Assembly: GCA_022710775.1 (NCBI GenBank)
Contig: JAKLGH010000001.1
Span: forward strand, 69,824-133,823
DNA from: Patescibacteria group bacterium
GTDB taxonomy: Bacteria > Patescibacteriota > Minisyncoccia > Minisyncoccales > UBA5738
DNA: 64,000 nt
Direction of reading: 5' to 3'
A program made the translations under genes and the position numbers. The notes beneath the pieces are model-generated. The model saw only the letters and a list, made by a program, of their open reading frames with translations. It did not search any database and had not been told where the DNA came from. This document shows, in pieces, positions 1 through 64,000 of the stretch (position 1 is the first letter of the stretch; every line of letters starts with the position of its first letter).

Positions 1-1248
1 ATTTTCCCGGCAATGACAAGCCGTCAAGTATACCCTTCCTCAAAACCGTGTCGCGTGCCGCTCTCGCCGCCTTCCTGGCCTTATGGGACAAGATGCATTT
101 TTCCACTATCACCCGGGCATCGCTGGGATTCCTTTCCAGAAAATCCGCCATAGCGTCGGCGACAACCGCTTCCACCGCGCTCTTAGCTTCAGGATTGCCT
201 AGCTTGCCTTTAGTCTGGCCTTCAAACTGCGGTTCATGGATTTTAATTGAAACAACCGAGGTCAACCCTTCGCGAATATCTTCACCCGTCAGATTATCGT
301 CGGTGTTTTTCAGGAAATTATTCTTCCTAACGTAATCGTTAAAAACGCGCGTAATGGCCGAACGGAATCCGGTAAGATGTGTTCCGCCCTCCATCGTTAT
401 GATATTATTGGCAAAGCTTTGCTCAAAACATTCAAATTCGTCAGTATAACGGAAGGCCGCCTCAACCACGATATCGTTCTTTTCGCCGGAACAGTAAAAA
501 ATATTCGGATGAATTGAATTGCGGCCGCGCGTAAGATATTTTATATACGAGTAAAGGCCCCCCTCGAAATAAAAAGAATAGGTCTGCCTGGGTTCCTCCA
601 CTTCGTTGGAAATATTTATCCGAATACCTTTAGTCAAATAAGCCTGCTGGCGCAAATGTCCAATAATCCGCTTGGTATCGTATTTAATTTCATGGAAAAT
701 CTCGGGATCGGCTTCAAAAATCACTTTCGTACCCAGCTTATTGCATTTGTCAACTTTCTTAACAGCCGCCTGCGGCTTGCCTTTTTTGTATTCCTGCACA
801 TACATCCCGCCGTCTCGGCAAACCTCCGCGCGCATCCAGGTCGACAAAGCGCAAACAACCGAAACTCCCACGCCGTGCAATCCGCCGCTCACTTGATAAG
901 CCTTGCCGCCAAACTTGGCGCCGGCATGCAAAGTAGTCATTACGGTCTCAAGCGCGGATTTTTTAGTCTGGGAATGAATGTCAACCGGTATGCCGCGTCC
1001 GTCATCGGCAACGCTGATCCTATTTTGCGGCAAAATTCCGATATCAATAATTTTGCAATGCCCGCCCATTGCTTCATCAAGCGAGTTGTCGACGCATTCC
1101 CAGATCAAATGATGCAAACCGTCAACGCCGGTTGACCCGATATACATACCCGGCCGTTTGCGAACCGGATCCAGGCCTTCCAGGACATAAATATCCTTAG
1201 CCCCGTATGAGGTTTCTTTTTTTTGGGTTTTTTCTTTTTCGTTAGCCA
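1..1248 (-). CDS. gyrB: DNA gyrase subunit B, N-terminal ~416 codons (3' end runs off the left edge of the window)
   Basis: Minus-strand frame is open from ATG 1248..1246 to position 1. It is absent from the ORF track because no stop lies in the window. Translation begins MANEKEKTQKKETSYGAKDIYVLEGLDPVRKRPGMYIGSTG..LHHLIWECVDNSLDEAMGGHC. Further on it reads GGLHGVGVSVVCALS and FEGQTKGKLGN, the GHKL ATPase/transducer motifs of GyrB. Confidence 0.95.
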
Positions 1249-1345
1249 TGGTGTTGATTAAGCTTGGCCAAAGCGATTCTGCTCTGTCCAATCGATTGAG
1301 CGGTACTGGATTTTACCTTTTGCGCGTCAAAAAGTTTAAAAAATA

Positions 1346-1538
1346 GAATTTATATTTTGCATTGGTATTTCGCCTCCCGGGGTACGAACCCCCGGCGGTG
1401 ACCGAAGGAAATCCCGAAGCATTGAGGGGCGACCAGAGGATGTTTCCTCCGGACTCCTCATTTCTGCGCGCTTTTTGCGGGCAGGAAGCCTAAGGCTTCA
1501 TTTTGTTCCCAAGACTTGCCCGGGGTTTATAAATTAAT
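1346..1538 (-). repeat. GC-rich structured intergenic element, copy A (long form), proximal to the gyrB start
   Basis: Near-identical to 1656..1849 and 23847..24040. Starts (plus strand) with the A/T box GAATTTATATTTT followed by ATTTCGCCTCCCGGGGTACGAACCCCCGG and ends CCCGGGGTTTATAAATTAAT. Orientation is given relative to the downstream minus-strand gene. Boundaries +/-5 nt. Confidence 0.9.
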
Positions 1539-1655
1539 CAAAACCTAAACCAAGAAAAACATAATTAATATGTTTTCTTGAACGCACCGCTGTCCAAGAT
1601 CTGTAAAAATCCTCTTTGATTGATTTTAGCTCAAAATCAAAAACAAGTAAATATC

Positions 1656-1849
1656 GAATTTATATTTTTCTATCGGTATTTCGCCTCCCGGGGTACGAAC
1701 CCCCGGCGGTGACCGAAGGAAATCCCGAAGCATTGAGGGGCGACCAGAGGATGTTTCCTCCGGACTCCTCATTTCTGCGCGCTTTTTGCGGGCAGGAAGC
1801 CTAAGGCTTCATTTTGTTCCCAGGACTTGCCCGGGGTCTACAAATTAAT
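1656..1849 (-). repeat. GC-rich structured intergenic element, copy B (long form), in tandem with copy A
   Basis: Essentially identical to copy C (23847..24040) over ~190 nt. Separated from copy A by a 117-nt AT-rich spacer containing two AT hairpins (about 1551..1580 and 1617..1641). Confidence 0.9.
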
Positions 1850-1961
1850 TAAATATGCCGGCCAAGCGACTCTGCCAAGTTAAAAATGCTTGTGCCAGGT
1901 CTTGTCAGAAGGCTTGAAAACAAAAAAACGCCACTTGCGCCAATTATTACTAATGCTTATG

Positions 1962-2033
1962 AGCCGACGGAGGGATTTGAACCCACGACCTACTGTTTAC
2001 AAAACAGTTGCTCTGCCACTGAGCTACGTCGGC
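1962..2033 (-). tRNA. tRNA-Thr (anticodon UGU), no encoded CCA
   Basis: Reverse complement is GCCGACGTAGCTCAGTGGCAGAGCAACTGTTTTGTAAACAGTAGGTCGTGGGTTCAAATCCCTCCGTCGGCT. It has a 7-bp acceptor stem (GCCGACG/CGTCGGC), a D arm GCTC/GAGC, and an anticodon stem ACTGT/ACAGT with loop TTTGTAA (anticodon TGT). The T loop is GGTTCAAATCC with one U-U mismatch in the T stem. Confidence 0.85.
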
Positions 2034-2051
2034 GGCAACCGCGCCGAAACG

Positions 2052-2555
2052 TTATTGCGCTTTTTTCCGCCTGTTCTTCTTTTGCCTGGCCGGTTCGGAT
2101 TTGATCTGGGCTACTTTTTCCACAACGATATTGGTCCGCCTGGCTGCTGCCGTTGTGCGCCTTTTTACAATCTCTTTATTCTTGATCAGGTTTTTGATAT
2201 CGCTCCAGTAATTATCATTAACCGCGGCTTCTTGTTTTTCTTTTGCCTGAACTCGTAATTTTTCAAGGTATGCGCTTGTTTTATTTTCCAGCCTGATCAT
2301 CATAACCCGTACTTTCGAAAGTAATTTTTGCAGAAAGGTCGTATAAGAAAAATCCTTGAACCATTTTTTAAACAAAGGAGCCTGTTTTATCCGGAGTACG
2401 ACCCAATGCCTTGCTTGGCCCGCCACGCCAATTTTGTTCTCCGAGATCTGCGGCTGGCGTTCAATTTGCTCCAAAGCCGGCATTTTCCTTGCCGCTATCG
2501 CCGCGATCGAGATTGTACATCCAAAAAAAATAATGGCCAATATCAAATCGATCAT
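2052..2555 (-). CDS. hypothetical protein with an N-terminal TM helix and a Lys/Arg-rich C-terminus
   Basis: 167-aa ORF directly downstream of tsf on the same strand. N-terminus MIDLILAIIFFGCTISIAAIAA is hydrophobic and the tail is highly basic. No family recognised. Confidence 0.5.
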   Translation of the reverse strand: MIDLILAIIFFGCTISIAAIAARKMPALEQIERQPQISENKIGVAGQARHWVVLRIKQAPLFKKWFKDFSYTTFLQKLLSKVRVMMIRLENKTSAYLEKLRVQAKEKQEAAVNDNYWSDIKNLIKNKEIVKRRTTAAARRTNIVVEKVAQIKSEPARQKKNRRKKAQ

Positions 2556-2569
2556 GTAAAGTTGTTTTC

Positions 2570-3016
2570 CTAAACTTCGAATCTTTCTACCGCGCCTAAA
2601 ACTATGTTTTCACCCAATTTTGCGATAGTTGCTTCAATGAGATCTTTAACCGTTTTGGATGAGTCTTTGATCCATGGTTGGACCAGCCTTGAATCCGCAT
2701 CAGATTGAACGGCTGCGAATTGCAGGCACAATTCGTGAGAAAGATTTTTAAAGTCATCCGATTTTGCCACAAAATCCGATTCGCAATTCAGCCGAATCAT
2801 GACTCCGATCTTTTTATTAGGGTGTATGTAGCTGTCAATGATTCCTTGCTGGGCGTTCCGTCCGCCTTTTCTTGCGGCAACGTCTTTGCCCCATTTCTTT
2901 AGAGTTTCCTTAGCAAGCGCCATATCGCCTCCGCCGGCTTCAAGAGCTTTTTTACATTCCGAAACCGATATTCCGGTCTCTTCGCGCAATTGCTTGATTT
3001 GTTCAATAGTAACCAT
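2570..3016 (-). CDS. tsf: elongation factor Ts (unusually short, 148 aa)
   Basis: The N-terminal UBA-like motif is MVTIEQIKQLREETGISVSECKKALEAGGGDMALAKETL. It is followed by GIIDSYIHPNKKIGVMIRLNCESDFVAKSDDF, typical of EF-Ts. Lies in the conserved rpsB-tsf order. Confidence 0.9.
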   Translation of the reverse strand: MVTIEQIKQLREETGISVSECKKALEAGGGDMALAKETLKKWGKDVAARKGGRNAQQGIIDSYIHPNKKIGVMIRLNCESDFVAKSDDFKNLSHELCLQFAAVQSDADSRLVQPWIKDSSKTVKDLIEATIAKLGENIVLGAVERFEV

Positions 3017-3073
3017 GGTTTGATGGATTATTTACTCCCGGTAGCCTTTTTTGTGGAAATAACCGCCTTTTGA

Positions 3074-3787
3074 TTAAACTGCGGCTTTAGGTTTGGAGGC
3101 AGCCACAACCTCCTTAAGCTTGTCAAGAATATATTTAACCGATGATACCGAATCGTCATTGGCGATAATCGGATAATCCGCTGTTTCAGGATCAATGTTC
3201 ACATCGGCAATCCCGATAACCTTAACGTTGTTCATCTTGGCCTCTTTTACAGCCAATTTATCCTTTTTCATATCAACTACGAAGATGGCATCAGGCATTT
3301 TATCTAAATCCTTGATACCTCCAAGTTTCTTGGCAAGATCTTTGATCTGCTTGCCTATTTCGGCCTGCTCTTTTTTTGTGTATTTATCGAATTCTCCGGC
3401 CGCCTTTTTTCTTTCCAATTCCTTGAAATAATCCAGCCGTTTCTTGATGATCTTAAAATTGGTGAATGTCCCGCCCAACCATCTTTCATTCACATAGGGC
3501 AAGTTCATTTCCAATGCCGCGTCTTGAACCATTTTCTTGAACTGGGTTTTGGTACCAACCAAGATAATTGATTTGCCTTCCGATACCAGGCTTTCAACGT
3601 ATTTTAAAGCCGCTTCGAACTTATCCTGGGTTTTTTCCAGATCGATTAAATAAATGGTGTTCCTCACGCCAAACAAATAAGGCTTCATCTTGGGATGAAT
3701 TTTCGCCTTCTTGTGGCCAAACTGCAATCCGGCTTTGGTCATTTCTTCAACATTAAGATTGAAGGTATTATTATCTTCTTTGTTCAT
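3074..3787 (-). CDS. rpsB: 30S ribosomal protein S2
   Basis: GLQFGHKKAKIHPKMKPYLFGVRNTIYLIDLEKT and VDMKKDKLAVKEAKMNNVKVIGIADVNIDP are S2 signature regions. Confidence 0.95.
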   Translation of the reverse strand: MNKEDNNTFNLNVEEMTKAGLQFGHKKAKIHPKMKPYLFGVRNTIYLIDLEKTQDKFEAALKYVESLVSEGKSIILVGTKTQFKKMVQDAALEMNLPYVNERWLGGTFTNFKIIKKRLDYFKELERKKAAGEFDKYTKKEQAEIGKQIKDLAKKLGGIKDLDKMPDAIFVVDMKKDKLAVKEAKMNNVKVIGIADVNIDPETADYPIIANDDSVSSVKYILDKLKEVVAASKPKAAV

Positions 3788-3867
3788 AATTCAATATTCT
3801 ATCATAGCTCATTTTATTTTTCAATACCAGTAAAGTTGCGCAAAAAACGAAGCGGCTGCCGATTTGC

Positions 3868-3896
3868 TTGCATTCCGCGGCAAAAAAAGATATAAT
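3868..3896 (+). promoter_or_regulatory. candidate sigma70-type promoter for rpmE (TTGCAT-N17-TATAAT)
   Basis: TTGCAT at 3868..3873, 17-nt spacer, TATAAT at 3891..3896, about 55 nt upstream of the rpmE ATG in the rpsB/rpmE divergent intergenic region. Confidence 0.4.
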
Positions 3897-3950
3897 AATT
3901 CAATTAAGAATGAAACTGGCGTCAAATGCCGGTCAATTTATAATTGAGAT

Positions 3951-4184
3951 ATGAAAAAAGATATTCATCCAAAGTACTTCCCGAACGCGCAAGTAAAGTG
4001 CGCCTGCGGCACTACCTATACGGTAGGATCGACCAAGGAATACATGGAAATCGAAATTTGTTCCAGCTGCCATCCTTTTTATACCGGAAAATCGAAAGTA
4101 ATCGATACAATGGGCCGCGTGGACAAGTTCAATAAAAAAATGGCAAAAAAAGAGCAGATGGCATCAAAGAAAAAAGCTGTATAA
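3951..4184 (+). CDS. rpmE: 50S ribosomal protein L31 (Cys-containing, zinc-ribbon type)
   Basis: [41 protein letters not shown] is the L31 signature with CxC...CxxC. Confidence 0.95.
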
Positions 4185-4204
4185 GGCGGATTTTGATTTA
4201 ATTA

Positions 4205-5308
4205 TTGAGCCAGCCAGCGCCAAATATGCCAGATACAGATTCTCAAAGCTTTACAAAACCCGATTATTACGAATCGGCTAAAGCGGAATACGATAAATTA
4301 ATAGGACAACTCGGCGACCCCGAGCTCATTTCAAATTGGGAAAAATTCGAAGAACTGAGCAAAAAAAAGGCATATTTGGAAAAGCTGTTGGAAAAAGCCC
4401 AGGAATTGCATGAGGTCGAACAAGCAATCAAGGAAAACCTCTCGATCATATCCACCGAAGAAGAACCTGAACTGACTTCCTTGGCCCAAGCGGAAGCCGA
4501 ACAACTGAAAATTCGCAAATCCTGCCTGGCAAAAGAATTGGATGAAATGATCGGCAACGAAAAAAAACCCAAAGGACCCAAGGCTGTGGTTATTGAAGTC
4601 CGGGCCGGCACCGGCGGCGAAGAAGCTGCTCTGTTCGCTGCCGACCTTTTCCGCATGTATTCGCGATTCGCCCAGAATATGGAATGGACGCAAAAGATTT
4701 TGGATTCCAACCAGACGGAAATCGGCGGTATCAAAGAAATCATCTTTGAATTGCGCGGCAATGAGGTATGGAATTACCTGAAATACGAGGCTGGCGTGCA
4801 TCGAATCCAACGTATTCCGCTCACGGAAAAAAGCGGCCGAATCCATACTTCAACGGCCACGGTTGCCGTATTGCCCAAACCCGACGCCGCCGAATTCAAG
4901 ATTAAAAATGAAGATATTAAGGTTGACTTTTTCTGCTCATCCGGGCCGGGCGGCCAATACGTTAATAAACGCGAAAGCGCGGTACGGCTCACTCATAAAC
5001 CAACCGGTTTGGTTGTTTCATCTCAAACCGAACGAAACCAGTTATCCAACCGGGAAAATGCCATGGCGATTTTAGTTTACCGCATCCAGGAACTCAAGCG
5101 CAAAGAGGAAGAGGAAAAGTACGGCGGAGAACGCAAAACCCAGATCGGCGGGGCCAAGCGCAGCGAAAAAATCCGAACCTACAACATACCCCAAGACCGG
5201 ATCACGGATCACCGAATTAAAAAAAGCTGGTACAATATCGATGATGTCATGAACGGCGCATTGAAACCCATCAGCGAAGAATTGATGGAAACCTTGCCAG
5301 ACGAATAA
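4205..5308 (+). CDS. prfA: peptide chain release factor 1
   Basis: GGQ motif SSGPGGQYVNKRESAVRLTHKPTG. RF1-type tripeptide region QRIPLTEKSGRIHTSTATVAVLP (PxT, not the SPF of RF2). The track start at 4205 is TTG; an in-frame ATG 7 codons downstream (..NMPDTD..) is an alternative start. Confidence 0.9.
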   Translation: MSQPAPNMPDTDSQSFTKPDYYESAKAEYDKLIGQLGDPELISNWEKFEELSKKKAYLEKLLEKAQELHEVEQAIKENLSIISTEEEPELTSLAQAEAEQLKIRKSCLAKELDEMIGNEKKPKGPKAVVIEVRAGTGGEEAALFAADLFRMYSRFAQNMEWTQKILDSNQTEIGGIKEIIFELRGNEVWNYLKYEAGVHRIQRIPLTEKSGRIHTSTATVAVLPKPDAAEFKIKNEDIKVDFFCSSGPGGQYVNKRESAVRLTHKPTGLVVSSQTERNQLSNRENAMAILVYRIQELKRKEEEEKYGGERKTQIGGAKRSEKIRTYNIPQDRITDHRIKKSWYNIDDVMNGALKPISEELMETLPDE

Positions 5309-5394
5309 ACCGCACCATGCGCTGCCAATAATATAGTTCTAATTGCGTGCTTTCTTGACCGTATTGCTATCTTAAACGCCCCAGCTGAAATTAA

Positions 5395-5422
5395 ACAAAA
5401 AAAGGCCACAAGCCTTTTTTTT
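5395..5422. terminator. weak bidirectional terminator-like hairpin between convergent prfA and the 5442 gene
   Basis: AAAAAAAGGC-CACAA-GCCTTTTTTTT: a short GGC/GCC stem extended by A:T pairs and flanked by A and T tracts. Confidence 0.35.
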
Positions 5423-5441
5423 GGTTGATGCGTTTATAATT

Positions 5442-6812
5442 TTACTGCCCCTCGATGGCCGCGATGTCGTCAGCGTACCCGGCGGCGATGGCGCACACGT
5501 TGTCGCCGTAGAAGCGGTATTTGGTATTCACAGATCCGGCAAAATAGATCATGGCCGACCGCCATTCGCCATTGTAGGTTTGTGAAGCAGCGCCATAATC
5601 CGATACATAGAGACCGGCAGCCATAAAAGCATCGCGAATATTCCAAGGATCGGCCGGATGACCGGTTATCGCCTTAACCCGGTCGCGATAACCTACCCAA
5701 GTCGCCGGAATAAACTGAGCCGGACCCATAGCGCCTCCCCAGCCAAAGCTCATGGGACAGGAAACCTGCGTCGCGTAAGGGTCGCGTCCTACTTCGGCGG
5801 TTATAGATAAGAACGGCTGAACGTCGCGGTTAGGATTCATCACTTTCGCCAGCGAAGCGCCGGTCCTTATGTTTATGCCCGCCCCCGTTGCGCTGTTCTT
5901 TAAGTAGCACTGGCCGACATTTTTCCCGATATTCGACTCCTGAGTCAGAATAGCCAGCAAAAAGGCCGGTCGGACGCCGACAGTCGCGCCTACCGTTTTG
6001 GCAATGGCATAAGCCTCGGCAAAGTTAGGCGCTTTGGTATTGCCTAATCCGGCCATCTCAAAAATACGGCTTTTGATCTGGGCAACTTTCGCGGCGGTCG
6101 CCTTTTTGTCACTGAGAGATTTTTGGTACTGCGCCTCGGTCATTCTTAAAGTCTGCTCCTGCTCTTTTTTAGTCGTTTCATGCTCCTGCTTTTCCAACAG
6201 CTGGACTTGCACCTGCTTTTCCAGATCTCCTTTCTCATCCTGAAGGCCTAATTTCTGGTCCTCTAAATAGGCTTTCATGTTTTTAATCTCGTTCAGCAAA
6301 TCATCGGAACTCTTGTTTAAGTTTTCCAAATAAACGATATTGTCAAAAAAGTCGGATAGCTCGTCCTCAGCCAAAACTAATTCGGCCAGCGATTTCTTGT
6401 CTTCTTCGTCAACGGTTCTCAATATCGCGGCTAAATTGATTTGCGCTTGCGCGATTCGCTCGCTCGTATCCTGAACAGATTTCTCCGTATCGTTAATCTG
6501 GAGCTTAAGATCGGAGATTACGGCGTTGCTCTGCTTGATCTTCACCGACAGATTCTCGGCTCTTTTTTTAAGGTAGGCAATCTGGCTTTGGAGCGTTTTC
6601 TTCTGGGCCGAAGTCTTTTGAATATCAAGCTCGTCTAAAGCAAGCTGCGCTTCGTATTTTCTCAATAGGATCTCGCAAGCCTCGCGTGTCGCGCAATTTT
6701 CTTCGCTGGCCGGCAAATTCAAAGTGCTTTGCCCGATAACCGGCGCCGTTATAGAAAAAATCAAAAAAATCGCGGGTAACCAGAAAAATGCTTTTTTTGA
6801 AACGAAGCTCAT
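5442..6812 (-). CDS. secreted coiled-coil protein with a C-terminal lytic-transglycosylase-like (SLT/MltB-like) domain
   Basis: N-terminal signal/TM segment (FFWLPAIFLIFSITAPVIG). A coiled-coil region of about 230 aa. The C-terminal region AFLLAILTQESNIGKNVGQCY...SCPMSFGWGGAMGPAQFIPATW resembles the catalytic-Glu region of lytic murein transglycosylases. Confidence 0.6.
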   Translation of the reverse strand: MSFVSKKAFFWLPAIFLIFSITAPVIGQSTLNLPASEENCATREACEILLRKYEAQLALDELDIQKTSAQKKTLQSQIAYLKKRAENLSVKIKQSNAVISDLKLQINDTEKSVQDTSERIAQAQINLAAILRTVDEEDKKSLAELVLAEDELSDFFDNIVYLENLNKSSDDLLNEIKNMKAYLEDQKLGLQDEKGDLEKQVQVQLLEKQEHETTKKEQEQTLRMTEAQYQKSLSDKKATAAKVAQIKSRIFEMAGLGNTKAPNFAEAYAIAKTVGATVGVRPAFLLAILTQESNIGKNVGQCYLKNSATGAGINIRTGASLAKVMNPNRDVQPFLSITAEVGRDPYATQVSCPMSFGWGGAMGPAQFIPATWVGYRDRVKAITGHPADPWNIRDAFMAAGLYVSDYGAASQTYNGEWRSAMIYFAGSVNTKYRFYGDNVCAIAAGYADDIAAIEGQ

Positions 6813-6896
6813 AGTCGGTCTATAATTTACCGCCGCATTTGCGGCTATGTGAATTTACTTTTTACTAATAAGGTTAATCCGAAATGAAAAGATAAT

Positions 6897-7556
6897 CTAT
6901 TTTTTTTCCTCTGATTCAAGTTCTTCTTCCTTCTTTTCCTTTTCGATCTTTTCAACCTCATCAACTTTCTCTTCGATCGGCTTTTCAAGCTCTTCTTCCA
7001 CCTTTTCAACCGGAATAACCAAAGCTATAATTTCTTCCGGATTTTTGACGGCTTTGACGCCCTCCGGCAACACCAGATCTTTTACCAAAATCACTTTTTC
7101 GAAGTCGGTAAGAACATCGATATTCACGTTAATCTGGCTCGGCAAGCGCTGGGGCATTCCCTTAACCGTAATTTCGGAGATATTTTTAACCAAGGTACCT
7201 CCGCTTTCCTTTACCGCCTTTGATTCTCCTTCGAAAACCAGCTCGACTTCGGCCTCGATCTCCTTCGTTAGATCGGGCTGGTATAGATCAACGTGCATCA
7301 ACTTTTCCGTGACGCCATTCCGGTCGATGTCACTGATCAAAACCATATATTTCTCCTTGGAACCTTCAATCTCAAGACTGACCAACGAACTCTGCCCGGC
7401 CATAGAGAGAATTTTTTCTATTTCCTTTCGGTCAACCGACAAATTCAGGTTTTTTAGACCAGGTCCGTACAACACGGCAGGAACGATTCCAACTTCCCTT
7501 AATTCCTCCACTTTTTTTCCGCTTTCTGTTCTGATTTTTGATGTTAATTTAAGCAT
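6897..7556 (-). CDS. rplY: 50S ribosomal protein L25 / general stress protein Ctc form
   Basis: MLKLTSKIRTESGKKVEELREVGIVPAVLYGPG..NLSVD is the L25/Ctc N-terminus, and the tail is acidic. The track ORF extends to 7631; the ATG at 7556 (MLKLTSK) fits the family start better. Confidence 0.85.
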   Translation of the reverse strand: MLKLTSKIRTESGKKVEELREVGIVPAVLYGPGLKNLNLSVDRKEIEKILSMAGQSSLVSLEIEGSKEKYMVLISDIDRNGVTEKLMHVDLYQPDLTKEIEAEVELVFEGESKAVKESGGTLVKNISEITVKGMPQRLPSQINVNIDVLTDFEKVILVKDLVLPEGVKAVKNPEEIIALVIPVEKVEEELEKPIEEKVDEVEKIEKEKKEEELESEEKK

Positions 7557-7637
7557 ATTTTTTCTTATACCATGAAGTACAAACCAAATCAACCCATGGA
7601 GCCGGCCCACATCAGTAAATAACCTTGCCAAAAAACT

Positions 7638-8066
7638 TTATTCAACCTCAAAAGAATTGGAATAAAAAACTTTATCTTCTTTAAAAGAGTCTCCGATCTT
7701 ACAATCAACGCAAGCGCCGATATTTATTCGGTTAATCCCGGTTTCGACTTCGTCGAGCGTGATCTTAAATTTTTTAGTCTCGCTTTTCCCGAGGCAAATA
7801 TCGACAACATCAGTATCCGAGCAGCTATCGTATTCGTAAGATTTCCATTCAGTTTCCCTTTTCTCAACCCGATATGGATAACAGGATGAAAAACATACCG
7901 TGCGGCCATAATTATTCTTAATGCTTACCACCTGGGTATCTCCGGGAGCGTATATTTTTTTATCGGTTCTTATTTCAACGCTCCCGGATTTTCCCAAAAA
8001 AACAGCCAAACCAAGGACGGATATCAGCGCGGCACCTATTAAGATATGAATATAGATGTTTTTCAT
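7638..8066 (-). CDS. hypothetical small secreted or membrane-anchored Cys-rich protein
   Basis: 142-aa ORF with an N-terminal hydrophobic segment (IHILIGAALISVLGLAVFLG) and 7 Cys. No family recognised. Confidence 0.45.
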   Translation of the reverse strand: MKNIYIHILIGAALISVLGLAVFLGKSGSVEIRTDKKIYAPGDTQVVSIKNNYGRTVCFSSCYPYRVEKRETEWKSYEYDSCSDTDVVDICLGKSETKKFKITLDEVETGINRINIGACVDCKIGDSFKEDKVFYSNSFEVE

Positions 8067-8076
8067 TGAAGAAACG

Positions 8077-9180
8077 CTATTTCTCCCTGATAGTAAATTT
8101 CTTTTCCAAGCTCTTTAACGTATCCATCACGCCGGTATACTCCAGTTCGCTCATCGGAAGCATCGCCGGCCCGGAGAAACCTTGCCTTCTGATCCATTCG
8201 GCTTTTTGCGAGACATTATTACGGACGTAATCCCAATAAGGATGGTCGAACGCGTCGGCCGGTTCGGTCAGCTTGCCGTTTTGGACGCAGAAAGCCATGC
8301 AGGAAATAATCGGCGGCCCATCAAAATAAGAAATGCATGAATTTCTCTTTACCGGCATCATTGGACCGTTATGAGAACCTCTCATAAAACCCGCCACATA
8401 ATGTCCGATCGTGTAAGGAGACAATATCTCTCCTGTCGCCGGAAAATCCTTTTGAGTGCGGACCAGCATGACCGGATCGTCTTTACCGACGTATTTTCCC
8501 GCCACATTGTGCAATCGCGTGGTTGAAGCAGCGACAACCTGCTCTCCGGATGCCCGCGACCAAACCGATTCCACGATATACTTCCCATTGTCTCTAAGCA
8601 AAACGGCAATATCGTATATCTCCTCGGGTGATTGCAGCTCGATCACTTTATCCTTGCCGGTATGCTCAACATCCATGATCACGAATTTATAACCCTTTTT
8701 CACAGCCGGAGACAATAACAACCCGGCGTTGTGCATCGGATCGCAAAATCCCAGGTATAGCGGCAGGTTGAACGCACCCGGCTCGGTTTTATCGGCACAA
8801 AACATCAAAAAAGACTCAGCTCCCCGTTCCTCGATATCCATCTCAGCTACCTGGGGCCCCATGCCTTTGATATTTCCCGAGAAAGCGTCAACCAGCAAAT
8901 CCTGGCCGGCTCCGTATAATCCCTGTTTTTTAGCCATGTCCGCGCCGGCGTATAAGGCATCGTAACACAATTTATGAATATCCTTGTTTCCGGCGCCTTT
9001 TTTGTGAGTCAGTAATATTGCTATATCGTCTCCGGTAAATTCCACAAAACTATCGATAAACAGTGTTTTTCCGAATTTTTTTACGTGCCCCTCCACCGCA
9101 TCGAATACCTTCTGGCTTGGCTTAATATGGCCGCCAATTGATCCGATATCTGCTTTAATTATACTTAAGGTTACTTTCAT
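8077..9180 (-). CDS. fbp: bifunctional fructose-1,6-bisphosphate aldolase/phosphatase (class V, archaeal-type FBPase)
   Basis: The N-terminus MKVTLSIIKADIGSIGGHIKPS matches the characteristic start of class V FBPase/aldolase. Length is ~367 aa. GPMMPV and DPMHNAGLLLSP regions are present. Confidence 0.88.
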   Translation of the reverse strand: MKVTLSIIKADIGSIGGHIKPSQKVFDAVEGHVKKFGKTLFIDSFVEFTGDDIAILLTHKKGAGNKDIHKLCYDALYAGADMAKKQGLYGAGQDLLVDAFSGNIKGMGPQVAEMDIEERGAESFLMFCADKTEPGAFNLPLYLGFCDPMHNAGLLLSPAVKKGYKFVIMDVEHTGKDKVIELQSPEEIYDIAVLLRDNGKYIVESVWSRASGEQVVAASTTRLHNVAGKYVGKDDPVMLVRTQKDFPATGEILSPYTIGHYVAGFMRGSHNGPMMPVKRNSCISYFDGPPIISCMAFCVQNGKLTEPADAFDHPYWDYVRNNVSQKAEWIRRQGFSGPAMLPMSELEYTGVMDTLKSLEKKFTIREK

Positions 9181-9267
9181 TATTGTACGCTCGCCGCTAC
9201 AAATGGCGCGTTTTCCGCCCCATAAATCACGGCGACGCTGTTAATTTATTTGCCGTATATGTTTATT

Positions 9268-11646
9268 TTATAAATTATTTTCCAACTTCGCAAGCTTCAT
9301 GATCGTTTTAATCACAGAATCGGGATTCAACGACATGGACTCAATCCCCTCATCCATGATGAATTGGGCAAAATCAGCATAATCGCTGGGCGCTTGTCCG
9401 CAAATACCGCAGTATTTTCCCCGCGCCTTGCATTTGGCGATGACGGCCCTAATCAGCGATTTCACCGCTTCATTACGCTCATCTCCGATCTTGGCAATTA
9501 GCGAAGAATCGCGGTCCAGTCCAAGCGTTAGCTGCGTCAGATCGTTAGATCCTATCGACATACCGTCGAAAATATCCAAAAATTGATCGGCGAGAACGAC
9601 ATTGGACGGAATTTCGCACATCACCATCACTTTAAGATCATCTGCTCCCTGCATGAGGCCATTTTCCTTCATCACCGCCAAAACTTTCCGCCCCTCTTCC
9701 ACGGTCCGGCAAAAAGGGATCATAGTCCAGATATTGCGCAAACCGAATTCCTCGCGAACTTTCCGTATCGCTGAGCACTCCATGGCAAAGGCCGGAGCAA
9801 ACTCCGGATCGTAATATCGCGACGCGCCGCGCCATCCGATCATCGGATTCGATTCGTTCGGTTCGTAAGCTTCACCGCCCAATAATGATCTGTATTCGTT
9901 GGTCTTAAAATCGGAGAATCTGACAATCACCGGTTTGGGCCAGAAAGCCGCGCCAATCTGCGCCACTCCTTGGGCAAGCTTTGAAACAAAAAATTCCTTT
10001 TTGTCTTTGTATCCGACCGTGATCTCGTCGATCTTTTTCTTCAAAACCGGATCTTTTAACTCGTCAAAATGGTATAACGCAAGCGGATGAACCTTCACTT
10101 TATCCGCGAAGATAAATTCCACGCGCGCCAACCCGACTCCGTCGTTCGGCAAAAAAGAAGATTTGAAAGCGCCATCAGGCGTACCGACATTCAGCATGAT
10201 CTTTACCGGAAGCTTCGGCATTTTCAAAAGGTCGTAGCGTTTAACCTCGTAATCAATCTTTCCCGAAAAAACCCGGCCATTGAGGCCCTGGGTGCAGTCA
10301 ACCGTAATTTCCTGGCCGGTCTTTAAAGATCTGGTTCCGTTTTTAGAACCGACGATACAAGGAATACCCAGCTCCCGCGAAATGATGGCGGCATGGCAGG
10401 TTTTCGACCCTTCGTCAGTAATAATGGCGGCCGCCAGGCGCATGATCGGCGTCCAATCAGGATCGGTCATCTTGGTCACGAGAATCTCTCCTTGCTTAAA
10501 TTCTCTGATCCGCGAAACATCGAGAATTACTCTGGCTTTTCCCTGTCCTATCTTATTGCCAACCGATATGCCCGTAATCACAGGATCCTCTACGCTCCTG
10601 ATATTGTATTCTTCATAAATCTGTCCGATATTGGTGGAATAGATCGTCTCCGGCCGCGCCTGCACGATAAAAAGTTCTCCGGTCTTGCCGTCTTTTGCCC
10701 ACTCGATGTCCTGCGGCGCGCCATAATGCTCTTCGATCAAAGCCGCCCAATTAGCCAATTGCAGCACTTCATCATCGGTAATCGAGTATTCCAGCTGGTC
10801 TTTTTTAGCTACCGGAACTTCTTTTAGGCCGTTTCCGGCGCCGTAAACATATTTTTTGTCCTTACGGCCAAGATTCCTGATTATTATCGGCCGCTTCCCT
10901 TCTTTTAAGGTAGGTTTAAACACATAAAACTGGTCGCTGGTAATTCGGCCCTTAACGATCAGCTCTCCGATCCCGTAGATTGATGAAATCGAAACAACAT
11001 TGCGGAATCCGGTCTCGGTATCGATTGTAAACATTATGCCCGAAGACGCCAGATCCGACCGCACCATTTTCATCACTCCTACCGACAAAGCCACTTTCAT
11101 ATGGTTAAAACCTTTTTCTTCGCGATAAACTATCGCCCGTTCCAAAAACAAAGAAGAAACGCATTTCTTTACCGCCGCCAAAACTCCCGCCGGCCCGGTC
11201 ACATTAAGGTATGTTTCGTGCTGGCCGGCGAACGATGCGTCCGCCAGGTCCTCGGCCGTCGCCGATGACCTGACCGCCACATCCACGTTTTTCGTGCCGT
11301 AAGCATTGGAGAGCGCGGCGTAGCTATCCAAAATGGCCGTTCTTAAATCGGCGGGAAATTTCCCCCCCATAACCAGATCTCGGGCTTTACGCGAAACCGA
11401 CTTAAGCGAATTAAGATTTTTGTGGTCCAGTTTGGAAAAAACCTGTTCCAATTTATCAATAAGGCCGTTGTGTTCCAGGTAATACCAGTAGGCATCGGAT
11501 GTAAAAATGAATCCATTCGGCACTTTGACGCCGCGCGGGGTCAGTTGGGAATACATCTCCCCCAGCGACCCGTTCTTTCCGCCAACCAGAGGAATATCTT
11601 TTTTCGTCACCTGGTCAAACCAAACAATATTTTGTTTTTGCTCCAT
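9268..11646 (-). CDS. ppsA: phosphoenolpyruvate synthase (pyruvate, water dikinase)
   Basis: 792 aa. N-terminal ATP-grasp region VWFDQVTKKDIPLVGGKNGSLGEMY. Phosphohistidine swivel TDEGSKTCHAAIISRELGIPCIVG. The C-terminal PEP-binding barrel reads GMSIGSNDLTQLTLGLDRDS. Confidence 0.95.
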   Translation of the reverse strand: MEQKQNIVWFDQVTKKDIPLVGGKNGSLGEMYSQLTPRGVKVPNGFIFTSDAYWYYLEHNGLIDKLEQVFSKLDHKNLNSLKSVSRKARDLVMGGKFPADLRTAILDSYAALSNAYGTKNVDVAVRSSATAEDLADASFAGQHETYLNVTGPAGVLAAVKKCVSSLFLERAIVYREEKGFNHMKVALSVGVMKMVRSDLASSGIMFTIDTETGFRNVVSISSIYGIGELIVKGRITSDQFYVFKPTLKEGKRPIIIRNLGRKDKKYVYGAGNGLKEVPVAKKDQLEYSITDDEVLQLANWAALIEEHYGAPQDIEWAKDGKTGELFIVQARPETIYSTNIGQIYEEYNIRSVEDPVITGISVGNKIGQGKARVILDVSRIREFKQGEILVTKMTDPDWTPIMRLAAAIITDEGSKTCHAAIISRELGIPCIVGSKNGTRSLKTGQEITVDCTQGLNGRVFSGKIDYEVKRYDLLKMPKLPVKIMLNVGTPDGAFKSSFLPNDGVGLARVEFIFADKVKVHPLALYHFDELKDPVLKKKIDEITVGYKDKKEFFVSKLAQGVAQIGAAFWPKPVIVRFSDFKTNEYRSLLGGEAYEPNESNPMIGWRGASRYYDPEFAPAFAMECSAIRKVREEFGLRNIWTMIPFCRTVEEGRKVLAVMKENGLMQGADDLKVMVMCEIPSNVVLADQFLDIFDGMSIGSNDLTQLTLGLDRDSSLIAKIGDERNEAVKSLIRAVIAKCKARGKYCGICGQAPSDYADFAQFIMDEGIESMSLNPDSVIKTIMKLAKLENNL

Positions 11647-11852
11647 ATTTTATTGAATTAACATTACGCATAACAACCAATTTCGCCTGCGAAAAAATAT
11701 TTTTTATAGAGTATCGGGAATTACTAACGCAAGCCATTTTAATTATCTAATTATTACTGCCGCTGGATTATGCCGCGTCGATTAGCGTACTTAAGAGCTA
11801 GGCCGGCAAGAAAAGCATCGGCGCCGCGATCAGCGGTTCCTTTGCTAAGAAA

Positions 11853-13790
11853 TCATGACTTTTGCTCCGGCCCTGAACCCTGGACCGTATCCTGGATCTG
11901 CTGAACGCTTTCGGGGTTGGCCAGGGTTGATAAATCGCCCATTTCCTCTTTGGAAAGGGTCTTCCGTAAAAGCCGCCTCATAATTTTTCCCGATCTCGTT
12001 TTAGGCAGATCCTTAACGATAAAAACTTCTTTGGGAGAAGCGATCGGGCCGATTTCCTCTCGAATTATCCTGATTACATCAGCCTTAAGCTGGTCGGCCG
12101 GAATATCGGATTTAGATACTACGAATACTACCGGAACCTCGCCCTTTATATCGTCAGCCACTCCAACTATGGCGCACTCGGCTACGCTTAAATTTTTAGC
12201 CAAAGCGCTTTCCATCTCGCCTGTCGTCAATCGGTGGCCTGCTACTTTTATCTGATCATCCGCCCGGCCCACCACCCTGATCAAGCCGTTTTTGTCCTTA
12301 TAGCCCAGATCGCCCGAAAAATACATTTTGTTGTTGTAAGCGCTCCAATAAGTATCCAAATATTTCTTTTCGTTATTGTAAATTCCCCGCAAAAGGCTGG
12401 GCGTGAAAGGCGGCAATAAAACCAGGTTGCCTTCTTTGCCCGCCTTGCATTCCTTACCGTCATCGTCAACAATCCTCACCCTAACGCCGGGAAAAGGCAA
12501 TCCGGTAAACGCCGGCTTAAACGGGCCGAGCCCGGCCAGGGAGGTAACAATGATCCCGCCGGTTTCCGTTTGCCACCAGGTATCAAGCAACGGGCACTTT
12601 CCTTTTCCGATTTCATTAAAATACCACAACCAGGCTTTTTCGCTGATCGGCTCGCCGACGGAAGCGATGACTTGAAGAGTATTTAAGCGGTACGGTTTCA
12701 ATGAATCCGTTCCGGTTTTCATAAACATTCTGATTACCGTCGGCGCCGTGTAAAAGGTAGTAACCCCGTATTTATCAATAACCTGAGCCCATCTGTCCGT
12801 ATTCGGCCAATCGGGCAGGCCCTCGAAAATAAGAAAAGTCGCGCCGTTCAGAAGCGGCCCGTAGCAGGAGTACGTATGGCCGGTCACCCAGCCGATATCG
12901 GCGGTCGACCAAAAAATATCTTCATCATTGATATCGAAAATCCATTTATCGGTAGCGTAAGCCTGCACCATATAGCCGCCGCAAACATGAACACACCCCT
13001 TGGGCTTGCCGGTCGAACCGCTGGTATACAAAATAAACAGCGGATCCTCCGAATCCATCGGTTGCGCACCGATAGAATCTGCCTCATCTTTGGTAACATC
13101 GTGGTACCAAAAATCGCGCCCTTCGTTCCACGGCACTTGGTTTCCCGCTCTTTTGACCACGATAACTTTTTTGACAGCGGTACCGTCCAAGCCGTCATCA
13201 GCTCCTTTTTTCAGTTCGATAACCTTGCCCCGCCGGTAATAACCATCTGCCGTGATCAGCAGTTTCGCTTGCGAGTCCTGTAGCCTCACTTGCAGAGCGT
13301 TGGAGGAAAATGCGGAAAAAACCACCGAATGCACCGCTCCAATCCGGGCGCAAGCCAACATCGAAACCACCACTTCAGGAATCATCGGAAGATAAATCCC
13401 GACCCGATCGCCCTTTTTTACGCCCATCTTTTTTAGCGCCCCGGCCAAACGCGACACATCGCGATAAAGATCGTAATAAGTAAGGATTCTTTTAGGCTCG
13501 GCCGGATTCTCCGGCTCCCAAATCAAAGCTACTTTGTTTTTGCGGAGCTTCAAATGCCGATCCAGGCAATTGATGGTAATATTCGATTTTGCGCCGGCAA
13601 ACCAGGAAAAATGGGGAGGAGTTCCAACGTATACTTTACGCCATTTTTTAATCCAATCCAGCTCCAATGCCAGAGTAGCCCACATTTTTTGGGGATTGGC
13701 TTCCGCTTGCTTATAAATCGCGCGGCTTTTCAGCCAAGCTCTTTTCTTTACCTCTGTTGACGGATAAAAAAGATCGCCTGATTTTTTCAT
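11853..13790 (-). CDS. acs: acetyl-CoA synthetase (AMP-forming)
   Basis: LYTSGSTGKPKG AMP-binding motif, WWQTETGG, and the tail KTRSGKIMRRLLRK. The track ORF extends to 13961 and overlaps gap. The ATG at 13790 (MKKSGDLFYPSTEV..) removes the overlap and fits the family N-terminus. Confidence 0.9.
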   Translation of the reverse strand: MKKSGDLFYPSTEVKKRAWLKSRAIYKQAEANPQKMWATLALELDWIKKWRKVYVGTPPHFSWFAGAKSNITINCLDRHLKLRKNKVALIWEPENPAEPKRILTYYDLYRDVSRLAGALKKMGVKKGDRVGIYLPMIPEVVVSMLACARIGAVHSVVFSAFSSNALQVRLQDSQAKLLITADGYYRRGKVIELKKGADDGLDGTAVKKVIVVKRAGNQVPWNEGRDFWYHDVTKDEADSIGAQPMDSEDPLFILYTSGSTGKPKGCVHVCGGYMVQAYATDKWIFDINDEDIFWSTADIGWVTGHTYSCYGPLLNGATFLIFEGLPDWPNTDRWAQVIDKYGVTTFYTAPTVIRMFMKTGTDSLKPYRLNTLQVIASVGEPISEKAWLWYFNEIGKGKCPLLDTWWQTETGGIIVTSLAGLGPFKPAFTGLPFPGVRVRIVDDDGKECKAGKEGNLVLLPPFTPSLLRGIYNNEKKYLDTYWSAYNNKMYFSGDLGYKDKNGLIRVVGRADDQIKVAGHRLTTGEMESALAKNLSVAECAIVGVADDIKGEVPVVFVVSKSDIPADQLKADVIRIIREEIGPIASPKEVFIVKDLPKTRSGKIMRRLLRKTLSKEEMGDLSTLANPESVQQIQDTVQGSGPEQKS

Positions 13791-13881
13791 GATTGGTCTG
13801 GTTTCGTTTTTTAAATCGCTAATTGAGTCGCGGCCGCCAAGTCGACAGCGGCGCTTGAAGAACAATTTAAAACTTGGCCTC

Positions 13882-14904
13882 CTAAATTTTCTTTCCAACC
13901 AGCTCGGCAAAGTCGGATAAGCGCGTGGCATATCCCCATTCGTTGTCATACCAAGAAACAATCTTAACCAAATTTCCGCTGGCCATGGTCAGCGCCGCAT
14001 CAACTACCGACGAATAAACGCAGCCGATGAAATCGGTCGAGACCAGCGGATCTTTCTCAAAGCCAAGAATCCCTTTTAAAGGGCCTTTGGCCGAAGCGGC
14101 CTCAAGAGCGGCGTTTACGCCAGCAACATCAACATCTTTATTTAAAACGCAGACCAGATCAACCACCGAAACGGTGGGAGTAGGCACCCTTAGCGCGATA
14201 CCGTCAAGCTTGCCTAAAAGATCGGGAATCACTTTGCCGATCGTTTTAGCCGCTCCGGTCGTTGTCGGAATGATGTTTAAAGCGGCAGCGCGCGTTCTTC
14301 TCAAATCCTTATGGGCAAAATCCAAAATGCGTTGGTCATTAGTGTAAGCGTGAACCGTGGTCATAAAACCGCGCTGAATGCCCCAATTATCGTGTAAAAC
14401 CTTAGTGATCGGCGCCAGGCAGTTGGTCGTGCAGGAACCCATATCGACAACGTCGTACTTGGAAAGATCCAAATCTTTGTCGTTTACGCCCAAAATATAA
14501 GAAGGCACCTTGTCAGCGTCTTTGGAAGGCGCTGAAATCACTACCTTCCTCGCTCCGGCATCGAGATGCTTTTTAGCGTCGTCGTATTTGGTAAACTTGC
14601 CCGTGCATTCCAGTACGATATCAACTTTCAGATCCTTCCAAGGCAGCTTGGTCGGATCGATCTCCGCAAAAACCGCAATCTCTTTAGAACCTTTTTTATC
14701 CGATATATTCAGTTTTCCTCCGTCAATCGATATGTCTTTTTTATATCCTCCATAAACCGAGTCATGCTTCAAAAGGTGGCAGAGAACTTTGGGATCCGTA
14801 AGATCGTTAACCGCCACGATCTGAACATTCGGATGGTTGTCAACGATATTCCTGAGCACAATACGTCCGATCCGGCCAAGGCCGTTAATTGCGATTTTTA
14901 CCAT
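13882..14904 (-). CDS. gap: glyceraldehyde-3-phosphate dehydrogenase (type I)
   Basis: MVKIAINGLGRIGRIVLR Rossmann start, active site SCTTNCLAP, and the WYDNEWGY C-terminal motif. Confidence 0.95.
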   Translation of the reverse strand: MVKIAINGLGRIGRIVLRNIVDNHPNVQIVAVNDLTDPKVLCHLLKHDSVYGGYKKDISIDGGKLNISDKKGSKEIAVFAEIDPTKLPWKDLKVDIVLECTGKFTKYDDAKKHLDAGARKVVISAPSKDADKVPSYILGVNDKDLDLSKYDVVDMGSCTTNCLAPITKVLHDNWGIQRGFMTTVHAYTNDQRILDFAHKDLRRTRAAALNIIPTTTGAAKTIGKVIPDLLGKLDGIALRVPTPTVSVVDLVCVLNKDVDVAGVNAALEAASAKGPLKGILGFEKDPLVSTDFIGCVYSSVVDAALTMASGNLVKIVSWYDNEWGYATRLSDFAELVGKKI

Positions 14905-15058
14905 ATGTTAATATGCGTTTGTTTCCCGCCAATCGGGCTCCAAGCCGCAGAACTTGGAAATTAATATTTGTCTTTAATGTGCCGGCCAGCCGGAAACGCC
15001 AACTGGCGGCTGTCTAACTTATGCGCCCGCTTGAACAGCGGGCGCATGCTTCAAAAAA

Positions 15059-15289
15059 TCAGGCGATTTTTAAAATCTTGTCGATCTTTTCTTTGTCAAA
15101 ACCGATTATGATCGAACCATCGATATCGAGCACCGGAACTCCGATTTGATCTGATTTTTTTACCATATCGTCACGTTCCTGCTCGTTGGACGATACGTCA
15201 ATATCGGTAAATTCAACACCCTTATCTCTCAGATACTGCTTAAGCGTTGAACAATAAGGACAATACGGAGTAGAATATAGTTTGACCAT
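15059..15289 (-). CDS. glutaredoxin-like / NrdH-like small redoxin
   Basis: MVKLYSTPYCPYCSTLKQYLRDKGVEFTDIDV...GVPVLDIDG: a CPYC active site on a Grx fold. The ATG at 15289 is preferred over the track start at 15361, which would overlap the upstream gene. Confidence 0.8.
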   Translation of the reverse strand: MVKLYSTPYCPYCSTLKQYLRDKGVEFTDIDVSSNEQERDDMVKKSDQIGVPVLDIDGSIIIGFDKEKIDKILKIA

Positions 15290-15308
15290 AAGTATGATTT
15301 GTTGGAAT

Positions 15309-16412
15309 CTACCCTCCGCAAGCTCCGCTCGATGCTCCGCTGGAAGAGGAATCGGAACCAAACCCGGACGAAGGACTCTCGTTGGAAAGCTCGGTAGCGC
15401 ATTCGGCCGGTTCGCTATTGAATGCCGCGCAAATAGTTTTTTTAAACTGCTCCGGAGTCCTGGGGCTTACTTCAACTTTCGTATCGTTAATAACTACTGT
15501 CGGGGAACCTTCAACGCCATATTGGACGTTCAATTCGGTATGGACGTCGAATTTCGGGAATTGGCCGCTCAACCATGATGCCTTGTCATTGTAGTTAGCG
15601 GTAACTTTAAATTGGGTATCCGATTCGGAAACGCACTTTCCCAGCACGGATTCATCGATCCGGGCTTCAGCAAGGCATTTCTGGAAATTTGCCGTGCAAT
15701 CGCCGGATTTGCAATCATTATACGCCGTATCAGCCACGAAACAGGCTAAATAGGCCGAATATTTTTCCTTCTGATCCTTTTGAATGCAATATTGCCTTAA
15801 ATTTTCATCGATCTCCGCTTTTCCATGCATAGCGTAATTTACGAAATAAACGCCCATATCGGTTTTATCCTTAAGCAAATCGTAGGCCGGTAAAAACATC
15901 TTTTCCGCAGACAAACCGAAAGGGCAATACGACATTACGAATAGTTTTACGCTGGGCTTATCGCTTTTTTCAACCTGAACCGGTTCGCTTGCCTCCGGCT
16001 CGCCATTGGTCTCCTCCATTTTTACCCCTTGGACAAAAAGCATTTTGCCGTTCTTTGTAACGTAAGATTCATATTCCTGGTCGTCTACTTTTAATTTAAA
16101 AGTGTAAAGGCCATTCTCTTCCTTGACGCTGACTAAAGTCGCGGTTGACCCTTCCGACAGCAAATTTTTGTTCGCGAACTCTATCGCTTTCTCTCCCGCT
16201 TCCTGGGGCGACAGATCCTTTTCTTTCGCCACAATTTTTAGATCAAGTACGCTGCCGGAAAGAACGCTTTTGTTGTCCGCGGCAGTATCCTCGGAACCAT
16301 CATTCTTTACCAACTGGTAGTTGCTGAAAAAATATATTCCTCCCGCTAATAAAACCAACAAAATCACTCCCCCTACATACAGTTTTTTCTTCGTTATTTT
16401 TATTTTATTCAT
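15309..16412 (-). CDS. membrane-anchored thioredoxin-fold (DsbA-like) protein with a Ser/Gly-rich C-terminal tail
   Basis: N-terminal TM segment (LYVGGVILLVLLAGGIYFF). The DsbA-like region is KLFVMSYCPFGLSAEKMF...YGVEGSPTVVIND, with a CPFG motif rather than canonical CxxC. The assignment is tentative. Confidence 0.5.
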   Translation of the reverse strand: MNKIKITKKKLYVGGVILLVLLAGGIYFFSNYQLVKNDGSEDTAADNKSVLSGSVLDLKIVAKEKDLSPQEAGEKAIEFANKNLLSEGSTATLVSVKEENGLYTFKLKVDDQEYESYVTKNGKMLFVQGVKMEETNGEPEASEPVQVEKSDKPSVKLFVMSYCPFGLSAEKMFLPAYDLLKDKTDMGVYFVNYAMHGKAEIDENLRQYCIQKDQKEKYSAYLACFVADTAYNDCKSGDCTANFQKCLAEARIDESVLGKCVSESDTQFKVTANYNDKASWLSGQFPKFDVHTELNVQYGVEGSPTVVINDTKVEVSPRTPEQFKKTICAAFNSEPAECATELSNESPSSGFGSDSSSSGASSGACGG

Positions 16413-16579
16413 GGTAATGATTCGGCTCGTTTTCCCGGATTTACGCTCCGCTGAAAATTGCAGATCGCTTTAATGCTTCAAATGCGAAAAAACGGCGGCC
16501 AATGGTATTTTATCGAATGTTTGTGGTTTAAACCAGATAAAAGGTTAATGCCAGCCATTCAATATATGAATGAAATATA

Positions 16580-16861
16580 TCACGATTCTTTTTTTGTGTA
16601 AACTTTGAGAGCCGAATTCAGCTCTCTTATCATGTTCTCCAAATCAAGACCGTAAGCCCCGCTAACCTGGCCGAGCGTCAAAGTATCTATTTCGAACTTG
16701 GCCATAGGACACGATAAACAAGGAAAATCGTACTTACGCAAAACATCCTCGACCAAAGGATACTCCAGAATTTCGGCCAGTTTCGTATTTTCAGTTATTG
16801 CCGATAATGGATTTATTGAGGATTTTTTTGGCCTATCTGTTTTTTTTCTTTGTTTAGGCAT
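16580..16861 (-). CDS. DUF1858-like small redox-disulfide domain protein (hybrid-cluster-protein-associated type)
   Basis: TKLAEILEYPLVEDVLRKYDFPCLSCPMAKFEIDTLTLGQVSGAYGLD resembles the DUF1858 CxxC domain. It overlaps the upstream membrane-protein gene by 8 nt. Confidence 0.55.
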   Translation of the reverse strand: MPKQRKKTDRPKKSSINPLSAITENTKLAEILEYPLVEDVLRKYDFPCLSCPMAKFEIDTLTLGQVSGAYGLDLENMIRELNSALKVYTKKES

Positions 16862-17369
16862 GGCTTTTTGACTTATACAATCTTACAGCTAAATATGCTG
16901 CCAGGCAACCCAGCAATGCCGTAGCCAATTGCGTATAGCTTATCACCGAAGAAACACCGCGGCTTATGGCAGGATCGGCGAAAAAACCCAGATAGAAAAA
17001 ACCGGCCAAGCTTAAAAAAGCGTATTTGGCGGAACTGGAAGCGATCGCAGCCGTTATAAAACCGCGATTCCTGAAAAAATCAAAAACTTCAATAAAAATG
17101 GCATTGGCTATGACAATAACCGGAATAAGGGGAGCCAATATGAGAGGCAATGTTCCATTGATAGCCGCGATCGTACTCGGCAGCAGCGCCACTCCTAAGG
17201 CCGGTTTTTTCCCCAGCGTGATTAAAGCGACGACCAGGCAGGCGTTTACAATGGTTCCGGTCAGCAATTGAACCCGAAGCAGCGGCGCCAGGACTGCAGC
17301 TAAGGTCAACACTGCCATGCCGGCCGCCACATTAATCCGTGATAAGACTGCAAATTTTTGTTGTATCAT
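16854..17369 (-). CDS. integral membrane protein (about 5 TM helices), function unknown
   Basis: 171-aa, very hydrophobic ORF lying between the hydrogenase genes and the DUF1858 gene. No confident family call. Confidence 0.5.
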   Translation of the reverse strand: MIQQKFAVLSRINVAAGMAVLTLAAVLAPLLRVQLLTGTIVNACLVVALITLGKKPALGVALLPSTIAAINGTLPLILAPLIPVIVIANAIFIEVFDFFRNRGFITAAIASSSAKYAFLSLAGFFYLGFFADPAISRGVSSVISYTQLATALLGCLAAYLAVRLYKSKSHA

Positions 17370-17417
17370 CGTTTTTTTTATTCAATATTTACCGGCCGCA
17401 GCCGCCATCAAGCATTT

Positions 17418-19157
17418 TTAATCTTTTTGCCGGATCGTAGCAATCCGGCTTTTTTGCTTTTGTTTATAACGCGTATGCAATATATGATGGATCTTTTTCT
17501 GGTCTTTAGCAAAAAAATCGTCATAGATCTTTAATACCTGCGGATTTTCGTGGGCAACCCGGACCTCCTTTTCGCAATCGATCTGATATAAAGCCTGCGC
17601 CCTTTTTTTACGGATCTCGTCGCTGACGGGCAGCGGCTGGCCGCCGCCGCCGATGCATCCGCCGGGACAAGCCATGATTTCAATATAATCGTACGCTTTG
17701 GGATCCTCCGCCAATTCATCCAAGATCAATTTGGCATTTTCCATGCCATTGGCAACCGCAGCTTTGAGCGTCAAATCGCCTATTTTAACCTGGGCTTTCT
17801 TAAAACCAACAATTCCCCGAACGCTTGTGCAAGCAAGATCAGCCATATTTTTACCGGTAAGCCGCCAGTAGGCGGTCCGGATAGCCGATTCCATCACTCC
17901 TCCGGTGGCACCGTAGATCACGCCTGCTCCGGTATGGACGCCAAGCGGATCGTCGGCAGATTCAGCTTTAAGACTCTTCAGGTCTATTTTATTCAGCCGG
18001 AACAGCCGCCCAAGCTCGCGGGTAGTGAGAACCGTATCGATGGGTTTTAAACCGTTTATCCTGGCCTCGGGTTTTTCAATTTCGTATTTCTTGGCCGTGC
18101 AAGGCATGATGGAAACAACCACGATATTCCTTGGATCGATCTTTTCTTTTTGAGCCCAGTAGGTTTTTATCAGGCTGCCCAGCATGTTTTGAGGCGACTT
18201 AACGCTGGTCAGGTTCGGAATCAGGTCGGGCCGGTAAAATTCGACATACTTGACCCAGGCGGGACAACAAGATGTGAACATCGGGAGAATCTTTTTTTGG
18301 CTGATGCGGTCCACCAGTTCTTCGGCTTCTTCGATCGTCGTAAAATCTGCGGCGGTTGACACATCGAATACCTTGTTGAATCCCAGTTTTTTAAGCCCGG
18401 CCACCAGCTGCCCGGTAACAACCGAACCGTAGGGCATTCCGGCCGCTTCGCCGATACTTGCCCTGATGGAAGGCGCGAACTGGACAACCATCACCTTTTT
18501 TTTATCGGCCAGCAGATTCCGGATCTCTTCGAATTCCCCAACCGCCTCGATTGCTCCAACCGGACAGTGGACAATGCATTGGCCGCAATAGATACAATCT
18601 TTTTTAGGATCGTATGACGGCTCGATCACGGTCCGGAAACCCTTGTTTTTCAATTCCAGAAAATTGGCCTGTTGCCGTGAACAAATTTCAACGCAATTGC
18701 GGCAATCGATACATTTGGAGCGGTCAAATTCGATCGGCCCGAATTTATAAGTAGCGAATTTCTTTTTACGGTCGGAAAACCGGTCTATTTTGGCTTTAAA
18801 CTGGGTAACATATTTCAAAAGACGGCATTCGGCGAGCCAAACGCAATCGGCGCATTCCTCACGATGCTGCGACATTATCAATTCCAGATTGGTTTTGCGC
18901 AAAGCCCTTAACCGGTCGTTGTCGGTTATAATCTGCATCCCCTGCCGGATTTTAGTCGCGCACGCGGGAACCACTCCTTTTTCTCCAACAATCTCCACTA
19001 CGCAAATGCGGCAGTTGGCGCGGACCGCCAAATCGGGATGATGGCAAAGGGCGGGAATTTCAATATTGGCCGCTGCCGCGGCCTCGAGTATGCTTTTTCC
19101 TGCCTGCGCTTTGACGGATCGTCCGTCAATCATGATCTCTATTTGTTCTGATTCCAT
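17418..19157 (-). CDS. hydA: [FeFe]-hydrogenase catalytic subunit (HydA/HndD-like, with N-terminal 2Fe-2S and 4Fe-4S ferredoxin domains)
   Basis: H-cluster motifs FTSCCPAWV, MPCTAKKYE and EIMACPGGCIGGGGQP. N-terminal 2Fe-2S region ALCHHPDL..CRICVVE. Two CxxCxxCxxxCP motifs (CIDCRNCVEIC, CIYCGQCIVHCP). Confidence 0.92.
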   Translation of the reverse strand: MESEQIEIMIDGRSVKAQAGKSILEAAAAANIEIPALCHHPDLAVRANCRICVVEIVGEKGVVPACATKIRQGMQIITDNDRLRALRKTNLELIMSQHREECADCVWLAECRLLKYVTQFKAKIDRFSDRKKKFATYKFGPIEFDRSKCIDCRNCVEICSRQQANFLELKNKGFRTVIEPSYDPKKDCIYCGQCIVHCPVGAIEAVGEFEEIRNLLADKKKVMVVQFAPSIRASIGEAAGMPYGSVVTGQLVAGLKKLGFNKVFDVSTAADFTTIEEAEELVDRISQKKILPMFTSCCPAWVKYVEFYRPDLIPNLTSVKSPQNMLGSLIKTYWAQKEKIDPRNIVVVSIMPCTAKKYEIEKPEARINGLKPIDTVLTTRELGRLFRLNKIDLKSLKAESADDPLGVHTGAGVIYGATGGVMESAIRTAYWRLTGKNMADLACTSVRGIVGFKKAQVKIGDLTLKAAVANGMENAKLILDELAEDPKAYDYIEIMACPGGCIGGGGQPLPVSDEIRKKRAQALYQIDCEKEVRVAHENPQVLKIYDDFFAKDQKKIHHILHTRYKQKQKSRIATIRQKD

Positions 19158-20116
19158 AGTTTATTTATCAGGCTCTCAAAAGAATTTGCAACACCTCTTC
19201 CGAACGGGCAAAAACTAGTCTCCTTGAGAACAGCGATTATTGCCTTGGCGCTTTCCGCGTCAAACGCGCCATCTTTTAGCATTTCGTCAAGGCGGTATAC
19301 TCCTTCGCGGCATGGAACGCATTTGCCGCAATTTTCGTTAATGAAAAATCGCGACCATTTTTTCATCAATCCGCATAAATTGGTCTTCTTCTTATCGAAT
19401 ACCGCGATGGAACCGGCTCCGCACAGCGGCTGGTTCAATTCTGATTCAAGCAGTATCTGGCCCGACGCGCCGCCGCCTGCCTGGACAAAAAATTCAAAGG
19501 CGGGAAGATTTCCGGTCTCCCTGAGAATTTTCACAATCGGATAATCTTTGTTCAGTTCAAACACTCCCGGATTTTTAACATCGCCGCAAATGGTATAAAA
19601 ACGGTTTCCGATATATTCACCGGAAGCGATCTTGGCAACCCAAAAAAAAGTTTCCAGATTATTAATCAGGGTCGGACAACCGCGCAAACCCGATTGCGGC
19701 GGATACGGCGGTTTGAAACGGGGCTCCGCGCGGTTTCCTTCGATCACTTCCAGCAATGTTGTTTCTTCTCCACCCAGATATCCGCAAGTTTCTTCGAAAA
19801 GCTCGATCGGCGATCCGGCAGCCAGCGATTTAAGCCTGGTTTTATGCTTCTTGTAATAATCCTTCCTCAAATAAATGATCCCCAAACTGCCTTTGATCGC
19901 GCTCAAAGCCAACTTAACGCCATCGATCACAATTTCCGGATGCTTAGCCAGAAGATACCCGTCTTTGGTAACCGCCGGTTCTCCCTCCGAAACATTGCAA
20001 ATAACATATTTTTTTTCGCCGGGGGCGTCTCTTACCATCTCCCATTTTAAAGCCGTCGGAAAGCCCGCGCCCCCGCAACCGCGCAGGTTAGCGGCTTTTA
20101 TCTTTTCTATGATCAT
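19139..20116 (-). CDS. NuoF/HydB-like NAD(P)H-binding flavoprotein subunit (short, 325 aa)
   Basis: LRGCGGAGFPTALKWEMV, NVSEGEPAVTKDGYLL, GGEETTLLEVIEG and the cluster motif ENCGKCVPCREG, which are NuoF 51-kDa family signatures. Its stop overlaps the hydA start by 19 nt. Confidence 0.85.
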   Translation of the reverse strand: MIIEKIKAANLRGCGGAGFPTALKWEMVRDAPGEKKYVICNVSEGEPAVTKDGYLLAKHPEIVIDGVKLALSAIKGSLGIIYLRKDYYKKHKTRLKSLAAGSPIELFEETCGYLGGEETTLLEVIEGNRAEPRFKPPYPPQSGLRGCPTLINNLETFFWVAKIASGEYIGNRFYTICGDVKNPGVFELNKDYPIVKILRETGNLPAFEFFVQAGGGASGQILLESELNQPLCGAGSIAVFDKKKTNLCGLMKKWSRFFINENCGKCVPCREGVYRLDEMLKDGAFDAESAKAIIAVLKETSFCPFGRGVANSFESLINKLWNQNK

Positions 20117-20121
20117 ATGGG

Positions 20122-23100
20122 TTAAATCGGTTCATTATACGGACTCTGCGGGGTTTTTGATTGCGATTTCGGTTGCGCCGCCGTTTGTTTTTCTTCGACT
20201 GCTTTCAGCCGCTGGACCTTAACCGGATCATTTGAACCCACTACCAGCACCTTCCACAAAAACGGGTCAATCTCAATAATATCGTAGCGTTTGATTTCCT
20301 TGGAAAGCAATGCATTGGCCACCAGATTTTCCACGTTGTTCTGAACCGCCCGCCTCATTGCCCGGCCGCCGAACGCCGGATCAAACCCCAGGTCTCCAAG
20401 CTTCTCGATCAGCTTCTGGCTGATCCTGAACTCAATATCCTTCACGGCCAAGCCTTTCTTTATATCGGCAACCATCAATTGCGCAACCTGCTTCATTTCT
20501 TCTTTATCAAGAGGCCGGTAAAGAACAACTGCGTCAAAGCGGTTTAGGAATTCCGGCTTAAACAATTCGCGCCTAAGCAAATTGTCGATGAATGTTTCCT
20601 TGAAAGCGGCATTCAGCTTGCTGCCCCGGTCCACAGCCTCCTTGATATATTCCGCTCCGGCATTCGATGTGGCAATCATAATGGTTTTTTTGAAATCAAC
20701 TTTCCGGCCCGAACCGTCAGCCATCTCGCCATCGTCAAAAATGCTCAAAAACAGGTTTAAAATATTGGGATGCGCCTTCTCGATCTCGTCGATCAAGATC
20801 AGAGACTGGGGATTCTCCATTACCTGGGTTGTGAAATATCCGGGCGAATTGAGATTGCCGATCAGCTTATCGATCGAATCCATAAGCTGGTACTCGGCCA
20901 TATTGAGCCTGATCATATTCTTCTCCGAACCAAAGTAAACCTTGGCCAGCTGCTTGGCGGTTTCGGTTTTGCCGATACCGGTCGGACCGAGGAACAGGAA
21001 ATTACCGATCGTCCGCTTGCTGGTCTTAATGTCTGCCTGTGCGCGCCTTAAGGCGTTGCAAAGTTCGCTTACCGCCTCTTTCTGGTTGATCAACCCCTGG
21101 TGGATGGTATCTTCCAAATGCATCAGGCGATCCGCTTCGGCATCCTGCTCTTTTTGGTCTCCAATGAATGTTCCTTTCTTCTTTTCGTGGTAAGTGTCTC
21201 GTTCTCCGGGAGGTATAAGTTTCCATTCCGCCGGATCAATTTCAATCACATCGCCCGCTTTAACGGTTCCGGCAAGCACGGCTGTGGCGATAATGTTTTC
21301 CACGTTGTTCTGAACAGCCCGGCGCATGGCCCGGCCGCCGAACGCCGGATCAAAACCCTCGTCGGCCAGCTTGCTGAGCAATTCCGGCGTAATGGCCAGT
21401 TCCATGTTCTTCTCGCGCAGCCCAGCGCGAATATCCTTTAACATCAGTTCGGCTACTTGCTGCATCTCTTCCTTGTTAAGAGGCCGGTAAAGCACCACCG
21501 CATCGAAACGGTTGACGAATTCCGGGCGGAAAACGTTCTTTCTTAATAAATTATCAATGAAAACATCTTTAAAATTGGTAAGCTTGGAACCGCGTTCAAC
21601 CGCCTCTCGAATGTAATCCGCGCCCGCATTGGATGTGGCAATGATAATAGAGTGGCGGAAATCAACTTTCCGGCCCGAACCGTCCACCAGCTCTCCGTCA
21701 TCCAGAATACTCAAAAAAAGGTTAAGCAAATTGGGATGCGCCTTCTCGATCTCGTCGATCAGCAGCAGGCAGAACGGATTTTCCCTGATCGCCGTTGTCA
21801 GATATCCCGGCTGGGTGAGCGACCCGATAAGTTTATCGATCGATTCCAAAAGCTGGTACTCGGCCATATTAAGCCTGATCATATTTTTGTCGGAACCGAA
21901 ATAAACCTTGGCCAGCTGCTTGGCAGTTTCGGTCTTGCCGACGCCCGAAGGCCCCAAGAACAGGAAGTTGCCGATAGTACGCTTTCGTTTTTTTAAATCC
22001 GCCCGGGCGCGCCGCATGGCGTTAGCCAATTCCGAAACCGCTTCTTTCTGGTTGATCAATCCTTGGTGTATCAGATTTTCCATGTTGAGCAGCGTTTCCT
22101 TTTCTTTCTGCGCCGCTGATCCGGCCGGCACCTCGTATTTAGCCGAAAAGAACAGATCGATCTCTTCGGGCAAGATCACGCCTCTAGCCTTGGTAGAACG
22201 GGTCCGTTCGTAAACCATCACGTCATCGAGCAAATCTACGGCCTTCTTGGGAAAAGAAATATCGCCGATGAAATAATCACAGAGCTTGATGATCTCCTGA
22301 AGGCTCAATAAAGGCGCGAAGACGCCGGTCCGAGATTCCCGCCAGACAACCTCTTCCTCCAAAATATGAAGCGTTTCATCAAGACTCGGGCTGGGAACCT
22401 CGATCTTGGCAAAATTACTCGCTACATCCCGATTGGTCTCAATGGATTTATGGTATCCGTCGAAAGAGGTGATTCCGATCAGCCGGAAACCCGGCGTCGT
22501 CAAATACTGGGAAAGAATCCCCGTTATATCAATCTTGGCTACCGCTTCGGCCCCGAAAGATTCACCGACGTAATTATGCATCTGCGGTATGACCAGAATG
22601 ACGTTCTGCGCTTTGATCGCCTCGTTAAAAACTTTTTTTAACCTCACTTCCAACATGCGCTTATCCCCCGCGCTGCCGATCAGAGACGGCATATCAATCT
22701 CTAAAATCCTCATGTACGACAGCTCGCGGAAGCTCATATTCTTCAAGATCTTCTTTGCAAAATTGAAAAGCACGCTTTTCCGTCCGGAACCAACCTCTCC
22801 AACCAAAAGCAGGCAATTGCTATTTTGTTTGATCAAGGTTTCCTCGATATCCTTCACCTGTTTTTCGTGAAGAACAACTCGGCTCCAAAACAAGGGATTG
22901 CGGACCGAAAGATCGCGAGAATACTGGTTTAGGGTCAGGGTATAGCCGCCGACAAGCTCCTGAACCGGGCTCGTCTGGAAGTATAGGCATAAATTCTCCC
23001 GCTCCCAGTATCTGCTCTTTTTCTCTCTGTCAACTCCCAGATTATACATCCACAGCACCGTCTCGATCACATCGTTTCTGACAATTTCCAGCGAATCGAG

Positions 23101-23796
23101 CTCCTTATGAAAAAACGGCTCTTCTTCGAGCAAACTTAACAATAAAGCATAAATATTGATTTTCGGAAAACCGTTATCAACGGCGACCTGCCGCGCGCGC
23201 GACAGCACCGCCTCAATCGCCCTGGTATTATCCTCCTGCAAGATCACAGCTTCCTCGCGGGATCGGGCTTGGGGCTGGGTTTTAGCGTAAGCCAGAAGAT
23301 CTTGCTCGAAGTCTGATTTTTTAATGTAAAGCCGGTTAAAAATAAACAGCAAGCGGCTGCCTTTCAAAAGCATGGATAAAAGCATTAATTTAAAAGGCAA
23401 AGCGCTTTTAGCCAAAGTTGCTTTGATCAACTGGGCCGCCTCGAAATCAAGATAATTCAGCAGGTTTTCCCGCTCGCTCATATTCTCATGAAGAAGCGGC
23501 CCCACCTTCTTCAATTTTTTCTCGACAAAACCAATAACAAGCCAGGAAGAACCCCAAAAGAAAAAAGATAAATAAACCACGGCTAGCAAAAGGTCGCTAG
23601 TAATCTTAGGCAAGGTGATTTTAGCCAGAATCGACGGTAAAAACGCTTTAATAGCTTCCAGTCCGCCAAACATCAACAAAGACAAAATCAACAACACATA
23701 CGCCAAAGGCTTGACGGTTTTAAAAACCCGCAACGGGATCAATTTGGCGTAATCAACCATTTTGAAAGTAAATGCGGATTTTTGATTGAATGCCAT
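20122..23796 (-). CDS. membrane-anchored Clp/Hsp100-family AAA+ ATPase with a degenerate D1 and two tandem D2 modules
   Basis: 1224 aa. Residues ~27-95 are hydrophobic (TM). Clp_N-like repeats are present (ALLLSLLEEEP). In D1 the Walker A is degenerate (GEVGSGRKS) and Walker B is replaced (VILVIPQMH). Two D2 modules of ~287 aa follow (residues ~575-861 and ~897-1184). Each has GPxGxGKTE, LLIDEIEKAHP, SNAG and GGRAMRR motifs. They are offset by exactly 322 aa (966 nt). Confidence 0.85.
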   Translation of the reverse strand: MAFNQKSAFTFKMVDYAKLIPLRVFKTVKPLAYVLLILSLLMFGGLEAIKAFLPSILAKITLPKITSDLLLAVVYLSFFFWGSSWLVIGFVEKKLKKVGPLLHENMSERENLLNYLDFEAAQLIKATLAKSALPFKLMLLSMLLKGSRLLFIFNRLYIKKSDFEQDLLAYAKTQPQARSREEAVILQEDNTRAIEAVLSRARQVAVDNGFPKINIYALLLSLLEEEPFFHKELDSLEIVRNDVIETVLWMYNLGVDREKKSRYWERENLCLYFQTSPVQELVGGYTLTLNQYSRDLSVRNPLFWSRVVLHEKQVKDIEETLIKQNSNCLLLVGEVGSGRKSVLFNFAKKILKNMSFRELSYMRILEIDMPSLIGSAGDKRMLEVRLKKVFNEAIKAQNVILVIPQMHNYVGESFGAEAVAKIDITGILSQYLTTPGFRLIGITSFDGYHKSIETNRDVASNFAKIEVPSPSLDETLHILEEEVVWRESRTGVFAPLLSLQEIIKLCDYFIGDISFPKKAVDLLDDVMVYERTRSTKARGVILPEEIDLFFSAKYEVPAGSAAQKEKETLLNMENLIHQGLINQKEAVSELANAMRRARADLKKRKRTIGNFLFLGPSGVGKTETAKQLAKVYFGSDKNMIRLNMAEYQLLESIDKLIGSLTQPGYLTTAIRENPFCLLLIDEIEKAHPNLLNLFLSILDDGELVDGSGRKVDFRHSIIIATSNAGADYIREAVERGSKLTNFKDVFIDNLLRKNVFRPEFVNRFDAVVLYRPLNKEEMQQVAELMLKDIRAGLREKNMELAITPELLSKLADEGFDPAFGGRAMRRAVQNNVENIIATAVLAGTVKAGDVIEIDPAEWKLIPPGERDTYHEKKKGTFIGDQKEQDAEADRLMHLEDTIHQGLINQKEAVSELCNALRRAQADIKTSKRTIGNFLFLGPTGIGKTETAKQLAKVYFGSEKNMIRLNMAEYQLMDSIDKLIGNLNSPGYFTTQVMENPQSLILIDEIEKAHPNILNLFLSIFDDGEMADGSGRKVDFKKTIMIATSNAGAEYIKEAVDRGSKLNAAFKETFIDNLLRRELFKPEFLNRFDAVVLYRPLDKEEMKQVAQLMVADIKKGLAVKDIEFRISQKLIEKLGDLGFDPAFGGRAMRRAVQNNVENLVANALLSKEIKRYDIIEIDPFLWKVLVVGSNDPVKVQRLKAVEEKQTAAQPKSQSKTPQSPYNEPI

Positions 23797-23846
23797 GTGG
23801 TTAAAATATTAAATCTGCCGCAACGGGTTCGCCTCGTTTTAGAATC

Positions 23847-24040
23847 GAATATATATTTTTCTATCGGTATTTCGCCTCCCGGGGTACGAACCCCCGGCGG
23901 TGACCGAAGGAAATCCCGAAGCATTGAGGGGCGACCAGAGGATGTTTCCTCCGGACTCCTCATTTCTGCGCGCTTTTTGCGGGCAGGAAGCCTAAGGCTT
24001 CATTTTGTTCCCAGGACTTGCCCGGGGTCTACAAATTAAT
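23847..24040 (-). repeat. GC-rich structured intergenic element, copy C (long form), 5' of the Hsp100-like gene
   Basis: Essentially identical to copy B. It begins 10 nt after the stop of the upstream (minus-strand) gene at 24051. It ends ~50 nt before the ATG at 23796. Confidence 0.9.
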
Positions 24041-24050
24041 AAATTATCGC

Positions 24051-24560
24051 CTACTTTCCAGGCAGGGAGAGCAGCAATTGAAACCCTTTAAAAAAAGCGA
24101 ATACCAAGGCGAACAAAAACATTGCCCAGATCAGAAATGAGGCGATTCCCGCCAGAAAAACAAGCACCATCAAAATCATGCCGATTGCCAAAGCAAACGT
24201 CCTGATCAGCATGCCCATAAAGCGCGAAAAAGCGTTAGAAAACGCTACGTAAAACATTTCGCCGAAATCAAAACCCACGGATTCCCGCTCGAAGTTCAAG
24301 CCTTTCCAAGGCGAAAAAAAATCATGGATCAATTCGCGGATAGCAAAATACTTTTCAAAAAACCAGAGGTAATTTACCCAGACGTGTTTGATCTGTTTAG
24401 GCAGTTCAACAAAATACCAAGAAAAAAATAGATCGATCATGATAAGATGGATCGTTTTTTGAAAACCACGAAATAGTTCAGCTTTATCGGCTGGAGGAAT
24501 TCTCCGCTGGGATTTTCCGCGGCAATACCTGCCAACCTTAAAACACAACTTAAGATACAA
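24051..24560 (-). CDS. hypothetical membrane protein
   Basis: The C-terminal half has 2-3 TM helices (LIRTFALAIGMILMVLVFLAGIASFLIWAMFLFALVFAFF). The real start may be the internal ATG at 24440 (MIDLFFSWYF..), because a terminator-like hairpin lies at 24583..24627. Confidence 0.5.
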   Translation of the reverse strand: MYLKLCFKVGRYCRGKSQRRIPPADKAELFRGFQKTIHLIMIDLFFSWYFVELPKQIKHVWVNYLWFFEKYFAIRELIHDFFSPWKGLNFERESVGFDFGEMFYVAFSNAFSRFMGMLIRTFALAIGMILMVLVFLAGIASFLIWAMFLFALVFAFFKGFQLLLSLPGK

Positions 24561-24582
24561 ACTGTTTTCCCATCAATATGCG

Positions 24583-24627
24583 AAAAAACTTTTCCTATCG
24601 GCAAAGATTTATCAGAGCGGATAGGAA
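24583..24627 (-). terminator. terminator-like hairpin after the GltB-domain gene
   Basis: In minus orientation: UUCCUAUC-(20 nt loop)-GAUAGGAA followed by AAGUUUUUU. The loop is large, so confidence is modest. Confidence 0.35.
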
Positions 24628-24740
24628 TACCTCAGGCCAAGGCCGCGCGGTAATTTATTAATTTATTGTATCAAAGAATGAAACTCGTTGCAAAACAGCA
24701 ATTACCATTGTTTAATACTGCCAAAAATCCGGCGAGCCTC

Positions 24741-25946
24741 TTAGCCGACAATGAAAGCAACGTTAGCAACCTGCGCCGCTTCCAGCGTCAGCGCCCGCAG
24801 ATCGTCGGGGCTAAGGTCGTGAACAATATCCCGTCCGCAAGCGCCAGCCGCCATTTTTATCTCCTCGGTGCAATTCTTGATAAAATTAGAAACATTCGCC
24901 GCCGCGGTATCAATTTCCAGCTTGTCTTTCAAATCCGGTTCCTGGGTCGTAATGCCCTTGGGACACCGGCCAAGATAGCATTGGTTGCAAGATTGGCAAC
25001 CCATGGCGGCAAGAAGCGAAAATCCAAAAAAGACCCCGTTGGCGCCAAGGGCCAAAGCTTTAGCCGCTTCCGATCCTTCGGAAAAACCTCCTCCGATCCA
25101 AAGCTCCTGGCGCGCCCCCAGCCGGTCGAGCGTTTGCCTGGCGATAGTCAAGGCAGCCAGCGTCGGAAGGCCAACCTCATTCAACATAATCTCGGGAGCA
25201 GCGCCCGTTCCTCCTTCCAGGCCGTCAATGGCGATAATGTCGGGATCGGCCATAACAGCCAGCTCCACATCTTTGGCTACATGTCCACCAGCCATCTTTA
25301 TGGTAATCGGCGCGCCTCCGGATAATTTCCGCAGCCAAGAGACTTTTTCCCTAAGATCATCGATACTTTTTATGTCCTTATGATAGGCCGGGGAATGCAC
25401 GTCCTGTCCTATCGGCACTTTTCTCAATTCAGCTACCTCGGCTGTTACTTTATCTTTAGGCAGAAGGCCGCCTTGGCCCCCTTTGGCGCCCTGTCCTATC
25501 TTGATCTCGATCACATCCGCTTTTTTCAATATTTCCTCGTCGATCCCGAACCGCCCGGTGCTGTATTGGATCGTGAGATATTTTGAATACTCCCGTTCTT
25601 CGGGTAAAACTCCGCCTTCCCCGGTGTTTTCAATCGTACCGGCCAGCGCCGAAGCTTTAGCCAATGCGGTTTTAGCGTTGCGCGATAAAGCGCCAAACGA
25701 CATTGCCGCGATCGCGATCGGAGTTTCCAATTCCACCGGCCGCGCGCTTAATTTTCCCAAAATCGTTTTGGAACTGATCGGCTCCTTAAAGTAATCAACC
25801 GGCCGAACCGCCAGTTGACCCGGTAAAAATACCAGATCGGAAAAACCGATCCGTCCCAGCTTGTCGCATCGCCCGCTGGAAACCGGAATTTTCTTGGTCC
25901 GGTCCTGTACTGATTTGATCCAATTTTTGCTCATTTTTTTTAGCAT
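24741..25946 (-). CDS. glutamate-synthase-domain-2-like FMN-dependent oxidoreductase (GltB FMN-domain family)
   Basis: IEIKIGQGAKGGQGGLLPKDKVT..VHSPAYHKDIKSIDDL..ITIKMAGGHV..IAIDGLEGGTGAAP matches the conserved FMN-domain motifs of the large subunit of glutamate synthase, as a stand-alone ~400-aa protein. Confidence 0.8.
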   Translation of the reverse strand: MLKKMSKNWIKSVQDRTKKIPVSSGRCDKLGRIGFSDLVFLPGQLAVRPVDYFKEPISSKTILGKLSARPVELETPIAIAAMSFGALSRNAKTALAKASALAGTIENTGEGGVLPEEREYSKYLTIQYSTGRFGIDEEILKKADVIEIKIGQGAKGGQGGLLPKDKVTAEVAELRKVPIGQDVHSPAYHKDIKSIDDLREKVSWLRKLSGGAPITIKMAGGHVAKDVELAVMADPDIIAIDGLEGGTGAAPEIMLNEVGLPTLAALTIARQTLDRLGARQELWIGGGFSEGSEAAKALALGANGVFFGFSLLAAMGCQSCNQCYLGRCPKGITTQEPDLKDKLEIDTAAANVSNFIKNCTEEIKMAAGACGRDIVHDLSPDDLRALTLEAAQVANVAFIVG

Positions 25947-26034
25947 CTTTTTAAGATGCCTGATAAATATCGTTGCCTTTACTATTAGGACGATATGGGA
26001 TTATTAAATGCCGAATCTAAATTTTTCAATTTAA

Positions 26035-27219
26035 TCAAAAGATCTTGAAAAGGAATGCCAATCCGAGCAATGCCAGTAAAATACCCGAAACCAGGCGCAT
26101 AGTCTTTCTTGACCGCTCGCGCCAATCCTGGAGGCGGTCAACCCGGGAATAACCGAATCCGATTAACCCGACAATGAAGAACAGCGGCAGAACGAAAAAC
26201 AAATTGTAAAGAATGATATAAGGATAAGCTGCCGCGTGCCGCGTCGCTAAAATCGTAACATAGCCGAGAGGCAGGGCGAAAGTACACGGCAATTCCACCA
26301 GTGAAGAGAATAAGGCCAGCATAATAACAGCCGCAAACGACGACTGGTTAACCAGTTTTTTTATTAACGGATGCGCCATTTTTGGTATGGCAAACGATAT
26401 TTTTTGCCCAGGCTTCAGAAAAAAGAAATCCTTGGCCATCCATAACCCGATTGCGATAAAAACCAAGCCGAATAATATTTTCATGTAAACCATCAACCGC
26501 ATCAAATTCTGGCCGAAAAAAACCAGGCTTTCATAGATGCCTACCATTATCAGAAAATAGATCGCAAAAACGCTTACTCCGAACAGAATACCCGAAATTA
26601 CCGCGCGCCGCGCCGAACCGGAAGACAATAAATAAGCTAAAAGCATCATTAAAACCGAGAACATGCAGGGATTGATGCCATCAGCCAACCCGAAAATCAC
26701 CGCCAAAAGCGGCAAAGGGCTCTCGGGGTCAATCGAGAAATTCCAGCCGAAAACCGAAAAGCCGTTCCGTGAACCGCTATCCGGACCAATCAGGCCGCTT
26801 TGCAGGGAATTAACCTCGTTTTCGATGTTCTTGCCCGTAGTTTCATCTGTTTGATAGCCAAGAATATATTTATCTCCAATCACCGTCAGCGGCACGGCGT
26901 ATATTGACAGAGCGTTTTCAGGAACACCCAGACGCTGGCCGTATTCCCGGTAAATTTTTTGGTTCTCCCGACCGGAAATTTCGAAACTGACAACCTTAAG
27001 ATACGGCCGGCGGGCTGTCAATTCATCCAAATACGTTTTTTCGGCCCGGCAGTGAGGGCAGGTATCGCTGTGGAAAAAGATAATTTCTATTTTCGCCTCC
27101 CCGGCGGCAGTCAATCCGCCAACCGCTAAAGCCGCGCCAGAACCCAACGCAAAAAAAGCCAAGACGGCCAATAAAAAAACACTTTTCAATAGCGTTTTGA
27201 TGAATTTGATAATTGCCAT
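26035..27219 (-). CDS. thioredoxin-like domain fused to a CcdA/DsbD-type transmembrane thiol-disulfide transporter
   Basis: N-terminal signal/TM, then a Trx-like CxxC region (IIFFHSDTCPHCRAEKTYLDEL). A polytopic domain follows with GLADGINPCMFSVLMMLLAYLL and a second Cys-containing helix (VELPCTFALPLGY), as in CcdA/DsbD. Confidence 0.75.
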   Translation of the reverse strand: MAIIKFIKTLLKSVFLLAVLAFFALGSGAALAVGGLTAAGEAKIEIIFFHSDTCPHCRAEKTYLDELTARRPYLKVVSFEISGRENQKIYREYGQRLGVPENALSIYAVPLTVIGDKYILGYQTDETTGKNIENEVNSLQSGLIGPDSGSRNGFSVFGWNFSIDPESPLPLLAVIFGLADGINPCMFSVLMMLLAYLLSSGSARRAVISGILFGVSVFAIYFLIMVGIYESLVFFGQNLMRLMVYMKILFGLVFIAIGLWMAKDFFFLKPGQKISFAIPKMAHPLIKKLVNQSSFAAVIMLALFSSLVELPCTFALPLGYVTILATRHAAAYPYIILYNLFFVLPLFFIVGLIGFGYSRVDRLQDWRERSRKTMRLVSGILLALLGLAFLFKIF

Positions 27220-27338
27220 ACCGGCCTGCCCGTTATTGGCCGCAGATTAATTAATAATATTCCCGCAATCCCTATTCGTCAATATGCAAAAACAACCCGC
27301 GTCGATCGGGCTGTTTTTAATTTCGTCGGATTCTTACC

Positions 27339-27521
27339 CTAGGCTTCTTTTTTCTCGATCGCTCCGTGCGGGCAAACGTCCGCCCCGCCGCAGCCGGACA
27401 CTTTATCGGAATCAATAACTTTTGCTTTCCCATCGGTATCCAGCTCAACTCCACCCGGACAATTTACCGTGCAGACTCCGCATCCCAAACACTTATCTTT
27501 ATTAACTTCGAATTTTTCCAT
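27339..27521 (-). CDS. small 4Fe-4S ferredoxin
   Basis: 60 aa. CLGCGVCTVNCP (CxxCxxCxxxCP) plus a second Cys-rich segment (SGCGGADVCPHGAI). Confidence 0.75.
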   Translation of the reverse strand: MEKFEVNKDKCLGCGVCTVNCPGGVELDTDGKAKVIDSDKVSGCGGADVCPHGAIEKKEA

Positions 27522-27682
27522 AAATTTGTGATTATTATTTTACGTTTTACCCTTCTTCAGCTTAGCAAGTATTAGCTAAAAAATAAATATGGAAACCCGC
27601 TGTTGAATAAACTACCCCGGGACAGAGCCCCGCGGCATTCCTTCCGCTGCGCTTCGCTTCGCAAAAGGAAAAGCTTGTTTAA

Positions 27683-28426
27683 CTAGGCTTTTCCCTGATT
27701 TTTCACCTTCTCCATTTGACGGGCTATTTCTTTCTGGTCCCCGAGATAGTAATGCTTGACGGGTTTTAAATCCTTATCCAATTCGTAGACCAAGGGCGCT
27801 CCGGTCGGAATATTGAGAGCGGTGATTTTATCCTCGGAAACGTCGTCTAAATGCTTAATCAGCGCGCGCAAACTGTTACCGTGCGCAGAAATTAAAACTG
27901 CCTTTCCCTTTTTGACGGTTCTGGCAATATGATTTTTCCAATAAGGCGCGACCCGTTTGCACGCATCTTTGAGCGATTCCACCGACGGCAAATTTTTGGC
28001 CGGCAGGCCTGCGTACTTCCTGTCCTTGGCCGGATGGGATGGATTATTGACCGAAAGGGCAGGCGGCCTCACATCGAACGAGCGGCGCCAGGTAAATACC
28101 TGTTCTTCGCCGTATTTTTGGGCCATTTCCGCTTTGTTCAACCCCTGCAAACCGCCATAATGGCGCTCGTTCAGCTGCCAGGCATTAACTTGCGGAATCC
28201 ACATCAGGTCCAGAATATCCAAAACGATCCAGGTGGTCCTTATGGACCTTTTCAGGTATGAATTATAAACGATATCAAAGCTAAAACCGCACTTTTTCAG
28301 CGTCTCTCCGGCCTTTTTGGCCTCTTCGATCCCGGCCTCGGACAGATCAACATCGGTCCACCCCGTAAACCGGTTCTCCTTATTCCAAAGGCTTTCTCCA
28401 TGCCGCAACAATACAATCTTGTACAT
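27683..28426 (-). CDS. gpmA: 2,3-bisphosphoglycerate-dependent phosphoglycerate mutase
   Basis: [29 protein letters not shown] (RHGE catalytic motif) and [11 protein letters not shown]. Confidence 0.95.
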
Positions 28427-28487
28427 AATGCTGTTGGGTCTATTAATTAATGTTGTAGGCTTTTTGCCGTAATTTTTCCGGCCTAAC

Positions 28488-29726
28488 TTACTTTTTGAGA
28501 TCTTCTTCGATCTTGGCTAAACGATTGTATTTAGCCAGCCTTTCTCCTCTGGCCGGAGCGCCGGTTTTAATGTAATCAGCCCCGATGCCGCAGGCGAAAT
28601 CGGCTATGAAATCGTCGTTTGTCTCGCCGGATCGGTGGGAAACCATGATTTTCCAGCCGTAACTTCTCGCCAGCGCCGAGGCTTCCAGCGATTCGGATAC
28701 CGTCCCGATCTGGTTAATCTTTAAAATCATCGCGTTACAAGCGTCTTTTTCCTTGGCAATTTTCATCATTTTGGAATTAGTAACCAGCAAATCATCGCCG
28801 ATCACGATGACCTCCGGCTTAAAAGCCGACCATGACGGATAATCCGCTTCGGCGAACGGGTCTTCTATGCCTTCGATCGGGTATTTGGCGATCAGCTGTT
28901 TGTAGTAATCGCCCAACGCCGCGCCGGAAAAATTTCCTATCTTCATTTGATAGGAGTTATCTTTATAAAATTGTGTTGCGGCTACATCCAGAATGATCTT
29001 GATTTGATCCGTGTATCCGCGATTGGCTGCAGCCTCCATGACCAAGCTCAAGGCTTCATCCGCATCCGATATCGACGGCGCGAACCCCCCCTCATCGCCC
29101 AGATTTCCGGAAAGACGGCCGTACTTTTTTACCAGCAATGACTTTAATTCGTGATAGATCTCGGAAGCCATCCGCAAATTTTCTTGAAAACTCCCGCTTT
29201 GGGGAACCAGCATAAATTCCTGAACGTCCAGATCGTTTCCGGCATGCGCGCCACCGTTAATGATATTGAAACCGGCCTTGGGCACTTTGATAGCAGGATT
29301 CTTCGCCAAACCGGCGACATAATAATAAAGCGGCTGGTTTGAGGCCACGGCGGCGGCGCGCGCCACCGCCAGCGATACGCCGCATGTCGCGTTGGCGCCG
29401 AGCCTTCCCTTATTTTCGGTGCCATCGAGCTTTATCATCAAATCATCGATCTCTTTTTGGTTTTTAGCGTCTTTGCCGACAAGCGAAGGCGCAATAATTT
29501 CGTTTACGTTCTTCACGGCTTGCAATACGCCTTTACCATGATAGCGCTCTCCGCCGTCGCGCAATTCGACCGCTTCATTGGTGCCGGTGGACGCTCCCGA
29601 AGGAACGGCAGCCGAAACCCAAATCCCTTCGGTTTCGATCAACACCTCGACAGTCGGATTTCCGCGGGAATCGAGGATTTCCCGGGCTTTTATTTTCTTG
29701 ATTTTAGTCGGACGATTTAGGAACAT
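28488..29726 (-). CDS. eno: enolase
   Basis: [18 protein letters not shown].., [15 protein letters not shown], and the tail [32 protein letters not shown]. The ATG at 29726 ([20 protein letters not shown]) is preferred over the track start at 29780, which overlaps trxB. Confidence 0.95.
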
Positions 29727-30684
29727 TTTTTTTGGCGGAACGGACCGGCTTGGCTTTGGGCGCCGCCGCCAATCCTCCATCCCGGAAATGCTCCGAAATC
29801 GAAAGGACGGCTTTTGCGCCTTCGCCGCAAGCGATCACGATCTGTTTATATTTTATCGAACTTACATCCCCGGCCGCGAACAAACCCGGAGTTTTGGTCT
29901 GGAAGGTGTTGGCATCGTATTTGATCTCGCCGGCTTCGTTCAGCTCGGCCAACATTCCGGCGATCAATGATGCTGGTTTATAGCCAATCTTGACAAACAC
30001 TCCTTCAGCGTCAATCGTGCTTTCCGTTCCGCTTTTCTGATCCAAATACTGAATCCCGGTAACAAATTTATTGCCCAAGATCCGCAAAACTTTAGCATTG
30101 GCAATAACCACTATCTTTTTTGTCGCTTTCGCCTGATCCTGGATCTCGGCTGAGGCTCTTACCCGGTCGGAAGCTTCCAGAATATAGATCTTGGCCGCGA
30201 ACCTCGACAAAAAAAGCGCCGATTCAAAAGCCGAATTTCCGCCGCCCACAACCGCGACCGTGCGGGAAGCAAAAAGCGGGCCGTCGCAAGTGGCGCAATA
30301 GCCAACCCCGCGGCCGATGAATTCCTTTTCCCCCGGAACGCCTAAAAATCTCGGATCGGCACCCGTGGCCAGTAAAACCGCTTTTGATTCATATCGGTTT
30401 TTTTCGGTCTCAACCGAAAAACCTGTTCTCTTCTTGGAAATTTTTACGACATTCTCCATTTCTATACCTACGTCCAGCGATCTGGCATGGTCGCGGAATT
30501 TAGCGATCAAATCCTGGGCTGAAATCCTGCCCATGCCCGGAAAGTTATCGATCTCGACTTCTTTTCTGGCCATTTGTCCGCCGAATTCCCGCGTCAGCAG
30601 CAAAGTGTCCAATTTTTCCCGCTTAGCATAAATAGCCGCCGTCATTCCGGCTGGCCCGCCTCCGATAATGATAAGGTCGCGCAT
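29704..30684 (-). CDS. trxB: thioredoxin-disulfide reductase (low-Mr type) with a basic C-terminal extension
   Basis: DLIIIGGGPAGMTAAIYA (FAD site), the redox-active CATC in GVGYCATCDGPLF, VVGGGNSAFE (NADPH site), and FAAGDV. The ATG at 30684 (MRDLIIIGGG) is preferred, because the track N-terminal extension to 30795 is translated through repeat copy D. Confidence 0.9.
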   Translation of the reverse strand: MRDLIIIGGGPAGMTAAIYAKREKLDTLLLTREFGGQMARKEVEIDNFPGMGRISAQDLIAKFRDHARSLDVGIEMENVVKISKKRTGFSVETEKNRYESKAVLLATGADPRFLGVPGEKEFIGRGVGYCATCDGPLFASRTVAVVGGGNSAFESALFLSRFAAKIYILEASDRVRASAEIQDQAKATKKIVVIANAKVLRILGNKFVTGIQYLDQKSGTESTIDAEGVFVKIGYKPASLIAGMLAELNEAGEIKYDANTFQTKTPGLFAAGDVSSIKYKQIVIACGEGAKAVLSISEHFRDGGLAAAPKAKPVRSAKKNVPKSSD

Positions 30685-30687
30685 ATT

Positions 30688-30803
30688 GAATTTATATTTT
30701 TCATAGGAATTTCGCCTCCCGGGGTAAGAACCCTGGGGCGGCGACCAAAGGATGTTTCCTTTGGAATCCTCATTAATTTGTTCCCCGGAGTCCACAAATT
30801 AAT
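30688..30803 (-). repeat. GC-rich structured intergenic element, copy D (short deletion variant), 5' of trxB
   Basis: Shares both ends and the core with the long copies: GAATTTATATTTTTCATAGGAATTTCGCCTCCCGGGGTA..GATGTTTCCT..CACAAATTAAT. It lacks three internal segments. It fills the whole gap between the nnrD-like stop (30803) and the trxB ATG (30684). Confidence 0.85.
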
Positions 30804-31714
30804 TAATATTTAATTTTAGGGATAATCTGGGCGATTTCATCGATCAAATCGGTCGCGCACATAGACTCGCCGTGTTTGGCGCCCGCAATCTCTCCGGCCG
30901 CCCCGTTGATATAAGCAGCCGCAATGCCAACCGTAAACGGATCGACTCCTCGCGCCATCAGCGCTCCGGCAATTCCCGCCAAAGTATCTCCCAAGCCGCC
31001 CTTGGTCATCAAAGCGTTGCCGGTATGTCCAAGCATCGTCCGTTTTCCATCCGAAAGAATGTCTACCTTGCCTTTCAGGACAATCGTGGTTTGCAGGCGA
31101 GCCGCTTCGTTAAGCACCAGCTCCGTTTTTTGCTCCAAGGTCAAACCGTCGGTTTTTTTACCCGTTAAGACAAAAAATTCGTAGGCATGCGGAGTAAGCA
31201 GGATCGATTTCCCGATAATGACCGGCAGGTTTCCCTCCAGGGCATAAATTCCCTCGGCATCTACGACCGTCGGCACGTTCACTTGCGACAGATACGCTGC
31301 CACCGCTTCCTTTGTTTCCGGCGACCGGCTGATCCCGCCTCCGATCAGCACAGCGCATTTTCCGCGCGAAACCGCTTCCAAAACATTGGTTTCCTCGATC
31401 AGCGTGTCTACGTGCCTTTTTTCAATGATCATGCCGTCAAGGGGAACCGTTGAAAGATTGGGAGAATATCCCGCAATGGCATCGCTGGCGCGCTGGGGAG
31501 CGATCACGCGCACCATATCGCAACCGGCGCGCATGGCTGCCATCGCCGAAAGGTAAGACGCCCCGCAATAATGATGCGAACCTCCGATCACCAGCAAATA
31601 CCCATAATCGTATTTCCGGCTATCAGGATCCCTTTTTTGGTAAATATCCTTAAGCAGCGATTTGTAACGCGCGTTTGCGTTTTTTTCCGCTCTTTTGTTG
31701 TTTTTTTTATTCAT
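30803..31714 (-). CDS. nnrD: NAD(P)H-hydrate dehydratase (YjeF C-terminal / carbohydrate-kinase family)
   Basis: KYDYGYLLVIGGSHHYCGASYLSAMAAMRAGCDMVRV and TKGGLGDTLAGIAGALMA are signatures of the YjeF_C domain. Confidence 0.85.
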   Translation of the reverse strand: MNKKNNKRAEKNANARYKSLLKDIYQKRDPDSRKYDYGYLLVIGGSHHYCGASYLSAMAAMRAGCDMVRVIAPQRASDAIAGYSPNLSTVPLDGMIIEKRHVDTLIEETNVLEAVSRGKCAVLIGGGISRSPETKEAVAAYLSQVNVPTVVDAEGIYALEGNLPVIIGKSILLTPHAYEFFVLTGKKTDGLTLEQKTELVLNEAARLQTTIVLKGKVDILSDGKRTMLGHTGNALMTKGGLGDTLAGIAGALMARGVDPFTVGIAAAYINGAAGEIAGAKHGESMCATDLIDEIAQIIPKIKY

Positions 31715-31750
31715 TGAAATATTGGCGGCTGAATCCGTCCGGAGCCCGAT

Positions 31751-33439
31751 TCAGACGTCTTTAGGCCGTTTGCGTAAAAAAGCCGGAATATCCCACATTT
31801 TTTCTTTCTCCAGCATTTCTTTTTCTTCCTGCTCCAGATCTTTTTTAACCTGCATGGCATTTTTGCGCACCGGCGGGCCTTCGGCTTCGGACTGTTTCTC
31901 AACCGCCAAAGGAAGAGACGCAAAGAGTTCTTTTATATCGTCGATCTCCGGCTTTGGCTTAACGCCCGCAAGACCGCTTTCCTTTACGCGAACCTTGGTT
32001 TGCGGTTTTTTTTGAGGCTGGGCCGGGGATTTCGGAATTATAGCATTTTTCGTTTTCCTTTTCGGTTTGTCCTGCGCAACCGCTTTCAAAACCTTAGCTG
32101 CCGGTTTTTTCGGTTTTGGCTTTTTTTTTGAATTCTGGCTTTTTTTTTCGGTTTTGGCTTCAACGGGTATTTTTTCCTCATTCCGGCCGTAATCTTTAGG
32201 CACATCCCTTTCCCGCGGTTCGTTTTTCTCTTCATCCTTGGATACGCAGCCAGTGGCCAGAATTGTCACTTTGAAGGTTTTATCGTTATTAACGGGCTGG
32301 GATACGCCAAATATGATCTTGGCATCCTTATGGATTTTCTGCTGGATGCCGTTAAGGATCTGGTTTACTTCCGAGAGTTTAAGGTCTTTTTCCCCGACGA
32401 TGTTTAAAAGAATGCCCTTGGCTCTTTCCACGTTATAAGGAAAAAGCGGCGAGTTCAACACTTCTTCGATCGATTCCAAGCCCGGAGTTTCGGCTTTCTT
32501 AAAATCAACCGAATTCAAAAAAGCCAATTTTCCCTGCCCGGAAAGTATAGTGCGCAGATCGGCAAAATCGATATTGATAAGCCCGGGCTCGTAAATGGTT
32601 TCTATCAATCCTTCCAGTCCGTCGGAAAGGGTTTTATTGATGTAAGACAATGTTTTGGAAAAAGGAGTGGTTTTAGGAACGATTGTGAACACGCGCTCGT
32701 TTGGCAGGATCGTAAGCGCGTTCAGATAAGGCCGCACGCGCTCCAAAGCGGCCGTAGCAATCTCTTTTTTCTTCGCGCCTTCAAAAGCAAACGGCAAAGT
32801 GAATATTCCGAAAGTAAGTATTCCCAGACTCTTGGACACCTGGGCGAAAACCGATGCCGCGCCCGAACCCGCGCCGCCTCCCAGCGATGAAACCAAAATG
32901 ATCAAATCATGGCCTTCGAGCATCTTCTTGATCTTTTCTTTCTCTTCGCGGGCCGCGTCCTCGCCGATCTGCGCGTCCATACCCGTACCCAAACCATGGG
33001 TAAACTTCTCCCCAAATTGGAAAATGGATACTTTATCCGAGATCGCTTTTAAAGCGGCGCTGTCAGTATTGGCAGCGGTAAACGTCGCTTTTTTCACCCG
33101 CGCCGAGATCTCTGAAACTATATTGCATCCGCCGCCGCCGATGCCGATAATCTTGATCTTGGTTTTTCTGATCTCAAATTCCGGTTCTGAAACATCCCGC
33201 ATTGCGTTGCTGATCGTTTTTTCTTCGAGCCGGACCGGCGGCTGGTCCTTGATAATGGAATCAACGGCCGATTTGGCTGCTGGCAAGGTTTTCTTGGCGC
33301 AACTTTTCAAATCGGCGCGAAACGGTTTTGCCGCTATCCTGGTTTTGGCGGCAATAACCTTTTTTTTAATTTTTTTTGCTTTTTCTTTCTTCATTTGATT
33401 GGAAAAAATATTGTGGCCTATCCAACTAAAAACTATCAA
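31751..33439 (-). CDS. ftsZ: cell division protein FtsZ with long basic N- and C-terminal extensions
   Basis: IKIIGIGGGGCNIV, GLGTGMDAQIGEDAA, SSLGGGAGSGAASVFA (tubulin signature), and the C-terminal peptide DIPAFLRKR. About 95 aa precede the GTPase core. A Lys/Pro-rich linker of about 170 aa follows it. The exact start is uncertain. Confidence 0.9.
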   Translation of the reverse strand: MIVFSWIGHNIFSNQMKKEKAKKIKKKVIAAKTRIAAKPFRADLKSCAKKTLPAAKSAVDSIIKDQPPVRLEEKTISNAMRDVSEPEFEIRKTKIKIIGIGGGGCNIVSEISARVKKATFTAANTDSAALKAISDKVSIFQFGEKFTHGLGTGMDAQIGEDAAREEKEKIKKMLEGHDLIILVSSLGGGAGSGAASVFAQVSKSLGILTFGIFTLPFAFEGAKKKEIATAALERVRPYLNALTILPNERVFTIVPKTTPFSKTLSYINKTLSDGLEGLIETIYEPGLINIDFADLRTILSGQGKLAFLNSVDFKKAETPGLESIEEVLNSPLFPYNVERAKGILLNIVGEKDLKLSEVNQILNGIQQKIHKDAKIIFGVSQPVNNDKTFKVTILATGCVSKDEEKNEPRERDVPKDYGRNEEKIPVEAKTEKKSQNSKKKPKPKKPAAKVLKAVAQDKPKRKTKNAIIPKSPAQPQKKPQTKVRVKESGLAGVKPKPEIDDIKELFASLPLAVEKQSEAEGPPVRKNAMQVKKDLEQEEKEMLEKEKMWDIPAFLRKRPKDV

Positions 33440-33510
33440 TTGCCGCGAATCGCTTAATGTTTAAGAATAGCATAAAAGCCGGCGCCTCTCAAATCGAAAT
33501 AATTCCGGAA

Positions 33511-34614
33511 TTACCGCGCGATAAATCCTCCGCCGATCAAGCGGCTGCCTTGGTAGAATACGGCGGACTGGCCGGGCGTTATGGCCGGCTGGGGCCGCGC
33601 GAATTCCAGACAGACCAGGCCTTTTTTCTTTTTTATCAGTCCGGCCGCCGCCTTGGACCGCGAACGGATCTTTACTTTGACCGACAGCGGCAGTTTAGGG
33701 CAGATTCCGGCCGTCCAGTTAAGGCCGCCAAGAATCGCGGTTTTTCCGGACAGATCCGATTTTCTTTTCGAAACGGCCAGTACGTTGGCCTTCGCGTTCT
33801 TTGAAACAACGTAATAAGGGCCGCCGGATAATTTTATGCCTTTGCGCTGGCCGATGGTATAATGCCACAAGCCGTCATGAGTCCCGATCTTTTTGCCAAA
33901 ACTATCCACGATATCCCCAGGCCTGGCCGCCAGCCTTTTGCTCAAAAAAACGTCGGTGCCCGCGGGCGCAAAACATGCTTCCTGGGATTCCGGCGTATCG
34001 CGCGAAGGCAAAGCAAGCTCTTGCGCCGCGGCACGAACTTCGGCTTTGGTAAATTCTCCCAGCGGAAAAATTATTTTGGAAAGCTCCTTCTGGGTCAATT
34101 GCCACAAATAATATGATTGGTCCTTCTCTTTGTCTTTTCCCTTTAAAAGCTCAAAAATCCCATCCTTCCTCAATTTTATCCGGGCATAATGGCCGGTAGC
34201 CGCGCGCGCGGCGCCCAGCTCTTTCGCTTTTTTCAAAAGGCGGCCGAATTTGATGGCCTTATTGCAAACCACGCAGGGATTCGGCGTCAATCCGTTCTGC
34301 GTTCCCTTGAGGAAATCACCGACCACCTTTTTTTTGAACTCGTCCGAAAAATCCAGTACGTGAAAGGGGATACCCAATTTCCCCGCCGTCAGCTCGGCCC
34401 GGCGCCGGGCATCACACATACAGTCTAAATTGGCAGATTGCGCCTCACCCGCGCCAAGATCGTCTACCCAAAATTTCATAAACACTCCGATCACGTCAAA
34501 ACCCGCCTTTTTTAACAAAAAAGCCGCCACCGCGCTATCCACCCCCCCGGATATTGCGCAAAGCACCCGGATTTTTTCATCGGTTTTTTCCATTGCTCCA
34601 TAATAGCTTTTCAC
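33511..34614 (-). CDS. mnmA: tRNA-specific 2-thiouridylase
   Basis: PP-loop IRVLCAISGGVDSAVAAFLLKKAG, TPNPCVVCNKAIKF, and ATGHYAR. Confidence 0.95.
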   Translation of the reverse strand: MKSYYGAMEKTDEKIRVLCAISGGVDSAVAAFLLKKAGFDVIGVFMKFWVDDLGAGEAQSANLDCMCDARRRAELTAGKLGIPFHVLDFSDEFKKKVVGDFLKGTQNGLTPNPCVVCNKAIKFGRLLKKAKELGAARAATGHYARIKLRKDGIFELLKGKDKEKDQSYYLWQLTQKELSKIIFPLGEFTKAEVRAAAQELALPSRDTPESQEACFAPAGTDVFLSKRLAARPGDIVDSFGKKIGTHDGLWHYTIGQRKGIKLSGGPYYVVSKNAKANVLAVSKRKSDLSGKTAILGGLNWTAGICPKLPLSVKVKIRSRSKAAAGLIKKKKGLVCLEFARPQPAITPGQSAVFYQGSRLIGGGFIAR

Positions 34615-34700
34615 GATAAAAAATCAAAATTCACCATATTATCGCGAACAAAAAACCGCAGAAGCAAGTCTCCCGCGGGTTTTTGTTATACGTCTGTCCA

Positions 34701-34799
34701 CTTAACAAACTTAATCAGCTTAATAGGCTTAAAAAACTTAATAGGCTTAATGAGCTTTTCCTGCTGACCAGCTTGATTAACTTACTAAGCTTAGCCAGC
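34701..34799. repeat. 9-nt periodic tandem repeat (CTTAANNNN x6, then 5 degenerate units) in the ppiB-mnmA intergenic region
   Basis: Read in 9-mers from 34701: CTTAACAAA CTTAATCAG CTTAATAGG CTTAAAAAA CTTAATAGG CTTAATGAG CTTTTCCTG CTGACCAGC TTGATTAAC TTACTAAGC TTAGCCAGC. Confidence 0.7.
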
Positions 34800-34824
34800 T
34801 AATTTGCTCTTCTTGCTTTCTTAC

Positions 34825-35550
34825 TTATTTCTCTATTGTTATGCTTTCTATGGCTGGCGGGACCAGGGGACAGTCTTTTTCGTCAACCTGAAGTTCGGCT
34901 ATCTTGTCTACCACCTCGATACCAGAAGTTACTTTTCCAAAGATCACGTAATCGTGAGACAGCGGATAATCCTGGTGCATGATAAAGAATTGGCTCCCGT
35001 TGGTATTGGGACCGGCATTGGCCATTGCCAAAACTCCGCGCGAATAGCTGCCCTCGAATTTCTCATCCGCGAACTGATATCCGGGCCCGCCCGTGCCCCA
35101 GCGCGCCTTCGTCGAATCATCCTTCGTGAGGGGATCCCCGCCCTGGATCATGAATCCTTTGATCACCCGATGGAACTTCACCCCGTTGTAAAAACCAGAT
35201 TCCGCCAATTTAACGAAATTAGCCGCGGTCAAAGGCGTTTTGTCGCCGGTAATTTCCAATTTTATTTCCCCTAAGCTCGTTTTCATGGTTGCGTTCATGA
35301 TTTTGTTGTTAATATCGCTTTCCTGCGGCGGTTCTTGCTTGGCCGTATCGGCCGGAGCCTGCGGAGGAACAGACGCTTCTTTTGCAGTTTTATCTTCCTC
35401 GTTTAAAAATTCCTTTTTCACCACGTCTTCCGGAGAATTTCCGCCCTCCGGCGCGACAAAAGGCTGTTTTTGATTTCCGGAAAAGGCCCAAATCCCAAGG
35501 CCGATAAATACAATTATAAGCGCGCCAATAATCGCATTGTTCTGGTTCAT
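34825..35550 (-). CDS. ppiB: cyclophilin-type peptidyl-prolyl cis-trans isomerase, membrane-anchored
   Basis: TPLTAANFVKLAESGFYNGVKFHRVIKGFMIQGGDP and GVLAMANAGPNTNGSQFFI, with an N-terminal TM (AIIGALIIVFIGLGIWAF). The ATG at 35550 is preferred over 35652, which overlaps nifU. Confidence 0.9.
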   Translation of the reverse strand: MNQNNAIIGALIIVFIGLGIWAFSGNQKQPFVAPEGGNSPEDVVKKEFLNEEDKTAKEASVPPQAPADTAKQEPPQESDINNKIMNATMKTSLGEIKLEITGDKTPLTAANFVKLAESGFYNGVKFHRVIKGFMIQGGDPLTKDDSTKARWGTGGPGYQFADEKFEGSYSRGVLAMANAGPNTNGSQFFIMHQDYPLSHDYVIFGKVTSGIEVVDKIAELQVDEKDCPLVPPAIESITIEK

Positions 35551-35606
35551 AAGATAGGCATTAATTTGTAATACTATAATTATAGCTTTAAAGGCGGCAA
35601 TTGCAA

Positions 35607-36158
35607 TCACCCGGCGCGCTTGCTTTGGATTTTTTCTTCTATGTCCACCCAATCTTTGTACTTTTCCTCAATGATCTTCTTTTCAGCCGCGATGCGTTGA
35701 TGCTTTTCCTCCAGATCCTTGGGAATAACGCGTTCCTTTTTTTGGTAATAATCATAGATCGCTTCAGCCAGCGCGTCGGCCGCCAGGACGGAGCAATGCA
35801 ATTTAACGGGGGGAAGCCCGCCCAGTTCTTTGACGATCCCGGCTTTATCGATCTTCAACGCGGCTTCCAAAGTTTTGCCCTTAGCCATATCGGTTATCGC
35901 GCTGGATGTGGCAATGGCCGCCACGCAGCCGAAAGTCTCGAATTTGATGTCCTGCACGATCTCTTTCTTCGCCGCATTCCTGCCGATCTTGACATAAAGC
36001 CACATCACGTCGCCGCAAACGATATTACCGACCTTGCCAACGCCGTCGGGATTTTCCATTTTCCCGTAATTATGCGGAGTTTGGAAATGCCGGATGACCT
36101 TGTCGGTATAGGCGCCGCCGGTCTGGGCGGGGCATAGCTTACGAGTTGGTTTCTTCAC
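35607..36158 (-). CDS. iscU: IscU/NifU-like Fe-S cluster scaffold protein
   Basis: NPDGVGKVGNIVCGDVMWLYVKI, IKFETFGCVAAIATSS and LPPVKLHCSVLAADAL supply the three conserved scaffold Cys. It overlaps the nifS stop by 20 nt. Confidence 0.9.
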   Translation of the reverse strand: MKKPTRKLCPAQTGGAYTDKVIRHFQTPHNYGKMENPDGVGKVGNIVCGDVMWLYVKIGRNAAKKEIVQDIKFETFGCVAAIATSSAITDMAKGKTLEAALKIDKAGIVKELGGLPPVKLHCSVLAADALAEAIYDYYQKKERVIPKDLEEKHQRIAAEKKIIEEKYKDWVDIEEKIQSKRAG

Positions 36159-37368
36159 TTTTTTTAAAGGGAGAGATTTCTCTCAGCCTTTGGATTATTG
36201 CTGGCAAGGCCTTTAAAACGTAATCAACGTCGGAATCCTTGGAAAAACGTCCCAGGGACAAGCGTAAAGATCCGTGGGCTTCCTGGGGCTTCATGCCCGC
36301 CGCGATCAGGACGTGGCTCGGCGCCAGTTTGGCCGAGGAACACGCTGAACCGGTCGAGGCGGCAATGCCGCGAAGGTCAAGCTGGATGATCAGGGATTCG
36401 CCTTCGATAAACTCGAACCAGACATTCAAAATATTGGGTACGCGTTTTTGCGGATGGCCGTTCAAATGCGAGCCTTCGATGGATTTTAATATGCCCGCCT
36501 GCAGCCGGTCGCGCATTTTTTTCAAGCGGGGCGTTTCTCGCGCCATATTGCGCCTGGCTTCCAGCGCCGCCAGCGCAAAGCCGTAAATAGCTAAAACATT
36601 GCTGGTGCCGGCGCGCAAACCCGATTCTTGGCCGCCTCCATGGATCACAGGATCGATCTTGACTCCTTCGCGGACATACAGCAATGCCGCGCCTTTCGGA
36701 CCATAGATCTTTTGGGAACTCGCCGTAAGCAGGTCGACATTCATTTTTTTGACATTGACCGGGATCTTGCCGAAAGTCTGGGCGGCATCGGTATGGAAAA
36801 GAACGTTCTTTTCGCGGCAGATCTTTCCGATCTCCTCGATCGGCTGAATCGTTCCGATCTCGTTGTTGGCATGCATCACCGAAACCATAACAGTGGACTG
36901 GTTGATGGCGTTGGCCACGTCTTGAGGATTGACCTGCCCGAAGCTGTCCACGCCCAATCTAGTCACTGTGAAGCCCTGGGACTCCAGCCATTTCGCCGAT
37001 TCCATGATACAAGCATGTTCGATCGAGGAAATAATGATGTGGTTGCCTTTGTGTTTGTTGGCGGACGCCACGCCCTTGATCGCCAGATTATTGCTTTCGG
37101 TCGCCGAGGAGGTGAAAAAAACCTCCCGGCTCTGAGCTCCGATCATTTGGGCCAGAATGGCGCGGCTTTCCTCCAAAACTGCTCTCGCGGCCTGGCCGTA
37201 AGAATGAAACGACATTGAATTGGCAAAAACACCGGTTAAGGCCGCATTGACCTTTTTGGCGACCTTGGGATCAACCGGAGTAGCCGCTGCGTAATCCATA
37301 TAAACGCGGCGGACAGAATTTTTTGCTTTTTTAGTTGTTTTTTTTACCATGTGGTTGCCAATGATCAT
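36139..37368 (-). CDS. iscS: cysteine desulfurase (NifS/IscS family)
   Basis: VYMDYAAATPVDP, SSIEHACI, SSQKIYGPKGAALLY (PLP Lys), and STGSACSS (catalytic Cys loop). Confidence 0.95.
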   Translation of the reverse strand: MIIGNHMVKKTTKKAKNSVRRVYMDYAAATPVDPKVAKKVNAALTGVFANSMSFHSYGQAARAVLEESRAILAQMIGAQSREVFFTSSATESNNLAIKGVASANKHKGNHIIISSIEHACIMESAKWLESQGFTVTRLGVDSFGQVNPQDVANAINQSTVMVSVMHANNEIGTIQPIEEIGKICREKNVLFHTDAAQTFGKIPVNVKKMNVDLLTASSQKIYGPKGAALLYVREGVKIDPVIHGGGQESGLRAGTSNVLAIYGFALAALEARRNMARETPRLKKMRDRLQAGILKSIEGSHLNGHPQKRVPNILNVWFEFIEGESLIIQLDLRGIAASTGSACSSAKLAPSHVLIAAGMKPQEAHGSLRLSLGRFSKDSDVDYVLKALPAIIQRLREISPFKKSEETNS

Positions 37369-37460
37369 TGATCGTTAATCTTTGATCCTTGATCATTAAT
37401 GTTAAACTTATTAATAATAATTTTTAGAATATAATCTTAGAAATAAAATTGGACGCGGGG

Positions 37461-37859
37461 TTAAACTTTGCCTTCAATGATGTCTTTAAGCGTTATCTTG
37501 TCCAGCATCGCATCGATCTTGGCTTGGATCGACTCCCAAGCTCCTTTGGCCACGCAACCGCGGCATTTGGGGCATTTGCCGTCAAGGCACCGCACCAAGG
37601 TTTTTCGGCCTTCCAAAACTCCGATCAAGTCGCCCAAGCGGATGTTGCCGGGGCTTCGGGCCAGGACATATCCGCCGGTTTTGCCTTTTTTGCTGGCCAA
37701 AAAACCGCTTTTTTCAAGCCGGGAAATGATTTTTTCCAGATAGTCGGGGGAAATGTTTTCAGCCGCCGCGATCTCGGCAGCCGGACAAACCTTTTTTTGA
37801 TTTTTGGCCAGATAGGCCATGGCGCGCAGGCCGTATTGCGCTTTGGTCGATATTTTCAT
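37461..37859 (-). CDS. iscR: Rrf2-family transcriptional regulator (IscR-like, Cys-rich)
   Basis: MKISTKAQYGLRAMAYLAKN (Rrf2 wHTH) and the Cys cluster RCLDGKCPKCRGC. First gene of the iscR-nifS-nifU operon. The ATG at 37859 is preferred over the track start at 37880. Confidence 0.85.
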   Translation of the reverse strand: MKISTKAQYGLRAMAYLAKNQKKVCPAAEIAAAENISPDYLEKIISRLEKSGFLASKKGKTGGYVLARSPGNIRLGDLIGVLEGRKTLVRCLDGKCPKCRGCVAKGAWESIQAKIDAMLDKITLKDIIEGKV

Positions 37860-37887
37860 GGATAGGTTTGGCCGGCTCAAACTAATA

Positions 37888-37976
37888 CCGACCTTTTTAG
37901 TCGGCTTTTAATTTAAAAATGAACGCCGACTATTATTGTCGGTTTTAGCTTACCATCTTTGGACTTTTGTTGTCAA
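37888..37976 (-). promoter_or_regulatory. candidate iscR promoter with two CCGAC-N7-GTCGG palindromes (putative Rrf2/IscR operators)
   Basis: Site 1 at 37888..37904 is CCGACCTTTTTAGTCGG. Site 2 at 37926..37942 is CCGACTATTATTGTCGG. In minus orientation, TTGACA (37971..37976), an 18-nt spacer and TAAGCT (37947..37952) lie just upstream of site 2. ATACCGACCTTTTTAGTCGGCTTT resembles the E. coli type-1 IscR site consensus (ATASYYGACTRWWWYAGTCRRSTAT). Confidence 0.55.
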
Positions 37977-38131
37977 TGATCAATTTGGGAATGAATTTTG
38001 CCGCGCCGCTATGCCGAAACATGGTTAAATTTAGCTAGTCTTCCCTTTCCCCGAAAAAATAAAAATCCTATCGCGTTTTTTTCACATTGGCTAATTGCCC
38101 ATCCCCCTTCTTAAAGTTAATATCGCTTTTC

Positions 38132-38160
38132 TTGACAAAATAAATTTATTATATTATTAT
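38132..38160 (+). promoter_or_regulatory. candidate promoter TTGACA-N17-TATTAT for the 38175 gene (very short leader)
   Basis: TTGACA at 38132..38137, 17-nt spacer, TATTAT at 38155..38160. The ATG at 38175 is only ~8 nt from the predicted TSS. Confidence 0.45.
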
Positions 38161-38174
38161 TCGGCCAGTTTGAA

Positions 38175-39683
38175 ATGCGCACCTTAACAACGCGCGGGAA
38201 AAGGATTGAAATGGATAAATGGATATTCGTCGTCTGGCTCTTGTTCAGCCTTTGCTGGATTGATCCAGCCACAGGTAAAAATTGGAAAAAACGCTCCGCC
38301 CTGGGTTTTGTTTTGGGCGCGACCTTAAACGGCCTGTTTCTCTATTTAACCCAGATGACGCTGATTCCTGTCAACATTTTGCTGTATCTTGCGACCAACG
38401 TTGCTTGCGGAAAGATCTTTAACTCCATAACCAATGAATTCGCCAGATTCAAATCCGATGATAAGCACGACAGAAAGGTGCTGCCCTTCTTTTTCGGCGG
38501 AGTTGTATTATTTTGCGCGATGCTGGGATTGGCAATCATTTCGGAACCGGCTAACACAACGGCGCTTTACAACCTGGCAGAGCTCGAAGAACCCGATTTA
38601 AACCTTTTGAATACCAGCCATATCATCCTTATTAGCAGCAATAACGCCATTCGGCTGGGAAACAACAAGCTGGGAGAACTTGGCAACCAAGCCAAGATCG
38701 ATGAGGCCCGCTGGCAAGTGGTAAACGGCAAGCTCAATTATTTATTGCCGCTCGCTTACGCGGGCACCACCCAAGCCTGGGTTTTGGGCAACAAGGGCAC
38801 CGAGGGCTATTTGATGCTTTCGGCGGAAAACCAGTCCCCGGAAGTCCAATATGTCAAAGGACATAGCTTGCGTTATATTCCCTCGGCCATATTCGGACAC
38901 GACTTAAAACGGCACATCTGGGCCAAGTATCCAACCTTTTGGCAAGGCGACTCGATCTTCCAGCTGGACGGGAACGGCAACCCGATTTATGTGACAGTGC
39001 TTGACTTGCCTTCAGTCTGGGGCATTACGGGCGATAAACCGGCGGGCATTGTGGTCACCGATCCGGAGACAGGCCAAATGGCAAAATACGGCGTTTCCGA
39101 AATACCCGCATGGGTCCAGCGATCATACGAAGGCGAAACCGTCACCCAATATCTTCGCTGGTGGGGCTTATACCCGCACGGTTTCTGGAACACCTTGTTC
39201 TCCAAAAACGGCATAACCGCTCCCGTTAAGGATCTGTCATACCGTAAAGACGATATCGGAGAAATCAAGATCGTAGCCGGCCAAACGTCCGCCCTGCAAC
39301 CGCTTTGCGGCAATGACGGCCGCCTTTACTACGCCGCGGCCATGGGCAATCCAAACGACGACAGCCACAGCCTGACCGCGTATGTCGTCGCAAACGCCGC
39401 CAAACTGCCGATCAAGCTGATGCTTTACCCGATCAATGAGTCAATCGACAGTTTGGGCGCGGCCCAAAACATCCAACAGCTTGATGCCGTATCCCACGTG
39501 CCCGGACATTGCGTCCAACCTTTGAACCTGTATAACATTAGCGGAAAATACGCATGGCTCGGACCGGTAGCGACATCTTACGATGAATTCGCCGTCATAA
39601 GCCTGACCAGGCTTGACAACGGCAAAGCATACTTTGGCCAAAACCTGGCCGATGTTTACGCAAAAGCCGGATTAGACGGCTGA
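38175..39683 (+). CDS. hypothetical membrane protein (about 4 N-terminal TM helices plus a ~380-aa extracytoplasmic domain)
   Basis: 502-aa ORF with its own promoter and terminator. The N-terminal 130 aa are hydrophobic and the remainder is soluble and Trp/Gly-rich. No family recognised. Confidence 0.5.
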   Translation: MRTLTTRGKRIEMDKWIFVVWLLFSLCWIDPATGKNWKKRSALGFVLGATLNGLFLYLTQMTLIPVNILLYLATNVACGKIFNSITNEFARFKSDDKHDRKVLPFFFGGVVLFCAMLGLAIISEPANTTALYNLAELEEPDLNLLNTSHIILISSNNAIRLGNNKLGELGNQAKIDEARWQVVNGKLNYLLPLAYAGTTQAWVLGNKGTEGYLMLSAENQSPEVQYVKGHSLRYIPSAIFGHDLKRHIWAKYPTFWQGDSIFQLDGNGNPIYVTVLDLPSVWGITGDKPAGIVVTDPETGQMAKYGVSEIPAWVQRSYEGETVTQYLRWWGLYPHGFWNTLFSKNGITAPVKDLSYRKDDIGEIKIVAGQTSALQPLCGNDGRLYYAAAMGNPNDDSHSLTAYVVANAAKLPIKLMLYPINESIDSLGAAQNIQQLDAVSHVPGHCVQPLNLYNISGKYAWLGPVATSYDEFAVISLTRLDNGKAYFGQNLADVYAKAGLDG

Positions 39684-39689
39684 TTATTG

Positions 39690-39716
39690 AAGAGAGAAAT
39701 TATCTCTCTTTTTTCT
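39690..39716 (+). terminator. rho-independent terminator
   Basis: AAGAGAGA-AATTA-TCTCTCTT (8-bp stem) followed by TTTTTCTTT, starting 7 nt after the stop codon. Confidence 0.6.
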
Positions 39717-39790
39717 TTATCTTAATGGCTTGTTTAACGCCGTATTGCTTGTTATAAAGATATATCGACTAATAATAATCGAATACCATT

Positions 39791-40570
39791 ATGACTAAAA
39801 TCCAGCCCAAATGGAAGCTCACTTTAAAGGTTTTGCCTTTTGTTTTTGCCGCGGTCGCGGCCAAGTCGATCACCCATTACTACGGCTGGGAATATTTTTC
39901 GCTGTCCCCGCTTTTCACCGCGCTTATTTCGGCCAACATCTTTCTGGTAGGTTTTTTAATAACCGGCGTTTTAAGCGATTATAAAGAAAGCGAAAAGCTT
40001 CCAGCCGAGCTGGCGTCAAGCATTGAGACCGTCGCCGACGAATTCATCATTATTGCCAAAACCAAAAAAGCCAAGGAAGCCAGGGACGGCCTCGCCTATT
40101 GCATCGCTTTCGCGCAGGCTTTTTTGAACTGGACCAGGAAAAAAGTGAAAACCGGTGCGCTGATGGATAAGATATCGGGCTTCAACGACTGCTTTATCGC
40201 TGTCGAAAGCCTTACCCAGCCAAACTTCATCGCCCGACTCAAATCCGAACAACATCTGATCCGAAAAGTTGTCAACCGCATCCACACCATCCGCGAAACT
40301 AATTTTTCGGAAGCCGCTTACGCAATCGCCGAAATCATCACCATGCTTCTGGTGGCCGGGTTTTTGTTTGTTAAGATCGAACCTTATTATGAAAGTATTT
40401 TCTTTTTGGCGTTCGTAAGCTTCATTCTTATTTACCTGCTTTTCCTCATCCGCGATCTCGACAACCCTTTCAGTTATTACGAAAAAGAATCACTCACCGA
40501 AGAAGTCTCGCTTTATCCGGTCGAAAACGTCAAAAACCGCCTCACAGCTGCCACACGTGAATTTGATTGA
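39791..40570 (+). CDS. hypothetical membrane protein (2 N-terminal and 2 C-terminal TM helices)
   Basis: 259-aa ORF whose topology is reminiscent of bestrophin/DUF4239-type proteins. The motifs are not convincing, so it is left unassigned. Confidence 0.5.
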   Translation: MTKIQPKWKLTLKVLPFVFAAVAAKSITHYYGWEYFSLSPLFTALISANIFLVGFLITGVLSDYKESEKLPAELASSIETVADEFIIIAKTKKAKEARDGLAYCIAFAQAFLNWTRKKVKTGALMDKISGFNDCFIAVESLTQPNFIARLKSEQHLIRKVVNRIHTIRETNFSEAAYAIAEIITMLLVAGFLFVKIEPYYESIFFLAFVSFILIYLLFLIRDLDNPFSYYEKESLTEEVSLYPVENVKNRLTAATREFD

Positions 40571-40593
40571 AGACGGAGCAAAACCGGCATAAG

Positions 40594-40624
40594 AAAATCC
40601 TGGAATCATGTTCCAGGATTTTTT
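40594..40624. terminator. bidirectional rho-independent terminator between convergent genes
   Basis: AAAATCCTGGAA-TCATG-TTCCAGGATTTT: a 9-bp core stem extended by A:T pairs, with an A-tract upstream and a T-tract downstream. Confidence 0.65.
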
Positions 40625-40654
40625 ATCGCCTTAAAGCGGAAAATTATAAAAGAA

Positions 40655-41218
40655 TTAAGGAAAAAACTGCTTTAAAGTAAGCTGCGCCCGTTTTTTCTTT
40701 GCCTCTCTTTTTTCCGCCAAGGCCCGATCCTTAACCTGCCGCTCGTGTTCTCTGATCGCCATTATGATCGCGTCGATCAGTTCGCAGGGATAGTTGAAGA
40801 CGAACAGGGTCTGCGTACCCGGAACTTGGACTGAATCGGTCTTTTCATACTGGTTGCCTTCACAACCGTTCACGGCAAGATCCTGATAGTCAAGAATTTG
40901 CCGGCCGTGGTTATAGATAAGACACCTTCTATAACCGGATCTTGGCGGCAATACCGTATACAAGACCGAAGTTGCCACTTCAGAAAAATAAGCTATCCCG
41001 TCGAAGTCAGAATTAATTTTCTCGCTTTCGTAGGAGATCAACAGATTCCGGCGGCCGTCTTTCTTGTGAAAGATCTTGGTTGTTTCGCTGATCGCTTTTT
41101 GAGCGATCATTTCCAGCGGCACCTTCTTAACATATCCTGAAACCATTAAGCGCCGTTCTATCTCTCGTGCCGTGTCTGGTACCAGCTGTTGAAACCCTTC
41201 ATATTCCATTAATACCAT
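40655..41218 (-). CDS. hypothetical cytoplasmic protein
   Basis: 187-aa ORF with no TM helix, a basic C-terminal tail (KREAKKKRAQ), and no recognised motifs. Confidence 0.45.
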   Translation of the reverse strand: MVLMEYEGFQQLVPDTAREIERRLMVSGYVKKVPLEMIAQKAISETTKIFHKKDGRRNLLISYESEKINSDFDGIAYFSEVATSVLYTVLPPRSGYRRCLIYNHGRQILDYQDLAVNGCEGNQYEKTDSVQVPGTQTLFVFNYPCELIDAIIMAIREHERQVKDRALAEKREAKKKRAQLTLKQFFP

Positions 41219-41302
41219 CCTCCTATGCGATTGCTTATTTCGTAATTCAAAAAACGGCCCCAGTCAATGGCCGCGCAAAAAAAATGCCGGTTGCCCGCGT
41301 AT

Positions 41303-42250
41303 CTACTCGCCCTTCAGCCGCCCTTGAATGTCGGTCTTGATTTCCTGAGGCGTGGAAAATCTTGCGTCAGCGGGCCGGTAAGGATTCATCGGCGCCAGCT
41401 TCGCGTAAAGGGCGTCGAAACCCTCCCAGGCTTTATCCGATTCGCCCGCCGCCAAATAATTGGCGGCCCGTTCCGCGAAATAGCGGCAGCGCGCCGCCGG
41501 CAAATCCGTATCGGGATATGAATTTTTCGAAGTATTGTAATATTTCTCCAGATCCAGTTCGTTTTTTTGAGCCGCCTGGATAAATTCGCTTTTAAAATCC
41601 TGGTTTTTTTCGGTTAATTTTCCATCCGCCAGCTGGAAATACCGGTAGATCATGGGAGAATCCTGAAAGGAGCCGCAAAAATACATCAAACGGTCATCGG
41701 CAAGCTTCAAATAAAGATTGCCGTCCTTTTCCACTAGATTTTCTTCGCCTTCCGGATAAACATTTCCCATGTCGGCCATCGAAACAGTTGATAAAACGGG
41801 GTTTAAAATATTCTGGGCATCCAGCGTAAAAGCATACCATCCAAAACAGCAATGCTCTCCGCCGGTATAATCGGCGGAAACAATATACCGCGATCCCCGG
41901 TAATCAAACGCGAAAGAATAGTTATCAACGGTTTCCGACGCCGCGGCCCGCGCCTCATCAACGGCGCTTAAACCAAGCTCACGGTAAACGGGCGATACGG
42001 ATAACAGCTTGGCAACCAGCAATTTCTTGATGTCGTCGTTTAAACCGGCCATGGAATATGTCTTTTCTCCGGTTTTGGGCGGCGTCTTCACCACCGGCGC
42101 CTCTTTTCTGGGAACTTCCACTGAAGGCAAAGGCTGGTCGAGTTTTTTTTCCGCGCTAAAAAATTGCCAGTATAATCCCAGCCCCGCAGCTCCCAAAATT
42201 ACGATTAAATAAAAGCCGGCATGGCTTTTGTTTTTTGCCTTTCTGCCCAT
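41303..42250 (-). CDS. hypothetical protein, N-terminal TM anchor, extracytoplasmic
   Basis: 315-aa ORF with a TM segment (FYLIVILGAAGLGLYWQFF) followed by a Pro/Lys linker. No recognised motifs. Confidence 0.5.
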   Translation of the reverse strand: MGRKAKNKSHAGFYLIVILGAAGLGLYWQFFSAEKKLDQPLPSVEVPRKEAPVVKTPPKTGEKTYSMAGLNDDIKKLLVAKLLSVSPVYRELGLSAVDEARAAASETVDNYSFAFDYRGSRYIVSADYTGGEHCCFGWYAFTLDAQNILNPVLSTVSMADMGNVYPEGEENLVEKDGNLYLKLADDRLMYFCGSFQDSPMIYRYFQLADGKLTEKNQDFKSEFIQAAQKNELDLEKYYNTSKNSYPDTDLPAARCRYFAERAANYLAAGESDKAWEGFDALYAKLAPMNPYRPADARFSTPQEIKTDIQGRLKGE

Positions 42251-42334
42251 GATTTTTTGTTTATGTTTTCATTATAGTGTTTTTTATTAATTTGTTAACT
42301 GCCTCCGATGCGCCGCAAACGATAAAAAAAGAAG

Positions 42335-42673
42335 CTAGGTTTTACCCGCTCCCTTTAACGCCATTTTTTTTGCATCCTCCCTAAACAGAAAGATACAAAC
42401 GGCTAGCGCCGTAAGAATACCGCCGGATGCCGCCGCCACCTGCAAATCTTGGTACCAATACAATAAGTATCCAAGCAACGCGGCTATCGCGCCCGAAACT
42501 ATCAAATCCTTGAAAGTATCAAGATCATTGACCGTACTTTTCCGGTCGATCTGCCGCAATCCAACCCAGATAAGGCCTATAGAAAAAGCCACGCAGGTCA
42601 GAACCGCGGCTTCAAGGTTTTGGTTTAAATGTAATACCCAGTAATACAGGATAAATCCCACGGTAGCGCTCAC
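42335..42673 (-). CDS. small hypothetical membrane protein (3-4 TM helices)
   Basis: 112-aa hydrophobic ORF with a GTG start in the track. The start is uncertain. Confidence 0.4.
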   Translation of the reverse strand: MSATVGFILYYWVLHLNQNLEAAVLTCVAFSIGLIWVGLRQIDRKSTVNDLDTFKDLIVSGAIAALLGYLLYWYQDLQVAAASGGILTALAVCIFLFREDAKKMALKGAGKT

Positions 42674-42821
42674 GATGACATCCTTACCGATATCGATATT
42701 TTGAAGACCCTTCGTATCTATTCCCCCTTTGATAGGTTAACATTATTATATATAATATTATTCTTTTTGTCAAAAAATAGGGTTAAAAAGTTCTCATTAT
42801 TTAAAAATCCGGCTTCTTTGG

Positions 42822-44687
42822 TCACTGGTTGCGATCCTTAATCACCTGTTTTCCCGCCTCCATCAGCAATTCCAAAAAGGCTGCGCTGGTCCACGCCTGG
42901 GCCGGAGAACCAGCCGAGTCGAAATGGCTCGCCGGGCTAAGCTCCGCGGCGTATCCGGATATTCCGGTCCATAAAAGGTCGTAGGATCCGGCCTCGAATA
43001 TCTTTTTTATATTATAGTCAAAACGCTTTTGATCCAAACGGCTTAAAACGATCGCGGCCAGGTCATTTAGATAAAACCAGCTGTCTCCGTTGTGATAGCT
43101 AGCCGGATTTTCGCCGGTATGTCCGTCATGGAATTCCGGCAGGGTCTTGTCGATAGTGGCCAGCCCTCCCCAGTCAAGCCAGAGTTTTTGCAAGGCACCT
43201 TTAAAGCATTTAATCCATTCTTCCCTGTCCAGCAGCTTCGGATAGGCGTAAGCGGCCAGGAAAATATTCGGCCTTAAGGTCCAATCGGGCTGTCCGGATT
43301 TCGGATCGAAACCGTCGGCCAGGCGGGTTCCGTCCCAGAAGTTTTTGCGCACCAAGCGCAATAAAGCGGCTTCAAGCCCGGCATACCGCTCTTTGCTCCG
43401 CGGAGAAACGGCCAGATCCTTGGCCAAACGGTACATTGCCAGCCTCATTGCCTGGATCTCGATTAACGCGCCCGCCCGGCTCAAACTATCCATCCAGGTT
43501 TCTTGGGACTGGCTGTAAGCCAAACCTCCAACCGTCCTTTCGGCAATATCGCGGTCGATCGTTTTTCTCAAAGCCTCGATAACCCGCTTTTTTTCCGCGC
43601 TTCCGAGCAGCCCTTCAGAAATCATCCAGCCCGAACGCAGAAAAAACCACCCAGCCTCGTCAGCTGTCTTGGTTTTGTATTCAAAAACCTCCATTTCCAG
43701 AAGGCGCCTTGCGAAAATGCTTTGCGCGGCTTTGGGATTGAATTCGGCTAGCGCTTTAAGGCAAACTCCCTCGTCACGGTTCCAGAACTGGTAAAACCAA
43801 GGCAAGCCCGCGAACATGCCGGAAAATTCCCCGGCCTTAACGACAAAGGAATTCAAAGAAGTAAGCGCGCAAAAAGCGTTGGCGATCAAATCCTTGTTTT
43901 TCAGCTGCTTTTCCTTAATATGCTTATTTCCAATGAAAGAGCGAAATAACTTCTTGCATTCATTAATTTTTGCCAGCTTTAAACGTTCGTAATTTTGATA
44001 AATGAAACGCGCCAATTCTTTAGCTTTGCCCGCATCAAACGATACCGCCATAACGATTTTTGACGCAGTAACATTCAGCGCCCGGAAAACATACCGTTCA
44101 TAGGGAGGGGAATTTCTCGAGTGGTCATACGAGTAATCCCGCCTGACCCAATTAGGGGGCAATCCGTTGTCGCCTCCGTCGAACCTTAAAGCGATGTATA
44201 ATTTTTCGCAAAGCATTCCCGGATGGGAATATTCAATAATCGTGTACCCGTCTTGGCGCGAGATTTTGTAATACCGGTCCCAATCGCTATGGTCGTTGCA
44301 TTCGGCCACGTCGAAATAAAGATCGCAGGTAACTTTGCGGTTCGTTTCATACACCAGGCCGTCATAGCCGGGTGTTAAAAAAAATTTTTCCGACACATCC
44401 CCTCTGACGCGGTCAAAAGAACAAAAATTGTTCCTCAATTCATCAACCGGGCCCGAACCGGCAATCTCAATGCTTTCAAGGACTTTGATCATTTTCTTGC
44501 CGCGGATATCCGGCGGCGAAAAAAACCAACCCTGGTAGCGGCTGGACGGACTGCCGTCAAGCCAGAGGAATCCGCCCGAATTATCAGCCAAAATCAAGCC
44601 AAGCTGTTCCTGGCTTTTTATCTCCTTTTGGACGGTAAATTCTTTTTCAAGGGTGTGGATTATCTTCATCGGAAAATATTCTGACAC
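42822..44687 (-). CDS. glycogen-debranching-enzyme-like amylo-alpha-1,6-glucosidase (GDE_C, six-hairpin glycosidase family)
   Basis: GLPWFYQFWNRDEGVCL, SYHNGDSWFYLNDLAAIVL and SPAQAWTSAAFLELL resemble the conserved motifs of archaeal/bacterial GDE_C proteins. Confidence 0.78.
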   Translation of the reverse strand: MSEYFPMKIIHTLEKEFTVQKEIKSQEQLGLILADNSGGFLWLDGSPSSRYQGWFFSPPDIRGKKMIKVLESIEIAGSGPVDELRNNFCSFDRVRGDVSEKFFLTPGYDGLVYETNRKVTCDLYFDVAECNDHSDWDRYYKISRQDGYTIIEYSHPGMLCEKLYIALRFDGGDNGLPPNWVRRDYSYDHSRNSPPYERYVFRALNVTASKIVMAVSFDAGKAKELARFIYQNYERLKLAKINECKKLFRSFIGNKHIKEKQLKNKDLIANAFCALTSLNSFVVKAGEFSGMFAGLPWFYQFWNRDEGVCLKALAEFNPKAAQSIFARRLLEMEVFEYKTKTADEAGWFFLRSGWMISEGLLGSAEKKRVIEALRKTIDRDIAERTVGGLAYSQSQETWMDSLSRAGALIEIQAMRLAMYRLAKDLAVSPRSKERYAGLEAALLRLVRKNFWDGTRLADGFDPKSGQPDWTLRPNIFLAAYAYPKLLDREEWIKCFKGALQKLWLDWGGLATIDKTLPEFHDGHTGENPASYHNGDSWFYLNDLAAIVLSRLDQKRFDYNIKKIFEAGSYDLLWTGISGYAAELSPASHFDSAGSPAQAWTSAAFLELLMEAGKQVIKDRNQ

Positions 44688-44690
44688 GCT

Positions 44691-46505
44691 TTAGGCGCGG
44701 CTCTTTGAAGCTTTCAAAGCCTTGTTATGCGCTTCAATGTAATTTTGCGCCAGATTGGCCCAGTCGCAATATTCAACCAGTTCGCGAGCCTTGATCTTGT
44801 TCTCGACGCGGTCTTTGCGAGTCAGTGTCGAAAAATCGTACAATACTCCCGACAGCTGCTTTCCCGCTTCAGAGGCATCCTTTCCGAAATTATTGATCAC
44901 AAAAATTCCCGGCTGGTTGTTATCGCGCGGAACATGGCTCATAAAGCGCCCGACTCCGGACATATCGCTTGTTACCGCGGCAACCCCTTCCACCGCCGCT
45001 TCCAACGGAGTATATCCCCAAGGCTCGTAATAAGAGGGAAAAATACCCAGATGGCAACCTTGGATCGCTCCCTGGACGTTTAAATTCAAAATACCGTCGT
45101 GTTCGGTCAGATACACCGGATAGAATACAACCTTGACCCTATCGCTTTTGGCATTCGCCAAACCCGCTTCCTGGAATGCGTTCATAATAGTTTCGTCGTG
45201 GCTGCTTAAACGGTGCGTGCAGATAAGCGGGTTTCCTTCGCGTTTGGTCTTTTTTAATTTTCTTTCCAGGATGTCGTGGGTTTTATCGTCGAATACATCG
45301 GTGTCTTTCAGCGTTTTTCCGGTTAAGATCGAGTTGACAAAGCTTTCGACCATATCCTGGGAATTTTCCTCGACGAATTGTTTAACATCGTTGTACCCGC
45401 TCCGGTTTTCCAAAAGCTCCTCCTCGATTCCGTTTACCCCGGCCGGGATCCAGAAAAACGTTACAATCGTTTTTTTGCTTTTTTCTTCCTTCAGCCTGTT
45501 GTTCATCTCGCCCAGAGATTTGATCAGCAGATCTATCCCTTTGGCATGGAATTCATAGCGCCCGATAATGAAGTAAAAAAGCGTGTTTTTCAAGTCGAAC
45601 GTGTAATAAGGAAAAAAATAGTAAAACAGAAATTCCCGAATCCGGCCGCGCTGGATATGATGCTTGACGGCCACTTCCTCGAAGCTGGTCGATTTGGACA
45701 AATCCAGGCCGTTAGGCAAAAAAACATCCGGCATCCGGTTCAAAAAGCGGTCGCATTCCACGCCGGTAATTTCGGACACCGTTGTGAAGATATCGCAATT
45801 CAAAGCGGCGGCGCGCTCCAGCAGATGCTTGGCGGCTATGCCGTAACGATAAGCTTCTTTCTGCGCATCGATCTGGTCCAGGATAGTGTAAAAATCAACA
45901 TTCGCGAAAGCCATGCTCCTCCCTAAAGACGTGGCATGAGTGGTAAATACCGTCGCCGTTTTAACGCCGAATTTTTTTGCGAACAGAAGCGCCGCCCCGG
46001 CCAGCCATTCGTGGAAATGAGCTACGATCTTCTCTTTTTCATAAGCCTGGCTCAATTTCTCCAAAAGTTTCGCAACCGCGAAACCCCAGACAACCGGTTC
46101 GTCGAACTCGCGAATTGAATTTAGCGAATCGATCTGATATGCGTCCCATAACTGCCATTTGAACTGGTTTATGTCCTTCCAAAGGGCGCTAAAATCAACC
46201 AAAATAACTTTGGGCTCGCCATCGATGATCCAGCGGCCAAAATGGCAATTGATTCCCTCCGCGGCCAATGAATCGAAAATCTCCTGCAACTCGCGCTCCG
46301 GTTTACGCTCTTCAAAAAAATTCTTGGCGCTGCTGTCCAGATACGGGCCAACCAGGTAATAACCGGGGCCGTAATATTTTTGCATCTGAACAGCCTTGGT
46401 CGCCAAAACCGTATTGATTCCGCCTACTTTGTTGCAAACCTCCCATGAGATCTCGAAAGCCAGATCGGCTTCCGCTACGATTGTTTTTTTAGATATTTCT
46501 TCCAT
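44691..46505 (-). CDS. glycogen synthase of the eukaryote-like GT3 type
   Basis: The N-terminus FEISWEVCNKVGGINTVLATKA...YYLVGPY...FGRWIIDGEPKVILVDF parallels the animal/fungal glycogen synthase N-terminus ([39 protein letters not shown]). The C-terminus reads PSYYEPWGYTPLE. Confidence 0.85.
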   Translation of the reverse strand: MEEISKKTIVAEADLAFEISWEVCNKVGGINTVLATKAVQMQKYYGPGYYLVGPYLDSSAKNFFEERKPERELQEIFDSLAAEGINCHFGRWIIDGEPKVILVDFSALWKDINQFKWQLWDAYQIDSLNSIREFDEPVVWGFAVAKLLEKLSQAYEKEKIVAHFHEWLAGAALLFAKKFGVKTATVFTTHATSLGRSMAFANVDFYTILDQIDAQKEAYRYGIAAKHLLERAAALNCDIFTTVSEITGVECDRFLNRMPDVFLPNGLDLSKSTSFEEVAVKHHIQRGRIREFLFYYFFPYYTFDLKNTLFYFIIGRYEFHAKGIDLLIKSLGEMNNRLKEEKSKKTIVTFFWIPAGVNGIEEELLENRSGYNDVKQFVEENSQDMVESFVNSILTGKTLKDTDVFDDKTHDILERKLKKTKREGNPLICTHRLSSHDETIMNAFQEAGLANAKSDRVKVVFYPVYLTEHDGILNLNVQGAIQGCHLGIFPSYYEPWGYTPLEAAVEGVAAVTSDMSGVGRFMSHVPRDNNQPGIFVINNFGKDASEAGKQLSGVLYDFSTLTRKDRVENKIKARELVEYCDWANLAQNYIEAHNKALKASKSRA

Positions 46506-46599
46506 ATCAACCTATATGAAACACACTTGCTTAAAAGCATGCTTGCCTGAATACGCGCATAAAAACACTGCCAAAAATTCCGCTTAATTCTGCGGCGGC

Positions 46600-46947
46600 T
46601 TAAAAGAATGTCCAGAGCTTAGCGCTTTCGGTTTTGCTTTTTATCAGCTTTGCGGCCGCTTTCGCGGTCTTGGCTTTCCGGATCGCCAGCCCCAGCTTCT
46701 TTTCCTGGAAAACATCCTCGATCCAGTTGGCAAAATCGTTCTTATCCTTGGTTACATGGAATTTCCATATGGAATCTTCCATTTTTTCCAAGACGGCACC
46801 CAAGTCGCTTAAACCGGCAATCACCTTGCCGCTATTCAGCCAAAACCGTTTGTCAATGGGCGCTTCGAACGCCGCTTTTTTAGCCGTTGTTGTTTTTTTT
46901 ACCATTTTTTTTCTTAAGCGCGCTTCCCGGTCAACGGTTAGACGCAC
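46600..46947 (-). CDS. hypothetical small protein embedded in the glycogen gene cluster
   Basis: 115-aa ORF between the GH57 and GT3 genes on the same strand. No recognised motifs. Confidence 0.45.
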   Translation of the reverse strand: MRLTVDREARLRKKMVKKTTTAKKAAFEAPIDKRFWLNSGKVIAGLSDLGAVLEKMEDSIWKFHVTKDKNDFANWIEDVFQEKKLGLAIRKAKTAKAAAKLIKSKTESAKLWTFF

Positions 46948-46972
46948 CTTAAGTTCATTGCTTGCGACCTTT

Positions 46973-48292
46973 TTAAATTCCTTTTTTATTCTTATTTTTA
47001 AGCTCCTCTTTTTTTCTCTCGCGCGCTATTTCCTTTGCGATATCCTTTTTGATCGATCTTGCGCCGATCTCGATCCGCTCTTTTTCTCCTATCGCGCCGG
47101 CTATCCTCATTTCCAGATCTCCGATAATGTTCATAAACGCAATGTATGATTCGTAGGGGCTTTCATAAGGATTGAAATATTTATGGACGTCGCCGTCGGA
47201 AAACCATTTGGTGCACATATAATAGAAATGATCCGAAGTTTGCAGCTTCCGCCAGTCATCCAGCAGATCCCGATCGCCGATTCCCTTAATTGCCCCCTCC
47301 AGCGCGTAAACCCTTTGGAGCGCCGATTGCTGCATTTGGTTGCCAAGCCACGCGCTCAAATCGCGCTCGGTATCGGCCCAGGACAGCGGATAGGGCACAT
47401 CGACGCAATCGACCGGTTCATATAATTGTATCAATTCCGACACAGTTTTAAAACTGTTCTGCGGATGTTCCAATGCGCGCCACACGAACGCCTCGAAAAA
47501 ATCGAATATCCCGGTTTCTTCCCATTGATGCTCCCCGAAAGTTTCGTAATCCATAAACAAATTGACCGTCTGGGCCGCGTCCCCGATATTGGTTTGGTTG
47601 ACCCAATCGGCATACTTTTCCGAAGTAAGCGGCCATTCTTTCCACCCTCGGTTGGAAAAACGGAACGCGATATCGTCGCTCAAACGGTAGTTTCTCATCA
47701 GCAGGGCGATATTGGTATCCTTGGCGCGATAAACAAAATTCGCGCTCCGCCAGCCCAGCACCTTATCCCATCCTTCAGCCAGAATACCGGTAAAACCCAT
47801 TTCCTCCACGGTCTTGGCAACCGCGTTGGTATACATCAGCTCCGTGTTGCGGAAAACCGCAGGCGTAAAGGAAAACAGCTGCTCAAACTTTTTTTTCTGC
47901 TGATCCACCTGGCTCACGAATTCATCCTTGGAATAAAGCGCGGCCAGCGAATGGTAATAAGTTTCGGAAACTAGCTCGCAGCAACCGGTCTCAACCAGGT
48001 CTTGGAAGCTTTTCAACACTTCGGGAAATCTGCTTTCCAGCTGCTCTAAAAGAACGCCGGTAATGCTCATGCTCACCTTAAACTTCCCAAGCGACTTCCT
48101 GATCAGCTCTAAAAGCATCCGGTTCGTCGGCAAGTAGCTTTTTTTGGCGATCCGATCCAGGATCGCGCCGTTCATCGCTTCATCAAAATAAGGATTGCTC
48201 GACCCGATATCGAAAACCGAGTATTTTTTCATCCTCTGCGGCTGATGGCAATGGAGATATAAGGAAATGGCTGGCATGTAATTTGTTTGCAA
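46973..48292 (-). CDS. GH57-family alpha-glucan-active enzyme (alpha-amylase / glucanotransferase type)
   Basis: ISLYLHCHQPQR (GH57 region 1), NLFMDYETFGEHQW (the catalytic Glu region), and WADTERDLSAW. Confidence 0.85.
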   Translation of the reverse strand: MQTNYMPAISLYLHCHQPQRMKKYSVFDIGSSNPYFDEAMNGAILDRIAKKSYLPTNRMLLELIRKSLGKFKVSMSITGVLLEQLESRFPEVLKSFQDLVETGCCELVSETYYHSLAALYSKDEFVSQVDQQKKKFEQLFSFTPAVFRNTELMYTNAVAKTVEEMGFTGILAEGWDKVLGWRSANFVYRAKDTNIALLMRNYRLSDDIAFRFSNRGWKEWPLTSEKYADWVNQTNIGDAAQTVNLFMDYETFGEHQWEETGIFDFFEAFVWRALEHPQNSFKTVSELIQLYEPVDCVDVPYPLSWADTERDLSAWLGNQMQQSALQRVYALEGAIKGIGDRDLLDDWRKLQTSDHFYYMCTKWFSDGDVHKYFNPYESPYESYIAFMNIIGDLEMRIAGAIGEKERIEIGARSIKKDIAKEIARERKKEELKNKNKKGI

Positions 48293-48366
48293 TTTTCAAT
48301 CGCTGATTCTCTGCTTCCAAGCATTAATTGAAAATTAGAAATTGAAAATTGAAAATTTTTTATCGT

Positions 48367-49605
48367 TTAAGCTTGCAATACTTGGTCGTAGACCGACAGG
48401 CATTTTTTCGCCGATTCCTGCCAGGAAAAATTCCGGACTTCTCCAAAACCGTTCTCGCTAAGACACCGGCCAAGCGCCGGGTATTTCACGACCGCCAGCA
48501 TTTTCGCGGCCATTTGGTCAACATCCCAGAAATCCACTTTCAGGCAATGGCTGATCATTTCGGAAGCCCCGCATGTCCTGGAAACTAAAATAGGCGTGCC
48601 GCTGGCCATTGCCTCAAGGCTTGTTAGGCCGAAAGGTTCCGATACCGACGACATCACGTAAAGATCGGCCATTTTATAAAGCCTGGCCAGATTAGCGCCG
48701 CGCAAAAAACCCGCGAAGATCACGCGATCCGAGATCCCCAAACGCCCCGATTCCTCGATCAGCCAGCGCTCCATATCTCCAGAACCGGAAAAGACAAAAT
48801 ATACATCCGGATCTTTTCTCAAAACCATTTGCGCCGCGCGTAAAAAATAATCCGGTCCTTTTTGATACGTGAGGCGGCCCACGAAAAGCACCATCTTTTT
48901 TCCGTTCTTCTTGAAATTCAGATCCAAAAATTCCGTCCGGTAATCGTTTGGCTCAACGGCATTGGGAACAACGCTCACCTTTGCCGGATCCACTCCGTAG
49001 CGGCTACAGATCACGCGTTTCGTGTAATCGCTTACCGCAATAATGGCATCAGCCTTCTTAAAGCCCTCTTTTTCAATCACGTAAATATCGGGGTTCAGCG
49101 AACCTTCGCCCACGCGGTCGTACTCGGTGGCATGAACGTGGAAAACCAAAGGCTTTCCCGAAACTTCCCTGGCCGCCAGTCCGGCCGGAAAACTCAACCA
49201 ATCATGGCAGTGGATCACGTCAAAATCGGCAGTTTTCGCGATTCGCTTGGCATTGCGCGCGTACCGAAAAACTTCGCTCACCAGATCGCGAGCGTAAATG
49301 TCGCGCTTTTTTTGGGCGGCCAGCCTTCGGTAGGTTTCGTTATAAGTACGGGAATTCAGGTAAGGAGCAAGAATTGAATCCACCTTTTTCATGGTTATCA
49401 TTCCCGATTCTTCCTCGCCAAACTCGAAACGGCAGGCCGTTGAAGCCAAAGCTACCGGTTTTGGCAATACAAAAGTTATCCGCGCGCCGTTGGATGCCAA
49501 ACCGCGCACCAGACCTTCGCAGGCAACGCCCAAACCGCCGGAATTGAAGGGAGGAAATTCCCATCCGAACATTAAGATTTTAACGGGTACGCTTTTGTGC
49601 ATCAA
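48367..49605 (-). CDS. GT-B glycosyltransferase, GlgA-like (GT4/GT5)
   Basis: KILMFGWEFPPFNSGGLGVACEGL (compare KTGGL of GlgA), HCHDWLSFPAG, and the EX7E-type region SVSEPFGLTSLEAMASGTP. Confidence 0.8.
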   Translation of the reverse strand: MMHKSVPVKILMFGWEFPPFNSGGLGVACEGLVRGLASNGARITFVLPKPVALASTACRFEFGEEESGMITMKKVDSILAPYLNSRTYNETYRRLAAQKKRDIYARDLVSEVFRYARNAKRIAKTADFDVIHCHDWLSFPAGLAAREVSGKPLVFHVHATEYDRVGEGSLNPDIYVIEKEGFKKADAIIAVSDYTKRVICSRYGVDPAKVSVVPNAVEPNDYRTEFLDLNFKKNGKKMVLFVGRLTYQKGPDYFLRAAQMVLRKDPDVYFVFSGSGDMERWLIEESGRLGISDRVIFAGFLRGANLARLYKMADLYVMSSVSEPFGLTSLEAMASGTPILVSRTCGASEMISHCLKVDFWDVDQMAAKMLAVVKYPALGRCLSENGFGEVRNFSWQESAKKCLSVYDQVLQA

Positions 49606-49852
49606 TGGATCTAAATATGTTTCATCGGCGCGAATATCGGCCTAAAACCGCGCCGGATGGATTCATCCTTTTTTTTGCTGGGCGATTGAAAAATCATAAA
49701 ATGCCAAATTTCATATGGCTTTATTGTTCCTCCTTTCTCATCGCCCCGTTTTTTTATTCTGAGTTTATTATACAGGATAAAATAAAAAAAATGAAAAGCG
49801 GAAAAGCATTGATTTTATTGGCGTTCTTTTCGGGCTGCCAGCGATCGCCGCC

Positions 49853-52468
49853 TCACTCGATAACCTTCACCAAGCCTCGATTGCCGTCAACCAATATTCT
49901 CTGGCCGTCTTTGATTTTTCCGGTCGCGGCGGCAATATTGGATACTACAGGCAAACCGTATTCCCGCGCCACGATCGAAGCATGGGAAAGCAAGCCTCCG
50001 GTATTGGAAACCACGCCTTTAACGACTACAAAAACCGGCGTCCAACCCGGATCAAGGTGGTCGCAAACCAGAATTTCTCCGGGACGAACCTTCCAAATAT
50101 CGTCAATTTTTTCTACTACCCGGGCAACGCCTTGCGCCATACCGGAACTCACGCCCAATCCCTGCAACGCCTCAACTTTTTTGCTGCCCGGCGATAAATC
50201 TGCGACAGGCAGAAGATTAGGCTTGCCTTTAAAAACGTCGGGCATAGTAAAGGCCGCTGACCGTTTGTATTCGCTTTTCCGGCGCTTCACCAAAGCCGCC
50301 AGTTTAGGATCAGCCTCAAGAGCTTTGCGGCGCACGGCGTCAATTTCGTCGCGTGTCAGAAAAAAAACGTCCGAGGCTTCCCTTAAAGCGCCTATTTCCT
50401 TGAATGCCAAACCAATTTTTAAGTAAACCGATCTTAGCGGGAAAAGCAAACCAATCAGAACCGATTTGAATTGTTCGCGCAAAATTTGGGCGGATTCCGC
50501 CGATCGTAAAATTTTATTAAAAATGGCGAATTTCCAATTTGGAAGCAGCCTCTTGGTTTCCCAAAGAAGCATTTCTTTCCGCTTGGCCAGTTTCTCGATC
50601 CTTGAAGTCGGGTCAGCGTCCTCGGATGCTCCCAAATAAAGCTTAAGGGTGTTGATCAAAAAACTCGGATTTTCCTTCCAGCGCGGCCGTGAAAAATCAG
50701 CCTCATTGGCGCATCGGTGTCCGTACTTCTCAAGATACAGCATCCATGCGGCGCTTATCTCCCGGGACTCAACCAAAACAGCGAGCGCCTTTGATATCGT
50801 GGCGGCTTTAAGAAACCGGTGGGACAAGCTGCGGTTGTTTTTAATAGCGCGGCTCAAGTCCCAAAGCGCCTCAAATGACACCAGCATTTCAATTTGCCGG
50901 GAACCCGATGCCATAAACGCATTAGCTTTTTCACCGGTCTTATCGTTAAGCCATTTTTGGCATAAATAGGTAAAAATATAAAAATAGGCAAGCGGATAAA
51001 GCAAAGTACTGGCGCCAGCCATGACCGATCCAGCGTATGAGGAGATTTCCGATTCCAAAACCAGCAAATCAGGCAAATCGCGAGAAGCCGAAACTCGGCG
51101 ATCGAATTCTTTAGCCATTTTATCGGCACCGCCTATCCGGGCTTTAAATTTATGGGACGCCGCAAGCGAATGAAAAAAAACTTTGGCGCAATAGGACATC
51201 AATCCCAGTTTTCCGGAAAAGGAAATTTCCAGCCGTCCGCCGCCGCCGCGCCCGCCAAAGAAATTTTCAATGGGAAATTTCTTCAGTTTAGTCACCTTCG
51301 CGAGCGACCCGGCAACGGCTGTCGCATTAAAATACAGCCGGCCTTCAAAATCCCGGAGCAGCCTCTCGTTCCTTTCAACCGGCAAAACGGATAACAAGGC
51401 CGGCTCAATAATATAAATCATGTTGCCAGAAACCAGAGGCAGAACGATTCCGGGCAGAATTTCCGAAATGTTCGCGTTTGACCAAACGCATTCTTTATTC
51501 GAAAAGCAGCCGCCCGCCGCTATAGGACGGCACCGGAGAATAGCAATCCTGCCGGAGGCAAAACTCCATTCCACATCCTGGGGAGAGCCAAGTATCCCGT
51601 CGATTTTTATTACAGCTTGAGCCAGCCATTTTATCTGGTCATCGGTCAGTATTTGCGTTATGCGGCCGGCAGAAGAACGGCGCAAAGCAAAAGAATTTCC
51701 CTGATAACCAGTCATTCGGCACCGGCCAGCCGCTTTTTTTGCAATGATATAAAGCGGATCGATATTTAAGTCGTAGCATTCCGGCAGTGCTTTTCTTGGC
51801 GGCGTCGGCCCGCCAAACCTTTGGCGCGCCTCAATAACCAGACGCTCCTTTCCCGCTCGATCGGCGAGCCTCGAAAAAGCCGTACCGAAAATTTCGCTGT
51901 TGATCATTCTTTGTACCAGCACCGCCGGCCGGATTTTTTCCGGATCAACGCTTAATTTGAGAAAATAAACGAGCGCGGGCGCTGAAAAAGCGGATGCCCA
52001 GCAATCTTTTATCCGCTCATTCAGATCCGGATGAGCAACTGTTAAAAAACTTCCGGCAGGAACGGCAGCCGAAGCCGCTGAAAAACCGCCTTCGATAGCG
52101 ACCGATGACCTCACAGCGGCATAACTGGTATTCAACATATCGAAAGCGCCGTCGATTTGATGCACAATTTCTTTTTGGATCGGATGTTTAATGATCAAAT
52201 CGAAAATTGCGGAGCTTCTCCTGGAAAGATCCGGCAAATTCTTGATATCGCATCCTTTAAGCAATTCGTTTAAAGGCCCATCGATCTTGGCATCTTTGCA
52301 GAACCGATCGAACGCGGCCGCCATTACCACAAAACCGGAAGGAGTAAAAATTCCTTTTTTAACCACTCTGGCTAGCGAAACTGCTTTAAATCCCGCTTGC
52401 GATAAGTCATTTTCGGTAAGCCTATCCAGCTTTTTAACGTAAATCATTGGTATTAGCCGGTTCCTCAT
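49853..52468 (-). CDS. PEP-utilising-enzyme-family dikinase lacking a PEP/pyruvate barrel (ATP-grasp N-domain, long central domain, C-terminal phosphohistidine swivel)
   Basis: The N-terminal PPDK_N-like region runs from AGFKAVSLARVVKKGIFTPSGFVV to SPQDVEWSFASGRIAILRCRPI. The C-terminal mobile His domain reads ILVCDHLDPGWTPVFVVVKGVVSNTGGLLSHASIVAREYGLPVV. Size and domain order resemble rifampicin-phosphotransferase-like proteins. The substrate is unknown. Confidence 0.8.
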   Translation of the reverse strand: MRNRLIPMIYVKKLDRLTENDLSQAGFKAVSLARVVKKGIFTPSGFVVMAAAFDRFCKDAKIDGPLNELLKGCDIKNLPDLSRRSSAIFDLIIKHPIQKEIVHQIDGAFDMLNTSYAAVRSSVAIEGGFSAASAAVPAGSFLTVAHPDLNERIKDCWASAFSAPALVYFLKLSVDPEKIRPAVLVQRMINSEIFGTAFSRLADRAGKERLVIEARQRFGGPTPPRKALPECYDLNIDPLYIIAKKAAGRCRMTGYQGNSFALRRSSAGRITQILTDDQIKWLAQAVIKIDGILGSPQDVEWSFASGRIAILRCRPIAAGGCFSNKECVWSNANISEILPGIVLPLVSGNMIYIIEPALLSVLPVERNERLLRDFEGRLYFNATAVAGSLAKVTKLKKFPIENFFGGRGGGGRLEISFSGKLGLMSYCAKVFFHSLAASHKFKARIGGADKMAKEFDRRVSASRDLPDLLVLESEISSYAGSVMAGASTLLYPLAYFYIFTYLCQKWLNDKTGEKANAFMASGSRQIEMLVSFEALWDLSRAIKNNRSLSHRFLKAATISKALAVLVESREISAAWMLYLEKYGHRCANEADFSRPRWKENPSFLINTLKLYLGASEDADPTSRIEKLAKRKEMLLWETKRLLPNWKFAIFNKILRSAESAQILREQFKSVLIGLLFPLRSVYLKIGLAFKEIGALREASDVFFLTRDEIDAVRRKALEADPKLAALVKRRKSEYKRSAAFTMPDVFKGKPNLLPVADLSPGSKKVEALQGLGVSSGMAQGVARVVEKIDDIWKVRPGEILVCDHLDPGWTPVFVVVKGVVSNTGGLLSHASIVAREYGLPVVSNIAAATGKIKDGQRILVDGNRGLVKVIE

Positions 52469-53048
52469 CCGGATGGTTAGTCTGCGGTCTTTCTGCCCAT
52501 TCGCACCCGCGCTTGGCGGTTTTAGCCCCGCTTTCGGCCGACTTCACTTCATCGCGGTATTTATGGTTATCGTCAAACAAATAAGCTTCGGCTAAACCTT
52601 CGCTTAACAAGACCAGGCTTATATTTTGCGATTCCGCAAAAACATATCTTAAGCTTCGGCCATACCGGTCCGTATCGCTTCCGGAGGCCTCCAGCCTTAC
52701 GGGCTTGCCCAAGACCAAATCTTTTAGCCGGGTTTTAGCCGCGCCGTAGCAGCGCCCGCCTTTTTCATCGGTATCGATACCCAGCAGCCTTACGGTTTTT
52801 GGCCCGGCTACTTCAATGGTGTCGCCGTCGATGACCCGGGTAACTATTGCCTCATCAGGGCCAGGCGCGCCGATCGGCTTTTTATCGAACCATTTATGGA
52901 TCAACACAGGCGCTTCAACAATATTTGCGGCATAATATAACGCTGCGGATAACGCCAAAGCAGAAACCAATAAAAAAAGGAAAAGAAATATTTTCCAATA
53001 GCTTTTCGGGGTCATATGTCGAATAGGTTCAAACTTTTTGATAAGCAA
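52434..53048 (-). CDS. membrane-anchored/secreted staphylococcal-nuclease-like (thermonuclease, SNase) protein
   Basis: N-terminal TM segment, then VTRVIDGDTIEVAG..VRLLGIDTDEKG...DRYGRSLRYVF, which are SNase fold motifs. Confidence 0.8.
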   Translation of the reverse strand: MLIKKFEPIRHMTPKSYWKIFLFLFLLVSALALSAALYYAANIVEAPVLIHKWFDKKPIGAPGPDEAIVTRVIDGDTIEVAGPKTVRLLGIDTDEKGGRCYGAAKTRLKDLVLGKPVRLEASGSDTDRYGRSLRYVFAESQNISLVLLSEGLAEAYLFDDNHKYRDEVKSAESGAKTAKRGCEWAERPQTNHPDEEPANTNDLR

Positions 53049-53130
53049 AAAATTATTAATCCATTATACAACAATCGTCCTTATGCAAAAAGCGGGAAAA
53101 ACGGGCCGGACGGACAGACGGACATAACTA

Positions 53131-53159
53131 TTGACATTTATATTAATATATATTATAAT
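53131..53159 (+). promoter_or_regulatory. perfect-consensus promoter TTGACA-N17-TATAAT positioned for a leaderless mRNA
   Basis: TTGACA at 53131..53136, 17-nt spacer, TATAAT at 53154..53159. The ATG of the downstream ORF is at 53166, which is 7 nt after the -10 hexamer. Confidence 0.6.
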
Positions 53160-53165
53160 ATAAGC

Positions 53166-53468
53166 ATGAACAAATTATTAGCTTCTAATTGGCTGGCTTT
53201 ATTCGCCATTGTGATGCTCGTTGGAACATTCGGGTCATTCCCCTACGTTTACAGCCAGCTCACCAATTGGGTTGTAACGATCGCCGCATTAATGACCGTT
53301 TACGCGGCCAGGAAAGCCGGACAAAGAACCTATATGTGGCTTTTCGTTTTCGTCGCGGTCATTTTAAACCCGATCGCTCCGATCTATTTTACGGCAAGCC
53401 AGTGGCGCATAGCCTATACCGCAACCATGCTGTTAATGGCGATATCGATATTCAAAATAAAAAAATAA
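53166..53468 (+). CDS. small hypothetical membrane protein (3 TM helices)
   Basis: MNKLLASNWLALFAIVMLVG.. is 100 aa long. The ATG at 53166 is chosen because the promoter lies inside the longer track ORF (53016..). Confidence 0.55.
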   Translation: MNKLLASNWLALFAIVMLVGTFGSFPYVYSQLTNWVVTIAALMTVYAARKAGQRTYMWLFVFVAVILNPIAPIYFTASQWRIAYTATMLLMAISIFKIKK

Positions 53469-53536
53469 GGCGAGAAAAAAGAAAAAACGGTTAAACAAAG
53501 ATAGTGATAATCAAAGGTTTAAAACCAATCTAAAAA

Positions 53537-53566
53537 CACCCCCGGCTTTCGGCCGGGGGTGTTTGC
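53537..53566. terminator. bidirectional rho-independent terminator
   Basis: CACCCCCGGC-TTTCG-GCCGGGGGTG (10-bp GC-rich stem), preceded by AAAAA and followed by TTTG, between convergent genes. Confidence 0.65.
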
Positions 53567-53582
53567 TAAAGCTAAAATTTTA

Positions 53583-53999
53583 TTAATCCTTCCTGATCTT
53601 GTTTATGTATTCGACGGCCAGCCAGTTTTTTCGATTGAAAAAATCAACCGCGAACGGTCCGATCCGGGAAACTTTATCCAATTCCACCAGCAGGATATGC
53701 TTGCGTTTTGACCAGGCTCCGGCTTCCTGATCGGTAAAACCCATTTTCTTCATATTGCTTCTCACAAGATTTACGGAATTCTGATCCTTGCCCGAAAAAC
53801 GGCGGCAATCTTTAACTAACCCGCGCGCTACCGCAACCTGTTCTCCTAGGTCGCGGACGAAATAAACGTACTCGCCCGGAAAAACTTTATCGCAAGGCAA
53901 CATCCGGCCGCTCGCTCCCCGGATGATCGCCGTGGTTTTGCCATTCAGCAAGCGTTCGAGTTCGTTTGATTTTAGGTCGACGGATACCGCGTGGTCCAT
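53583..53999 (-). CDS. hypothetical protein, possibly ASCH/PUA-like fold
   Basis: 138-aa ORF. LLNGKTTAIIRGASGRMLP..GEYVYFV is reminiscent of ASCH-domain N-termini. Weak call. Confidence 0.35.
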   Translation of the reverse strand: MDHAVSVDLKSNELERLLNGKTTAIIRGASGRMLPCDKVFPGEYVYFVRDLGEQVAVARGLVKDCRRFSGKDQNSVNLVRSNMKKMGFTDQEAGAWSKRKHILLVELDKVSRIGPFAVDFFNRKNWLAVEYINKIRKD

Positions 54000-54049
54000 A
54001 ATTGATAAAACAGGTTCTTCTCAATTAATTATACAACGATCTGTAATGT

Positions 54050-54078
54050 TTGACAAAAACAGATGATGGCGATATATA
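54050..54078 (+). promoter_or_regulatory. candidate promoter TTGACA-N17-TATATA of the TetR-MFP-RND operon
   Basis: TTGACA at 54050..54055, 17-nt spacer, TATATA at 54073..54078. Confidence 0.55.
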
Positions 54079-54093
54079 GACTAAGTCAAACTG

Positions 54094-54109
54094 CCTACCA
54101 AACGGTAGG
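54094..54109. promoter_or_regulatory. inverted repeat CCTACC-AAAC-GGTAGG, candidate TetR operator
   Basis: A perfect 6-bp-arm palindrome ~16 nt downstream of the -10 hexamer and upstream of the TetR start. Confidence 0.4.
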
Positions 54110-54149
54110 TAATTTATATACCGTATGGCAAAATTACCCGTTAAATTCC

Positions 54150-54704
54150 ATGGATAACCGATGCTGCACCAAATCAAAGATCCTGGCCGCGGCCCGGAAA
54201 CTATTTTCAAAAAGAGGATATGCCCTCACTTCCCTGGATGAGATCGCAAAAAATGTTTCGATAGCCAAACCGTCCCTGTTTTACCACTTTAAGAACAAAG
54301 AGAATATTTATGCCAGCGTCGCGAAAAATTCGCTTGCCGTGATCATAAGCGACCTGGAAATTTATTTGGAAGAAAGCCGCCTCAAGCAAAGAAACCTTGA
54401 AAAAATCCTGGTTGAAGTGATCGAAAAACGCCTTAACGACGAAATCGTTATCAGGCTGGTCGATATGAAAATGATCGGCTTGGACCAGGAAGTCATTATT
54501 AGCATCCGCGAAGACCTGCAAAAAATACGCAATTTGGTCCGTAAGATCCTGGAAGTTTACGATATCAAAAATCCTAAACTGGCGGCGGAAGTCCTGATCA
54601 ATTCGGTTAATTGCTACGTATTGCATGCAAACGGCAATCTTTCGGAAATTCCGCCCAAAAAATACGGCGCGTACCTGGCTTCCCTTTTTTGCAAAAACGC
54701 TTAA
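54150..54704 (+). CDS. TetR/AcrR-family transcriptional regulator
   Basis: KILAAARKLFSKRGYALTSLDEIAKNVSIAKPSLFYHFKNKENIY is the TetR HTH signature. The ATG at 54150 is preferred because the track start (54063) lies inside the predicted promoter. Confidence 0.85.
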   Translation: MDNRCCTKSKILAAARKLFSKRGYALTSLDEIAKNVSIAKPSLFYHFKNKENIYASVAKNSLAVIISDLEIYLEESRLKQRNLEKILVEVIEKRLNDEIVIRLVDMKMIGLDQEVIISIREDLQKIRNLVRKILEVYDIKNPKLAAEVLINSVNCYVLHANGNLSEIPPKKYGAYLASLFCKNA

Positions 54705-54755
54705 AAAAATGGTAATAACGTTGATACCTAAGAAAATACTAAAAAATAAAATAAC

Positions 54756-56360
54756 ATGCCAACTCCCGATTTTCTCAAAAAAAACCCGATTCTGACTTTT
54801 TTTGTTTGCGCCGTAATAATCATTTTAATCCTGATCCAGCTGCCTAAGATCCGGCAAGCAGCCATTAACGGCGAAAATGCCAGAGACGCGGCGGCGGTGA
54901 GCCTGATTACGATCAGCGATTATAAAAAAACGTCTTCGATCACGCTGGACAGCGGCTTGGTCGAATCGATAAGCCAGGCCGATCTGCGAAGCCAATTCTC
55001 GGCTCCGGTCGAATCGGTCAACGTCGCCTTGGGCGACCGCGTAGCTAAGGGCCAGATTCTTGTCTCGCTTAAAAATGACGATCTGACTGCCCAGCTCGAC
55101 CAGGCTAAAGCCGGTTTGGTAAGTTCCCAAGCCTCTCTTCAAACCGCGGAAAACGGAGCCAGGCCCCAAGAATTGGAAATTTCGAAAACCCAAGCCAGGC
55201 AAGCGGCTCTGTCCCTGGAAGCGGCTCTCCGGGATTCTTACGCCAAAGCCGACGACAGCGTCAGAAACCATATTGATAAATTTTTTCTGAACCCCTCAAG
55301 CAGCTCGCCGGATTTCTTAATCATCATCAATTCCGAAGGGACCACGATCCGATATGGCGCGATCGGCAATGAACAAGCGGCTTTAGCTGAAGCCAAGCGG
55401 GTTGAAATGGAAAAACGCCTGAACAGCTGGCAACAAGACCTGGCGTCGATGGATGGATCCGCTGATCTTTCCAACCATATTTTAACCGCGGCTTCAAACC
55501 TCGAATTCTTGATCGATTTTTTAAATGATCTTTCTCCTTTAGCCAACGCCATTACCGCCAACAACGGCGCGGAAAAACAGGTTTTAGACGGATATAAAAG
55601 CGAACTTTCCGCGGCCCGATCAGCGGCCGCCGGATCATTAGCCTCGCTGCTCGGATCCGAAACAAGTTGGAAGCTGGCGGTCCAGTCGCTGGACCTGATG
55701 AAAGCCGGATCGACCAAAGAACAGCTGATACAAGCCAAAGCTATGGTGGCCCAAGCCGCGGCATCGGTCGAGGCTCTCGAAGCCCAAGTGGAAAAAACCG
55801 TCATCAGAACTCCAATCGCGGGCACTATCTCCTATTTGGATGCGCGCCTCGGAGAAGTGGCCGCCTTTGGACAGCTTGTCGCGTCTATTATCAATCCCGG
55901 CGCTTTGCAGATCAAAACCTATGCCAGCATCGAAGACCTGCCTAATATTGCTATTAATGACCGGGTTGAAATCGGAGACGGCCGGGCGGTCGGTTATGTT
56001 TACCGGATATCCCCGGCGATCGATCCGGCCTTGAAAAAAGCCGAAGCGATCGTCATCGTCGACAAAAACAGCGCTGATTCGCCCATCGTCGCCGGCCAAA
56101 CCGTGAATTTAAGCATCGAAAGCAAAAAAAGCGGATCCAAAACGCTTTATTTGCTGCCGATCCAAGCCGTTAAAACCAACGGGGCAAGCTACGTATACGC
56201 CGCCAGCGGCGAAAACACGGTCGTATCGATTCCGGTAACCGTGGGAAACCTGGTCGGCGAAACAATTGAAGTTTGGGGAGATTTTAACGCGGACCAAAAA
56301 ATTATTTCTTCGGTTATGGGCATCGCGCCGGGAAATAAAGTAATAATCAGCGAACAATAG
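54756..56360 (+). CDS. efflux RND periplasmic adaptor (membrane fusion protein, HlyD-like) with a long coiled-coil hairpin
   Basis: N-terminal TM, lipoyl-like KGQILVSLKNDDLTAQLDQAKAGL, a long Ala/Gln-rich coiled coil, then IRTPIAGTISYLDARLGEVA. Confidence 0.85.
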   Translation: MPTPDFLKKNPILTFFVCAVIIILILIQLPKIRQAAINGENARDAAAVSLITISDYKKTSSITLDSGLVESISQADLRSQFSAPVESVNVALGDRVAKGQILVSLKNDDLTAQLDQAKAGLVSSQASLQTAENGARPQELEISKTQARQAALSLEAALRDSYAKADDSVRNHIDKFFLNPSSSSPDFLIIINSEGTTIRYGAIGNEQAALAEAKRVEMEKRLNSWQQDLASMDGSADLSNHILTAASNLEFLIDFLNDLSPLANAITANNGAEKQVLDGYKSELSAARSAAAGSLASLLGSETSWKLAVQSLDLMKAGSTKEQLIQAKAMVAQAAASVEALEAQVEKTVIRTPIAGTISYLDARLGEVAAFGQLVASIINPGALQIKTYASIEDLPNIAINDRVEIGDGRAVGYVYRISPAIDPALKKAEAIVIVDKNSADSPIVAGQTVNLSIESKKSGSKTLYLLPIQAVKTNGASYVYAASGENTVVSIPVTVGNLVGETIEVWGDFNADQKIISSVMGIAPGNKVIISEQ

Positions 56361-56361
56361 C

Positions 56362-59300
56362 ATGTCAGGAAAATCATCATCCGATTACCAATACTTGAAC
56401 CGGCTGGAGTTTAAACCGGAGCTCAAAAAGACCTGGTTGAATTTTTTTGTCTCCCGCTTCCGCGTCGTCATTTTGCTCATTCTTTTGATCACGGCTTGGG
56501 GCCTGTATTCCTATTTCAAACTCCCCCGCGAATCCAATCCCGAAGTAAAAATCCCGATCGCGGTGGTTTCAACCGTTTTCCCGGGAGCGTCTCCAACCGA
56601 CATTGAGGAATTGATAACCAAAAAAGTCGAAACCAAGATCTCCGGGCTGAAAGGCGTAGACTCGATAACCTCCTATTCATCCAATTCCGTTTCGACGGTA
56701 GTCGTGGAATTCGACGCCAAAGAAGACCTTGAAGACTCCATCAGGAGCGTGCGCGACAGCGTTTCCACCTTGAAGAACAGCCTGCCGGAAAACGCCAATG
56801 ACCCGGTCGTAAACCAGATATCGCTTGACGATACGCCCATCCTGACAGTCGCCGTCAGCGGTCCCTACGACGGATTTGCCTTGCGCGACCATGCCGACAA
56901 CATCAAGGACGAGCTGGAAAAGATCAGCGGCGTAAGGGAAGTGATGATTTCGGGCGGAGACCAAAAAGAAATATCCGTTTCCTGCCTGCCGGAAAAACTC
57001 CGTTTTTACGGCGTTTCCGTCGACCAGGTAACTTCAAGCCTCGCTGCCGCCAACCTTTCGATGCCTTCCGGAAATTTTGACGGCGGCACCTACGTCTATT
57101 CGATCTCGGCCGACGCGAGGGTTTACGACGCCGAAGCTTTCGGCCAGATTCCGATAGCGGCAGGCGGCACCCTGGCTCCCGTCTACTTAAAAGACGTAGC
57201 CGAGGTTAAGGAAACCGCCATCAAGAAAACCGCCTATTCGCGGATCTCTTCGGCGGGCCAAGCGCCTTTGGATGCCGTTGAGATCAGTATCGTCAAAAGG
57301 GCGGGCGGAAATATCATCGAAACCGCGGATGCCGCGAAACTGGCTTTTGATTCCTACATCGCAAAAAATCCGGGATTAAGATACGACGTAACGCTTGACC
57401 AATCCGATTATATCCGGGAAGATTTCGACCAGTTGACGCACGATTTCATCCTTACTATTTTCCTGGTAATGGGCGTTCTGCTTTTGATGGTCGGATTCAA
57501 AGAAGCTTTTGTCGCCGGCTTGGCCATACCTTTGGTCTTTTTCGTCTCTTTCGGGGTAATGAGCCTTTCGGGTATTACCATGAACTTTCTTTCAACTTTC
57601 GCTTTACTGCTGTCGCTGGGCTTGATCGTCGATGACGCCATCGTTGTCGTTTCGGCAACCAAGATGTACATGCGCACCGGAAAATTCACGCCCGAAGAAG
57701 CGATTCTTTTGGTTTTAAACGATTTCAAGGTCGTACTTACCGCCACGACGCTGACCACGGTCTGGGCCTTTTTGCCTTTGCTTTTTTCATCCGGCATTAT
57801 GGGCATTTTTATCCGGTCGGTTCCAATCGTCCTCTCGGTTACCCTTATCTCTTCGCTGGCTATCGCGCTGATGGTCAACCATCCTTTAGCCGCTGTTCTT
57901 GAAAGAGTGCGCTTAACTCCCGTTTTTTTCTTTATTTACCTCTCTCTGGCGTTTTTGGCCGCCCTCTCGCTCCTGGCTCAAGGCGGCATCGTTTCAACTG
58001 TCATCGCCGCGGCGATCATCGTTGCCGTCGGCGCGCTGATATTCTGGTATGAACGCGGAGGAAAGAAACCGCTTTGGGAAAACCGCCGCCTGCTCTACCT
58101 TGAAGCGAAAAGCGACGAACTGATAAAGGCCAAGCTAAAGGCCCAATCCTTAAACGACGATAAAACCGATTTTAGCGCCAGATTGTCGCACGGCATCGCC
58201 AATATCAACGCTTTCCTGCCATTGTACGAGAAACATCTGGCCATGCTGATCGACGATAAAAAGAAAAGGAAATTTTTTTTGGCGGCGGTATTCGGCTTGT
58301 TCCTGGCGGCGGCGGCGCTGCCAATCCTTGGAATAGTTAAAACCGAGTTCTTTCCGGCCGACGATTTTAATTATCTTACCATTAATATTGAAGCCCCCAT
58401 CGGATACAAGCTGGAAAAGACCGGCGCAATCGTCTCTAAGGTCGAGGAAAAATTGCTGGCTTACAAGGAAATAAAGAATTTCTCGACCGTGGTCGGCGGA
58501 TCAGCCGCCACGGATACTTTTACTTCAGGATCCTCCTCATCCGCGGACACGGCCGGCATAACGATAAATCTTGTACCCAAAAGCGAACGCAAACTAAAAT
58601 CCTATGAACTCGGCGAATTGATGCGGAATGATTTCGCGGATATTAAGGATGCTAAAATCGTCGTTACCGAGCTTCAAGGCGGACCGCCAAGCGGTTCGGC
58701 TTTCGAAGCCGACATTATGGGAGACGATCTGGATGAACTGACCCGCATCGCCAACGACCTTAAACCCCGGCTGGAAAAGATCAGCGGCGTCATCAACGCC
58801 GACATTTCGTTAAAAGAAGCTCCCCCGGAATATACCTTTATCCTAAACCAGCAAAAACTGGCCGAGCACAGCCTGAATGCCGCCTATGTCGGCGCGGTTT
58901 TGCGCAGCGCTGTTTCGGGCACCGAAGCGACAACGGTATTCAGCAATAACAAGGAAATATCGGTGAATGTCCGTTTCGATCCCGGATCGATCCCGTCATT
59001 GAACGATATCCAGAACCTTCAGATCGTCAACCTCGCCAAGCAGCCGGTTTATCTGAAAGATGTGGCCGATATCAAACTGGTGCCCAGCGTCCGCACCATC
59101 GAACGAATCGATCAAAAAAGGACGGTCGTCCTTTCCTCCGACGTAGCCGCGACCGCCAATGCCAACCTGGTTTTATCCGAATTCCAAAGCATATTAAAAA
59201 ATGACTATAAACTGCCCCAGGGCTATGAAATATCTTACGGGGGGCAAAATGAGGAAAACGCCAATTCGGTCATGTCGATCTTACTGGCCATGATCGTAGC

Positions 59301-59751
59301 GTTCGTATTGATCATCACCACCCTGGTCATCCAGTTTAATTCGTTCATTAAAGCCCTGATCGTGCTGATCACCGTACCTTTGGCTTTGATCGGAACTTTC
59401 ATTGGAATGGCGCTCACCGGCATCACCTTAAGCTTCCCCGGGCTGATCGGAATCCTTGCCCTGTTCGGAATCGTCGTAAAGAACGCCATTATCTTAATCG
59501 ACAAGATCGGGCTTAATTTAAAAAGCGGCATTGCCTGGCGCGATTCGATCATCGACGCGGGAAAATCCCGGCTTGAAGCGATCTTTATCACTTCATTTTG
59601 CACGATATTAGGCATCGTTCCGATCACCTTATCGAGCAAAACCTGGGAAGGCTTGGGCGCGGCCATAATCTTTGGCCTCTCCATCTCCTCTTTCTTTACC
59701 CTGTTTGTCATCCCCGCTTTGTTTGCCCAATTCTTAAAAGAGGAAAAGTAG
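56362..59751 (+). CDS. RND-family efflux transporter permease (AcrB/AcrD/AcrF family)
   Basis: 1129 aa. LPRESNPEVKIPIAVVSTVFPGASPTDIEELITKKVE, with duplicated 6-TM bundles (..SLGLIVDDAIVVV.. and ..LFGIVVKNAIILID..). It starts 2 nt after the MFP stop. Confidence 0.95.
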   Translation: MSGKSSSDYQYLNRLEFKPELKKTWLNFFVSRFRVVILLILLITAWGLYSYFKLPRESNPEVKIPIAVVSTVFPGASPTDIEELITKKVETKISGLKGVDSITSYSSNSVSTVVVEFDAKEDLEDSIRSVRDSVSTLKNSLPENANDPVVNQISLDDTPILTVAVSGPYDGFALRDHADNIKDELEKISGVREVMISGGDQKEISVSCLPEKLRFYGVSVDQVTSSLAAANLSMPSGNFDGGTYVYSISADARVYDAEAFGQIPIAAGGTLAPVYLKDVAEVKETAIKKTAYSRISSAGQAPLDAVEISIVKRAGGNIIETADAAKLAFDSYIAKNPGLRYDVTLDQSDYIREDFDQLTHDFILTIFLVMGVLLLMVGFKEAFVAGLAIPLVFFVSFGVMSLSGITMNFLSTFALLLSLGLIVDDAIVVVSATKMYMRTGKFTPEEAILLVLNDFKVVLTATTLTTVWAFLPLLFSSGIMGIFIRSVPIVLSVTLISSLAIALMVNHPLAAVLERVRLTPVFFFIYLSLAFLAALSLLAQGGIVSTVIAAAIIVAVGALIFWYERGGKKPLWENRRLLYLEAKSDELIKAKLKAQSLNDDKTDFSARLSHGIANINAFLPLYEKHLAMLIDDKKKRKFFLAAVFGLFLAAAALPILGIVKTEFFPADDFNYLTINIEAPIGYKLEKTGAIVSKVEEKLLAYKEIKNFSTVVGGSAATDTFTSGSSSSADTAGITINLVPKSERKLKSYELGELMRNDFADIKDAKIVVTELQGGPPSGSAFEADIMGDDLDELTRIANDLKPRLEKISGVINADISLKEAPPEYTFILNQQKLAEHSLNAAYVGAVLRSAVSGTEATTVFSNNKEISVNVRFDPGSIPSLNDIQNLQIVNLAKQPVYLKDVADIKLVPSVRTIERIDQKRTVVLSSDVAATANANLVLSEFQSILKNDYKLPQGYEISYGGQNEENANSVMSILLAMIVAFVLIITTLVIQFNSFIKALIVLITVPLALIGTFIGMALTGITLSFPGLIGILALFGIVVKNAIILIDKIGLNLKSGIAWRDSIIDAGKSRLEAIFITSFCTILGIVPITLSSKTWEGLGAAIIFGLSISSFFTLFVIPALFAQFLKEEK

Positions 59752-59783
59752 CAAACTGGCTGTTGTTCCAGCCAAGGCAAAAC

Positions 59784-59809
59784 CGCCCTTATCGGGCGGT
59801 TTTGTTTTC
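59784..59809. terminator. bidirectional rho-independent terminator between the RND operon and the distal end of the CRISPR array
   Basis: CCGCCC-TTATC-GGGCGG, preceded by AAAA and followed by TTTTGTTTT. Confidence 0.7.
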
Positions 59810-59880
59810 CAGAGACCGGGACTCTGCTGGCTTCTGGTCTCTGTTGGCTTTTTGGGTGGCGTAATTTTGGAGCAGAATAA

Positions 59881-60721
59881 ATCTACAAAAGTAGAAATTG
59901 AATATGCCTATTAGAGTTGTTAAGTGATAGGTATAACAAGTAATCTACAAAAGTAGAAATTGAATATGCCTATTAGAGAAAGAAGAACTAAAAAGATTAC
60001 AATATCTACAAAAGTAGAAATTGAATATGCCTATTAGAGTTTTAGTGCTATTGATGGTTTTTCTATCTACAAAAGTAGAAATTGAATATGCCTATTAGAG
60101 TTTTTAATTCTTTTAAGATGTCTTCATCTACAAAAGTAGAAATTGAATATGCCTATTAGAGAACAGACAAATCGCCAATATTATCTTATCTACAAAAGTA
60201 GAAATTGAATATGCCTATTAGAGTTTACCGGAATCAGGACCCCTCGTTTATCTACAAAAGTAGAAATTGAATATGCCTATTAGAGTGCCAAGAGTCCGGG
60301 CAATCATCTGATCTACAAAAGTAGAAATTGAATATGCCTATTAGAGTTAAAAATTTTTTGAAATATCAGTACAATCTACAAAAGTAGAAATTGAATATGC
60401 CTATTAGAGAAACTGGCGCTCGGAATTCTATGAGATCTACAAAAGTAGAAATTGAATATGCCTATTAGAGTCCCATAAAGGCAATCGGCTGTCGTATATC
60501 TACAAAAGTAGAAATTGAATATGCCTATTAGAGCTTTCGTTAGATGATCAATACTATCAATATCTACAAAAGTAGAAATTGAATATGCCTATTAGAGACC
60601 GCCTTGTCATAAAAACATACGTTATCTACAAAAGTAGAAATTGAATATGCCTATTAGAGTCGCCTACTTGCTATGGCTGATATACATCTACAAAAGTAGA
60701 AATTGAATATGCCTATTAGAG
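59881..60721 (-). CRISPR. CRISPR array: 14 identical 36-nt repeats and 13 spacers of 25-28 nt, Cas12a-type repeat
   Basis: Plus-strand repeat is ATCTACAAAAGTAGAAATTGAATATGCCTATTAGAG. Repeat starts are 59881, 59943, 60004, 60065, 60126, 60188, 60250, 60311, 60374, 60435, 60498, 60562, 60624, 60686. The reverse complement CTCTAATAGGCATATTCAATTTCTACTTTTGTAGAT ends in the Cas12a handle, so transcription runs on the minus strand, as for the cas genes. Confidence 0.97.
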
Positions 60722-60852
60722 AGCTGATCGGATCGTAATTAGCTTTAAAGATGCGATTATTGAATAAAATTCAGATAACGACTTTAAGCTAATTACGACC
60801 GAAAAAAGCATAAAGACTAAGGTTTTTTCTAATAGATACATGGCAATTTCCA
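60722..60852 (-). promoter_or_regulatory. CRISPR leader (between cas2 and the first repeat), AT-rich with a long inverted repeat
   Basis: A 131-nt AT-rich region adjacent to the cas2-proximal repeat. The inverted repeat TCGTAATTAGCTTTAAAG (60733..60750) / ACTTTAAGCTAATTACGA (60781..60798) flanks a 30-nt AT-rich loop. Confidence 0.5.
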
Positions 60853-61164
60853 CTAATTTGCTACTTTTTGATTTGGTATTAAATTGCCAAAGAACAGAAA
60901 GTCTTTCTCTTCATTTTCCGCATATCCGTACCGCTTTAATTTTCCCTTACAACCTTCGCATACGGTGATTATAATAATGCTGTCTCTTTTTGTAAAGATT
61001 GGCTTGTATTTCATATCTATCTCTTTCAGCAAATTTGCCAAAAACCGGGAACTGTTTTTAACTTCATAAACCGAATATTGCAACCGCCGTCCGTATTTTT
61101 TTAAAAACTTGGAAAATTTGCTTCTGGTTTTATTATCTTCAAAATCATAAGAAACTATAAACAT
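60853..61164 (-). CDS. cas2: CRISPR-associated endoribonuclease Cas2
   Basis: MFIVSYDFEDNKTRSKFSKFLKKYGRRLQYSVYEV is the Cas2 N-terminal beta-alpha motif with the conserved Asp. 103 aa, adjacent to cas1 and the array. Confidence 0.9.
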   Translation of the reverse strand: MFIVSYDFEDNKTRSKFSKFLKKYGRRLQYSVYEVKNSSRFLANLLKEIDMKYKPIFTKRDSIIIITVCEGCKGKLKRYGYAENEEKDFLFFGNLIPNQKVAN

Positions 61165-61196
61165 TTTAAGTTAATCCGCCGCAGACCGAACATTAT

Positions 61197-62171
61197 TTAA
61201 CCGTGGCTCGCTTGTTTTTTTTGCTTCAAAGAAAACTTCGGAAAATCCGAACCGTTCATCACGCAATAATAAAAATCCCGAACATAACAATAAATTTCTT
61301 CCCGATGATCCAAAATCGCCTGCGCAAATATCGCCAGATACTTTTCCTGGCGATCCCAGCCTAATTCCCGCTTTCCGGCTCTTTCCTTAAAATCATCTAC
61401 ATCAATTTGCCTAAGATGATAGGCCTTAACAATCGCTTTATCGATAATACAGCGAAAAGGCTCAATCAAATCGCAAACAAGCGATTTTCTCTGAAAAAAC
61501 AGCCGGTGATAAAACCCTTTATAAGAATCGAAGCCGTATATACCAACCATGCCGTCGATAAAATTGAATAACATGGTATACCCGATATCGAGCAAAACAT
61601 TGCTTACATCGGTTTTGGCTCGCGGCAAGCGGCGTTTCCACCCCATTTCTGAAAAATATTCCTGAAAGAAAAACTTGCTTGCTGACCCTTCAAGTCCCAG
61701 CAAATCATTGCCATTTTTTGCTTCCGCCACTTTTAATTTAATATCCTTAAGGCTTGCCGGGTTTTTGGTCATCTTTTGCTCCAACAGCAATCCAACCTGA
61801 TTATCAATTTTATTCGAAACAAGCTTCTTGGCCATTTCAAGCTCAGCTGCATTATCCCAAGAATATTGCTTTTCCCGCAATAAATAATTACCTTCGGCCG
61901 TCGAGATTATCCGGGCGTAGGCTAAAAAATTTCGGTTGCATAAAAATACGGAAACACCGCATTTTTTGCAATTTCTAACCATCACGCTGGTAAGCGAACA
62001 TTCTCCAATGATAAATACACAAAAAACCTTGTGGCAAGATATCTGGTTCTCGATCTTACCGTTCTTGCATAAACAAATATTGTCATTGGCAATCTTAATT
62101 TTGTCCACATCGATATTCCCGGCGCTCACGAACAATATTTGTTTTTCCCGAAAATCAGGCAGGCTCAGCAT
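61197..62171 (-). CDS. cas1: CRISPR-associated integrase Cas1
   Basis: LGLEGSASKFFFQEYF.., NVLLDIGYTMLFNFI.., GFYHRLFFQRKSLVCDLIEPFRCIID are Cas1 catalytic-domain motifs (E, H, D/E). Confidence 0.93.
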   Translation of the reverse strand: MLSLPDFREKQILFVSAGNIDVDKIKIANDNICLCKNGKIENQISCHKVFCVFIIGECSLTSVMVRNCKKCGVSVFLCNRNFLAYARIISTAEGNYLLREKQYSWDNAAELEMAKKLVSNKIDNQVGLLLEQKMTKNPASLKDIKLKVAEAKNGNDLLGLEGSASKFFFQEYFSEMGWKRRLPRAKTDVSNVLLDIGYTMLFNFIDGMVGIYGFDSYKGFYHRLFFQRKSLVCDLIEPFRCIIDKAIVKAYHLRQIDVDDFKERAGKRELGWDRQEKYLAIFAQAILDHREEIYCYVRDFYYCVMNGSDFPKFSLKQKKQASHG

Positions 62172-62175
62172 ATAA

Positions 62176-62715
62176 TTAGTGGCAAAGCGGCTGGTAAACG
62201 CATTGCAAGCATTTATTTTCGTTAACCGGCCGCGGAATTTCGGGCCGATATTTTTTCATTTTTTCGACAAGCGACAAAAAATGGTTCATTTCTTCCTCAT
62301 CGGGGATAGCTATCTTATAACGTTTATTGTCGGCCAATGATTGAATCGCCAGTGATTTAACCTCGTAACCCATTTCCCGCAAGCAAACCATTTGCGCGTA
62401 AAGCTGGTATTTATAACCGTCAAATATCGTTTTCACTTTGTACTTCCGTTCAACAAGCAACCCGCTTTTAATATCGAAAGTATCAATCTTTCCCATAATC
62501 CCCAGCCGTTCCGAGCAAACTTCCAATCCCTGCAAAACATTCTTAGCGGTCGTATAGGTTCTGTTGTCCACCGCTTCATGCGCAAGCCGTCCAACCGTCT
62601 GCGCCGTCCGATGATAGGTTTTAACGCTAAAATCATCATATACCGAGTGCAAATAGATCGAATAAGGGCAAAAAATAAAATCATTTATCTTGGAAATCTG
62701 TATATAGTCTTCCAT
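62176..62715 (-). CDS. cas4: CRISPR-associated exonuclease Cas4 (RecB-like, 4-Cys)
   Basis: The N-terminal Cys is in INDFIFCPYSIYLH. The nuclease core reads GKIDTFD..LVERKYK. The C-terminal cluster is CLQCVYQPLC. Its ATG overlaps the effector stop (TAATG at 62713..62717). Confidence 0.9.
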   Translation of the reverse strand: MEDYIQISKINDFIFCPYSIYLHSVYDDFSVKTYHRTAQTVGRLAHEAVDNRTYTTAKNVLQGLEVCSERLGIMGKIDTFDIKSGLLVERKYKVKTIFDGYKYQLYAQMVCLREMGYEVKSLAIQSLADNKRYKIAIPDEEEMNHFLSLVEKMKKYRPEIPRPVNENKCLQCVYQPLCH

Positions 62716-64000
62716 TAAACAGTTTTCTGCCTTATTTTAAGATTGTTCGCCATATAATCTACCCAATTTTTTTCTCCCGCAAGCCAAGCATCCCACTCTT
62801 CATTTCGCACAAACAAATCCGCGTTTCTTTTAATATGTTCGCTCATAATAATTCCCTTGCGGGCAATATTATACGCGCCGTTAGCATCGCCATTTTGCGG
62901 GAGTTTTGCACCATTTTTGATCTTACGAGAGTCAAAAAAGTCACCACTCGCACCCCTAACGGGAGAAAGAATAAAGTCGTTGTCTTTTTCATCTTCTCCG
63001 GTGTTGCGGATCTGTTGAATAACATCAATAACAAATCTTAAGCTTTCCCAAGCTGTTCGTTCTTTGTCGAATTTATTCAATTCTTTACCATCTTTAATCT
63101 GCTCTTTGAAAGATTTATTTTTATCAAATCCCTTAAAAATATTTTCTAAATTTTTAACGATATCAATTCTATCCGGGCTCCAATGCTTCTTACCCTCTTT
63201 TTCTGAAAATTTATCGCGATATCTATCCAATTCCGCACCATTTTTTCCGGAATATAAAATCCATTCTTTACCAATATTCGCGTCTTTATATTTGAAATAA
63301 TAATCCTTACCATCAAAACCAAAATCACTGAATAAATCAAAAATTTGCTCTTTAATTTCTGACCCCTTTTTAATAGATATTGTTTTGTGCCAGCCCGTAA
63401 TTGGATCAGTGGCTGAGGTAAAGCTTGGATTAGTATAAAACATAATCCCAAATTGCTTGCCTTTAATATCGTTAAAATCATGAACTGGCGGAGTAAACTG
63501 CAAGGCATTATCAACCGAAGCCATTTCCCCATCTTTAGCGCTTTTATCAACAAGAAAATTCAATTTTTTAGCCAAGGCAAGTTCAAGTTTTTGGTAAACC
63601 TGTTTTTCAATTTTCTGCCGCCCGCGCTTGAAGCCGATATTTAAATCCTCAAGAATAATAAGCGCGGGAGTTTCGCGAAAACCTTTTTTCCTGTCGCCCT
63701 CGTTGTAAACCGCCAAATCGACAATTTTTCTTACAACTTGCGAAATATATCCATCTTTTAAATCTTTTATATTGCCGATTGTCGTCCAATTTTTGCGCGC
63801 CAAGTCGCGATCGCCTTGTTTTATGTCCAACTTTTCCCAATAATTTTGCTTATTTATTATATTAAAACTACCCTGCTCTAAAATTTCTCCCCTTTGATTT
63901 ACAAGAGAATAGTAAGCAAGGTTTTTTTCGCCTCTGTCAATTCCGAGAAATAGCTGGTTTTTGGTTTCTACAATAACTTGATTCACTAAATCATTAATTC
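62715..64000 (-). CDS. cas12a: Cas12a (Cpf1)-like type V-A effector, C-terminal ~428 codons (5' part lies beyond the right edge of the window)
   Basis: The frame stays open to position 64000; the track M at 63986 is an internal GTG. RuvC-I is [17 protein letters not shown]. RuvC-II is [28 protein letters not shown]. The Nuc-region reads [17 protein letters not shown]. RuvC-III is [17 protein letters not shown]. It is collinear with FnCas12a (SIDRGERHLAYYTL / [26 protein letters not shown] / LISPVADVNGNFFDSR / QDADANGAYHIGLKG). No HNH domain lies between RuvC-II and RuvC-III. Confidence 0.93.
   Translation of the reverse strand, partial: [427 protein letters not shown]

What the first reader, a model, noticed from the sequence alone, without database searches (positions are those of the whole stretch)
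1346..1849. Unrecognised ~190-nt GC-rich, hairpin-rich intergenic element family; two tandem copies upstream of gyrB
Copies and placement:
- Four copies occur in the window, all in the same orientation: A 1346..1538, B 1656..1849, C 23847..24040, and the short D 30688..30803.
- Each fills the spacer immediately 5' of a minus-strand gene.

Sequence of the long form in gene orientation: AUUAAUUUGUAGACCCCGGGCAAGUCCUGGGAACAAAAUGAAGCCUUAGGCUUCCUGCCCGCAAAAAGCGCGCAGAAAUGAGGAGUCCGGAGGAAACAUCCUCUGGUCGCCCCUCAAUGCUUCGGGAUUUCCUUCGGUCACCGCCGGGGGUUCGUACCCCGGGAGGCGAAAUACCGAUAGAAAAAUAUAAAUUC.

Hairpins readable by eye:
- CCCGGG-CAAGU-CCUGGG
- GAAGCC-UUA-GGCUUC
- CUGC-C-CGC-AAAAA-GCG-C-GCAG
- CCGGAGGA-AACA-UCCUCUGG
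- A T-arm-like GGGG-GUUCGUA-CCCC
- UCGCC...GGCGA can close the 3' domain.

Other observations:
- In copy A the first hairpin carries CCUGGG>CUUGGG, which keeps pairing as G-U.
- The element ends in a conserved A/T box GAAAAAUAUAAAUUC.
- Upstream of gyrB, copies B and A are separated by a 117-nt spacer with two AT hairpins. One hairpin is followed by GUUUAGGUUUUG in gene orientation, so copy B might even be a separate transcript.

I do not recognise it as any riboswitch, tRNA, tmRNA, SRP, RNase P or 6S RNA.
Basis: seen in the sequence. Interest (0 to 1): 0.7.

Follow-up and report, generated by a model that had tools for sequence, protein, structure and literature searches.

The report
Mobile hairpin-rich repeat in CPR bacterium
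The GC-rich element upstream of gyrB is real, but it is one copy of a small, structured, mobile intergenic repeat family found in a group of ultra-small (CPR, Minisyncoccales) bacteria, not a regulator dedicated to gyrB.

Summary
Four copies lie in the window at the stated coordinates, to within 3 nt, all on the minus strand. A fifth lies 4 kb beyond the window start, upstream of gatB.

No Rfam family matches. I collected 21 distinct copies from related Minisyncoccales contigs, forming at least four subfamilies. They share one layout: 5' A/T box, hairpin P1, optional hairpin modules, hairpin P2, nested hairpins P3/P3a, 3' A/T box. Of 32 modelled pairs, 17 show compensatory changes, against 5.2 in shuffles.

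The link to gyrB, clp and trxB is incidental. In relatives with the same gene order (77-88% protein identity), these spacers hold no copy, whether short (4-77 nt) or long (before gyrB), and other spacers are filled instead. Empty-versus-filled comparisons place insertion immediately 3' of a TTGAT/TTTAT-like pentamer. There are no terminal inverted repeats and no clear target duplication. Copies also break assemblies and recombine with each other.

Best reading: a non-autonomous interspersed repeat, analogous to bcr1, BOX and ERIC elements. It is probably moved as single-stranded hairpin DNA (IS200/IS605- or REP-like) and carried passively in neighbouring transcripts. No transposase was found and no transcript data were available.

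Novelty: a new member of a known kind.

The parts
1343..1538 (-). Copy A (long form, 196 nt). It lies 93 nt upstream of the gyrB ATG and its left junction is TTGAT.
1653..1849 (-). Copy B (long form, 197 nt), downstream of tRNA-Thr and its terminator-like hairpin. Its left junction is TTAAT. The orthologous empty site in L040 reads TATTGAT|ATTTACTTG.
23844..24040 (-). Copy C (long form, 197 nt). It lies 47 nt upstream of the 1224-aa Clp-type ATPase gene. The site is empty in L023, L024, L035 and L037.
30685..30803 (-). Copy D (short form, 119 nt; P1 truncated; no M1, M2 or M3). It fills the whole spacer between the stop codon of the NAD(P)HX dehydratase gene and the trxB ATG.
1836..1849 (-). 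5' A/T box of copy B (AUUAAUUUGUAGAC), which contains a GTAG tag just before P1.
1819..1835 (-). Hairpin P1 of copy B (CCCGGG-CAAGU-CCUGGG).
   Evidence: Four pairs with changes on both sides across subfamilies.
1775..1810 (-). Optional hairpin modules M1 (GAAGCC-UUA-GGCUUC) and M2 (CUGCCCGC-A5-GCGCGCAG) of copy B. They are absent from the short forms.
   Evidence: Copy E has fully compensated versions.
1744..1774 (-). Conserved linker AAAUGAGGAGU plus hairpin P2 (CCGGAGGA-AACA-UCCUCUGG) of copy B. This is the most conserved core across all subfamilies.
1681..1743 (-). P3 (UCGCC...GGCGA) of copy B, enclosing the optional module M3 and hairpin P3a (CCGGGG-GUUCGUA-CCCCGG).
   Evidence: P3 has 3 pairs and P3a has 4 pairs with changes on both sides.
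1653..1670 (-). 3' A/T box of copy B (GAAAAAUAUAAAUUCGAU). In copies D, L003a and L012 this box directly abuts or overlaps the start codon of the next gene.
1539..1652 (-). Spacer between B and A. At least its first part is ancestral intergenic DNA: GATATTTACTTGT... is also present in relatives that lack the element.

Best explanation
This is a lineage-restricted family of small (119-226 nt), non-coding, non-autonomous interspersed repeats in Minisyncoccales (CPR/Patescibacteria) genomes.

Anatomy: each copy is a fixed series of GC-rich hairpins (P1, optional modules M1/M2/M3 and others, P2, P3/P3a). Short conserved linkers join them, and a 5' A/T box and a 3' A/T box frame them.

Shown:
- Copies are gained and lost at individual intergenic sites between closely related species.
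- They insert in one orientation, immediately 3' of a T-T-N-A-T pentamer (TTTAT, TTAAT, TTGAT, GTGAT).
- They have no terminal inverted repeats and no duplication beyond the shared (G)AT.
- Hairpin pairing is maintained by compensatory changes. Wobble pairs favour the gene-sense strand.
- Copies break assemblies and recombine with one another.

Inferred:
- Spread is by a hairpin-recognising, single-strand DNA mechanism of the HUH/Y1 type, as in IS200/IS605 elements and REP/RAYT. The enzyme would be supplied in trans.
- After insertion a copy is carried inside the transcripts of its neighbours. This is very likely for D, which fills an intercistronic spacer, unless D carries a terminator and promoter of its own. 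There the hairpins can alter mRNA processing or stability.
- The A/U-rich 3' box provides the Shine-Dalgarno-less start context that this genome uses everywhere. That is why copies can abut start codons without harm.

It is not a regulator specific to gyrB.
For: Copy number and spread:
- Multi-copy with high identity.
- 21 distinct copies in at least four subfamilies, from several metagenomes and one Minisyncoccales MAG. Three copies sit at that MAG's contig ends.
- A Logan contig begins exactly 33 nt before trxB, where a 31-mer first becomes unique. This shows a repeat-induced assembly break.

Presence and absence at orthologous sites:
- The carbK-trxB spacer is 13 nt in L023, 4 nt in L037, and 91 nt without an element in L024/L035.
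- The clp upstream region is 60-77 nt without an element in L023, L024, L035 and L037.
- The regions upstream of gyrB and gatB lack the element in L040 and L043.
- Conversely, L024 has a copy in a spacer that is empty in the window genome, L023, L037 and L035. L035 has a different copy 130 nt away.

Insertion sites:
- A precise empty site: L035 reads GTGATT|TTGGCG where L024 reads GTGATT[129 nt]TTGGCG.
- L040 reads TATTGAT|ATTTACTTG where the window has copy B ending ...TTCGAT|ATTTACTTG.
- Left junctions are TTTAT in 11 copies, TTAAT in 3, TTGAT in 1, [AG]TGAT in 2 and TCTAT in 1. The right end is TTCGAT in 12 of the 16 copies of the main, L012 and L024 types that keep it.

Structure:
- 93.5% of cells are paired.
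- 17 of 32 pairs change on both sides, against 5.2 +/- 1.7 in shuffles (0 of 500 reach it) and 3-8 in slid controls.
- GU/UG pairs outnumber AC/CA mismatches 22 to 10 on the gene-sense strand.

Other:
- A recombinant copy sits at a rearranged junction in strain L003.
- None of 35 gene starts in this genome has a Shine-Dalgarno motif.
- All five copies of this genome lie on the G-rich strand. That is the orientation expected for insertion into the lagging-strand template (PMC8612924, PMC6006769).
- Known parallels: ISDra2 inserts 3' of TTGAT without duplication and has subterminal hairpins (PMC2806898, PMC8612924). bcr1 has TTTAT borders, compensatory changes and a non-conserved distribution (PMC3184786, PMC6542083).
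Against: - No Y1/HUH transposase, RAYT, TnpB or any other transposase was seen among the called genes of about 250 kb of related loci.
- The junction repeats (TGATT in L024; an imperfect 9-mer in L035) could be short, variable target duplications, which a Y1 mechanism would not make.
- An HUH enzyme needs only the terminal hairpins. It does not explain why the internal P2/P3 hairpins and linkers are the best conserved parts. This hints at an RNA-level role.
- Transcription was not observed.
- Gene orientation and replication direction coincide here, so the orientation bias cannot be assigned to either.
- The covariation counts come from an alignment fitted to the model, and from few independent lineages.
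Confidence: 0.62

Rival explanations
1. Mobile cis-regulatory RNA module. The element is transcribed as a 5' leader. Its conserved linkers and P2/P3 core would bind one common factor (a protein, a ligand or the ribosome). Genes that have acquired a copy (gyrB, clp, trxB, gatB, polX) would then form a coordinately controlled, stress-type regulon.
For: - About 14 of 16 copies with assignable neighbours lie in the sense orientation directly before a gene. Three of them abut its ATG.
- The conserved nucleotides sit in linkers while loops vary, as in aptamers.
- Covariation is present.
- Several downstream genes are stress or repair genes.
Against: - The element is absent from the same spacers in relatives at 77-88% protein identity.
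- D lacks P1, and L005 lacks P3a.
- L005 has no co-oriented downstream gene, and L009x is reversed.
- The clp promoter-like region (TTTAAT...ACATG) is retained downstream of copy C, so C may not even be in the clp mRNA.
- A helix that would close a three-way junction is not supported.
- No Rfam family matches.
Confidence: 0.15
2. A multi-copy family of stand-alone small RNA genes. The 5' A/T box (TTATTAAT) would be the -10 element, and the RNA would act in trans.
For: - The 5' box resembles A/T hexamers found before other genes of this genome.
- A TTGGCA-N17-TATTTA arrangement precedes copy B (read by eye from the sequence).
- The L015 'v' copy is followed by a hairpin plus a T-run.
- The L005 copy stands between a divergent and a convergent gene.
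Against: - Most copies have no terminator.
- D, L003a and L012 run straight into a start codon.
- The terminator scan finds none after A, B or C on the sense strand.
- The pattern match for the 5' box is not above chance: 9 found against 5.4 expected.
Confidence: 0.1
3. An ORF-less IS200/IS605-type element (PATE) whose conserved RNA fold is a guide-RNA scaffold of the omega-RNA/reRNA type. A TnpB- or IscB-family protein encoded elsewhere would use it, and each copy would read its own 3' flank.
For: - The left flank is TTGAT-like, equivalent to a TAM.
- The RNA-level covariation extends over about 100 nt and ends at a conserved 3' terminus that touches variable flank.
- ISDra2 reRNA is about 150 nt, comes from the right end and has a 3' guide taken from the flank (PMC8612924).
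Against: - No tnpB, iscB or tnpA was seen in any locus.
- No Rfam HEARO or similar hit.
- The 3' terminal box is A/U-rich and unstructured.
- No sequence relation to any known scaffold could be tested.
Confidence: 0.08
4. Chance similarity or an assembly artefact.
For: None beyond the fact that repeats do break and mis-join assemblies.
Against: The same copies occur at the same places in independent assemblies from ENA, JGI, NCBI and Logan. E-values reach down to 1e-58.
Confidence: 0.01

Closest known systems
bcr1 and related bcr repeats of the Bacillus cereus group (Okstad 2004; Kristoffersen 2011; summarised in PMC3184786 and PMC6542083)
   Same: - Size is 100-400 bp.
- Lineage-specific and multi-copy.
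- Genomic distribution is not conserved between close relatives.
- A TTTAT pentamer lies at the borders.
- Base-pair compensatory changes maintain independent stem-loops.
- Intergenic location.
   Different: - No sequence similarity, and a different phylum.
- Here the right border is a conserved TTCGAT rather than a copy of the left TTTAT.
- The architecture is more modular.
- bcr1 is reported to be transcribed, whereas transcription is not shown here.
IS200/IS605-family elements and their ORF-less derivatives, such as ISDra2 and IS608 (PMC2806898, PMC8612924, PMC6006769)
   Same: - No terminal inverted repeats.
- No clear target duplication.
- Insertion 3' of a fixed pentamer: TTGAT in ISDra2, TTGAT/TTTAT-like here.
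- Hairpins near both ends.
- Orientation on the lagging-strand template.
   Different: - No tnpA or tnpB was found.
- The internal hairpins are conserved as well as the terminal ones.
- The target pentamer is looser.
GTAG-tagged REP/BIME elements mobilised by RAYTs (PMC3733652, PMC2817692)
   Same: - The 5' module of the main subfamily is a GTAG tag followed by a GC-rich palindrome.
- Hairpin modules are assembled in a mosaic.
- Location between co-directional genes.
   Different: - The unit that moves is the whole 120-230 nt series, not a 20-40 bp palindrome.
- The units are not in alternating orientation.
- GTAG is not kept in other subfamilies (GCAG, GTGG, TTAG, ATAG).
- No RAYT was seen.
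Pneumococcal BOX elements, enterobacterial ERIC and Neisseria Correia/REP2 repeats (PMC3184786)
   Same: - Small structured intergenic repeats.
- Modular, like BOX.
- Often 5' of genes.
- Some supply a promoter, a ribosome-binding site or an ATG context (REP2, Correia).
   Different: - ERIC and Correia have long terminal inverted repeats and a TA duplication. This family does not.

Membership tests
Any Rfam 15 family (riboswitch, tRNA, tmRNA, 6S, SRP, RNase P, ribozymes, HEARO) | A score at or above the family's gathering threshold | tested here: not met
   The only gathering-level hit in the window is tRNA at 1962-2033. In a permissive scan of 1250-1950 the best hits have E>=1.6. One of them is Hairpin-meta1 at 18.5 bits against a threshold of 40.
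Hairpin ribozyme | Two internal loops (A and B), each flanked by helices | tested here: not met
   The matched segment is the perfect hairpin P2, which has no internal loop.
Gene-specific cis-regulatory leader or riboswitch | Conserved association with orthologous genes across related species | tested here: not met
   The regions before gyrB, clp, trxB and gatB lack the element in relatives with the same gene order.
tRNA-like element | A conserved T-loop and an acceptor-like helix | tested here: not met
   The P3a loop sequence and length vary between copies. ARAGORN finds only tRNA-Thr in the related loci scanned.
Classical MITE (mobilised by a DDE transposase) | Terminal inverted repeats of roughly 10 bp or more | tested here: not met
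   The ends share only an 8-nt imperfect complement (AAUUUGUA/UAUAAAUU). It shows no covariation and is lost in L012.
Classical MITE (mobilised by a DDE transposase) | A target-site duplication of fixed length | tested here: inconclusive
   TGATT appears at both junctions in L024, but only AT is shared in most copies. The right end is the same TTCGAT whatever the left flank is.
Small non-autonomous interspersed repeat (general class) | Multi-copy, non-coding, with presence/absence differences at orthologous sites | tested here: met
   Reading frames through the element differ between copies (D against L012).
IS200/IS605-type element or PATE | Insertion 3' of a specific 4-5 nt motif, without duplication | tested here: met
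   Left junctions read T-T-N-A-T. The empty sites are GTGAT|T and TTGAT|A. The absence of duplication is consistent but not proven.
IS200/IS605-type element or PATE | Subterminal hairpins at both ends | tested here: met
   P1 starts about 15 nt from the left end. P3/P3a ends about 28-32 nt from the right end. Both covary.
IS200/IS605-type element or PATE | A cognate Y1 HUH transposase (TnpA) in the genome | not testable with these tools
   None was seen among the Pfam-annotated genes of about 250 kb of loci. No complete genome was accessible.
REP/BIME | A 20-40 bp palindrome with a GTAG tag, very high copy number and a RAYT gene | tested here: inconclusive
   GTAG plus P1 fits in the main subfamily only. 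Copy number per genome and the presence of a RAYT could not be determined.

The most novel reading that the evidence does not exclude
The conserved core (the AAUGAGGAGUCC linker, P2 and P3/P3a) is a functional RNA that the element carries with it. It could be a guide-RNA-like scaffold for a transposon-associated nuclease encoded elsewhere. Or it could be a portable binding module for one cellular factor. In the second case each insertion would wire a new gene (gyrB, clp, trxB, gatB, polX) into a common post-transcriptional circuit in bacteria that lack Shine-Dalgarno-based initiation.
Probability: 0.12. Interest if true: 0.8.

Novelty: new member of a known kind. Interest (0 to 1): 0.42.

Why it matters
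CPR/Patescibacteria genomes are very small and tightly packed, and I found no described family of interspersed structured repeats for them in the literature searched.

Practical uses:
- The family explains recurrent contig breaks and at least one rearrangement in Minisyncoccales assemblies.
- It gives a marker for strain-level and species-level comparison.
- It warns against annotating these GC-rich intergenic blocks as riboswitches or gene leaders.

If the proposed single-strand, TTGAT/TTTAT-directed route is right, a HUH-type enzyme or a new activity should exist in these genomes. The internal RNA-like core is better conserved than the ends, and that is the one feature that could hide a real function.

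Tried and rejected
- Rfam at gathering and permissive thresholds on the window, on the element and on the neighbouring locus: nothing.
- Hairpin-ribozyme resemblance (CCAGAGGAAACA): rejected, because P2 has no loop B.
- Hammerhead-like UGANGA/GAAA/GUC motifs read by eye: rejected, because U4 is not conserved (AAGGAGGA in L009).
- T-loop or tRNA-like reading: rejected.
- A helix closing a three-way junction (AGGA:UCCU): 62% paired and no covariation, so rejected.
- Pairing of the two A/T boxes: no covariation.
- Leader peptide or coding potential: ATGs and reading frames are not conserved between copies.
- Shine-Dalgarno sequestration or an RNA thermometer: this genome uses no Shine-Dalgarno motif at 35 of 35 starts.
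- The 3' box as a -10 element for leaderless mRNAs: the spacing fits D (TATAAA-6 nt-ATG, like rpmE) but is only 4 nt in L003a and L012. Left open.
- The first genome-collection pattern and two viral-collection scans found nothing.
- BLAST against plasmid and phage collections found nothing.
- A search for transposase genes around copies by Pfam found none (and the gene tables).
- The contig start 33 nt before trxB was considered as a transcript 5' end. It was rejected as a k=31 repeat break.

Full report
**Observation.** The region reads as the first stage described.
- Repeat finding gives three 204-nt copies, at 1342-1545, 1653-1856 and 23844-24047, plus shorter shared blocks at 30685-30774.
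- BLAST with copy B gives 96% identity for A, 99% for C, and three collinear blocks for D.
- A covariance model built from 13 copies scores A, B and C at 190-195 bits and D at 113 bits. With filters off it finds nothing else credible in the 64 kb.
- Rfam finds only a tRNA at 1962-2033; ARAGORN calls its orthologue in relatives tRNA-Thr.
- Both strands fold well (z about -4), as expected for a string of hairpins.

**Context.** The downstream genes are gyrB, a 1224-aa Clp-type ATPase and thioredoxin reductase.
- The same sequence recurs in independent anaerobic-digester assemblies.
- Homologues and a pattern hit place the organism in Minisyncoccales, within CPR/Patescibacteria.
- None of 35 gene starts in this genome has a Shine-Dalgarno motif. 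Start regions are A/U-rich.

**Family.**
- One metagenome scan and one genome scan with conserved 3' patterns, plus look-ups around homologous proteins, gave 21 distinct copies.
- A fifth copy (E) lies in the window's own genome, upstream of gatB, at L017:20832-21057.
- There are at least four subfamilies: the main type in long and short forms, a 'v' type in the MAG JBARNX01, an L024/L009x type and an L035 type.
- All share the order 5' A/T box, P1, AACAAA linker, optional hairpins, AAUGAGGAGUCC linker, P2, P3 enclosing P3a, A/U-rich tail.
- Whole hairpin modules are present or absent at fixed points. These are M1, M2 and M3, and a 28-nt insert in L011, L003b and E. D lacks most of P1, and L005 lacks P3a.

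**Structure.**
- On the model-guided alignment of 21 distinct copies, 93.5% of cells are paired.
- 17 of 32 pairs carry changes on both sides. Shuffles give 5.2 +/- 1.7 and none of 500 reaches 17. Slid controls give 3-8.
- Every hairpin covaries. Copy E alone rewrites M1 (GGAAACU/AGUUUCC) and M2 (CUU.../...AAG).
- L024 replaces P3a with an unrelated stem in the same place.
- Wobble pairs outnumber A-C mismatches 22 to 10 on the gene-sense strand.
- A helix closing a junction, and pairing of the two A/T boxes, are not supported.
- Caveat: the alignment was fitted to the model, and the independent lineages are few.

**Not a gene-specific leader.** Gene order around trxB and clp is kept in four relatives at 76-86% TrxB identity.
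- The carbK-trxB spacer is 13 nt in L023, 4 nt in L037, and 91 nt without an element in L024 and L035.
- The clp upstream region is 60-77 nt without an element.
- Around gyrB, relatives at 87-88% identity keep tRNA-Thr, gyrB, secE, nusG, rplK, tmk, deoC and gatB. They have no copy before gyrB or gatB.
- Conversely, L024 has a copy between a 394-aa gene and the glutamate-synthase-like gene. That spacer is empty in the window genome, L023 and L037, and L035 lacks L024's copy.
- L035 carries a different copy 130 nt further on.
- L005 stands between a divergent and a convergent gene. L009x is reversed, tail-to-tail with L009.

**Insertion sites.**
- L035 reads GTGATTTTGGCG where L024 reads GTGATT, then 129 nt, then TTGGCG. 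TGATT is present at both junctions.
- L040 reads TATTGAT|ATTTACTTG where the window has TTTAAT, then copy B ending TTCGAT, then ATTTACTTG. Copy A follows TTGAT.
- Over all copies the left junction is TTTAT (11), TTAAT (3), TTGAT (1), [AG]TGAT (2) or TCTAT (1).
- The right end is TTCGAT in 12 of the 16 copies of the main, L012 and L024 types that keep it, whatever the left flank is. So TTCGAT belongs to the element, and the left pentamer is a target preference.
- The ends share only an 8-nt imperfect complement.
- The two copies before gyrB are therefore separate insertions into one ancestral spacer.

**Consequences of repetition.**
- MAG contigs end inside copies.
- A 307-kb contig ends in copy B.
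- A Logan contig starts exactly where a 31-mer becomes unique.
- Strain L003 has a clp-proximal copy whose 5' half and upstream flank come from another locus.

**Mechanism.**
- Shown: it is a dispersed, site-polymorphic repeat with conserved hairpins.
- Inferred: it moves as single-stranded hairpin DNA. The supporting features are a TTGAT/TTTAT-like target, no inverted repeats, no clear duplication, hairpins near both ends, and all five copies lying on the G-rich strand. These match IS200/IS605 elements such as ISDra2 (PMC2806898, PMC8612924, PMC6006769) and recall GTAG-tagged REPs (PMC3733652).
- The closest described analogue in behaviour is bcr1 of the Bacillus cereus group (PMC3184786, PMC6542083).
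- Against this route: no transposase was found in about 250 kb of annotated loci, and the junction repeats could be short, variable duplications.
- The best conserved part is internal (the linker plus P2/P3), which an end-binding enzyme does not explain.
- D fills an intercistronic spacer, so it is very likely transcribed with its neighbours, unless it carries its own terminator and promoter. Any effect on mRNA stability or translation is conjecture.

**Verdict.** The family is real, structured and undescribed, but it is a mobile intergenic repeat of a known general kind, not a gyrB regulator.

Noticed in passing
window 59868-60722, with genes at 61197-63986 (minus strand): A type V-A CRISPR locus lies in a low-GC (35-38%) segment. 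It has 14 repeats whose reverse complement ends AATTTCTACTTTTGTAGAT. Next to it are cas1 (61197-62171), cas4 (62176-62715) and the C-terminal part of cas12a (62715-63986; RuvC_1 and NUC domains), which runs off the window end.
   Followed up: partly
L017:19190-19405, window 27602-27680 (minus strand) and L010:2480-2527: There is a second, unrelated GC-rich structured intergenic repeat ('family 2', ...CUGGCAGAAUACCCCG...GGAAUACCCCGGGGCUUUACCCGGGG...). A full copy lies between rplK and tmk of the same genome, a 3' half lies in the window, and a minimal copy follows the L010 element. It has no Rfam match.
   Followed up: partly
window, all gene starts (for example 1249, 23796, 30684): None of the 35 gene starts examined has a Shine-Dalgarno motif. 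Several have a TATAAT-like or TTTAAT hexamer 6-9 nt before the ATG (rpmE, rpsB, clp, gyrB). This suggests leaderless or near-leaderless mRNAs.
   Followed up: partly
window 20122-23796 (minus strand): The Clp-type ATPase is 1224 aa long. It contains an internal duplication (repeats at 20302-20914 and 21271-21880, 72-77% identical), giving two AAA_2 plus ClpB_D2-small modules. This architecture is kept in relatives, which are 1189-1223 aa.
   Followed up: no
L003:4196-4430 and its flanks: In one strain the copy before clp is a hybrid. Its 5' half, with a 28-nt insert, is of the L011 type, and its 3' half is copy C. The upstream gene is rpsT instead of the 129-aa gene. This indicates recombination between copies.
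   Followed up: partly
L020, L021 and L022 (corresponding to window about 5431-9245): Three samples give contigs of 3803-3815 nt with the same ends. They start 66 nt before the FBPase gene and end 11 nt after the SLT-domain gene. They look like assembled transcripts of one operon rather than genome contigs.
   Followed up: no
L042:5346-13055: In one relative, an integrated element replaces the tmk-deoC-gatB segment after rplK. It carries a weak RecT-like match, an FtsK/SpoIIIE gene, a DUF2828 gene and a ParB-methyltransferase gene.
   Followed up: no
window 42284-42294 (plus strand) and 27243-27253 (minus strand): Isolated matches to the 5' box (TTATTAATTTG and TAATTAATCTG) lie in intergenic DNA without the rest of the element. 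The second is 20 nt before a gene start. The motif count is not above chance.
   Followed up: partly

What the first reader, a model, noticed from the sequence alone, without database searches (positions are those of the whole stretch)
20122..23796. Membrane-anchored Hsp100/Clp-like protein with three AAA+ modules: a dead D1 plus a duplicated D2
Seen in the sequence:
- The N-terminus (residues ~27-95) is hydrophobic, suggesting 2-3 TM helices. Clp_N-like repeats follow.
- D1 has Walker A GEVGSGRKS (22774..22800) where ClpB has GEPGVGKTA.
- D1 has VILVIPQMH (22576..22602) where Walker B hhhhDE is expected. D1 is therefore probably not catalytic.
- Two complete D2-type modules follow at 21214..22074 and 20245..21108. 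They are in frame and offset by exactly 966 nt (322 aa). By eye they are about three-quarters identical at the protein level.
- Each D2 has GPxGxGKTE, LLIDEIEKAHP, sensor-1 SNAG and GGRAMRR motifs.
- No ClpB-type coiled-coil middle domain and no obvious ClpP-binding IGF/LGF loop were noticed.

Established knowledge: canonical Hsp100 proteins have at most two AAA+ rings and are soluble.

Inference: this may be a three-tier, membrane-tethered unfoldase in which a duplicated D2 compensates for a degenerate D1. The gene is also preceded by element copy C.
Basis: partly seen in the sequence, partly recalled or inferred. Interest (0 to 1): 0.6.

Follow-up and report, generated by a model that had tools for sequence, protein, structure and literature searches.

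The report
Membrane-anchored three-module Clp/Hsp100 ATPase
A real, conserved gene of tiny "candidate phyla radiation" bacteria encodes a membrane-tethered relative of the ClpB/ClpC protein-unfolding machines with one dead and two live ATPase modules instead of the usual two, and it is always paired with a small membrane protein; no such architecture appeared in the literature I could search.

Summary
ORF 20122-23796(-) encodes a 1224-aa protein with five parts: a 2-TM hairpin, a divergent Clp_N domain, and a D1 module with every catalytic and pore-loop residue lost.

It is not an artefact. The identical protein sits on 14 independently assembled contigs. Seven further orthologue clusters (53-94% id) keep all three modules, and third codon positions of the two copies are only 49% identical.

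The duplication happened once. D2a and D2b are equally constrained, and some nested lineages later lost one copy.

The membrane anchor, D1 decay, missing ClpP-docking loop, missing M-domain and a D2 pore loop 6 residues shorter are traits of a large uncharacterised Patescibacteria family (145 of 149 best representatives have the anchor). Only the third module is clade-specific: one 50%-identity cluster among 1.84 billion representatives.

A 124-134-aa 2-TM protein gene always lies directly upstream, often overlapping. In this window a 204-nt repeat has inserted between them.

Most likely this is a ClpP-independent hexameric motor beneath the membrane, with an inert D1 spacer ring and two active D2 rings, acting on membrane-associated polypeptides. 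"D2 compensates for D1" is only partly supported.

The parts
20122..23796 (-). Whole gene: 1224-aa membrane-anchored Hsp100/Clp-like ATPase (TM hairpin - Clp_N - dead D1 - D2a - D2b - disordered tail)
   Evidence: ORF. Pfam and NCBIfam hits. Identical protein on 14 contigs. AlphaFold model pLDDT 81.8.
23524..23727 (-). N-terminal two-helix transmembrane hairpin (aa 24-91), flanked by basic residues on both sides (N-in/C-in inferred)
   Evidence: Kyte-Doolittle segments 24-54 and 69-91, conserved in all family members. Two long helices in the model.
22966..23496 (-). Divergent Clp_N (double-repeat, all-helical) domain, aa 101-277
   Evidence: Profile vs PDB E=7.6e-6 to Clp N-domains. Model pLDDT 88.7, and all top-50 fold hits are Clp/Hsp100 N-domains.
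22177..22926 (-). D1-type AAA+ module, catalytically dead (aa 291-540): Walker A GEVGSGRKS (22774-22800), Walker-B position VILVIPQMH (22576-22602), Arg fingers RR->SN, pore loop KYR->DKR. No M-domain insertion.
   Evidence: Alignment to ClpC/ClpB D1. Family motif table. Under purifying selection: dN 0.061 in the closest pair; dN/dS estimates 0.05-0.14 in the two pairs where dS could be computed, though dS is saturated.
21196..22176 (-). D2a module (aa 541-867): AAA_2 + ClpB_D2-small. Walker A 21928-21954, Walker B 21733-21765. Sensor-1 N, Arg finger, sensor-2 R intact. Short pore loop; no ClpP loop.
20227..21195 (-). D2b module (aa 868-1190): second complete AAA_2 + ClpB_D2-small. Walker A 20962-20988, Walker B 20767-20799. 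All catalytic residues intact.
   Evidence: dN equal to that of D2a. D2b clade monophyletic, BS 75.
20125..20226 (-). Poorly conserved C-terminal tail (aa 1191-1224), disordered from about aa 1204
   Evidence: The model's last 21 residues (about aa 1204-1224) have pLDDT <50. Tails differ between orthologues.
24051..24440 (-). Partner gene: 129-aa protein with an amphipathic N-terminal half and two C-terminal TM helices. Conserved directly upstream of the ATPase gene across the family.
   Evidence: Present upstream in all 7 related loci, with a 4-nt overlap in L009 and L013. 93 stand-alone homologue clusters. Same pairing in unrelated genomic contexts L014-L017. No Pfam or PADLOC family.
23844..24047 (.). 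204-nt dispersed repeat ('copy C') inserted between the partner gene and the ATPase gene. Other copies at 1342-1545 and 1653-1856.
   Evidence: Strongly structured as RNA, z=-3.85. No Rfam family. Contigs L003 and L004 break or rearrange inside it. In relatives without it the two genes abut or overlap.

Best explanation
This is a genuine chromosomal gene of a Paceibacteria-type (Patescibacteria/CPR) bacterium. It encodes an Hsp100/Clp-family ATPase of unprecedented architecture: a two-helix membrane anchor, a divergent Clp_N domain, a D1 module kept as a fold but stripped of its catalytic and substrate-gripping residues, and two tandem, fully equipped D2 modules.

Shown:
- The third module arose by one in-frame duplication of a complete D2 unit (about 322 aa, including its N-terminal linker helix) in the ancestor of a small clade.
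- Both copies are under equally strong purifying selection.
- Some descendants later lost one copy.
- The gene forms a conserved two-gene unit with a small 2-TM protein.

Inferred mechanism: six chains assemble beneath the cytoplasmic membrane, with the N-terminal face towards the bilayer. The 12 anchor helices, and probably the partner protein, form the membrane-embedded part. The inert D1 ring acts as a nucleotide-independent or ATP-binding-only scaffold and spacer. The D2a and D2b rings are the two ATP-hydrolysing motors. The machine works without ClpP. As in FtsH, Msp1 and other N-terminally anchored AAA+ motors, it would pull or remodel membrane-associated polypeptides from the membrane side towards the cytoplasm. 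The second D2 ring would restore a two-motor stack in a lineage whose D1 no longer grips or hydrolyses.
For: Real gene:
- The identical protein is on 14 contigs from different samples and assemblers.
- Seven further orthologue clusters, 53-94% identical, have the same three modules.
- So do three distinct genes (four loci) in GTDB species representatives.
- Third-codon identity between the copies is 49%.

Architecture.

Dead D1: K->R, DE->PQ, RR->SN, loss of pore-loop Tyr. It is still constrained: dN 0.061 in the closest pair, dN/dS estimates 0.05-0.14 where computable.

Live D2a and D2b:
- Walker A, Walker B, sensor-1 N, Arg finger and sensor-2 R are invariant in all eight orthologues.
- dN is 0.058 vs 0.059, 0.117 vs 0.123 and 0.253 vs 0.264.

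Single duplication: the D2a+D2b clade has BS 100 and D2b monophyly BS 75.

ClpP independence: an 8-residue gap at the xLGF loop.

Membrane anchor: conserved hairpin with basic flanks, present in 145 of 149 representatives.

Partner: adjacent or overlapping in every locus examined, including unrelated contexts.

Viability of the 'dead module + two live D2' plan: an unrelated protein, P0064, has converged on it.

Polarity argument: established knowledge of N-terminally anchored AAA+ motors such as FtsH and Msp1, from my own knowledge.
Against: - Both D2 copies lack the canonical GYVG pore-loop segment (6-residue deletion). The hydrophobic residue left at the loop tip is Y here but L/V/F/I in relatives, so classical hand-over-hand threading is not assured.
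- Stacking of three rings, hexamer formation, membrane insertion and topology are predictions only. pTM is only 0.56 and no multimer model could be made.
- The third module was lost again in nested lineages, so it is not essential to the family's function.
- No substrate, adaptor or phenotype is known.
- Whether the genome has ClpP, FtsH or a canonical ClpB could not be checked.
- The trees are neighbour-joining only, and dS is saturated.
Confidence: 0.55

Rival explanations
1. Export or translocon motor. The anchor hairpins and the small partner form a membrane pore, and the three-tier ATPase feeds unfolded proteins into it. This would resemble Hsp101 in the Plasmodium PTEX translocon, or the membrane-anchored multi-ATPase EccC of type VII secretion.
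For: - Conserved pairing with a 2-TM protein.
- A hexamer would contribute 12 TM helices, plus those of the partner.
- The Clp_N profile hits the Plasmodium Hsp101 N-domain, PDB 4iod; that Hsp101 is the PTEX motor is from my own knowledge.
- The multi-tier membrane-tethered ATPase precedent (EccC) is from my own knowledge.
Against: - The anchor is at the N-terminus. In Hsp100 machines substrate enters at the N-terminal/D1 face and exits at D2, so the exit would point away from the membrane.
- No secretion-system genes are conserved nearby.
- The pore loops are non-canonical.
Confidence: 0.13
2. Non-threading membrane remodeller or switch. Like Torsins (membrane-associated Hsp100-D2-like ATPases that lack aromatic pore loops and work with transmembrane cofactors), the protein uses ATP to remodel a membrane complex or the partner protein, rather than translocating polypeptides through a pore.
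For: - The canonical GYVG loop is deleted in both D2 copies and in all 149 representatives.
- The loop-tip residue is not conserved as an aromatic.
- D1 pore-loop Tyr is lost.
- There is an obligatory-looking TM partner.
- Torsin precedent: PMC5425593.
Against: - Unlike Torsins, both D2 modules keep their own Arg finger, sensor-1, sensor-2 and Walker B Glu.
- A hydrophobic or aromatic residue followed by L/F is always present at the shortened loop tip.
- The Clp_N substrate/adaptor domain is retained.
Confidence: 0.17
3. The third module is an evolutionarily tolerated but functionally redundant duplication, with no new mechanism. The protein works like its two-module relatives.
For: - Two-module proteins nest within the three-module clade (N+D1 tree, BS 98-100).
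- Most of the family has one D2.
Against: - D2b keeps every catalytic residue in all orthologues.
- Its dN equals that of D2a across lineages down to 55% identity. A redundant copy would be expected to decay, as D1 did.
- There is a convergent triple design in P0064.
Confidence: 0.1
4. Artefact: an assembly-induced tandem repeat, or two adjacent genes fused by a missed stop or frameshift.
For: None found. The only repeat-related assembly breaks are in the upstream 204-nt element, outside the coding region.
Against: - 14 contigs from SPAdes, MEGAHIT and JGI assemblies carry the identical protein.
- The copies differ at 33% of nucleotides.
- Orthologues down to 53% identity keep one uninterrupted ORF.
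Confidence: 0.01
5. An anti-phage defence ATPase (Dodola DolB-like or PDC-M37B-like).
For: PADLOC hits to DolB (E=7e-62) and PDC-M37B.
Against: - The hits cover only the generic AAA_2 core.
- No DolA-like partner was identified; the conserved upstream partner matches no PADLOC model.
- The gene is embedded in conserved housekeeping synteny (FtsZ, enolase, GltB-like, hydrogenase) in genomes 53% diverged.
Confidence: 0.03

Closest known systems
ClpC / ClpA (class-I Clp unfoldases)
   Same: - Clp_N domain, D1-type module and D2-type module (AAA_2 + ClpB_D2-small).
- Best sequence and fold matches: E=8.6e-101 and TM up to 0.81.
- No long M-domain, as in ClpA.
   Different: - Membrane anchor.
- D1 catalytically dead.
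- A third AAA+ module.
- No xGF ClpP-docking loop.
- D2 pore loop 6 residues shorter.
- Scores well below the NCBIfam cut-off (ClpA 594 vs 993).
ClpB / Hsp104 disaggregases
   Same: - ClpP-independent design: no docking loop.
- D2 sequence 40-45% similar.
- Same D2 catalytic residues.
   Different: - No coiled-coil M-domain, so no obvious Hsp70 coupling.
- Dead D1, TM anchor and an extra D2.
- ClpB model score 668 vs cut-off 1232.
FtsH and Msp1/ATAD1 (N-terminally membrane-anchored AAA+ extractases)
   Same: N-terminal TM anchor places the substrate-entry face of the hexamer at the membrane. This is the basis for the proposed pulling direction (my own knowledge).
   Different: They are different AAA+ clades with a single AAA+ ring and canonical aromatic pore loops. 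FtsH carries its own protease.
NSF D2, Pex1/Pex6 D1, ATAD2/Yta7 AAA2 (inactive rings in tandem AAA+ proteins)
   Same: One ring is retained as a non-hydrolysing scaffold while the other does the work. Yta7 forms a 'three-tiered' hexamer (PMC9898759, listed).
   Different: In those proteins the third tier, where present, is not an AAA+ ring. None has two active rings plus one dead ring.
Torsins with LAP1/LULL1
   Same: Hsp100-D2-like ATPase, membrane-associated through an N-terminal hydrophobic segment. No aromatic pore loops. Works with transmembrane partner proteins (PMC5425593).
   Different: Torsins have one module, lack their own Arg finger and are eukaryotic ER-lumenal proteins. Here all catalytic residues are present in cis.
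P0064 (uncharacterised 1018-aa metagenomic protein, JGI 'ClpA')
   Same: Convergent plan: hydrophobic N-terminus, a degenerate first module, then two active D2 modules 66% identical to each other.
   Different: - All three modules are D2-type, with no Clp_N and no D1-type module.
- Canonical PPGY pore loops.
- Unrelated genomic context with shikimate-pathway genes.
- A single sequence.

Membership tests
Hsp100/Clp class I (ClpA/B/C type) | N-terminal Clp_N double-repeat domain | tested here: met
   Profile vs PDB E=7.6e-6. All top-50 fold hits are Clp N-domains, TM 0.55-0.73. The single sequence is below Pfam threshold, so the domain is divergent.
Hsp100/Clp class I (ClpA/B/C type) | D2-type module: AAA_2 + ClpB_D2-small with Walker A/B, sensor-1 N, Arg finger, sensor-2 GAR | tested here: met
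   Met twice. Sensor-2 reads GGR instead of GAR.
Hsp100/Clp class I (ClpA/B/C type) | Catalytically competent D1 (GxxGxGKT, hhhhDE, Arg fingers) | tested here: not met
   GEVGSGRKS, VILVIPQMH, RR->SN. The fold is retained.
Hsp100/Clp class I (ClpA/B/C type) | Exactly two AAA+ modules per chain | tested here: not met
   Three modules. Only one of 1.84e9 cluster representatives shares this D1-D2-D2 layout.
Hsp100/Clp class I (ClpA/B/C type) | Aromatic pore-loop-1 residues (D1 KYR, D2 GYVG) | tested here: not met
   D1 reads DKR. In D2, HMMER and MAFFT both place a 6-residue deletion over PPGYVG. A Tyr (PGY) is present at the shortened tip in this clade only.
Hsp100/Clp class I (ClpA/B/C type) | Soluble cytoplasmic hexamer | not testable with these tools
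   Two predicted TM helices argue against solubility. The oligomeric state is unknown.
ClpB/Hsp104 | Coiled-coil M-domain inserted in the D1 small subdomain; reaches the equivalog score | tested here: not met
   No counterpart to the M-domain segment. No long coiled coil in the model. TIGR03346 scores 668 against a cut-off of 1232.
ClpA/ClpC/ClpE (ClpP partners) | xGF/xGL ClpP-docking loop between sensor-1 and the Arg finger of D2 | tested here: not met
   8-residue gap in both D2a and D2b where ClpC homologues have LGF.
ClpV/TssH (type VI secretion) | Equivalog score and T6SS gene neighbourhood | tested here: not met
   TIGR03345 scores 505 against a cut-off of 885. None of the neighbouring genes looked up showed T6SS families.
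Dodola DolB defence ATPase | Full-length DolB match plus an adjacent DolA | tested here: not met
   Only profile positions 118-279 of 375 are matched. The conserved upstream partner matches no PADLOC model, and the neighbourhood is housekeeping synteny.
Patescibacterial membrane-anchored Clp-like family (undescribed; defined here) | N-terminal TM hairpin + Clp_N + degenerate D1 + D2 with short pore loop and no ClpP loop; small 2-TM partner gene upstream | tested here: met
   This protein is the three-module variant of that family.

The most novel reading that the evidence does not exclude
The small 2-TM protein and the anchor hairpins of a hexameric three-ring ATPase together form a previously unknown Patescibacteria-specific membrane machine. 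It would be an ATP-driven protein dislocation or import device, functionally analogous to Cdc48-Hrd1, Ycf2-FtsHi or PTEX. It would use an inert spacer ring, non-canonical short pore loops and, in this clade, the first natural stack of three AAA+ rings in an Hsp100-type protein. In episymbiotic, genome-reduced cells it could be the main route for extracting or exchanging membrane and surface proteins.
Probability: 0.2. Interest if true: 0.85.

Novelty: new variant of a known kind. Interest (0 to 1): 0.62.

Why it matters
Hsp100/Clp machines are textbook two-ring, soluble unfoldases. A natural version with a membrane anchor, a fossilised first ring and two live D2 rings is a ready-made experiment. 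It bears on how many motor rings a threading machine needs, what an inert ring contributes, and how ring number evolves: one gain here, at least one loss, and one convergent case.

The analysis also exposes a large, unannotated family of membrane-anchored Clp-like ATPases with a dedicated small membrane partner in Patescibacteria. These organisms' proteostasis and membrane biology are essentially unknown and they cannot be grown alone. Public databases label these proteins only 'AAA family ATPase' or 'ClpC'.

Tried and rejected
1. Assembly artefact or gene fusion: rejected.
2. Rosetta-stone idea that the small partner is homologous to the N-terminal extension fused to Daviesbacteria-type membrane ClpC (P0029 group). 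Pairwise E=0.02, but the profile-profile comparison gave probability 1.9%, so it is not supported. No fused homologues exist among 93 clusters.
3. 'Chimeric D2' in two-module relatives (N-half like D2a, C-half like D2b). The pattern is real, but unequal evolutionary rates after duplication would give the same pattern. It cannot prove recombinational collapse.
4. Defence-system membership: only generic AAA_2 similarity.
5. Rfam match for the 204-nt upstream element: none.
6. Sigma-70 promoter scan upstream: nothing above chance near the gene.
7. My first impressions that four 367-aa ORFs were an IS element and that the 1129-aa ORF was Cas12a were both wrong.
8. Literature searches for membrane-anchored or three-AAA+ Hsp100 proteins, or for CPR Clp proteins, found nothing relevant. 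The library is open-access only, so absence is not proof.
9. Foldseek with the full model cannot tell which pair of modules superposes on ClpB D1-D2, so it gives no information on how the third module is placed.

Full report
**1. Observation**

The window has a single uninterrupted ORF at 20122..23796 on the minus strand, encoding 1224 aa. Pfam finds two AAA_2 domains and two ClpB_D2-small domains. NCBIfam's best models are ClpB, ClpA, ClpG, ClpV and ClpK, all far below their curated cut-offs (ClpB 668 vs 1232, ClpA 594 vs 993).

Over the full repeated unit (aa 541-867 vs 861-1190) they are 67.6% identical. That unit includes the linker helix that precedes D2. The offset is 966 nt for the first two-thirds and 969 nt after a one-codon indel.

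**2. Not an artefact**

- At the DNA level the copies are 67% identical, and third codon positions are only 49% identical. This is an old duplication, not a collapsed or expanded repeat.
- The identical 1224-aa protein is called on 14 contigs from different samples and assemblers, up to 404 kb long.
- GenBank holds it as a generic 'AAA family ATPase [Candidatus Paceibacterota bacterium]'.
- Seven further 90%-identity clusters of 1188-1224 aa, 53-94% identical over 97-100% of the length, have the same three modules.
- Three distinct genes (four loci) in GTDB species-representative genomes do too. Nearly all of those records are labelled as Patescibacteria MAGs.

**3. Anatomy**

- *Anchor.* Hydropathy gives two TM segments (aa 24-54 and 69-91) with K/R-rich flanks before the first and after the second. 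This hairpin recurs across the family. AlphaFold (33-sequence alignment, mean pLDDT 81.8, pTM 0.56) models two long helices there.
- *N-domain.* The next ~180 residues are all-helical. A family profile hits Clp N-terminal domains in the PDB (best E=7.6e-6, in register over 112 residues). A separate model (pLDDT 88.7) has only Clp/Hsp100 N-domains among its 50 best fold matches.
- *D1.* It aligns with ClpC/ClpB D1 but has lost its key residues:
  - Walker A Lys: GEPGVGKT -> GEVGSGRK.
  - Walker B: DE -> PQ.
  - Both Arg fingers: ERRF -> ASNF.
  - Pore-loop Tyr: KYRGEFE -> DKRMLEV.
  - Sensor-2 Arg.
- *M-domain.* There is no counterpart to the ClpC/ClpB M-domain.
- *D2a and D2b.* Both keep Walker A, Walker B, sensor-1 Asn, the Arg finger and the sensor-2 Arg in all eight orthologues.
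- *ClpP loop.* Both lack, through an 8-residue gap, the xLGF loop that ClpC homologues use to dock ClpP.
HMMER and MAFFT both place a 6-residue deletion over the canonical PPGYVG pore-loop segment. The residue left at the tip of the shortened loop is Tyr in this clade (PGYLT/PGYFT) but Leu, Val, Phe or Ile in relatives.
- *Junction.* The D2a-D2b junction contains a ~13-residue low-confidence loop. The equivalent point of the D1-D2a junction is also low in confidence.
- *Fold matches.* The best structural matches of the whole model are ClpC, ClpB and ClpA protomers (TM up to 0.81 over ~580 columns).

**4. Family context changes the picture**

HMMER against 1.84 billion cluster representatives found 10,391 proteins at E<=1e-30. 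Only one representative (P0004, the cluster containing this family) covers all three modules.

Among the other 149 best representatives:
- 145 have an N-terminal TM segment.
- All have the short D2 pore loop.
- None shows a ClpP loop.
- D1 Walker motifs are degenerate to varying degrees.

A motif table shows a graded series:
- Canonical ClpC: GKTA / DE / RR / KYR.
- The Daviesbacteria-type group: GKTA / EE, pore Tyr lost.
- P0012-19: GRKS, DE variable, no Arg fingers.
- P0008-11 and the three-module clade: GRKS / PQ.

So the anchor, D1 decay, loss of the ClpP loop and the short pore loop are traits of a large uncharacterised Patescibacteria family. Only the third module is specific to this clade.

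**5. History of the duplication**

- In neighbour-joining trees all D2a and D2b copies form one clade (BS 100) to the exclusion of the single D2 of the dead-D1 relatives P0008 and P0011. D2b is monophyletic (BS 75). This indicates one duplication, after D1 had already died.
- In the N+D1 tree, two-module proteins (P0049, P0010, L009, L011, L012) are nested with the three-module P0005 (BS 98), inside a three-module clade (BS 100). Their single D2 groups with D2a. At least one lineage therefore lost a module again.
- The N-half of those single D2s is closer to D2a and the C-half closer to D2b. This fits an in-register recombinational deletion, but unequal rates could give the same pattern.
- Non-synonymous divergence of D2a and D2b is virtually identical in three pairs (0.058/0.059, 0.117/0.123, 0.253/0.264). 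D1 is also constrained: dN 0.061 in the closest pair, and dN/dS estimates of 0.05-0.14 in the two pairs where dS could be computed.
- Both extra-looking parts are therefore maintained by selection.

**6. A conserved partner**

A 124-129-aa protein (amphipathic N-half, two C-terminal TM helices, no known family) is encoded directly upstream in all seven related loci. In two of them it overlaps the ATPase gene by 4 nt.

Its 93 homologue clusters are all stand-alone proteins from Paceibacterota/Minisyncoccales. For three divergent members (123-134 aa) in completely different neighbourhoods, the next gene is again a Clp-like ATPase gene. The two complete ones are 820 and 836 aa, and the genes overlap by 19-23 nt or are separated by 8 nt. 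This is a two-gene unit.

In the window the pair is split by 254 nt, because a 204-nt dispersed repeat has inserted between them. The element is strongly structured (z=-3.85) and has no Rfam family. It is where contigs L003 and L004 break or rearrange.

**7. Mechanism**

Shown: the architecture, the catalytic status of each module, selection on each module, the absence of the ClpP loop, and the partner.

Inferred: a hexamer under the membrane, N-terminal face towards the bilayer. D1 would be an inert scaffold or spacer ring, and D2a and D2b two stacked motors. It would act without ClpP on membrane-associated polypeptides, pulling them away from the membrane as FtsH and Msp1 do. I give this about 0.55.

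The main caveat is the non-canonical pore loops. They keep alive a Torsin-like, non-threading reading: Torsins are membrane-associated Hsp100-like ATPases without aromatic pore loops that depend on TM cofactors (PMC5425593). An export-motor reading is disfavoured by the N-terminal position of the anchor.

A second D2 would restore two active rings, but most relatives manage with a dead D1 and one D2, and the extra ring has been lost again.

**8. Convergence**

P0064 is a 1018-aa metagenomic protein from an unrelated context. It has a hydrophobic N-terminus and a degenerate first D2-type module (Walker B ED, sensor-1 N->S, no pore loop). Two active D2 modules follow, 66% identical to each other. 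The 'dead module plus two live D2' plan has therefore arisen at least twice.

**9. Novelty**

Six full-text searches found no description of a membrane-anchored Hsp100, a three-AAA+ Hsp100 or a CPR Clp family. The searchable library is open-access only. Databases carry only generic names.

I class this as a new variant of a known kind: an Hsp100/Clp protein with an unprecedented domain plan, inside an undescribed membrane-anchored subfamily.

Limits:
- No multimer modelling.
- Neighbour-joining trees only.
- Saturated dS.
- No whole-genome check for ClpP, FtsH or ClpB.
- No experimental data.

Noticed in passing
window 59881-60721 (array); 61197-62171(-), 62176-62715(-), 62715-63986(-): A type V-A-like CRISPR-Cas locus. 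It has 14 exact 36-nt repeats (ATCTACAAAAGTAGAAATTGAATATGCCTATTAGAG) with 25-28-nt spacers. Beside it are Cas1, Cas4 and the C-terminal RuvC/NUC part of a Cas12a-type gene that runs off the window end. GC drops to 0.35-0.38 here.
   Followed up: partly
window 1342-1545, 1653-1856, 23844-24047: A 204-nt dispersed repeat (91-99% identical). It is strongly structured as RNA (MFE -75.8, z=-3.85) and has no Rfam family. More copies occur on related contigs, which break or rearrange inside it. Possibly a MITE-like element or an unknown small RNA.
   Followed up: partly
window 24051-24440(-): A small 2-TM protein family (93 clusters, Paceibacterota/Minisyncoccales). It has no Pfam or PADLOC family and is always encoded immediately upstream of the membrane-anchored Clp-like ATPase gene.
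   Followed up: yes
window 17418-20116(-): A NuoF-like flavoprotein gene starts 5 nt after the Clp stop. It overlaps a HydA-type [FeFe]-hydrogenase gene, followed by a 171-aa unknown and a DUF1858 protein. This adjacency is kept in most relatives, but extra genes are inserted in the P0007 genome, so it is probably synteny rather than function.
   Followed up: partly
L019 6001-9057 (protein P0064): An unrelated 1018-aa protein with a hydrophobic N-terminus and three D2-type AAA+ modules. The first is degenerate; the last two are active and 66% identical. It is a convergent triple-module Clp-like protein, known from a single contig.
   Followed up: partly
window 4205-5308(+), 8077-9180(-), 15309-16412(-), 33511-34614(-): Four ORFs of exactly 367 aa looked like a repeated element but are unrelated (6-8% identity). 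The first is a class-I peptide chain release factor. The equal length is a coincidence.
   Followed up: yes
window 54063-59751(+): A TetR-family regulator, a HlyD-type membrane-fusion protein and an AcrB-family RND transporter form an efflux operon directly upstream of the CRISPR array. This is unusual cargo for a reduced CPR genome.
   Followed up: no
L007 and L008 (contigs CAZUST010000004.1 and CAZUST010000001.1): The same three-module gene, with identical flanks in the matched region, appears on two contigs of one MAG. This may be a duplicated region or redundant binning.
   Followed up: no

What the first reader, a model, noticed from the sequence alone, without database searches (positions are those of the whole stretch)
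23847..24040. The same element precedes gyrB, an Hsp100-like ATPase and thioredoxin reductase: a possible shared stress-responsive leader
Copy C begins 10 nt after the stop of the upstream gene (24051) and ends ~50 nt before the ATG of the 1224-aa Clp/Hsp100-like gene. Copy D fills the whole nnrD-trxB gap, and copies A and B precede gyrB. The three downstream genes act in DNA topology, protein disaggregation and thiol redox, all classic stress or homeostasis functions. I infer that the element could be a common cis-regulatory leader. Options are an RNA thermometer, a ligand or alarmone sensor, or a docking platform for a protein or RNase, defining a small regulon in a genome with few regulators. 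B and C are almost identical at the nucleotide level. That also allows recent spread or gene conversion, as in a MITE-like element. The ends carry a weak 8-nt inverted match, AATTTATA ... TACAAATT. Copy B is flanked by TAAATAT on both sides, but copies A, C and D show no clear target-site duplication.
Basis: inference. Interest (0 to 1): 0.6.

Follow-up and report, generated by a model that had tools for sequence, protein, structure and literature searches.

The report
Small structured mobile repeat, not regulon
The repeated 120-200-base element in front of gyrB, the ClpB-like gene and trxB is a small, strongly folded, protein-less jumping element of Paceibacteria-type (CPR) bacteria. It is present or absent at otherwise identical sites in sister species, so it is not a conserved stress-response leader.

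Summary
The window has four same-strand copies: A 1343-1541, B 1653-1852, C 23844-24043 and a short diverged D 30685-30806. B and C are 99% identical and A is 91% identical to B.

The regulon reading does not hold. In three sister species with the same gene order, the ClpB-like and trxB upstream spacers lack the element. Two of those species carry independent insertions in a spacer that is empty in the window. The junctions there are clean and share only 2-4 nt.

About 20 further copies turned up in related metagenome contigs. Some lie upstream of genes, some between convergent genes, and one sits inside a methyltransferase ORF.

The family shares a three-domain fold. In the model alignment 92% of cells pair, and 24 of 35 pairs show compensatory changes. 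It has optional extra hairpins and no terminal inverted repeats. A TT(T/G/A)AT motif marks the 5' junction and the 3' end reads T(C/T)NAT. No Rfam family matches.

Best reading: a non-autonomous mobile element resembling IS200/IS605 PATE elements, possibly carrying a guide-RNA-like scaffold. No transposase was found, so the mechanism is inferred.

One weak, post hoc pattern remains unexplained: proteostasis or redox genes lie downstream in 4-5 of 15 insertions.

The parts
23844..24043 (-). Copy C, the finding itself. It is a long-form element of 198 nt plus the 5' junction motif TTTAT at 24043-24039. It lies between the stop of the 129/169-aa ORF (24051) and the ATG of the 1224-aa ClpB-like gene (23796).
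   Evidence: It is absent from the orthologous 60-61-nt spacer in L022 and L023.
1653..1852 (-). Copy B, long form, 99% identical to C. Its 5' junction motif is TTAAT. It follows the tRNA-Thr terminator.
   Evidence: Assemblies break or become chimeric here (L018 and L019).
1343..1541 (-). Copy A, long form, 91% identical to B. Its 5' junction motif is TTGAT. It lies 94 nt upstream of the gyrB ATG at 1248.
30685..30806 (-). Copy D, a short form of 120 nt without the accessory hairpins. Its junction motif TTAAT overlaps the nnrD stop codon, and its 3' end ...TTCAAT abuts the trxB ATG at 30684.
   Evidence: It is absent from L021 (13-nt gap) and from L022 and L023 (91-nt unrelated spacer).
25947..26034 (.). 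An empty site in the window: the 88-nt spacer between the 394-aa gene and the GltS-like gene. Sister species L022 and L023/L024 each carry an independent family member in this spacer.
20122..23796 (-). The 1224-aa AAA+ protein with two AAA_2 plus ClpB_D2-small modules. It is the gene downstream of copy C.
29704..30684 (-). trxB, 326 aa from the ATG at 30684. The 363-aa GTG ORF used in some annotations reads through copy D.
1..1248 (-). The 5' part of gyrB, which runs off the window. It is the gene downstream of copies B and A.
1927..2033 (-). tRNA-Thr (1961-2033) and its terminator-like hairpin (1927-1941). Both lie upstream of copy B, so B is probably not co-transcribed with the tRNA.

Best explanation
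The element belongs to a family of small (120-230 nt), protein-less mobile elements found in Paceibacteria-type CPR bacteria from anaerobic digesters and similar habitats.

Shown here:
- It inserts cleanly into AT-rich sites, just 3' of a TT(T/G/A)AT motif. At most 2-4 nt are shared between the two junctions.
- Its own 3' end reads T(C/T)NAT.
- It has no terminal inverted repeats.
- One strand, the minus strand of the window, folds into three covarying hairpin domains. The first is P1 enclosing GUAGAC-P2-GAAC. The second is P3, preceded by the invariant GAGGAUUCC. The third is P4 enclosing P5, followed by CGAAAUAC...AAAAUAUAAAUUCGAU.
- Extra hairpins are tolerated at three fixed places.

Inferred: the element is moved in trans as single-stranded DNA by a Y1 (HUH) transposase, in the manner of IS200/IS605 'peel-and-paste' elements. 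That would make it a palindrome-associated transposable element (PATE). The conserved fold beyond the two end hairpins may be a guide-RNA (omega-RNA-like) scaffold used by a TnpB-type nuclease encoded elsewhere.

Its position in front of gyrB, the ClpB-like gene and trxB reflects where insertions landed and were tolerated in this lineage, not a conserved regulon. Local side effects on neighbours are possible but untested. One example is the AU-rich tail with a TATAAA box placed 6 nt before the trxB ATG.

Tiered confidence: mobile, selfish, non-autonomous repeat about 0.9; IS200/IS605-like mechanism about 0.45; omega-RNA role about 0.25. The single confidence figure given for this explanation (0.6) is for the statement as a whole.
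For: Mobility:
- Gene order is conserved in sister species (TrxB 86%, 78% and 76% identical), but their spacers lack C and D.
- The L022 and L023 spacers show two reciprocal filled and empty sites with clean junctions.
- One copy splits a class-I SAM methyltransferase ORF. PDB methyltransferases align across the junction.
- Assemblies break or become chimeric at copies.
- Several copies occur per locus in other genomes: four in 14 kb of L013 and two in L025.
- A fifth copy of the same genome lies upstream of gatB.

Structure:
- The covariance-model alignment of 17 copies has 92.2% of cells paired and 24 of 35 pairs with changes on both sides. None of 500 shuffles reached this, and slid controls gave 36-54%.
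- G.U pairs outnumber A.C mismatches 28 to 9, which favours the sense strand.
- The accessory hairpins also covary between copies A-C and copy E.

Resemblance to IS200/IS605:
- The 5' junction motif is TTDAT in 15 of 16 copies. Its middle base differs among the near-identical A, B and C, as expected of flanking DNA.
- The 3' terminal motif is TYNAT.
- There are no inverted repeats and no duplication longer than 2-4 nt.
- ISDra2 inserts 3' of TTGAT without duplication (PMC8612924).
- PATEs lacking genes and often encoding omega-RNAs are described in PMC10055086.
- The sense strand lies on the G-rich strand in 14 of 19 copies.
Against: - No transposase, TnpA or TnpB was found in the 64-kb window, in about 16 kb beyond it, or next to any copy.
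- No full-length parent element was seen; left and right halves always lie together.
- The left and right hairpins are not significantly alike, although IS200/IS605 ends usually are.
- The invariant AT at both junctions could equally be a 2-bp target duplication produced by a different transposase.
- The strand bias is only 14 of 19.
- No transcription data exist, so an RNA role is unproven.
- No Rfam omega-RNA, HEARO or IS605-orfB model matches.
- The core GAGGAUUCC...GGUCGCC is identical across quite different copies. That is more conservation than end recognition alone seems to need, and it is not explained.
Confidence: 0.6

Rival explanations
1. It is a cis-regulatory leader, such as an RNA thermometer, a ligand sensor or a protein docking site. 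In this reading it co-regulates a small stress regulon of gyrB, the ClpB-like ATPase and trxB.
For: All four window copies are co-oriented with a homeostasis gene and lie 0-110 nt upstream of it. The fold is strongly supported. In unrelated contigs, copies also precede htrA-clpB (L009) and desulfoferrodoxin (L011b). That gives 4-5 of 15 independent co-oriented insertions next to proteostasis or redox genes.
Against: - The orthologous ClpB-like and trxB upstream regions in three sister species lack the element.
- Other copies sit between convergent genes (L016, L011a, L013d), antisense to their neighbours (L014a), inside an ORF (L015), or upstream of gatB, a tRNA synthetase, GltS-like genes and DUF genes.
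- No expression platform is conserved: there is no terminator and nothing that sequesters a ribosome-binding site. Shine-Dalgarno motifs are rare in this lineage anyway.
- No Rfam family matches.
- The stress enrichment is post hoc.
Confidence: 0.07
2. It is a mobile element moved by a mechanism other than IS200/IS605. One option is a transposase or serine recombinase that duplicates or crosses over at an AT dinucleotide (IS607-like or unknown). Another is a REP/RAYT-type system acting on the GTAG-plus-hairpin module.
For: AT is invariant at both junctions. The left and right hairpins are not alike. P2 is preceded by G-U-A/G-G/A, like the GTAG of REP elements (this comparison rests on my own knowledge of REP elements). 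Strand bias is imperfect.
Against: The TT at positions -5 and -4 of the 5' junction is conserved well beyond a 2-bp target. REP and BIME units are 20-40-nt single palindromes, not 120-230-nt three-domain folds. No candidate enzyme was seen.
Confidence: 0.3
3. It is a family of trans-acting small-RNA genes that multiplied by duplication. The RNA, not its mobility, would be the selected product.
For: The fold covaries and the single-stranded blocks are invariant. Extra hairpins occur at fixed sites, as in true structured RNAs.
Against: No promoter or terminator of its own rises above chance. Insertions are clean and lineage-specific, and one lies inside an ORF. Copy number and position differ between sister species.
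Confidence: 0.05

Closest known systems
PATEs: palindrome-associated transposable elements, the non-autonomous derivatives of IS200/IS605 (for example the PATE-like elements of G. stearothermophilus, PMC10055086) and their parent ISDra2 (PMC8612924)
   Same: Both are gene-less and 100-200 nt long. Both lack inverted terminal repeats and have no, or minimal, target duplication. Both carry subterminal hairpins. Both insert 3' of a T-rich pentanucleotide: TTGAT for ISDra2 and TT(T/G/A)AT here. Both have a related motif at their own 3' end, and one structured strand. PATEs often carry an omega-RNA scaffold, which would explain the covarying fold.
   Different: No cognate TnpA or TnpB was found. 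The left and right hairpins are not demonstrably alike. There is no match to Rfam IS605-orfB or HEARO models. The long-range helices P1 and P4 and the invariant GAGGAUUCC block have no documented counterpart. The host is a CPR bacterium.
Classical bacterial MITEs, for example Correia elements of Neisseria (recalled from my own knowledge)
   Same: Both are short, multi-copy, intergenic and often co-transcribed. Both can bring promoter-like boxes next to genes. Both show presence/absence polymorphism between strains.
   Different: MITEs are defined by terminal inverted repeats and a fixed target duplication (TA for Correia elements). Neither is present here.
REP/BIME elements mobilised by RAYT (TnpA_REP) (recalled from my own knowledge)
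   Same: A GTAG-like tetranucleotide directly precedes a GC-rich hairpin (GUAGAC-P2). Both are extragenic, often just after stop codons.
   Different: REP units are single 20-40-nt palindromes arranged in pairs. This element is a three-domain unit of 120-230 nt with conserved single-stranded blocks. No RAYT was seen.
Riboswitches and RNA thermometers (cis-regulatory leaders)
   Same: Both are structured and covarying, and many copies lie just upstream of start codons.
   Different: This element is not fixed at orthologous genes, is not always in a 5' UTR or co-oriented with its neighbour, has no expression platform, and matches no Rfam family.

Membership tests
IS200/IS605-derived PATE | No terminal inverted repeats | tested here: met
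   No inverted repeat of 40 nt or more in the window. Local alignment of the left half against the reverse complement of the right half gave z of at most 1.5 in 11 copies.
IS200/IS605-derived PATE | Insertion 3' of a conserved 4-5-nt target motif (TAM), with a related motif (TEM) at the element's 3' end | tested here: met
   TT(T/G/A)AT or GTGAT lies at the 5' junction in 15 of 16 copies, and the middle base varies among the near-identical A, B and C. The 3' end reads T(C/T)NAT. Empty and filled sites confirm the junctions.
IS200/IS605-derived PATE | No target-site duplication | tested here: inconclusive
   Filled and empty sites share only 2-4 nt (TGAT, AT). This fits similarity between the target motif and the element's end, but a strict 2-bp AT duplication cannot be excluded.
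IS200/IS605-derived PATE | Subterminal imperfect hairpins at both ends | tested here: met
   P2 lies 15-20 nt from the 5' end and P4/P5 about 30 nt from the 3' end. Both covary.
IS200/IS605-derived PATE | Left and right hairpins resemble each other because one TnpA binds both | tested here: not met
   Direct similarity between the halves is not above shuffled controls (z of at most 2.3).
IS200/IS605-derived PATE | A cognate Y1 (HUH) TnpA, and TnpB if an omega-RNA is present, in the same genome, ideally bounded by the same ends | not testable with these tools
   None was found in the window, in about 16 kb beyond it, or in about 250 kb of related loci examined. Whole genomes could not be scanned.
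IS200/IS605-derived PATE | Active strand on the lagging-strand template (orientation bias with replication) | tested here: inconclusive
   The sense strand is the G-rich strand in 14 of 19 copies, including all window copies. Gene orientation is a confounder.
Classical MITE | Terminal inverted repeats plus a fixed-length target-site duplication | tested here: not met
Cis-regulatory leader (riboswitch or thermometer regulon) | Conserved at orthologous genes, in the 5' UTR, co-oriented with the regulated gene | tested here: not met
   Absent at orthologous ClpB-like and trxB loci. Some copies are convergent, antisense or intragenic.
Any described RNA family (Rfam 15) | Score at or above the family's gathering threshold | tested here: not met
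   The window scan found only tRNA-Thr. Permissive scans of copy C, L007 and L011b gave nothing near threshold; the best was Hairpin-meta1 at 18.5 bits against a threshold of 40.
REP/BIME (RAYT-associated) | GTAG tetranucleotide followed by a single 20-40-nt imperfect palindrome, often in inverted pairs near a RAYT gene | tested here: inconclusive
   GUAGAC-P2 fits the first part. The whole unit is far larger and has several domains, and no RAYT was seen.

The most novel reading that the evidence does not exclude
The conserved three-domain fold could itself be the functional product. It might be an orphan guide-RNA or omega-RNA-like scaffold for an RNA-guided nuclease or transposase of Patescibacteria that has not yet been recognised. 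It would be carried on a gene-less mobile unit. That unit would settle preferentially, or be preferentially retained, just upstream of proteostasis and redox genes, where its AU-rich TATAAA tail acts as a portable promoter or 5' module.
Probability: 0.12. Interest if true: 0.7.

Novelty: new member of a known kind. Interest (0 to 1): 0.38.

Why it matters
CPR (Patescibacteria) genomes are small and are usually thought to be poor in mobile DNA. This family reaches about five copies in 80 kb in one genome, breaks assemblies and creates chimeric contigs. It also inflates ORF calls; for example, the 363-aa 'TrxB' reads through copy D. It has been active recently enough to differ between sister species.

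Recognising the family prevents it from being mistaken for a riboswitch or a regulon signal. It also gives a covariance model for masking, and points to a transposase or TnpB partner still to be found in these organisms. If the fold proves to be a guide-RNA scaffold, it would mark a compact RNA-guided system in CPR bacteria.

Tried and rejected
- Rfam, at gathering and at permissive thresholds, on the window and on three copies: no family. The weak Hairpin-meta1 hit comes only from CCAGAGGAAACA in P3; the 29-nt loop-B strand is missing, so this is not a hairpin ribozyme.
- I looked by eye for hammerhead-like CUGAUGA...GAAA and found no match.
- I considered the resemblance of the 5' AAUUUGUAGAC to the Cas12a repeat of the same window. 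Other family members have CCGAGGUAGAC there, so it is coincidence.
- BLAST against phage and plasmid collections, and a pattern scan of viral contigs: nothing.
- A search of 5.8 billion proteins with six-frame translations of the element, aimed at finding a parent element or more copies: it returned only the TrxB ORF that reads through D, and one ORF that led to L025.
- A search for left and right halves separated by an ORF: none.
- A terminal-inverted-repeat test and a test of left/right hairpin likeness: not significant.
- A closing helix P0 between the 5' flank and the 3' tail: present in L012 and L015 only, so not conserved.
- Sigma-70 promoter and terminator scans around all copies: no better than shuffles.
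- A leaderless-promoter idea, with TANNNT placed 6 nt before the ATG: only 6 of 68 gene starts, which is too weak to use.
- Strain-level polymorphism at the gyrB locus: the apparent short form (L019) is an assembly chimera that joins the 5' flank of B to the 3' flank of C.
- The pattern scan of genome contigs gave only one true hit, so the window's own species is apparently not matched in that collection.

Full report
**What is there**

The window is a housekeeping stretch of a Paceibacteria-type CPR genome. It recurs in many anaerobic-digester assemblies, including MAGs GCA_035453565.1 and GCA_035914655.1. The closest pattern hit in reference genomes is a Candidatus Paceibacterota MAG.

A repeat search finds three long copies and one short diverged copy, all in the same orientation. 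They are 1342-1545, 1653-1856, 23844-24047 and about 30685-30806. B and C are 99% identical, and A is 91% identical to B.

On the minus strand, which is the coding strand of nearly all genes here, the order is tRNA-Thr, a terminator-like hairpin, B, 107 nt, A, 94 nt, then gyrB. C lies between the stop of a small ORF (24051) and the ATG (23796) of a 1224-aa protein with two AAA_2/ClpB_D2-small modules. D fills the nnrD-trxB gap and abuts the trxB ATG.

A covariance model built later finds no other copy in the window. It does find a fifth copy, E, about 5.5 kb beyond the window start, between a DeoC-like gene and gatB.

**The family and its fold**

Rfam finds nothing at gathering or permissive thresholds.

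One pattern scan of reference genomes and one of metagenome contigs gave nine loci with diverged relatives. nhmmer and the model then found more copies within those loci. There are four in 14 kb of L013, two in L014, two in L011, and two in L025.

Read on the window's minus strand, all copies share the same plan.
- A 5' TT(T/G/A)AT motif.
- Helix P1 enclosing GUAGAC, hairpin P2 and GAAC.
- An invariant A(A)UGAGGAUUCC block.
- Hairpin P3, usually with the loop GGAAACAUCC.
- Helix P4 (UCGCC/GGCGA) enclosing a variable hairpin P5.
- A tail reading CGAAAUAC...GAAAAUAUAAAUUCGAU.

Helices change sequence but keep pairing. P1 is UUAAUUUG/CAAAUUAA in some copies, AUUCC..GG/CC..GGAAU in others, and AAAUCUGUAACU/AGUUACAGAUUU in L011b. 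P4 becomes UCGAU/AUCGA in L011b. P5 is entirely different between D and L007, yet still forms a hairpin.

On the model-guided alignment of 17 copies, 92.2% of cells pair and 24 of 35 pairs show changes on both sides. None of 500 shuffles reaches these values, and sliding the partners drops pairing to 36-54%. That alignment is fitted to the structure, so the numbers lean towards it, but the compensatory changes are plain in the raw sequences.

G.U pairs outnumber A.C mismatches 28 to 9, which favours the sense strand as the folded one.

Extra hairpins sit at three fixed places.
- After P1 in copies A-C and E.
- Inside P3 in L012, L013a-c and E.
- Between P4 and P5 in A-C, E and L014b.

The two accessory hairpins of A-C carry compensatory changes in E.

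**It is mobile**

*Sister species.* TrxB homologues at 86%, 78% and 76% identity led to three sister species. All keep the gene order ftsZ-nnrD-trxB-eno-...-GltS-like-129 aa-ClpB-like.
- Their nnrD-trxB gaps are 13 nt (L021) or 91 nt of unrelated AT-rich sequence (L022, L023). The window has 118 nt containing D.
- Their 129aa-ClpB-like gaps are 60-61 nt. The window has 254 nt, which equals 56 nt plus the 198-nt copy C.

*Reciprocal insertions.* L022 and L023/L024 each carry a family member in the spacer upstream of the GltS-like gene, where the window has an empty 88-nt spacer. A pairwise alignment of that spacer shows two reciprocal, clean insertions of different subfamilies.
- L022 has a 131-nt copy after ...GGTGTGAT. 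The L023 site is empty and reads GGCGTGAT|TTTGGCGT.
- L023 has a copy of about 155 nt after ...TTTTAAAAAT. The L022 site is empty and reads TTTAAAATAT|TGAAAAAG.
- Only 2-4 nt (TGAT or AT) are shared between each pair of junctions.

*Insertion in a gene.* In L015 a copy sits inside a class-I SAM methyltransferase gene. The N-terminal 28 residues lie upstream of it and motif I (VLDAGCGPG) lies downstream. Solved methyltransferases align colinearly across the junction.

*Assembly artefacts.* Assemblers break or cross over at the copies. The contig behind L018 ends inside B. L019 joins the 5' flank of B to the 3' flank of C.

**It is not a regulon leader**

Besides the missing orthologous copies, orientation and position vary.
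- Co-oriented and upstream of a gene: gyrB, the ClpB-like gene, trxB, gatB, an htrA-clpB pair, desulfoferrodoxin, a class-I tRNA synthetase, GltS-like genes (two insertions), DUF6119 and several unknowns.
- Between convergent genes: L016, L011a, L013d.
- Antisense to both neighbours: L014a.
- Intragenic: L015.

Promoter-like and terminator-like sites around the copies are no more frequent than in shuffles. Shine-Dalgarno motifs are rare in this lineage, so there is no obvious ribosome-binding site to sequester.

One pattern remains unexplained. Four or five of 15 independent co-oriented insertions precede proteostasis or redox genes. This count is post hoc and small. It could reflect insertion or retention bias and deserves a genome-wide test.

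**What kind of mobile element**

It is not a classical MITE. Left and right halves show no significant inverted or direct similarity, and there is no consistent target duplication.

Several features resemble IS200/IS605 elements and their gene-less derivatives, PATEs.
- It inserts 3' of a T-rich pentanucleotide. ISDra2 uses TTGAT, without duplication, as single-stranded DNA on the lagging-strand template (PMC8612924).
- A related motif lies at the element's own 3' end. This corresponds to the transposon-adjacent and transposon-encoded motifs described in PMC10055086.
- It has subterminal hairpins and one structured strand.
- The middle base of the 5' motif differs among A (G), B (A) and C (T), although these copies are 91-99% identical. 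This is as expected if the motif belongs to the target.
- The sense strand lies on the G-rich strand in 14 of 19 copies.
- PATEs 'often encode omega-RNAs' used in trans by TnpB. That would account for covarying helices that a transposase alone would not need.

Several points count against membership.
- The two end hairpins are not demonstrably alike.
- No TnpA or TnpB was found in the window, in its flanks, or next to any copy.
- The invariant AT at both junctions could be a 2-bp duplication made by another enzyme.

I therefore hold 'non-autonomous mobile element' at about 0.9, 'IS200/IS605-like mechanism' at about 0.45, and 'omega-RNA scaffold' at about 0.25.

**Novelty and verdict**

I found no description of this family in Rfam, in the phage or plasmid collections, or in the literature searched.

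It is a new member of a known kind: gene-less, structured mobile repeats. Its host phylum is usually considered poor in mobile DNA.

Its practical importance is for annotation. It breaks assemblies and extends ORFs, as with the 363-aa 'TrxB'. It can also be mistaken for a riboswitch.

Its wider interest depends on finding the partner enzyme and on whether the fold is transcribed as a guide-like RNA.

Noticed in passing
window 59868-63986 (minus strand): A type V-A CRISPR-Cas locus. The array has 14 repeats of 36 nt ending ...AAUUUCUACUUUUGUAGAU. It is followed by cas2 (60853-61164), cas1 (61197-62171), cas4 (62176-62715) and the C-terminal part of cas12a (RuvC_1 plus NUC, from 62715). GC content is 0.35-0.38 against 0.47 elsewhere, which suggests acquisition by transfer. 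In other assemblies cas12a is called as two ORFs, 274 aa (REC1) and 1004 aa, so it may be split or frameshifted.
   Followed up: partly
window 20122-23796 (minus strand): The 'Hsp100-like' gene encodes 1224 aa. It has an internal tandem duplication of about 970 nt (20302-20914 against 21271-21880, 72-77% identical) that gives two AAA_2 plus ClpB_D2-small modules. Its N-terminal 580 aa or so have no Pfam match. The protein is conserved at 1189-1223 aa in sister species. It is not a canonical ClpB, which in L009 is 902 aa with Clp_N.
   Followed up: partly
L015 11044-11645: The methyltransferase gene split by a copy also carries two compensating homopolymer frameshifts, in an A-run at the junction and in a G-run after motif I. 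Exact removal of the 131 nt restores the reading frame of the N- and C-terminal parts but not of the 21 residues holding the SAM-binding motif. This could be a pseudogene, an assembly error or something odd.
   Followed up: partly
L022 14538-14671 and L023 14705-14841 (orthologous to window spacer 25947-26034): The same short spacer was hit independently by two different subfamilies of the element in two sister species. This suggests a hot spot for insertion or for retention.
   Followed up: yes
L012 about 985-1050; L013 about 10640-10705 and about 2085-2150: Three otherwise diverged copies share a nearly identical insert of about 67 nt inside P3 (CCUUGAACGGCAGCGCCGUUCCCUCCGAAUUAUCGUCGGAGCAGGUAAUCCGCAAGUAAUCUUGAAAGG; one copy differs at one base). 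The copies come from two different metagenomes. The module is either under strong sequence constraint or is exchanged between copies.
   Followed up: no
L009 1-4330; L011 2519-3122; window copies C and D: Proteostasis or redox genes lie directly downstream of 4-5 of 15 independent co-oriented insertions: the ClpB-like gene, trxB, htrA followed by clpB, and desulfoferrodoxin. This is more than I would expect by chance, but the count is post hoc and the sample is small.
   Followed up: partly
L019 (GCA_035915015.1, 1976-bp contig) and L018 (contig end): A public MAG contig joins the 5' flank of copy B to the 3' flank of copy C, which makes a false tRNA-Thr to ClpB-like junction. Another contig stops inside B. 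The repeat degrades assemblies of this species.
   Followed up: yes
68 called gene starts in L001, L017 and L021-L023: Shine-Dalgarno-like motifs (GGAG, GAGG, AGGA) occur within 15 nt of only about 8 of 68 start codons. The upstream regions are instead A-rich (for example aaaaaaaATG). Translation initiation in this lineage seems largely independent of Shine-Dalgarno pairing.
   Followed up: partly
L025 9051-9205 (+) and 10960-11114 (-): Two copies in inverted orientation, 1.75 kb apart, bracket two genes of 193 aa and 370 aa. This layout could behave like a composite element.
   Followed up: no
window 1545-1653 and 1250-1343: The 3' flanks of B and A share a TTTTTGA...TAAAATC stretch, and B is followed by TTTACT-17-TAAAAT. 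A and B may therefore have arisen by tandem duplication of the element together with the gyrB promoter region, rather than by two separate insertions.
   Followed up: no
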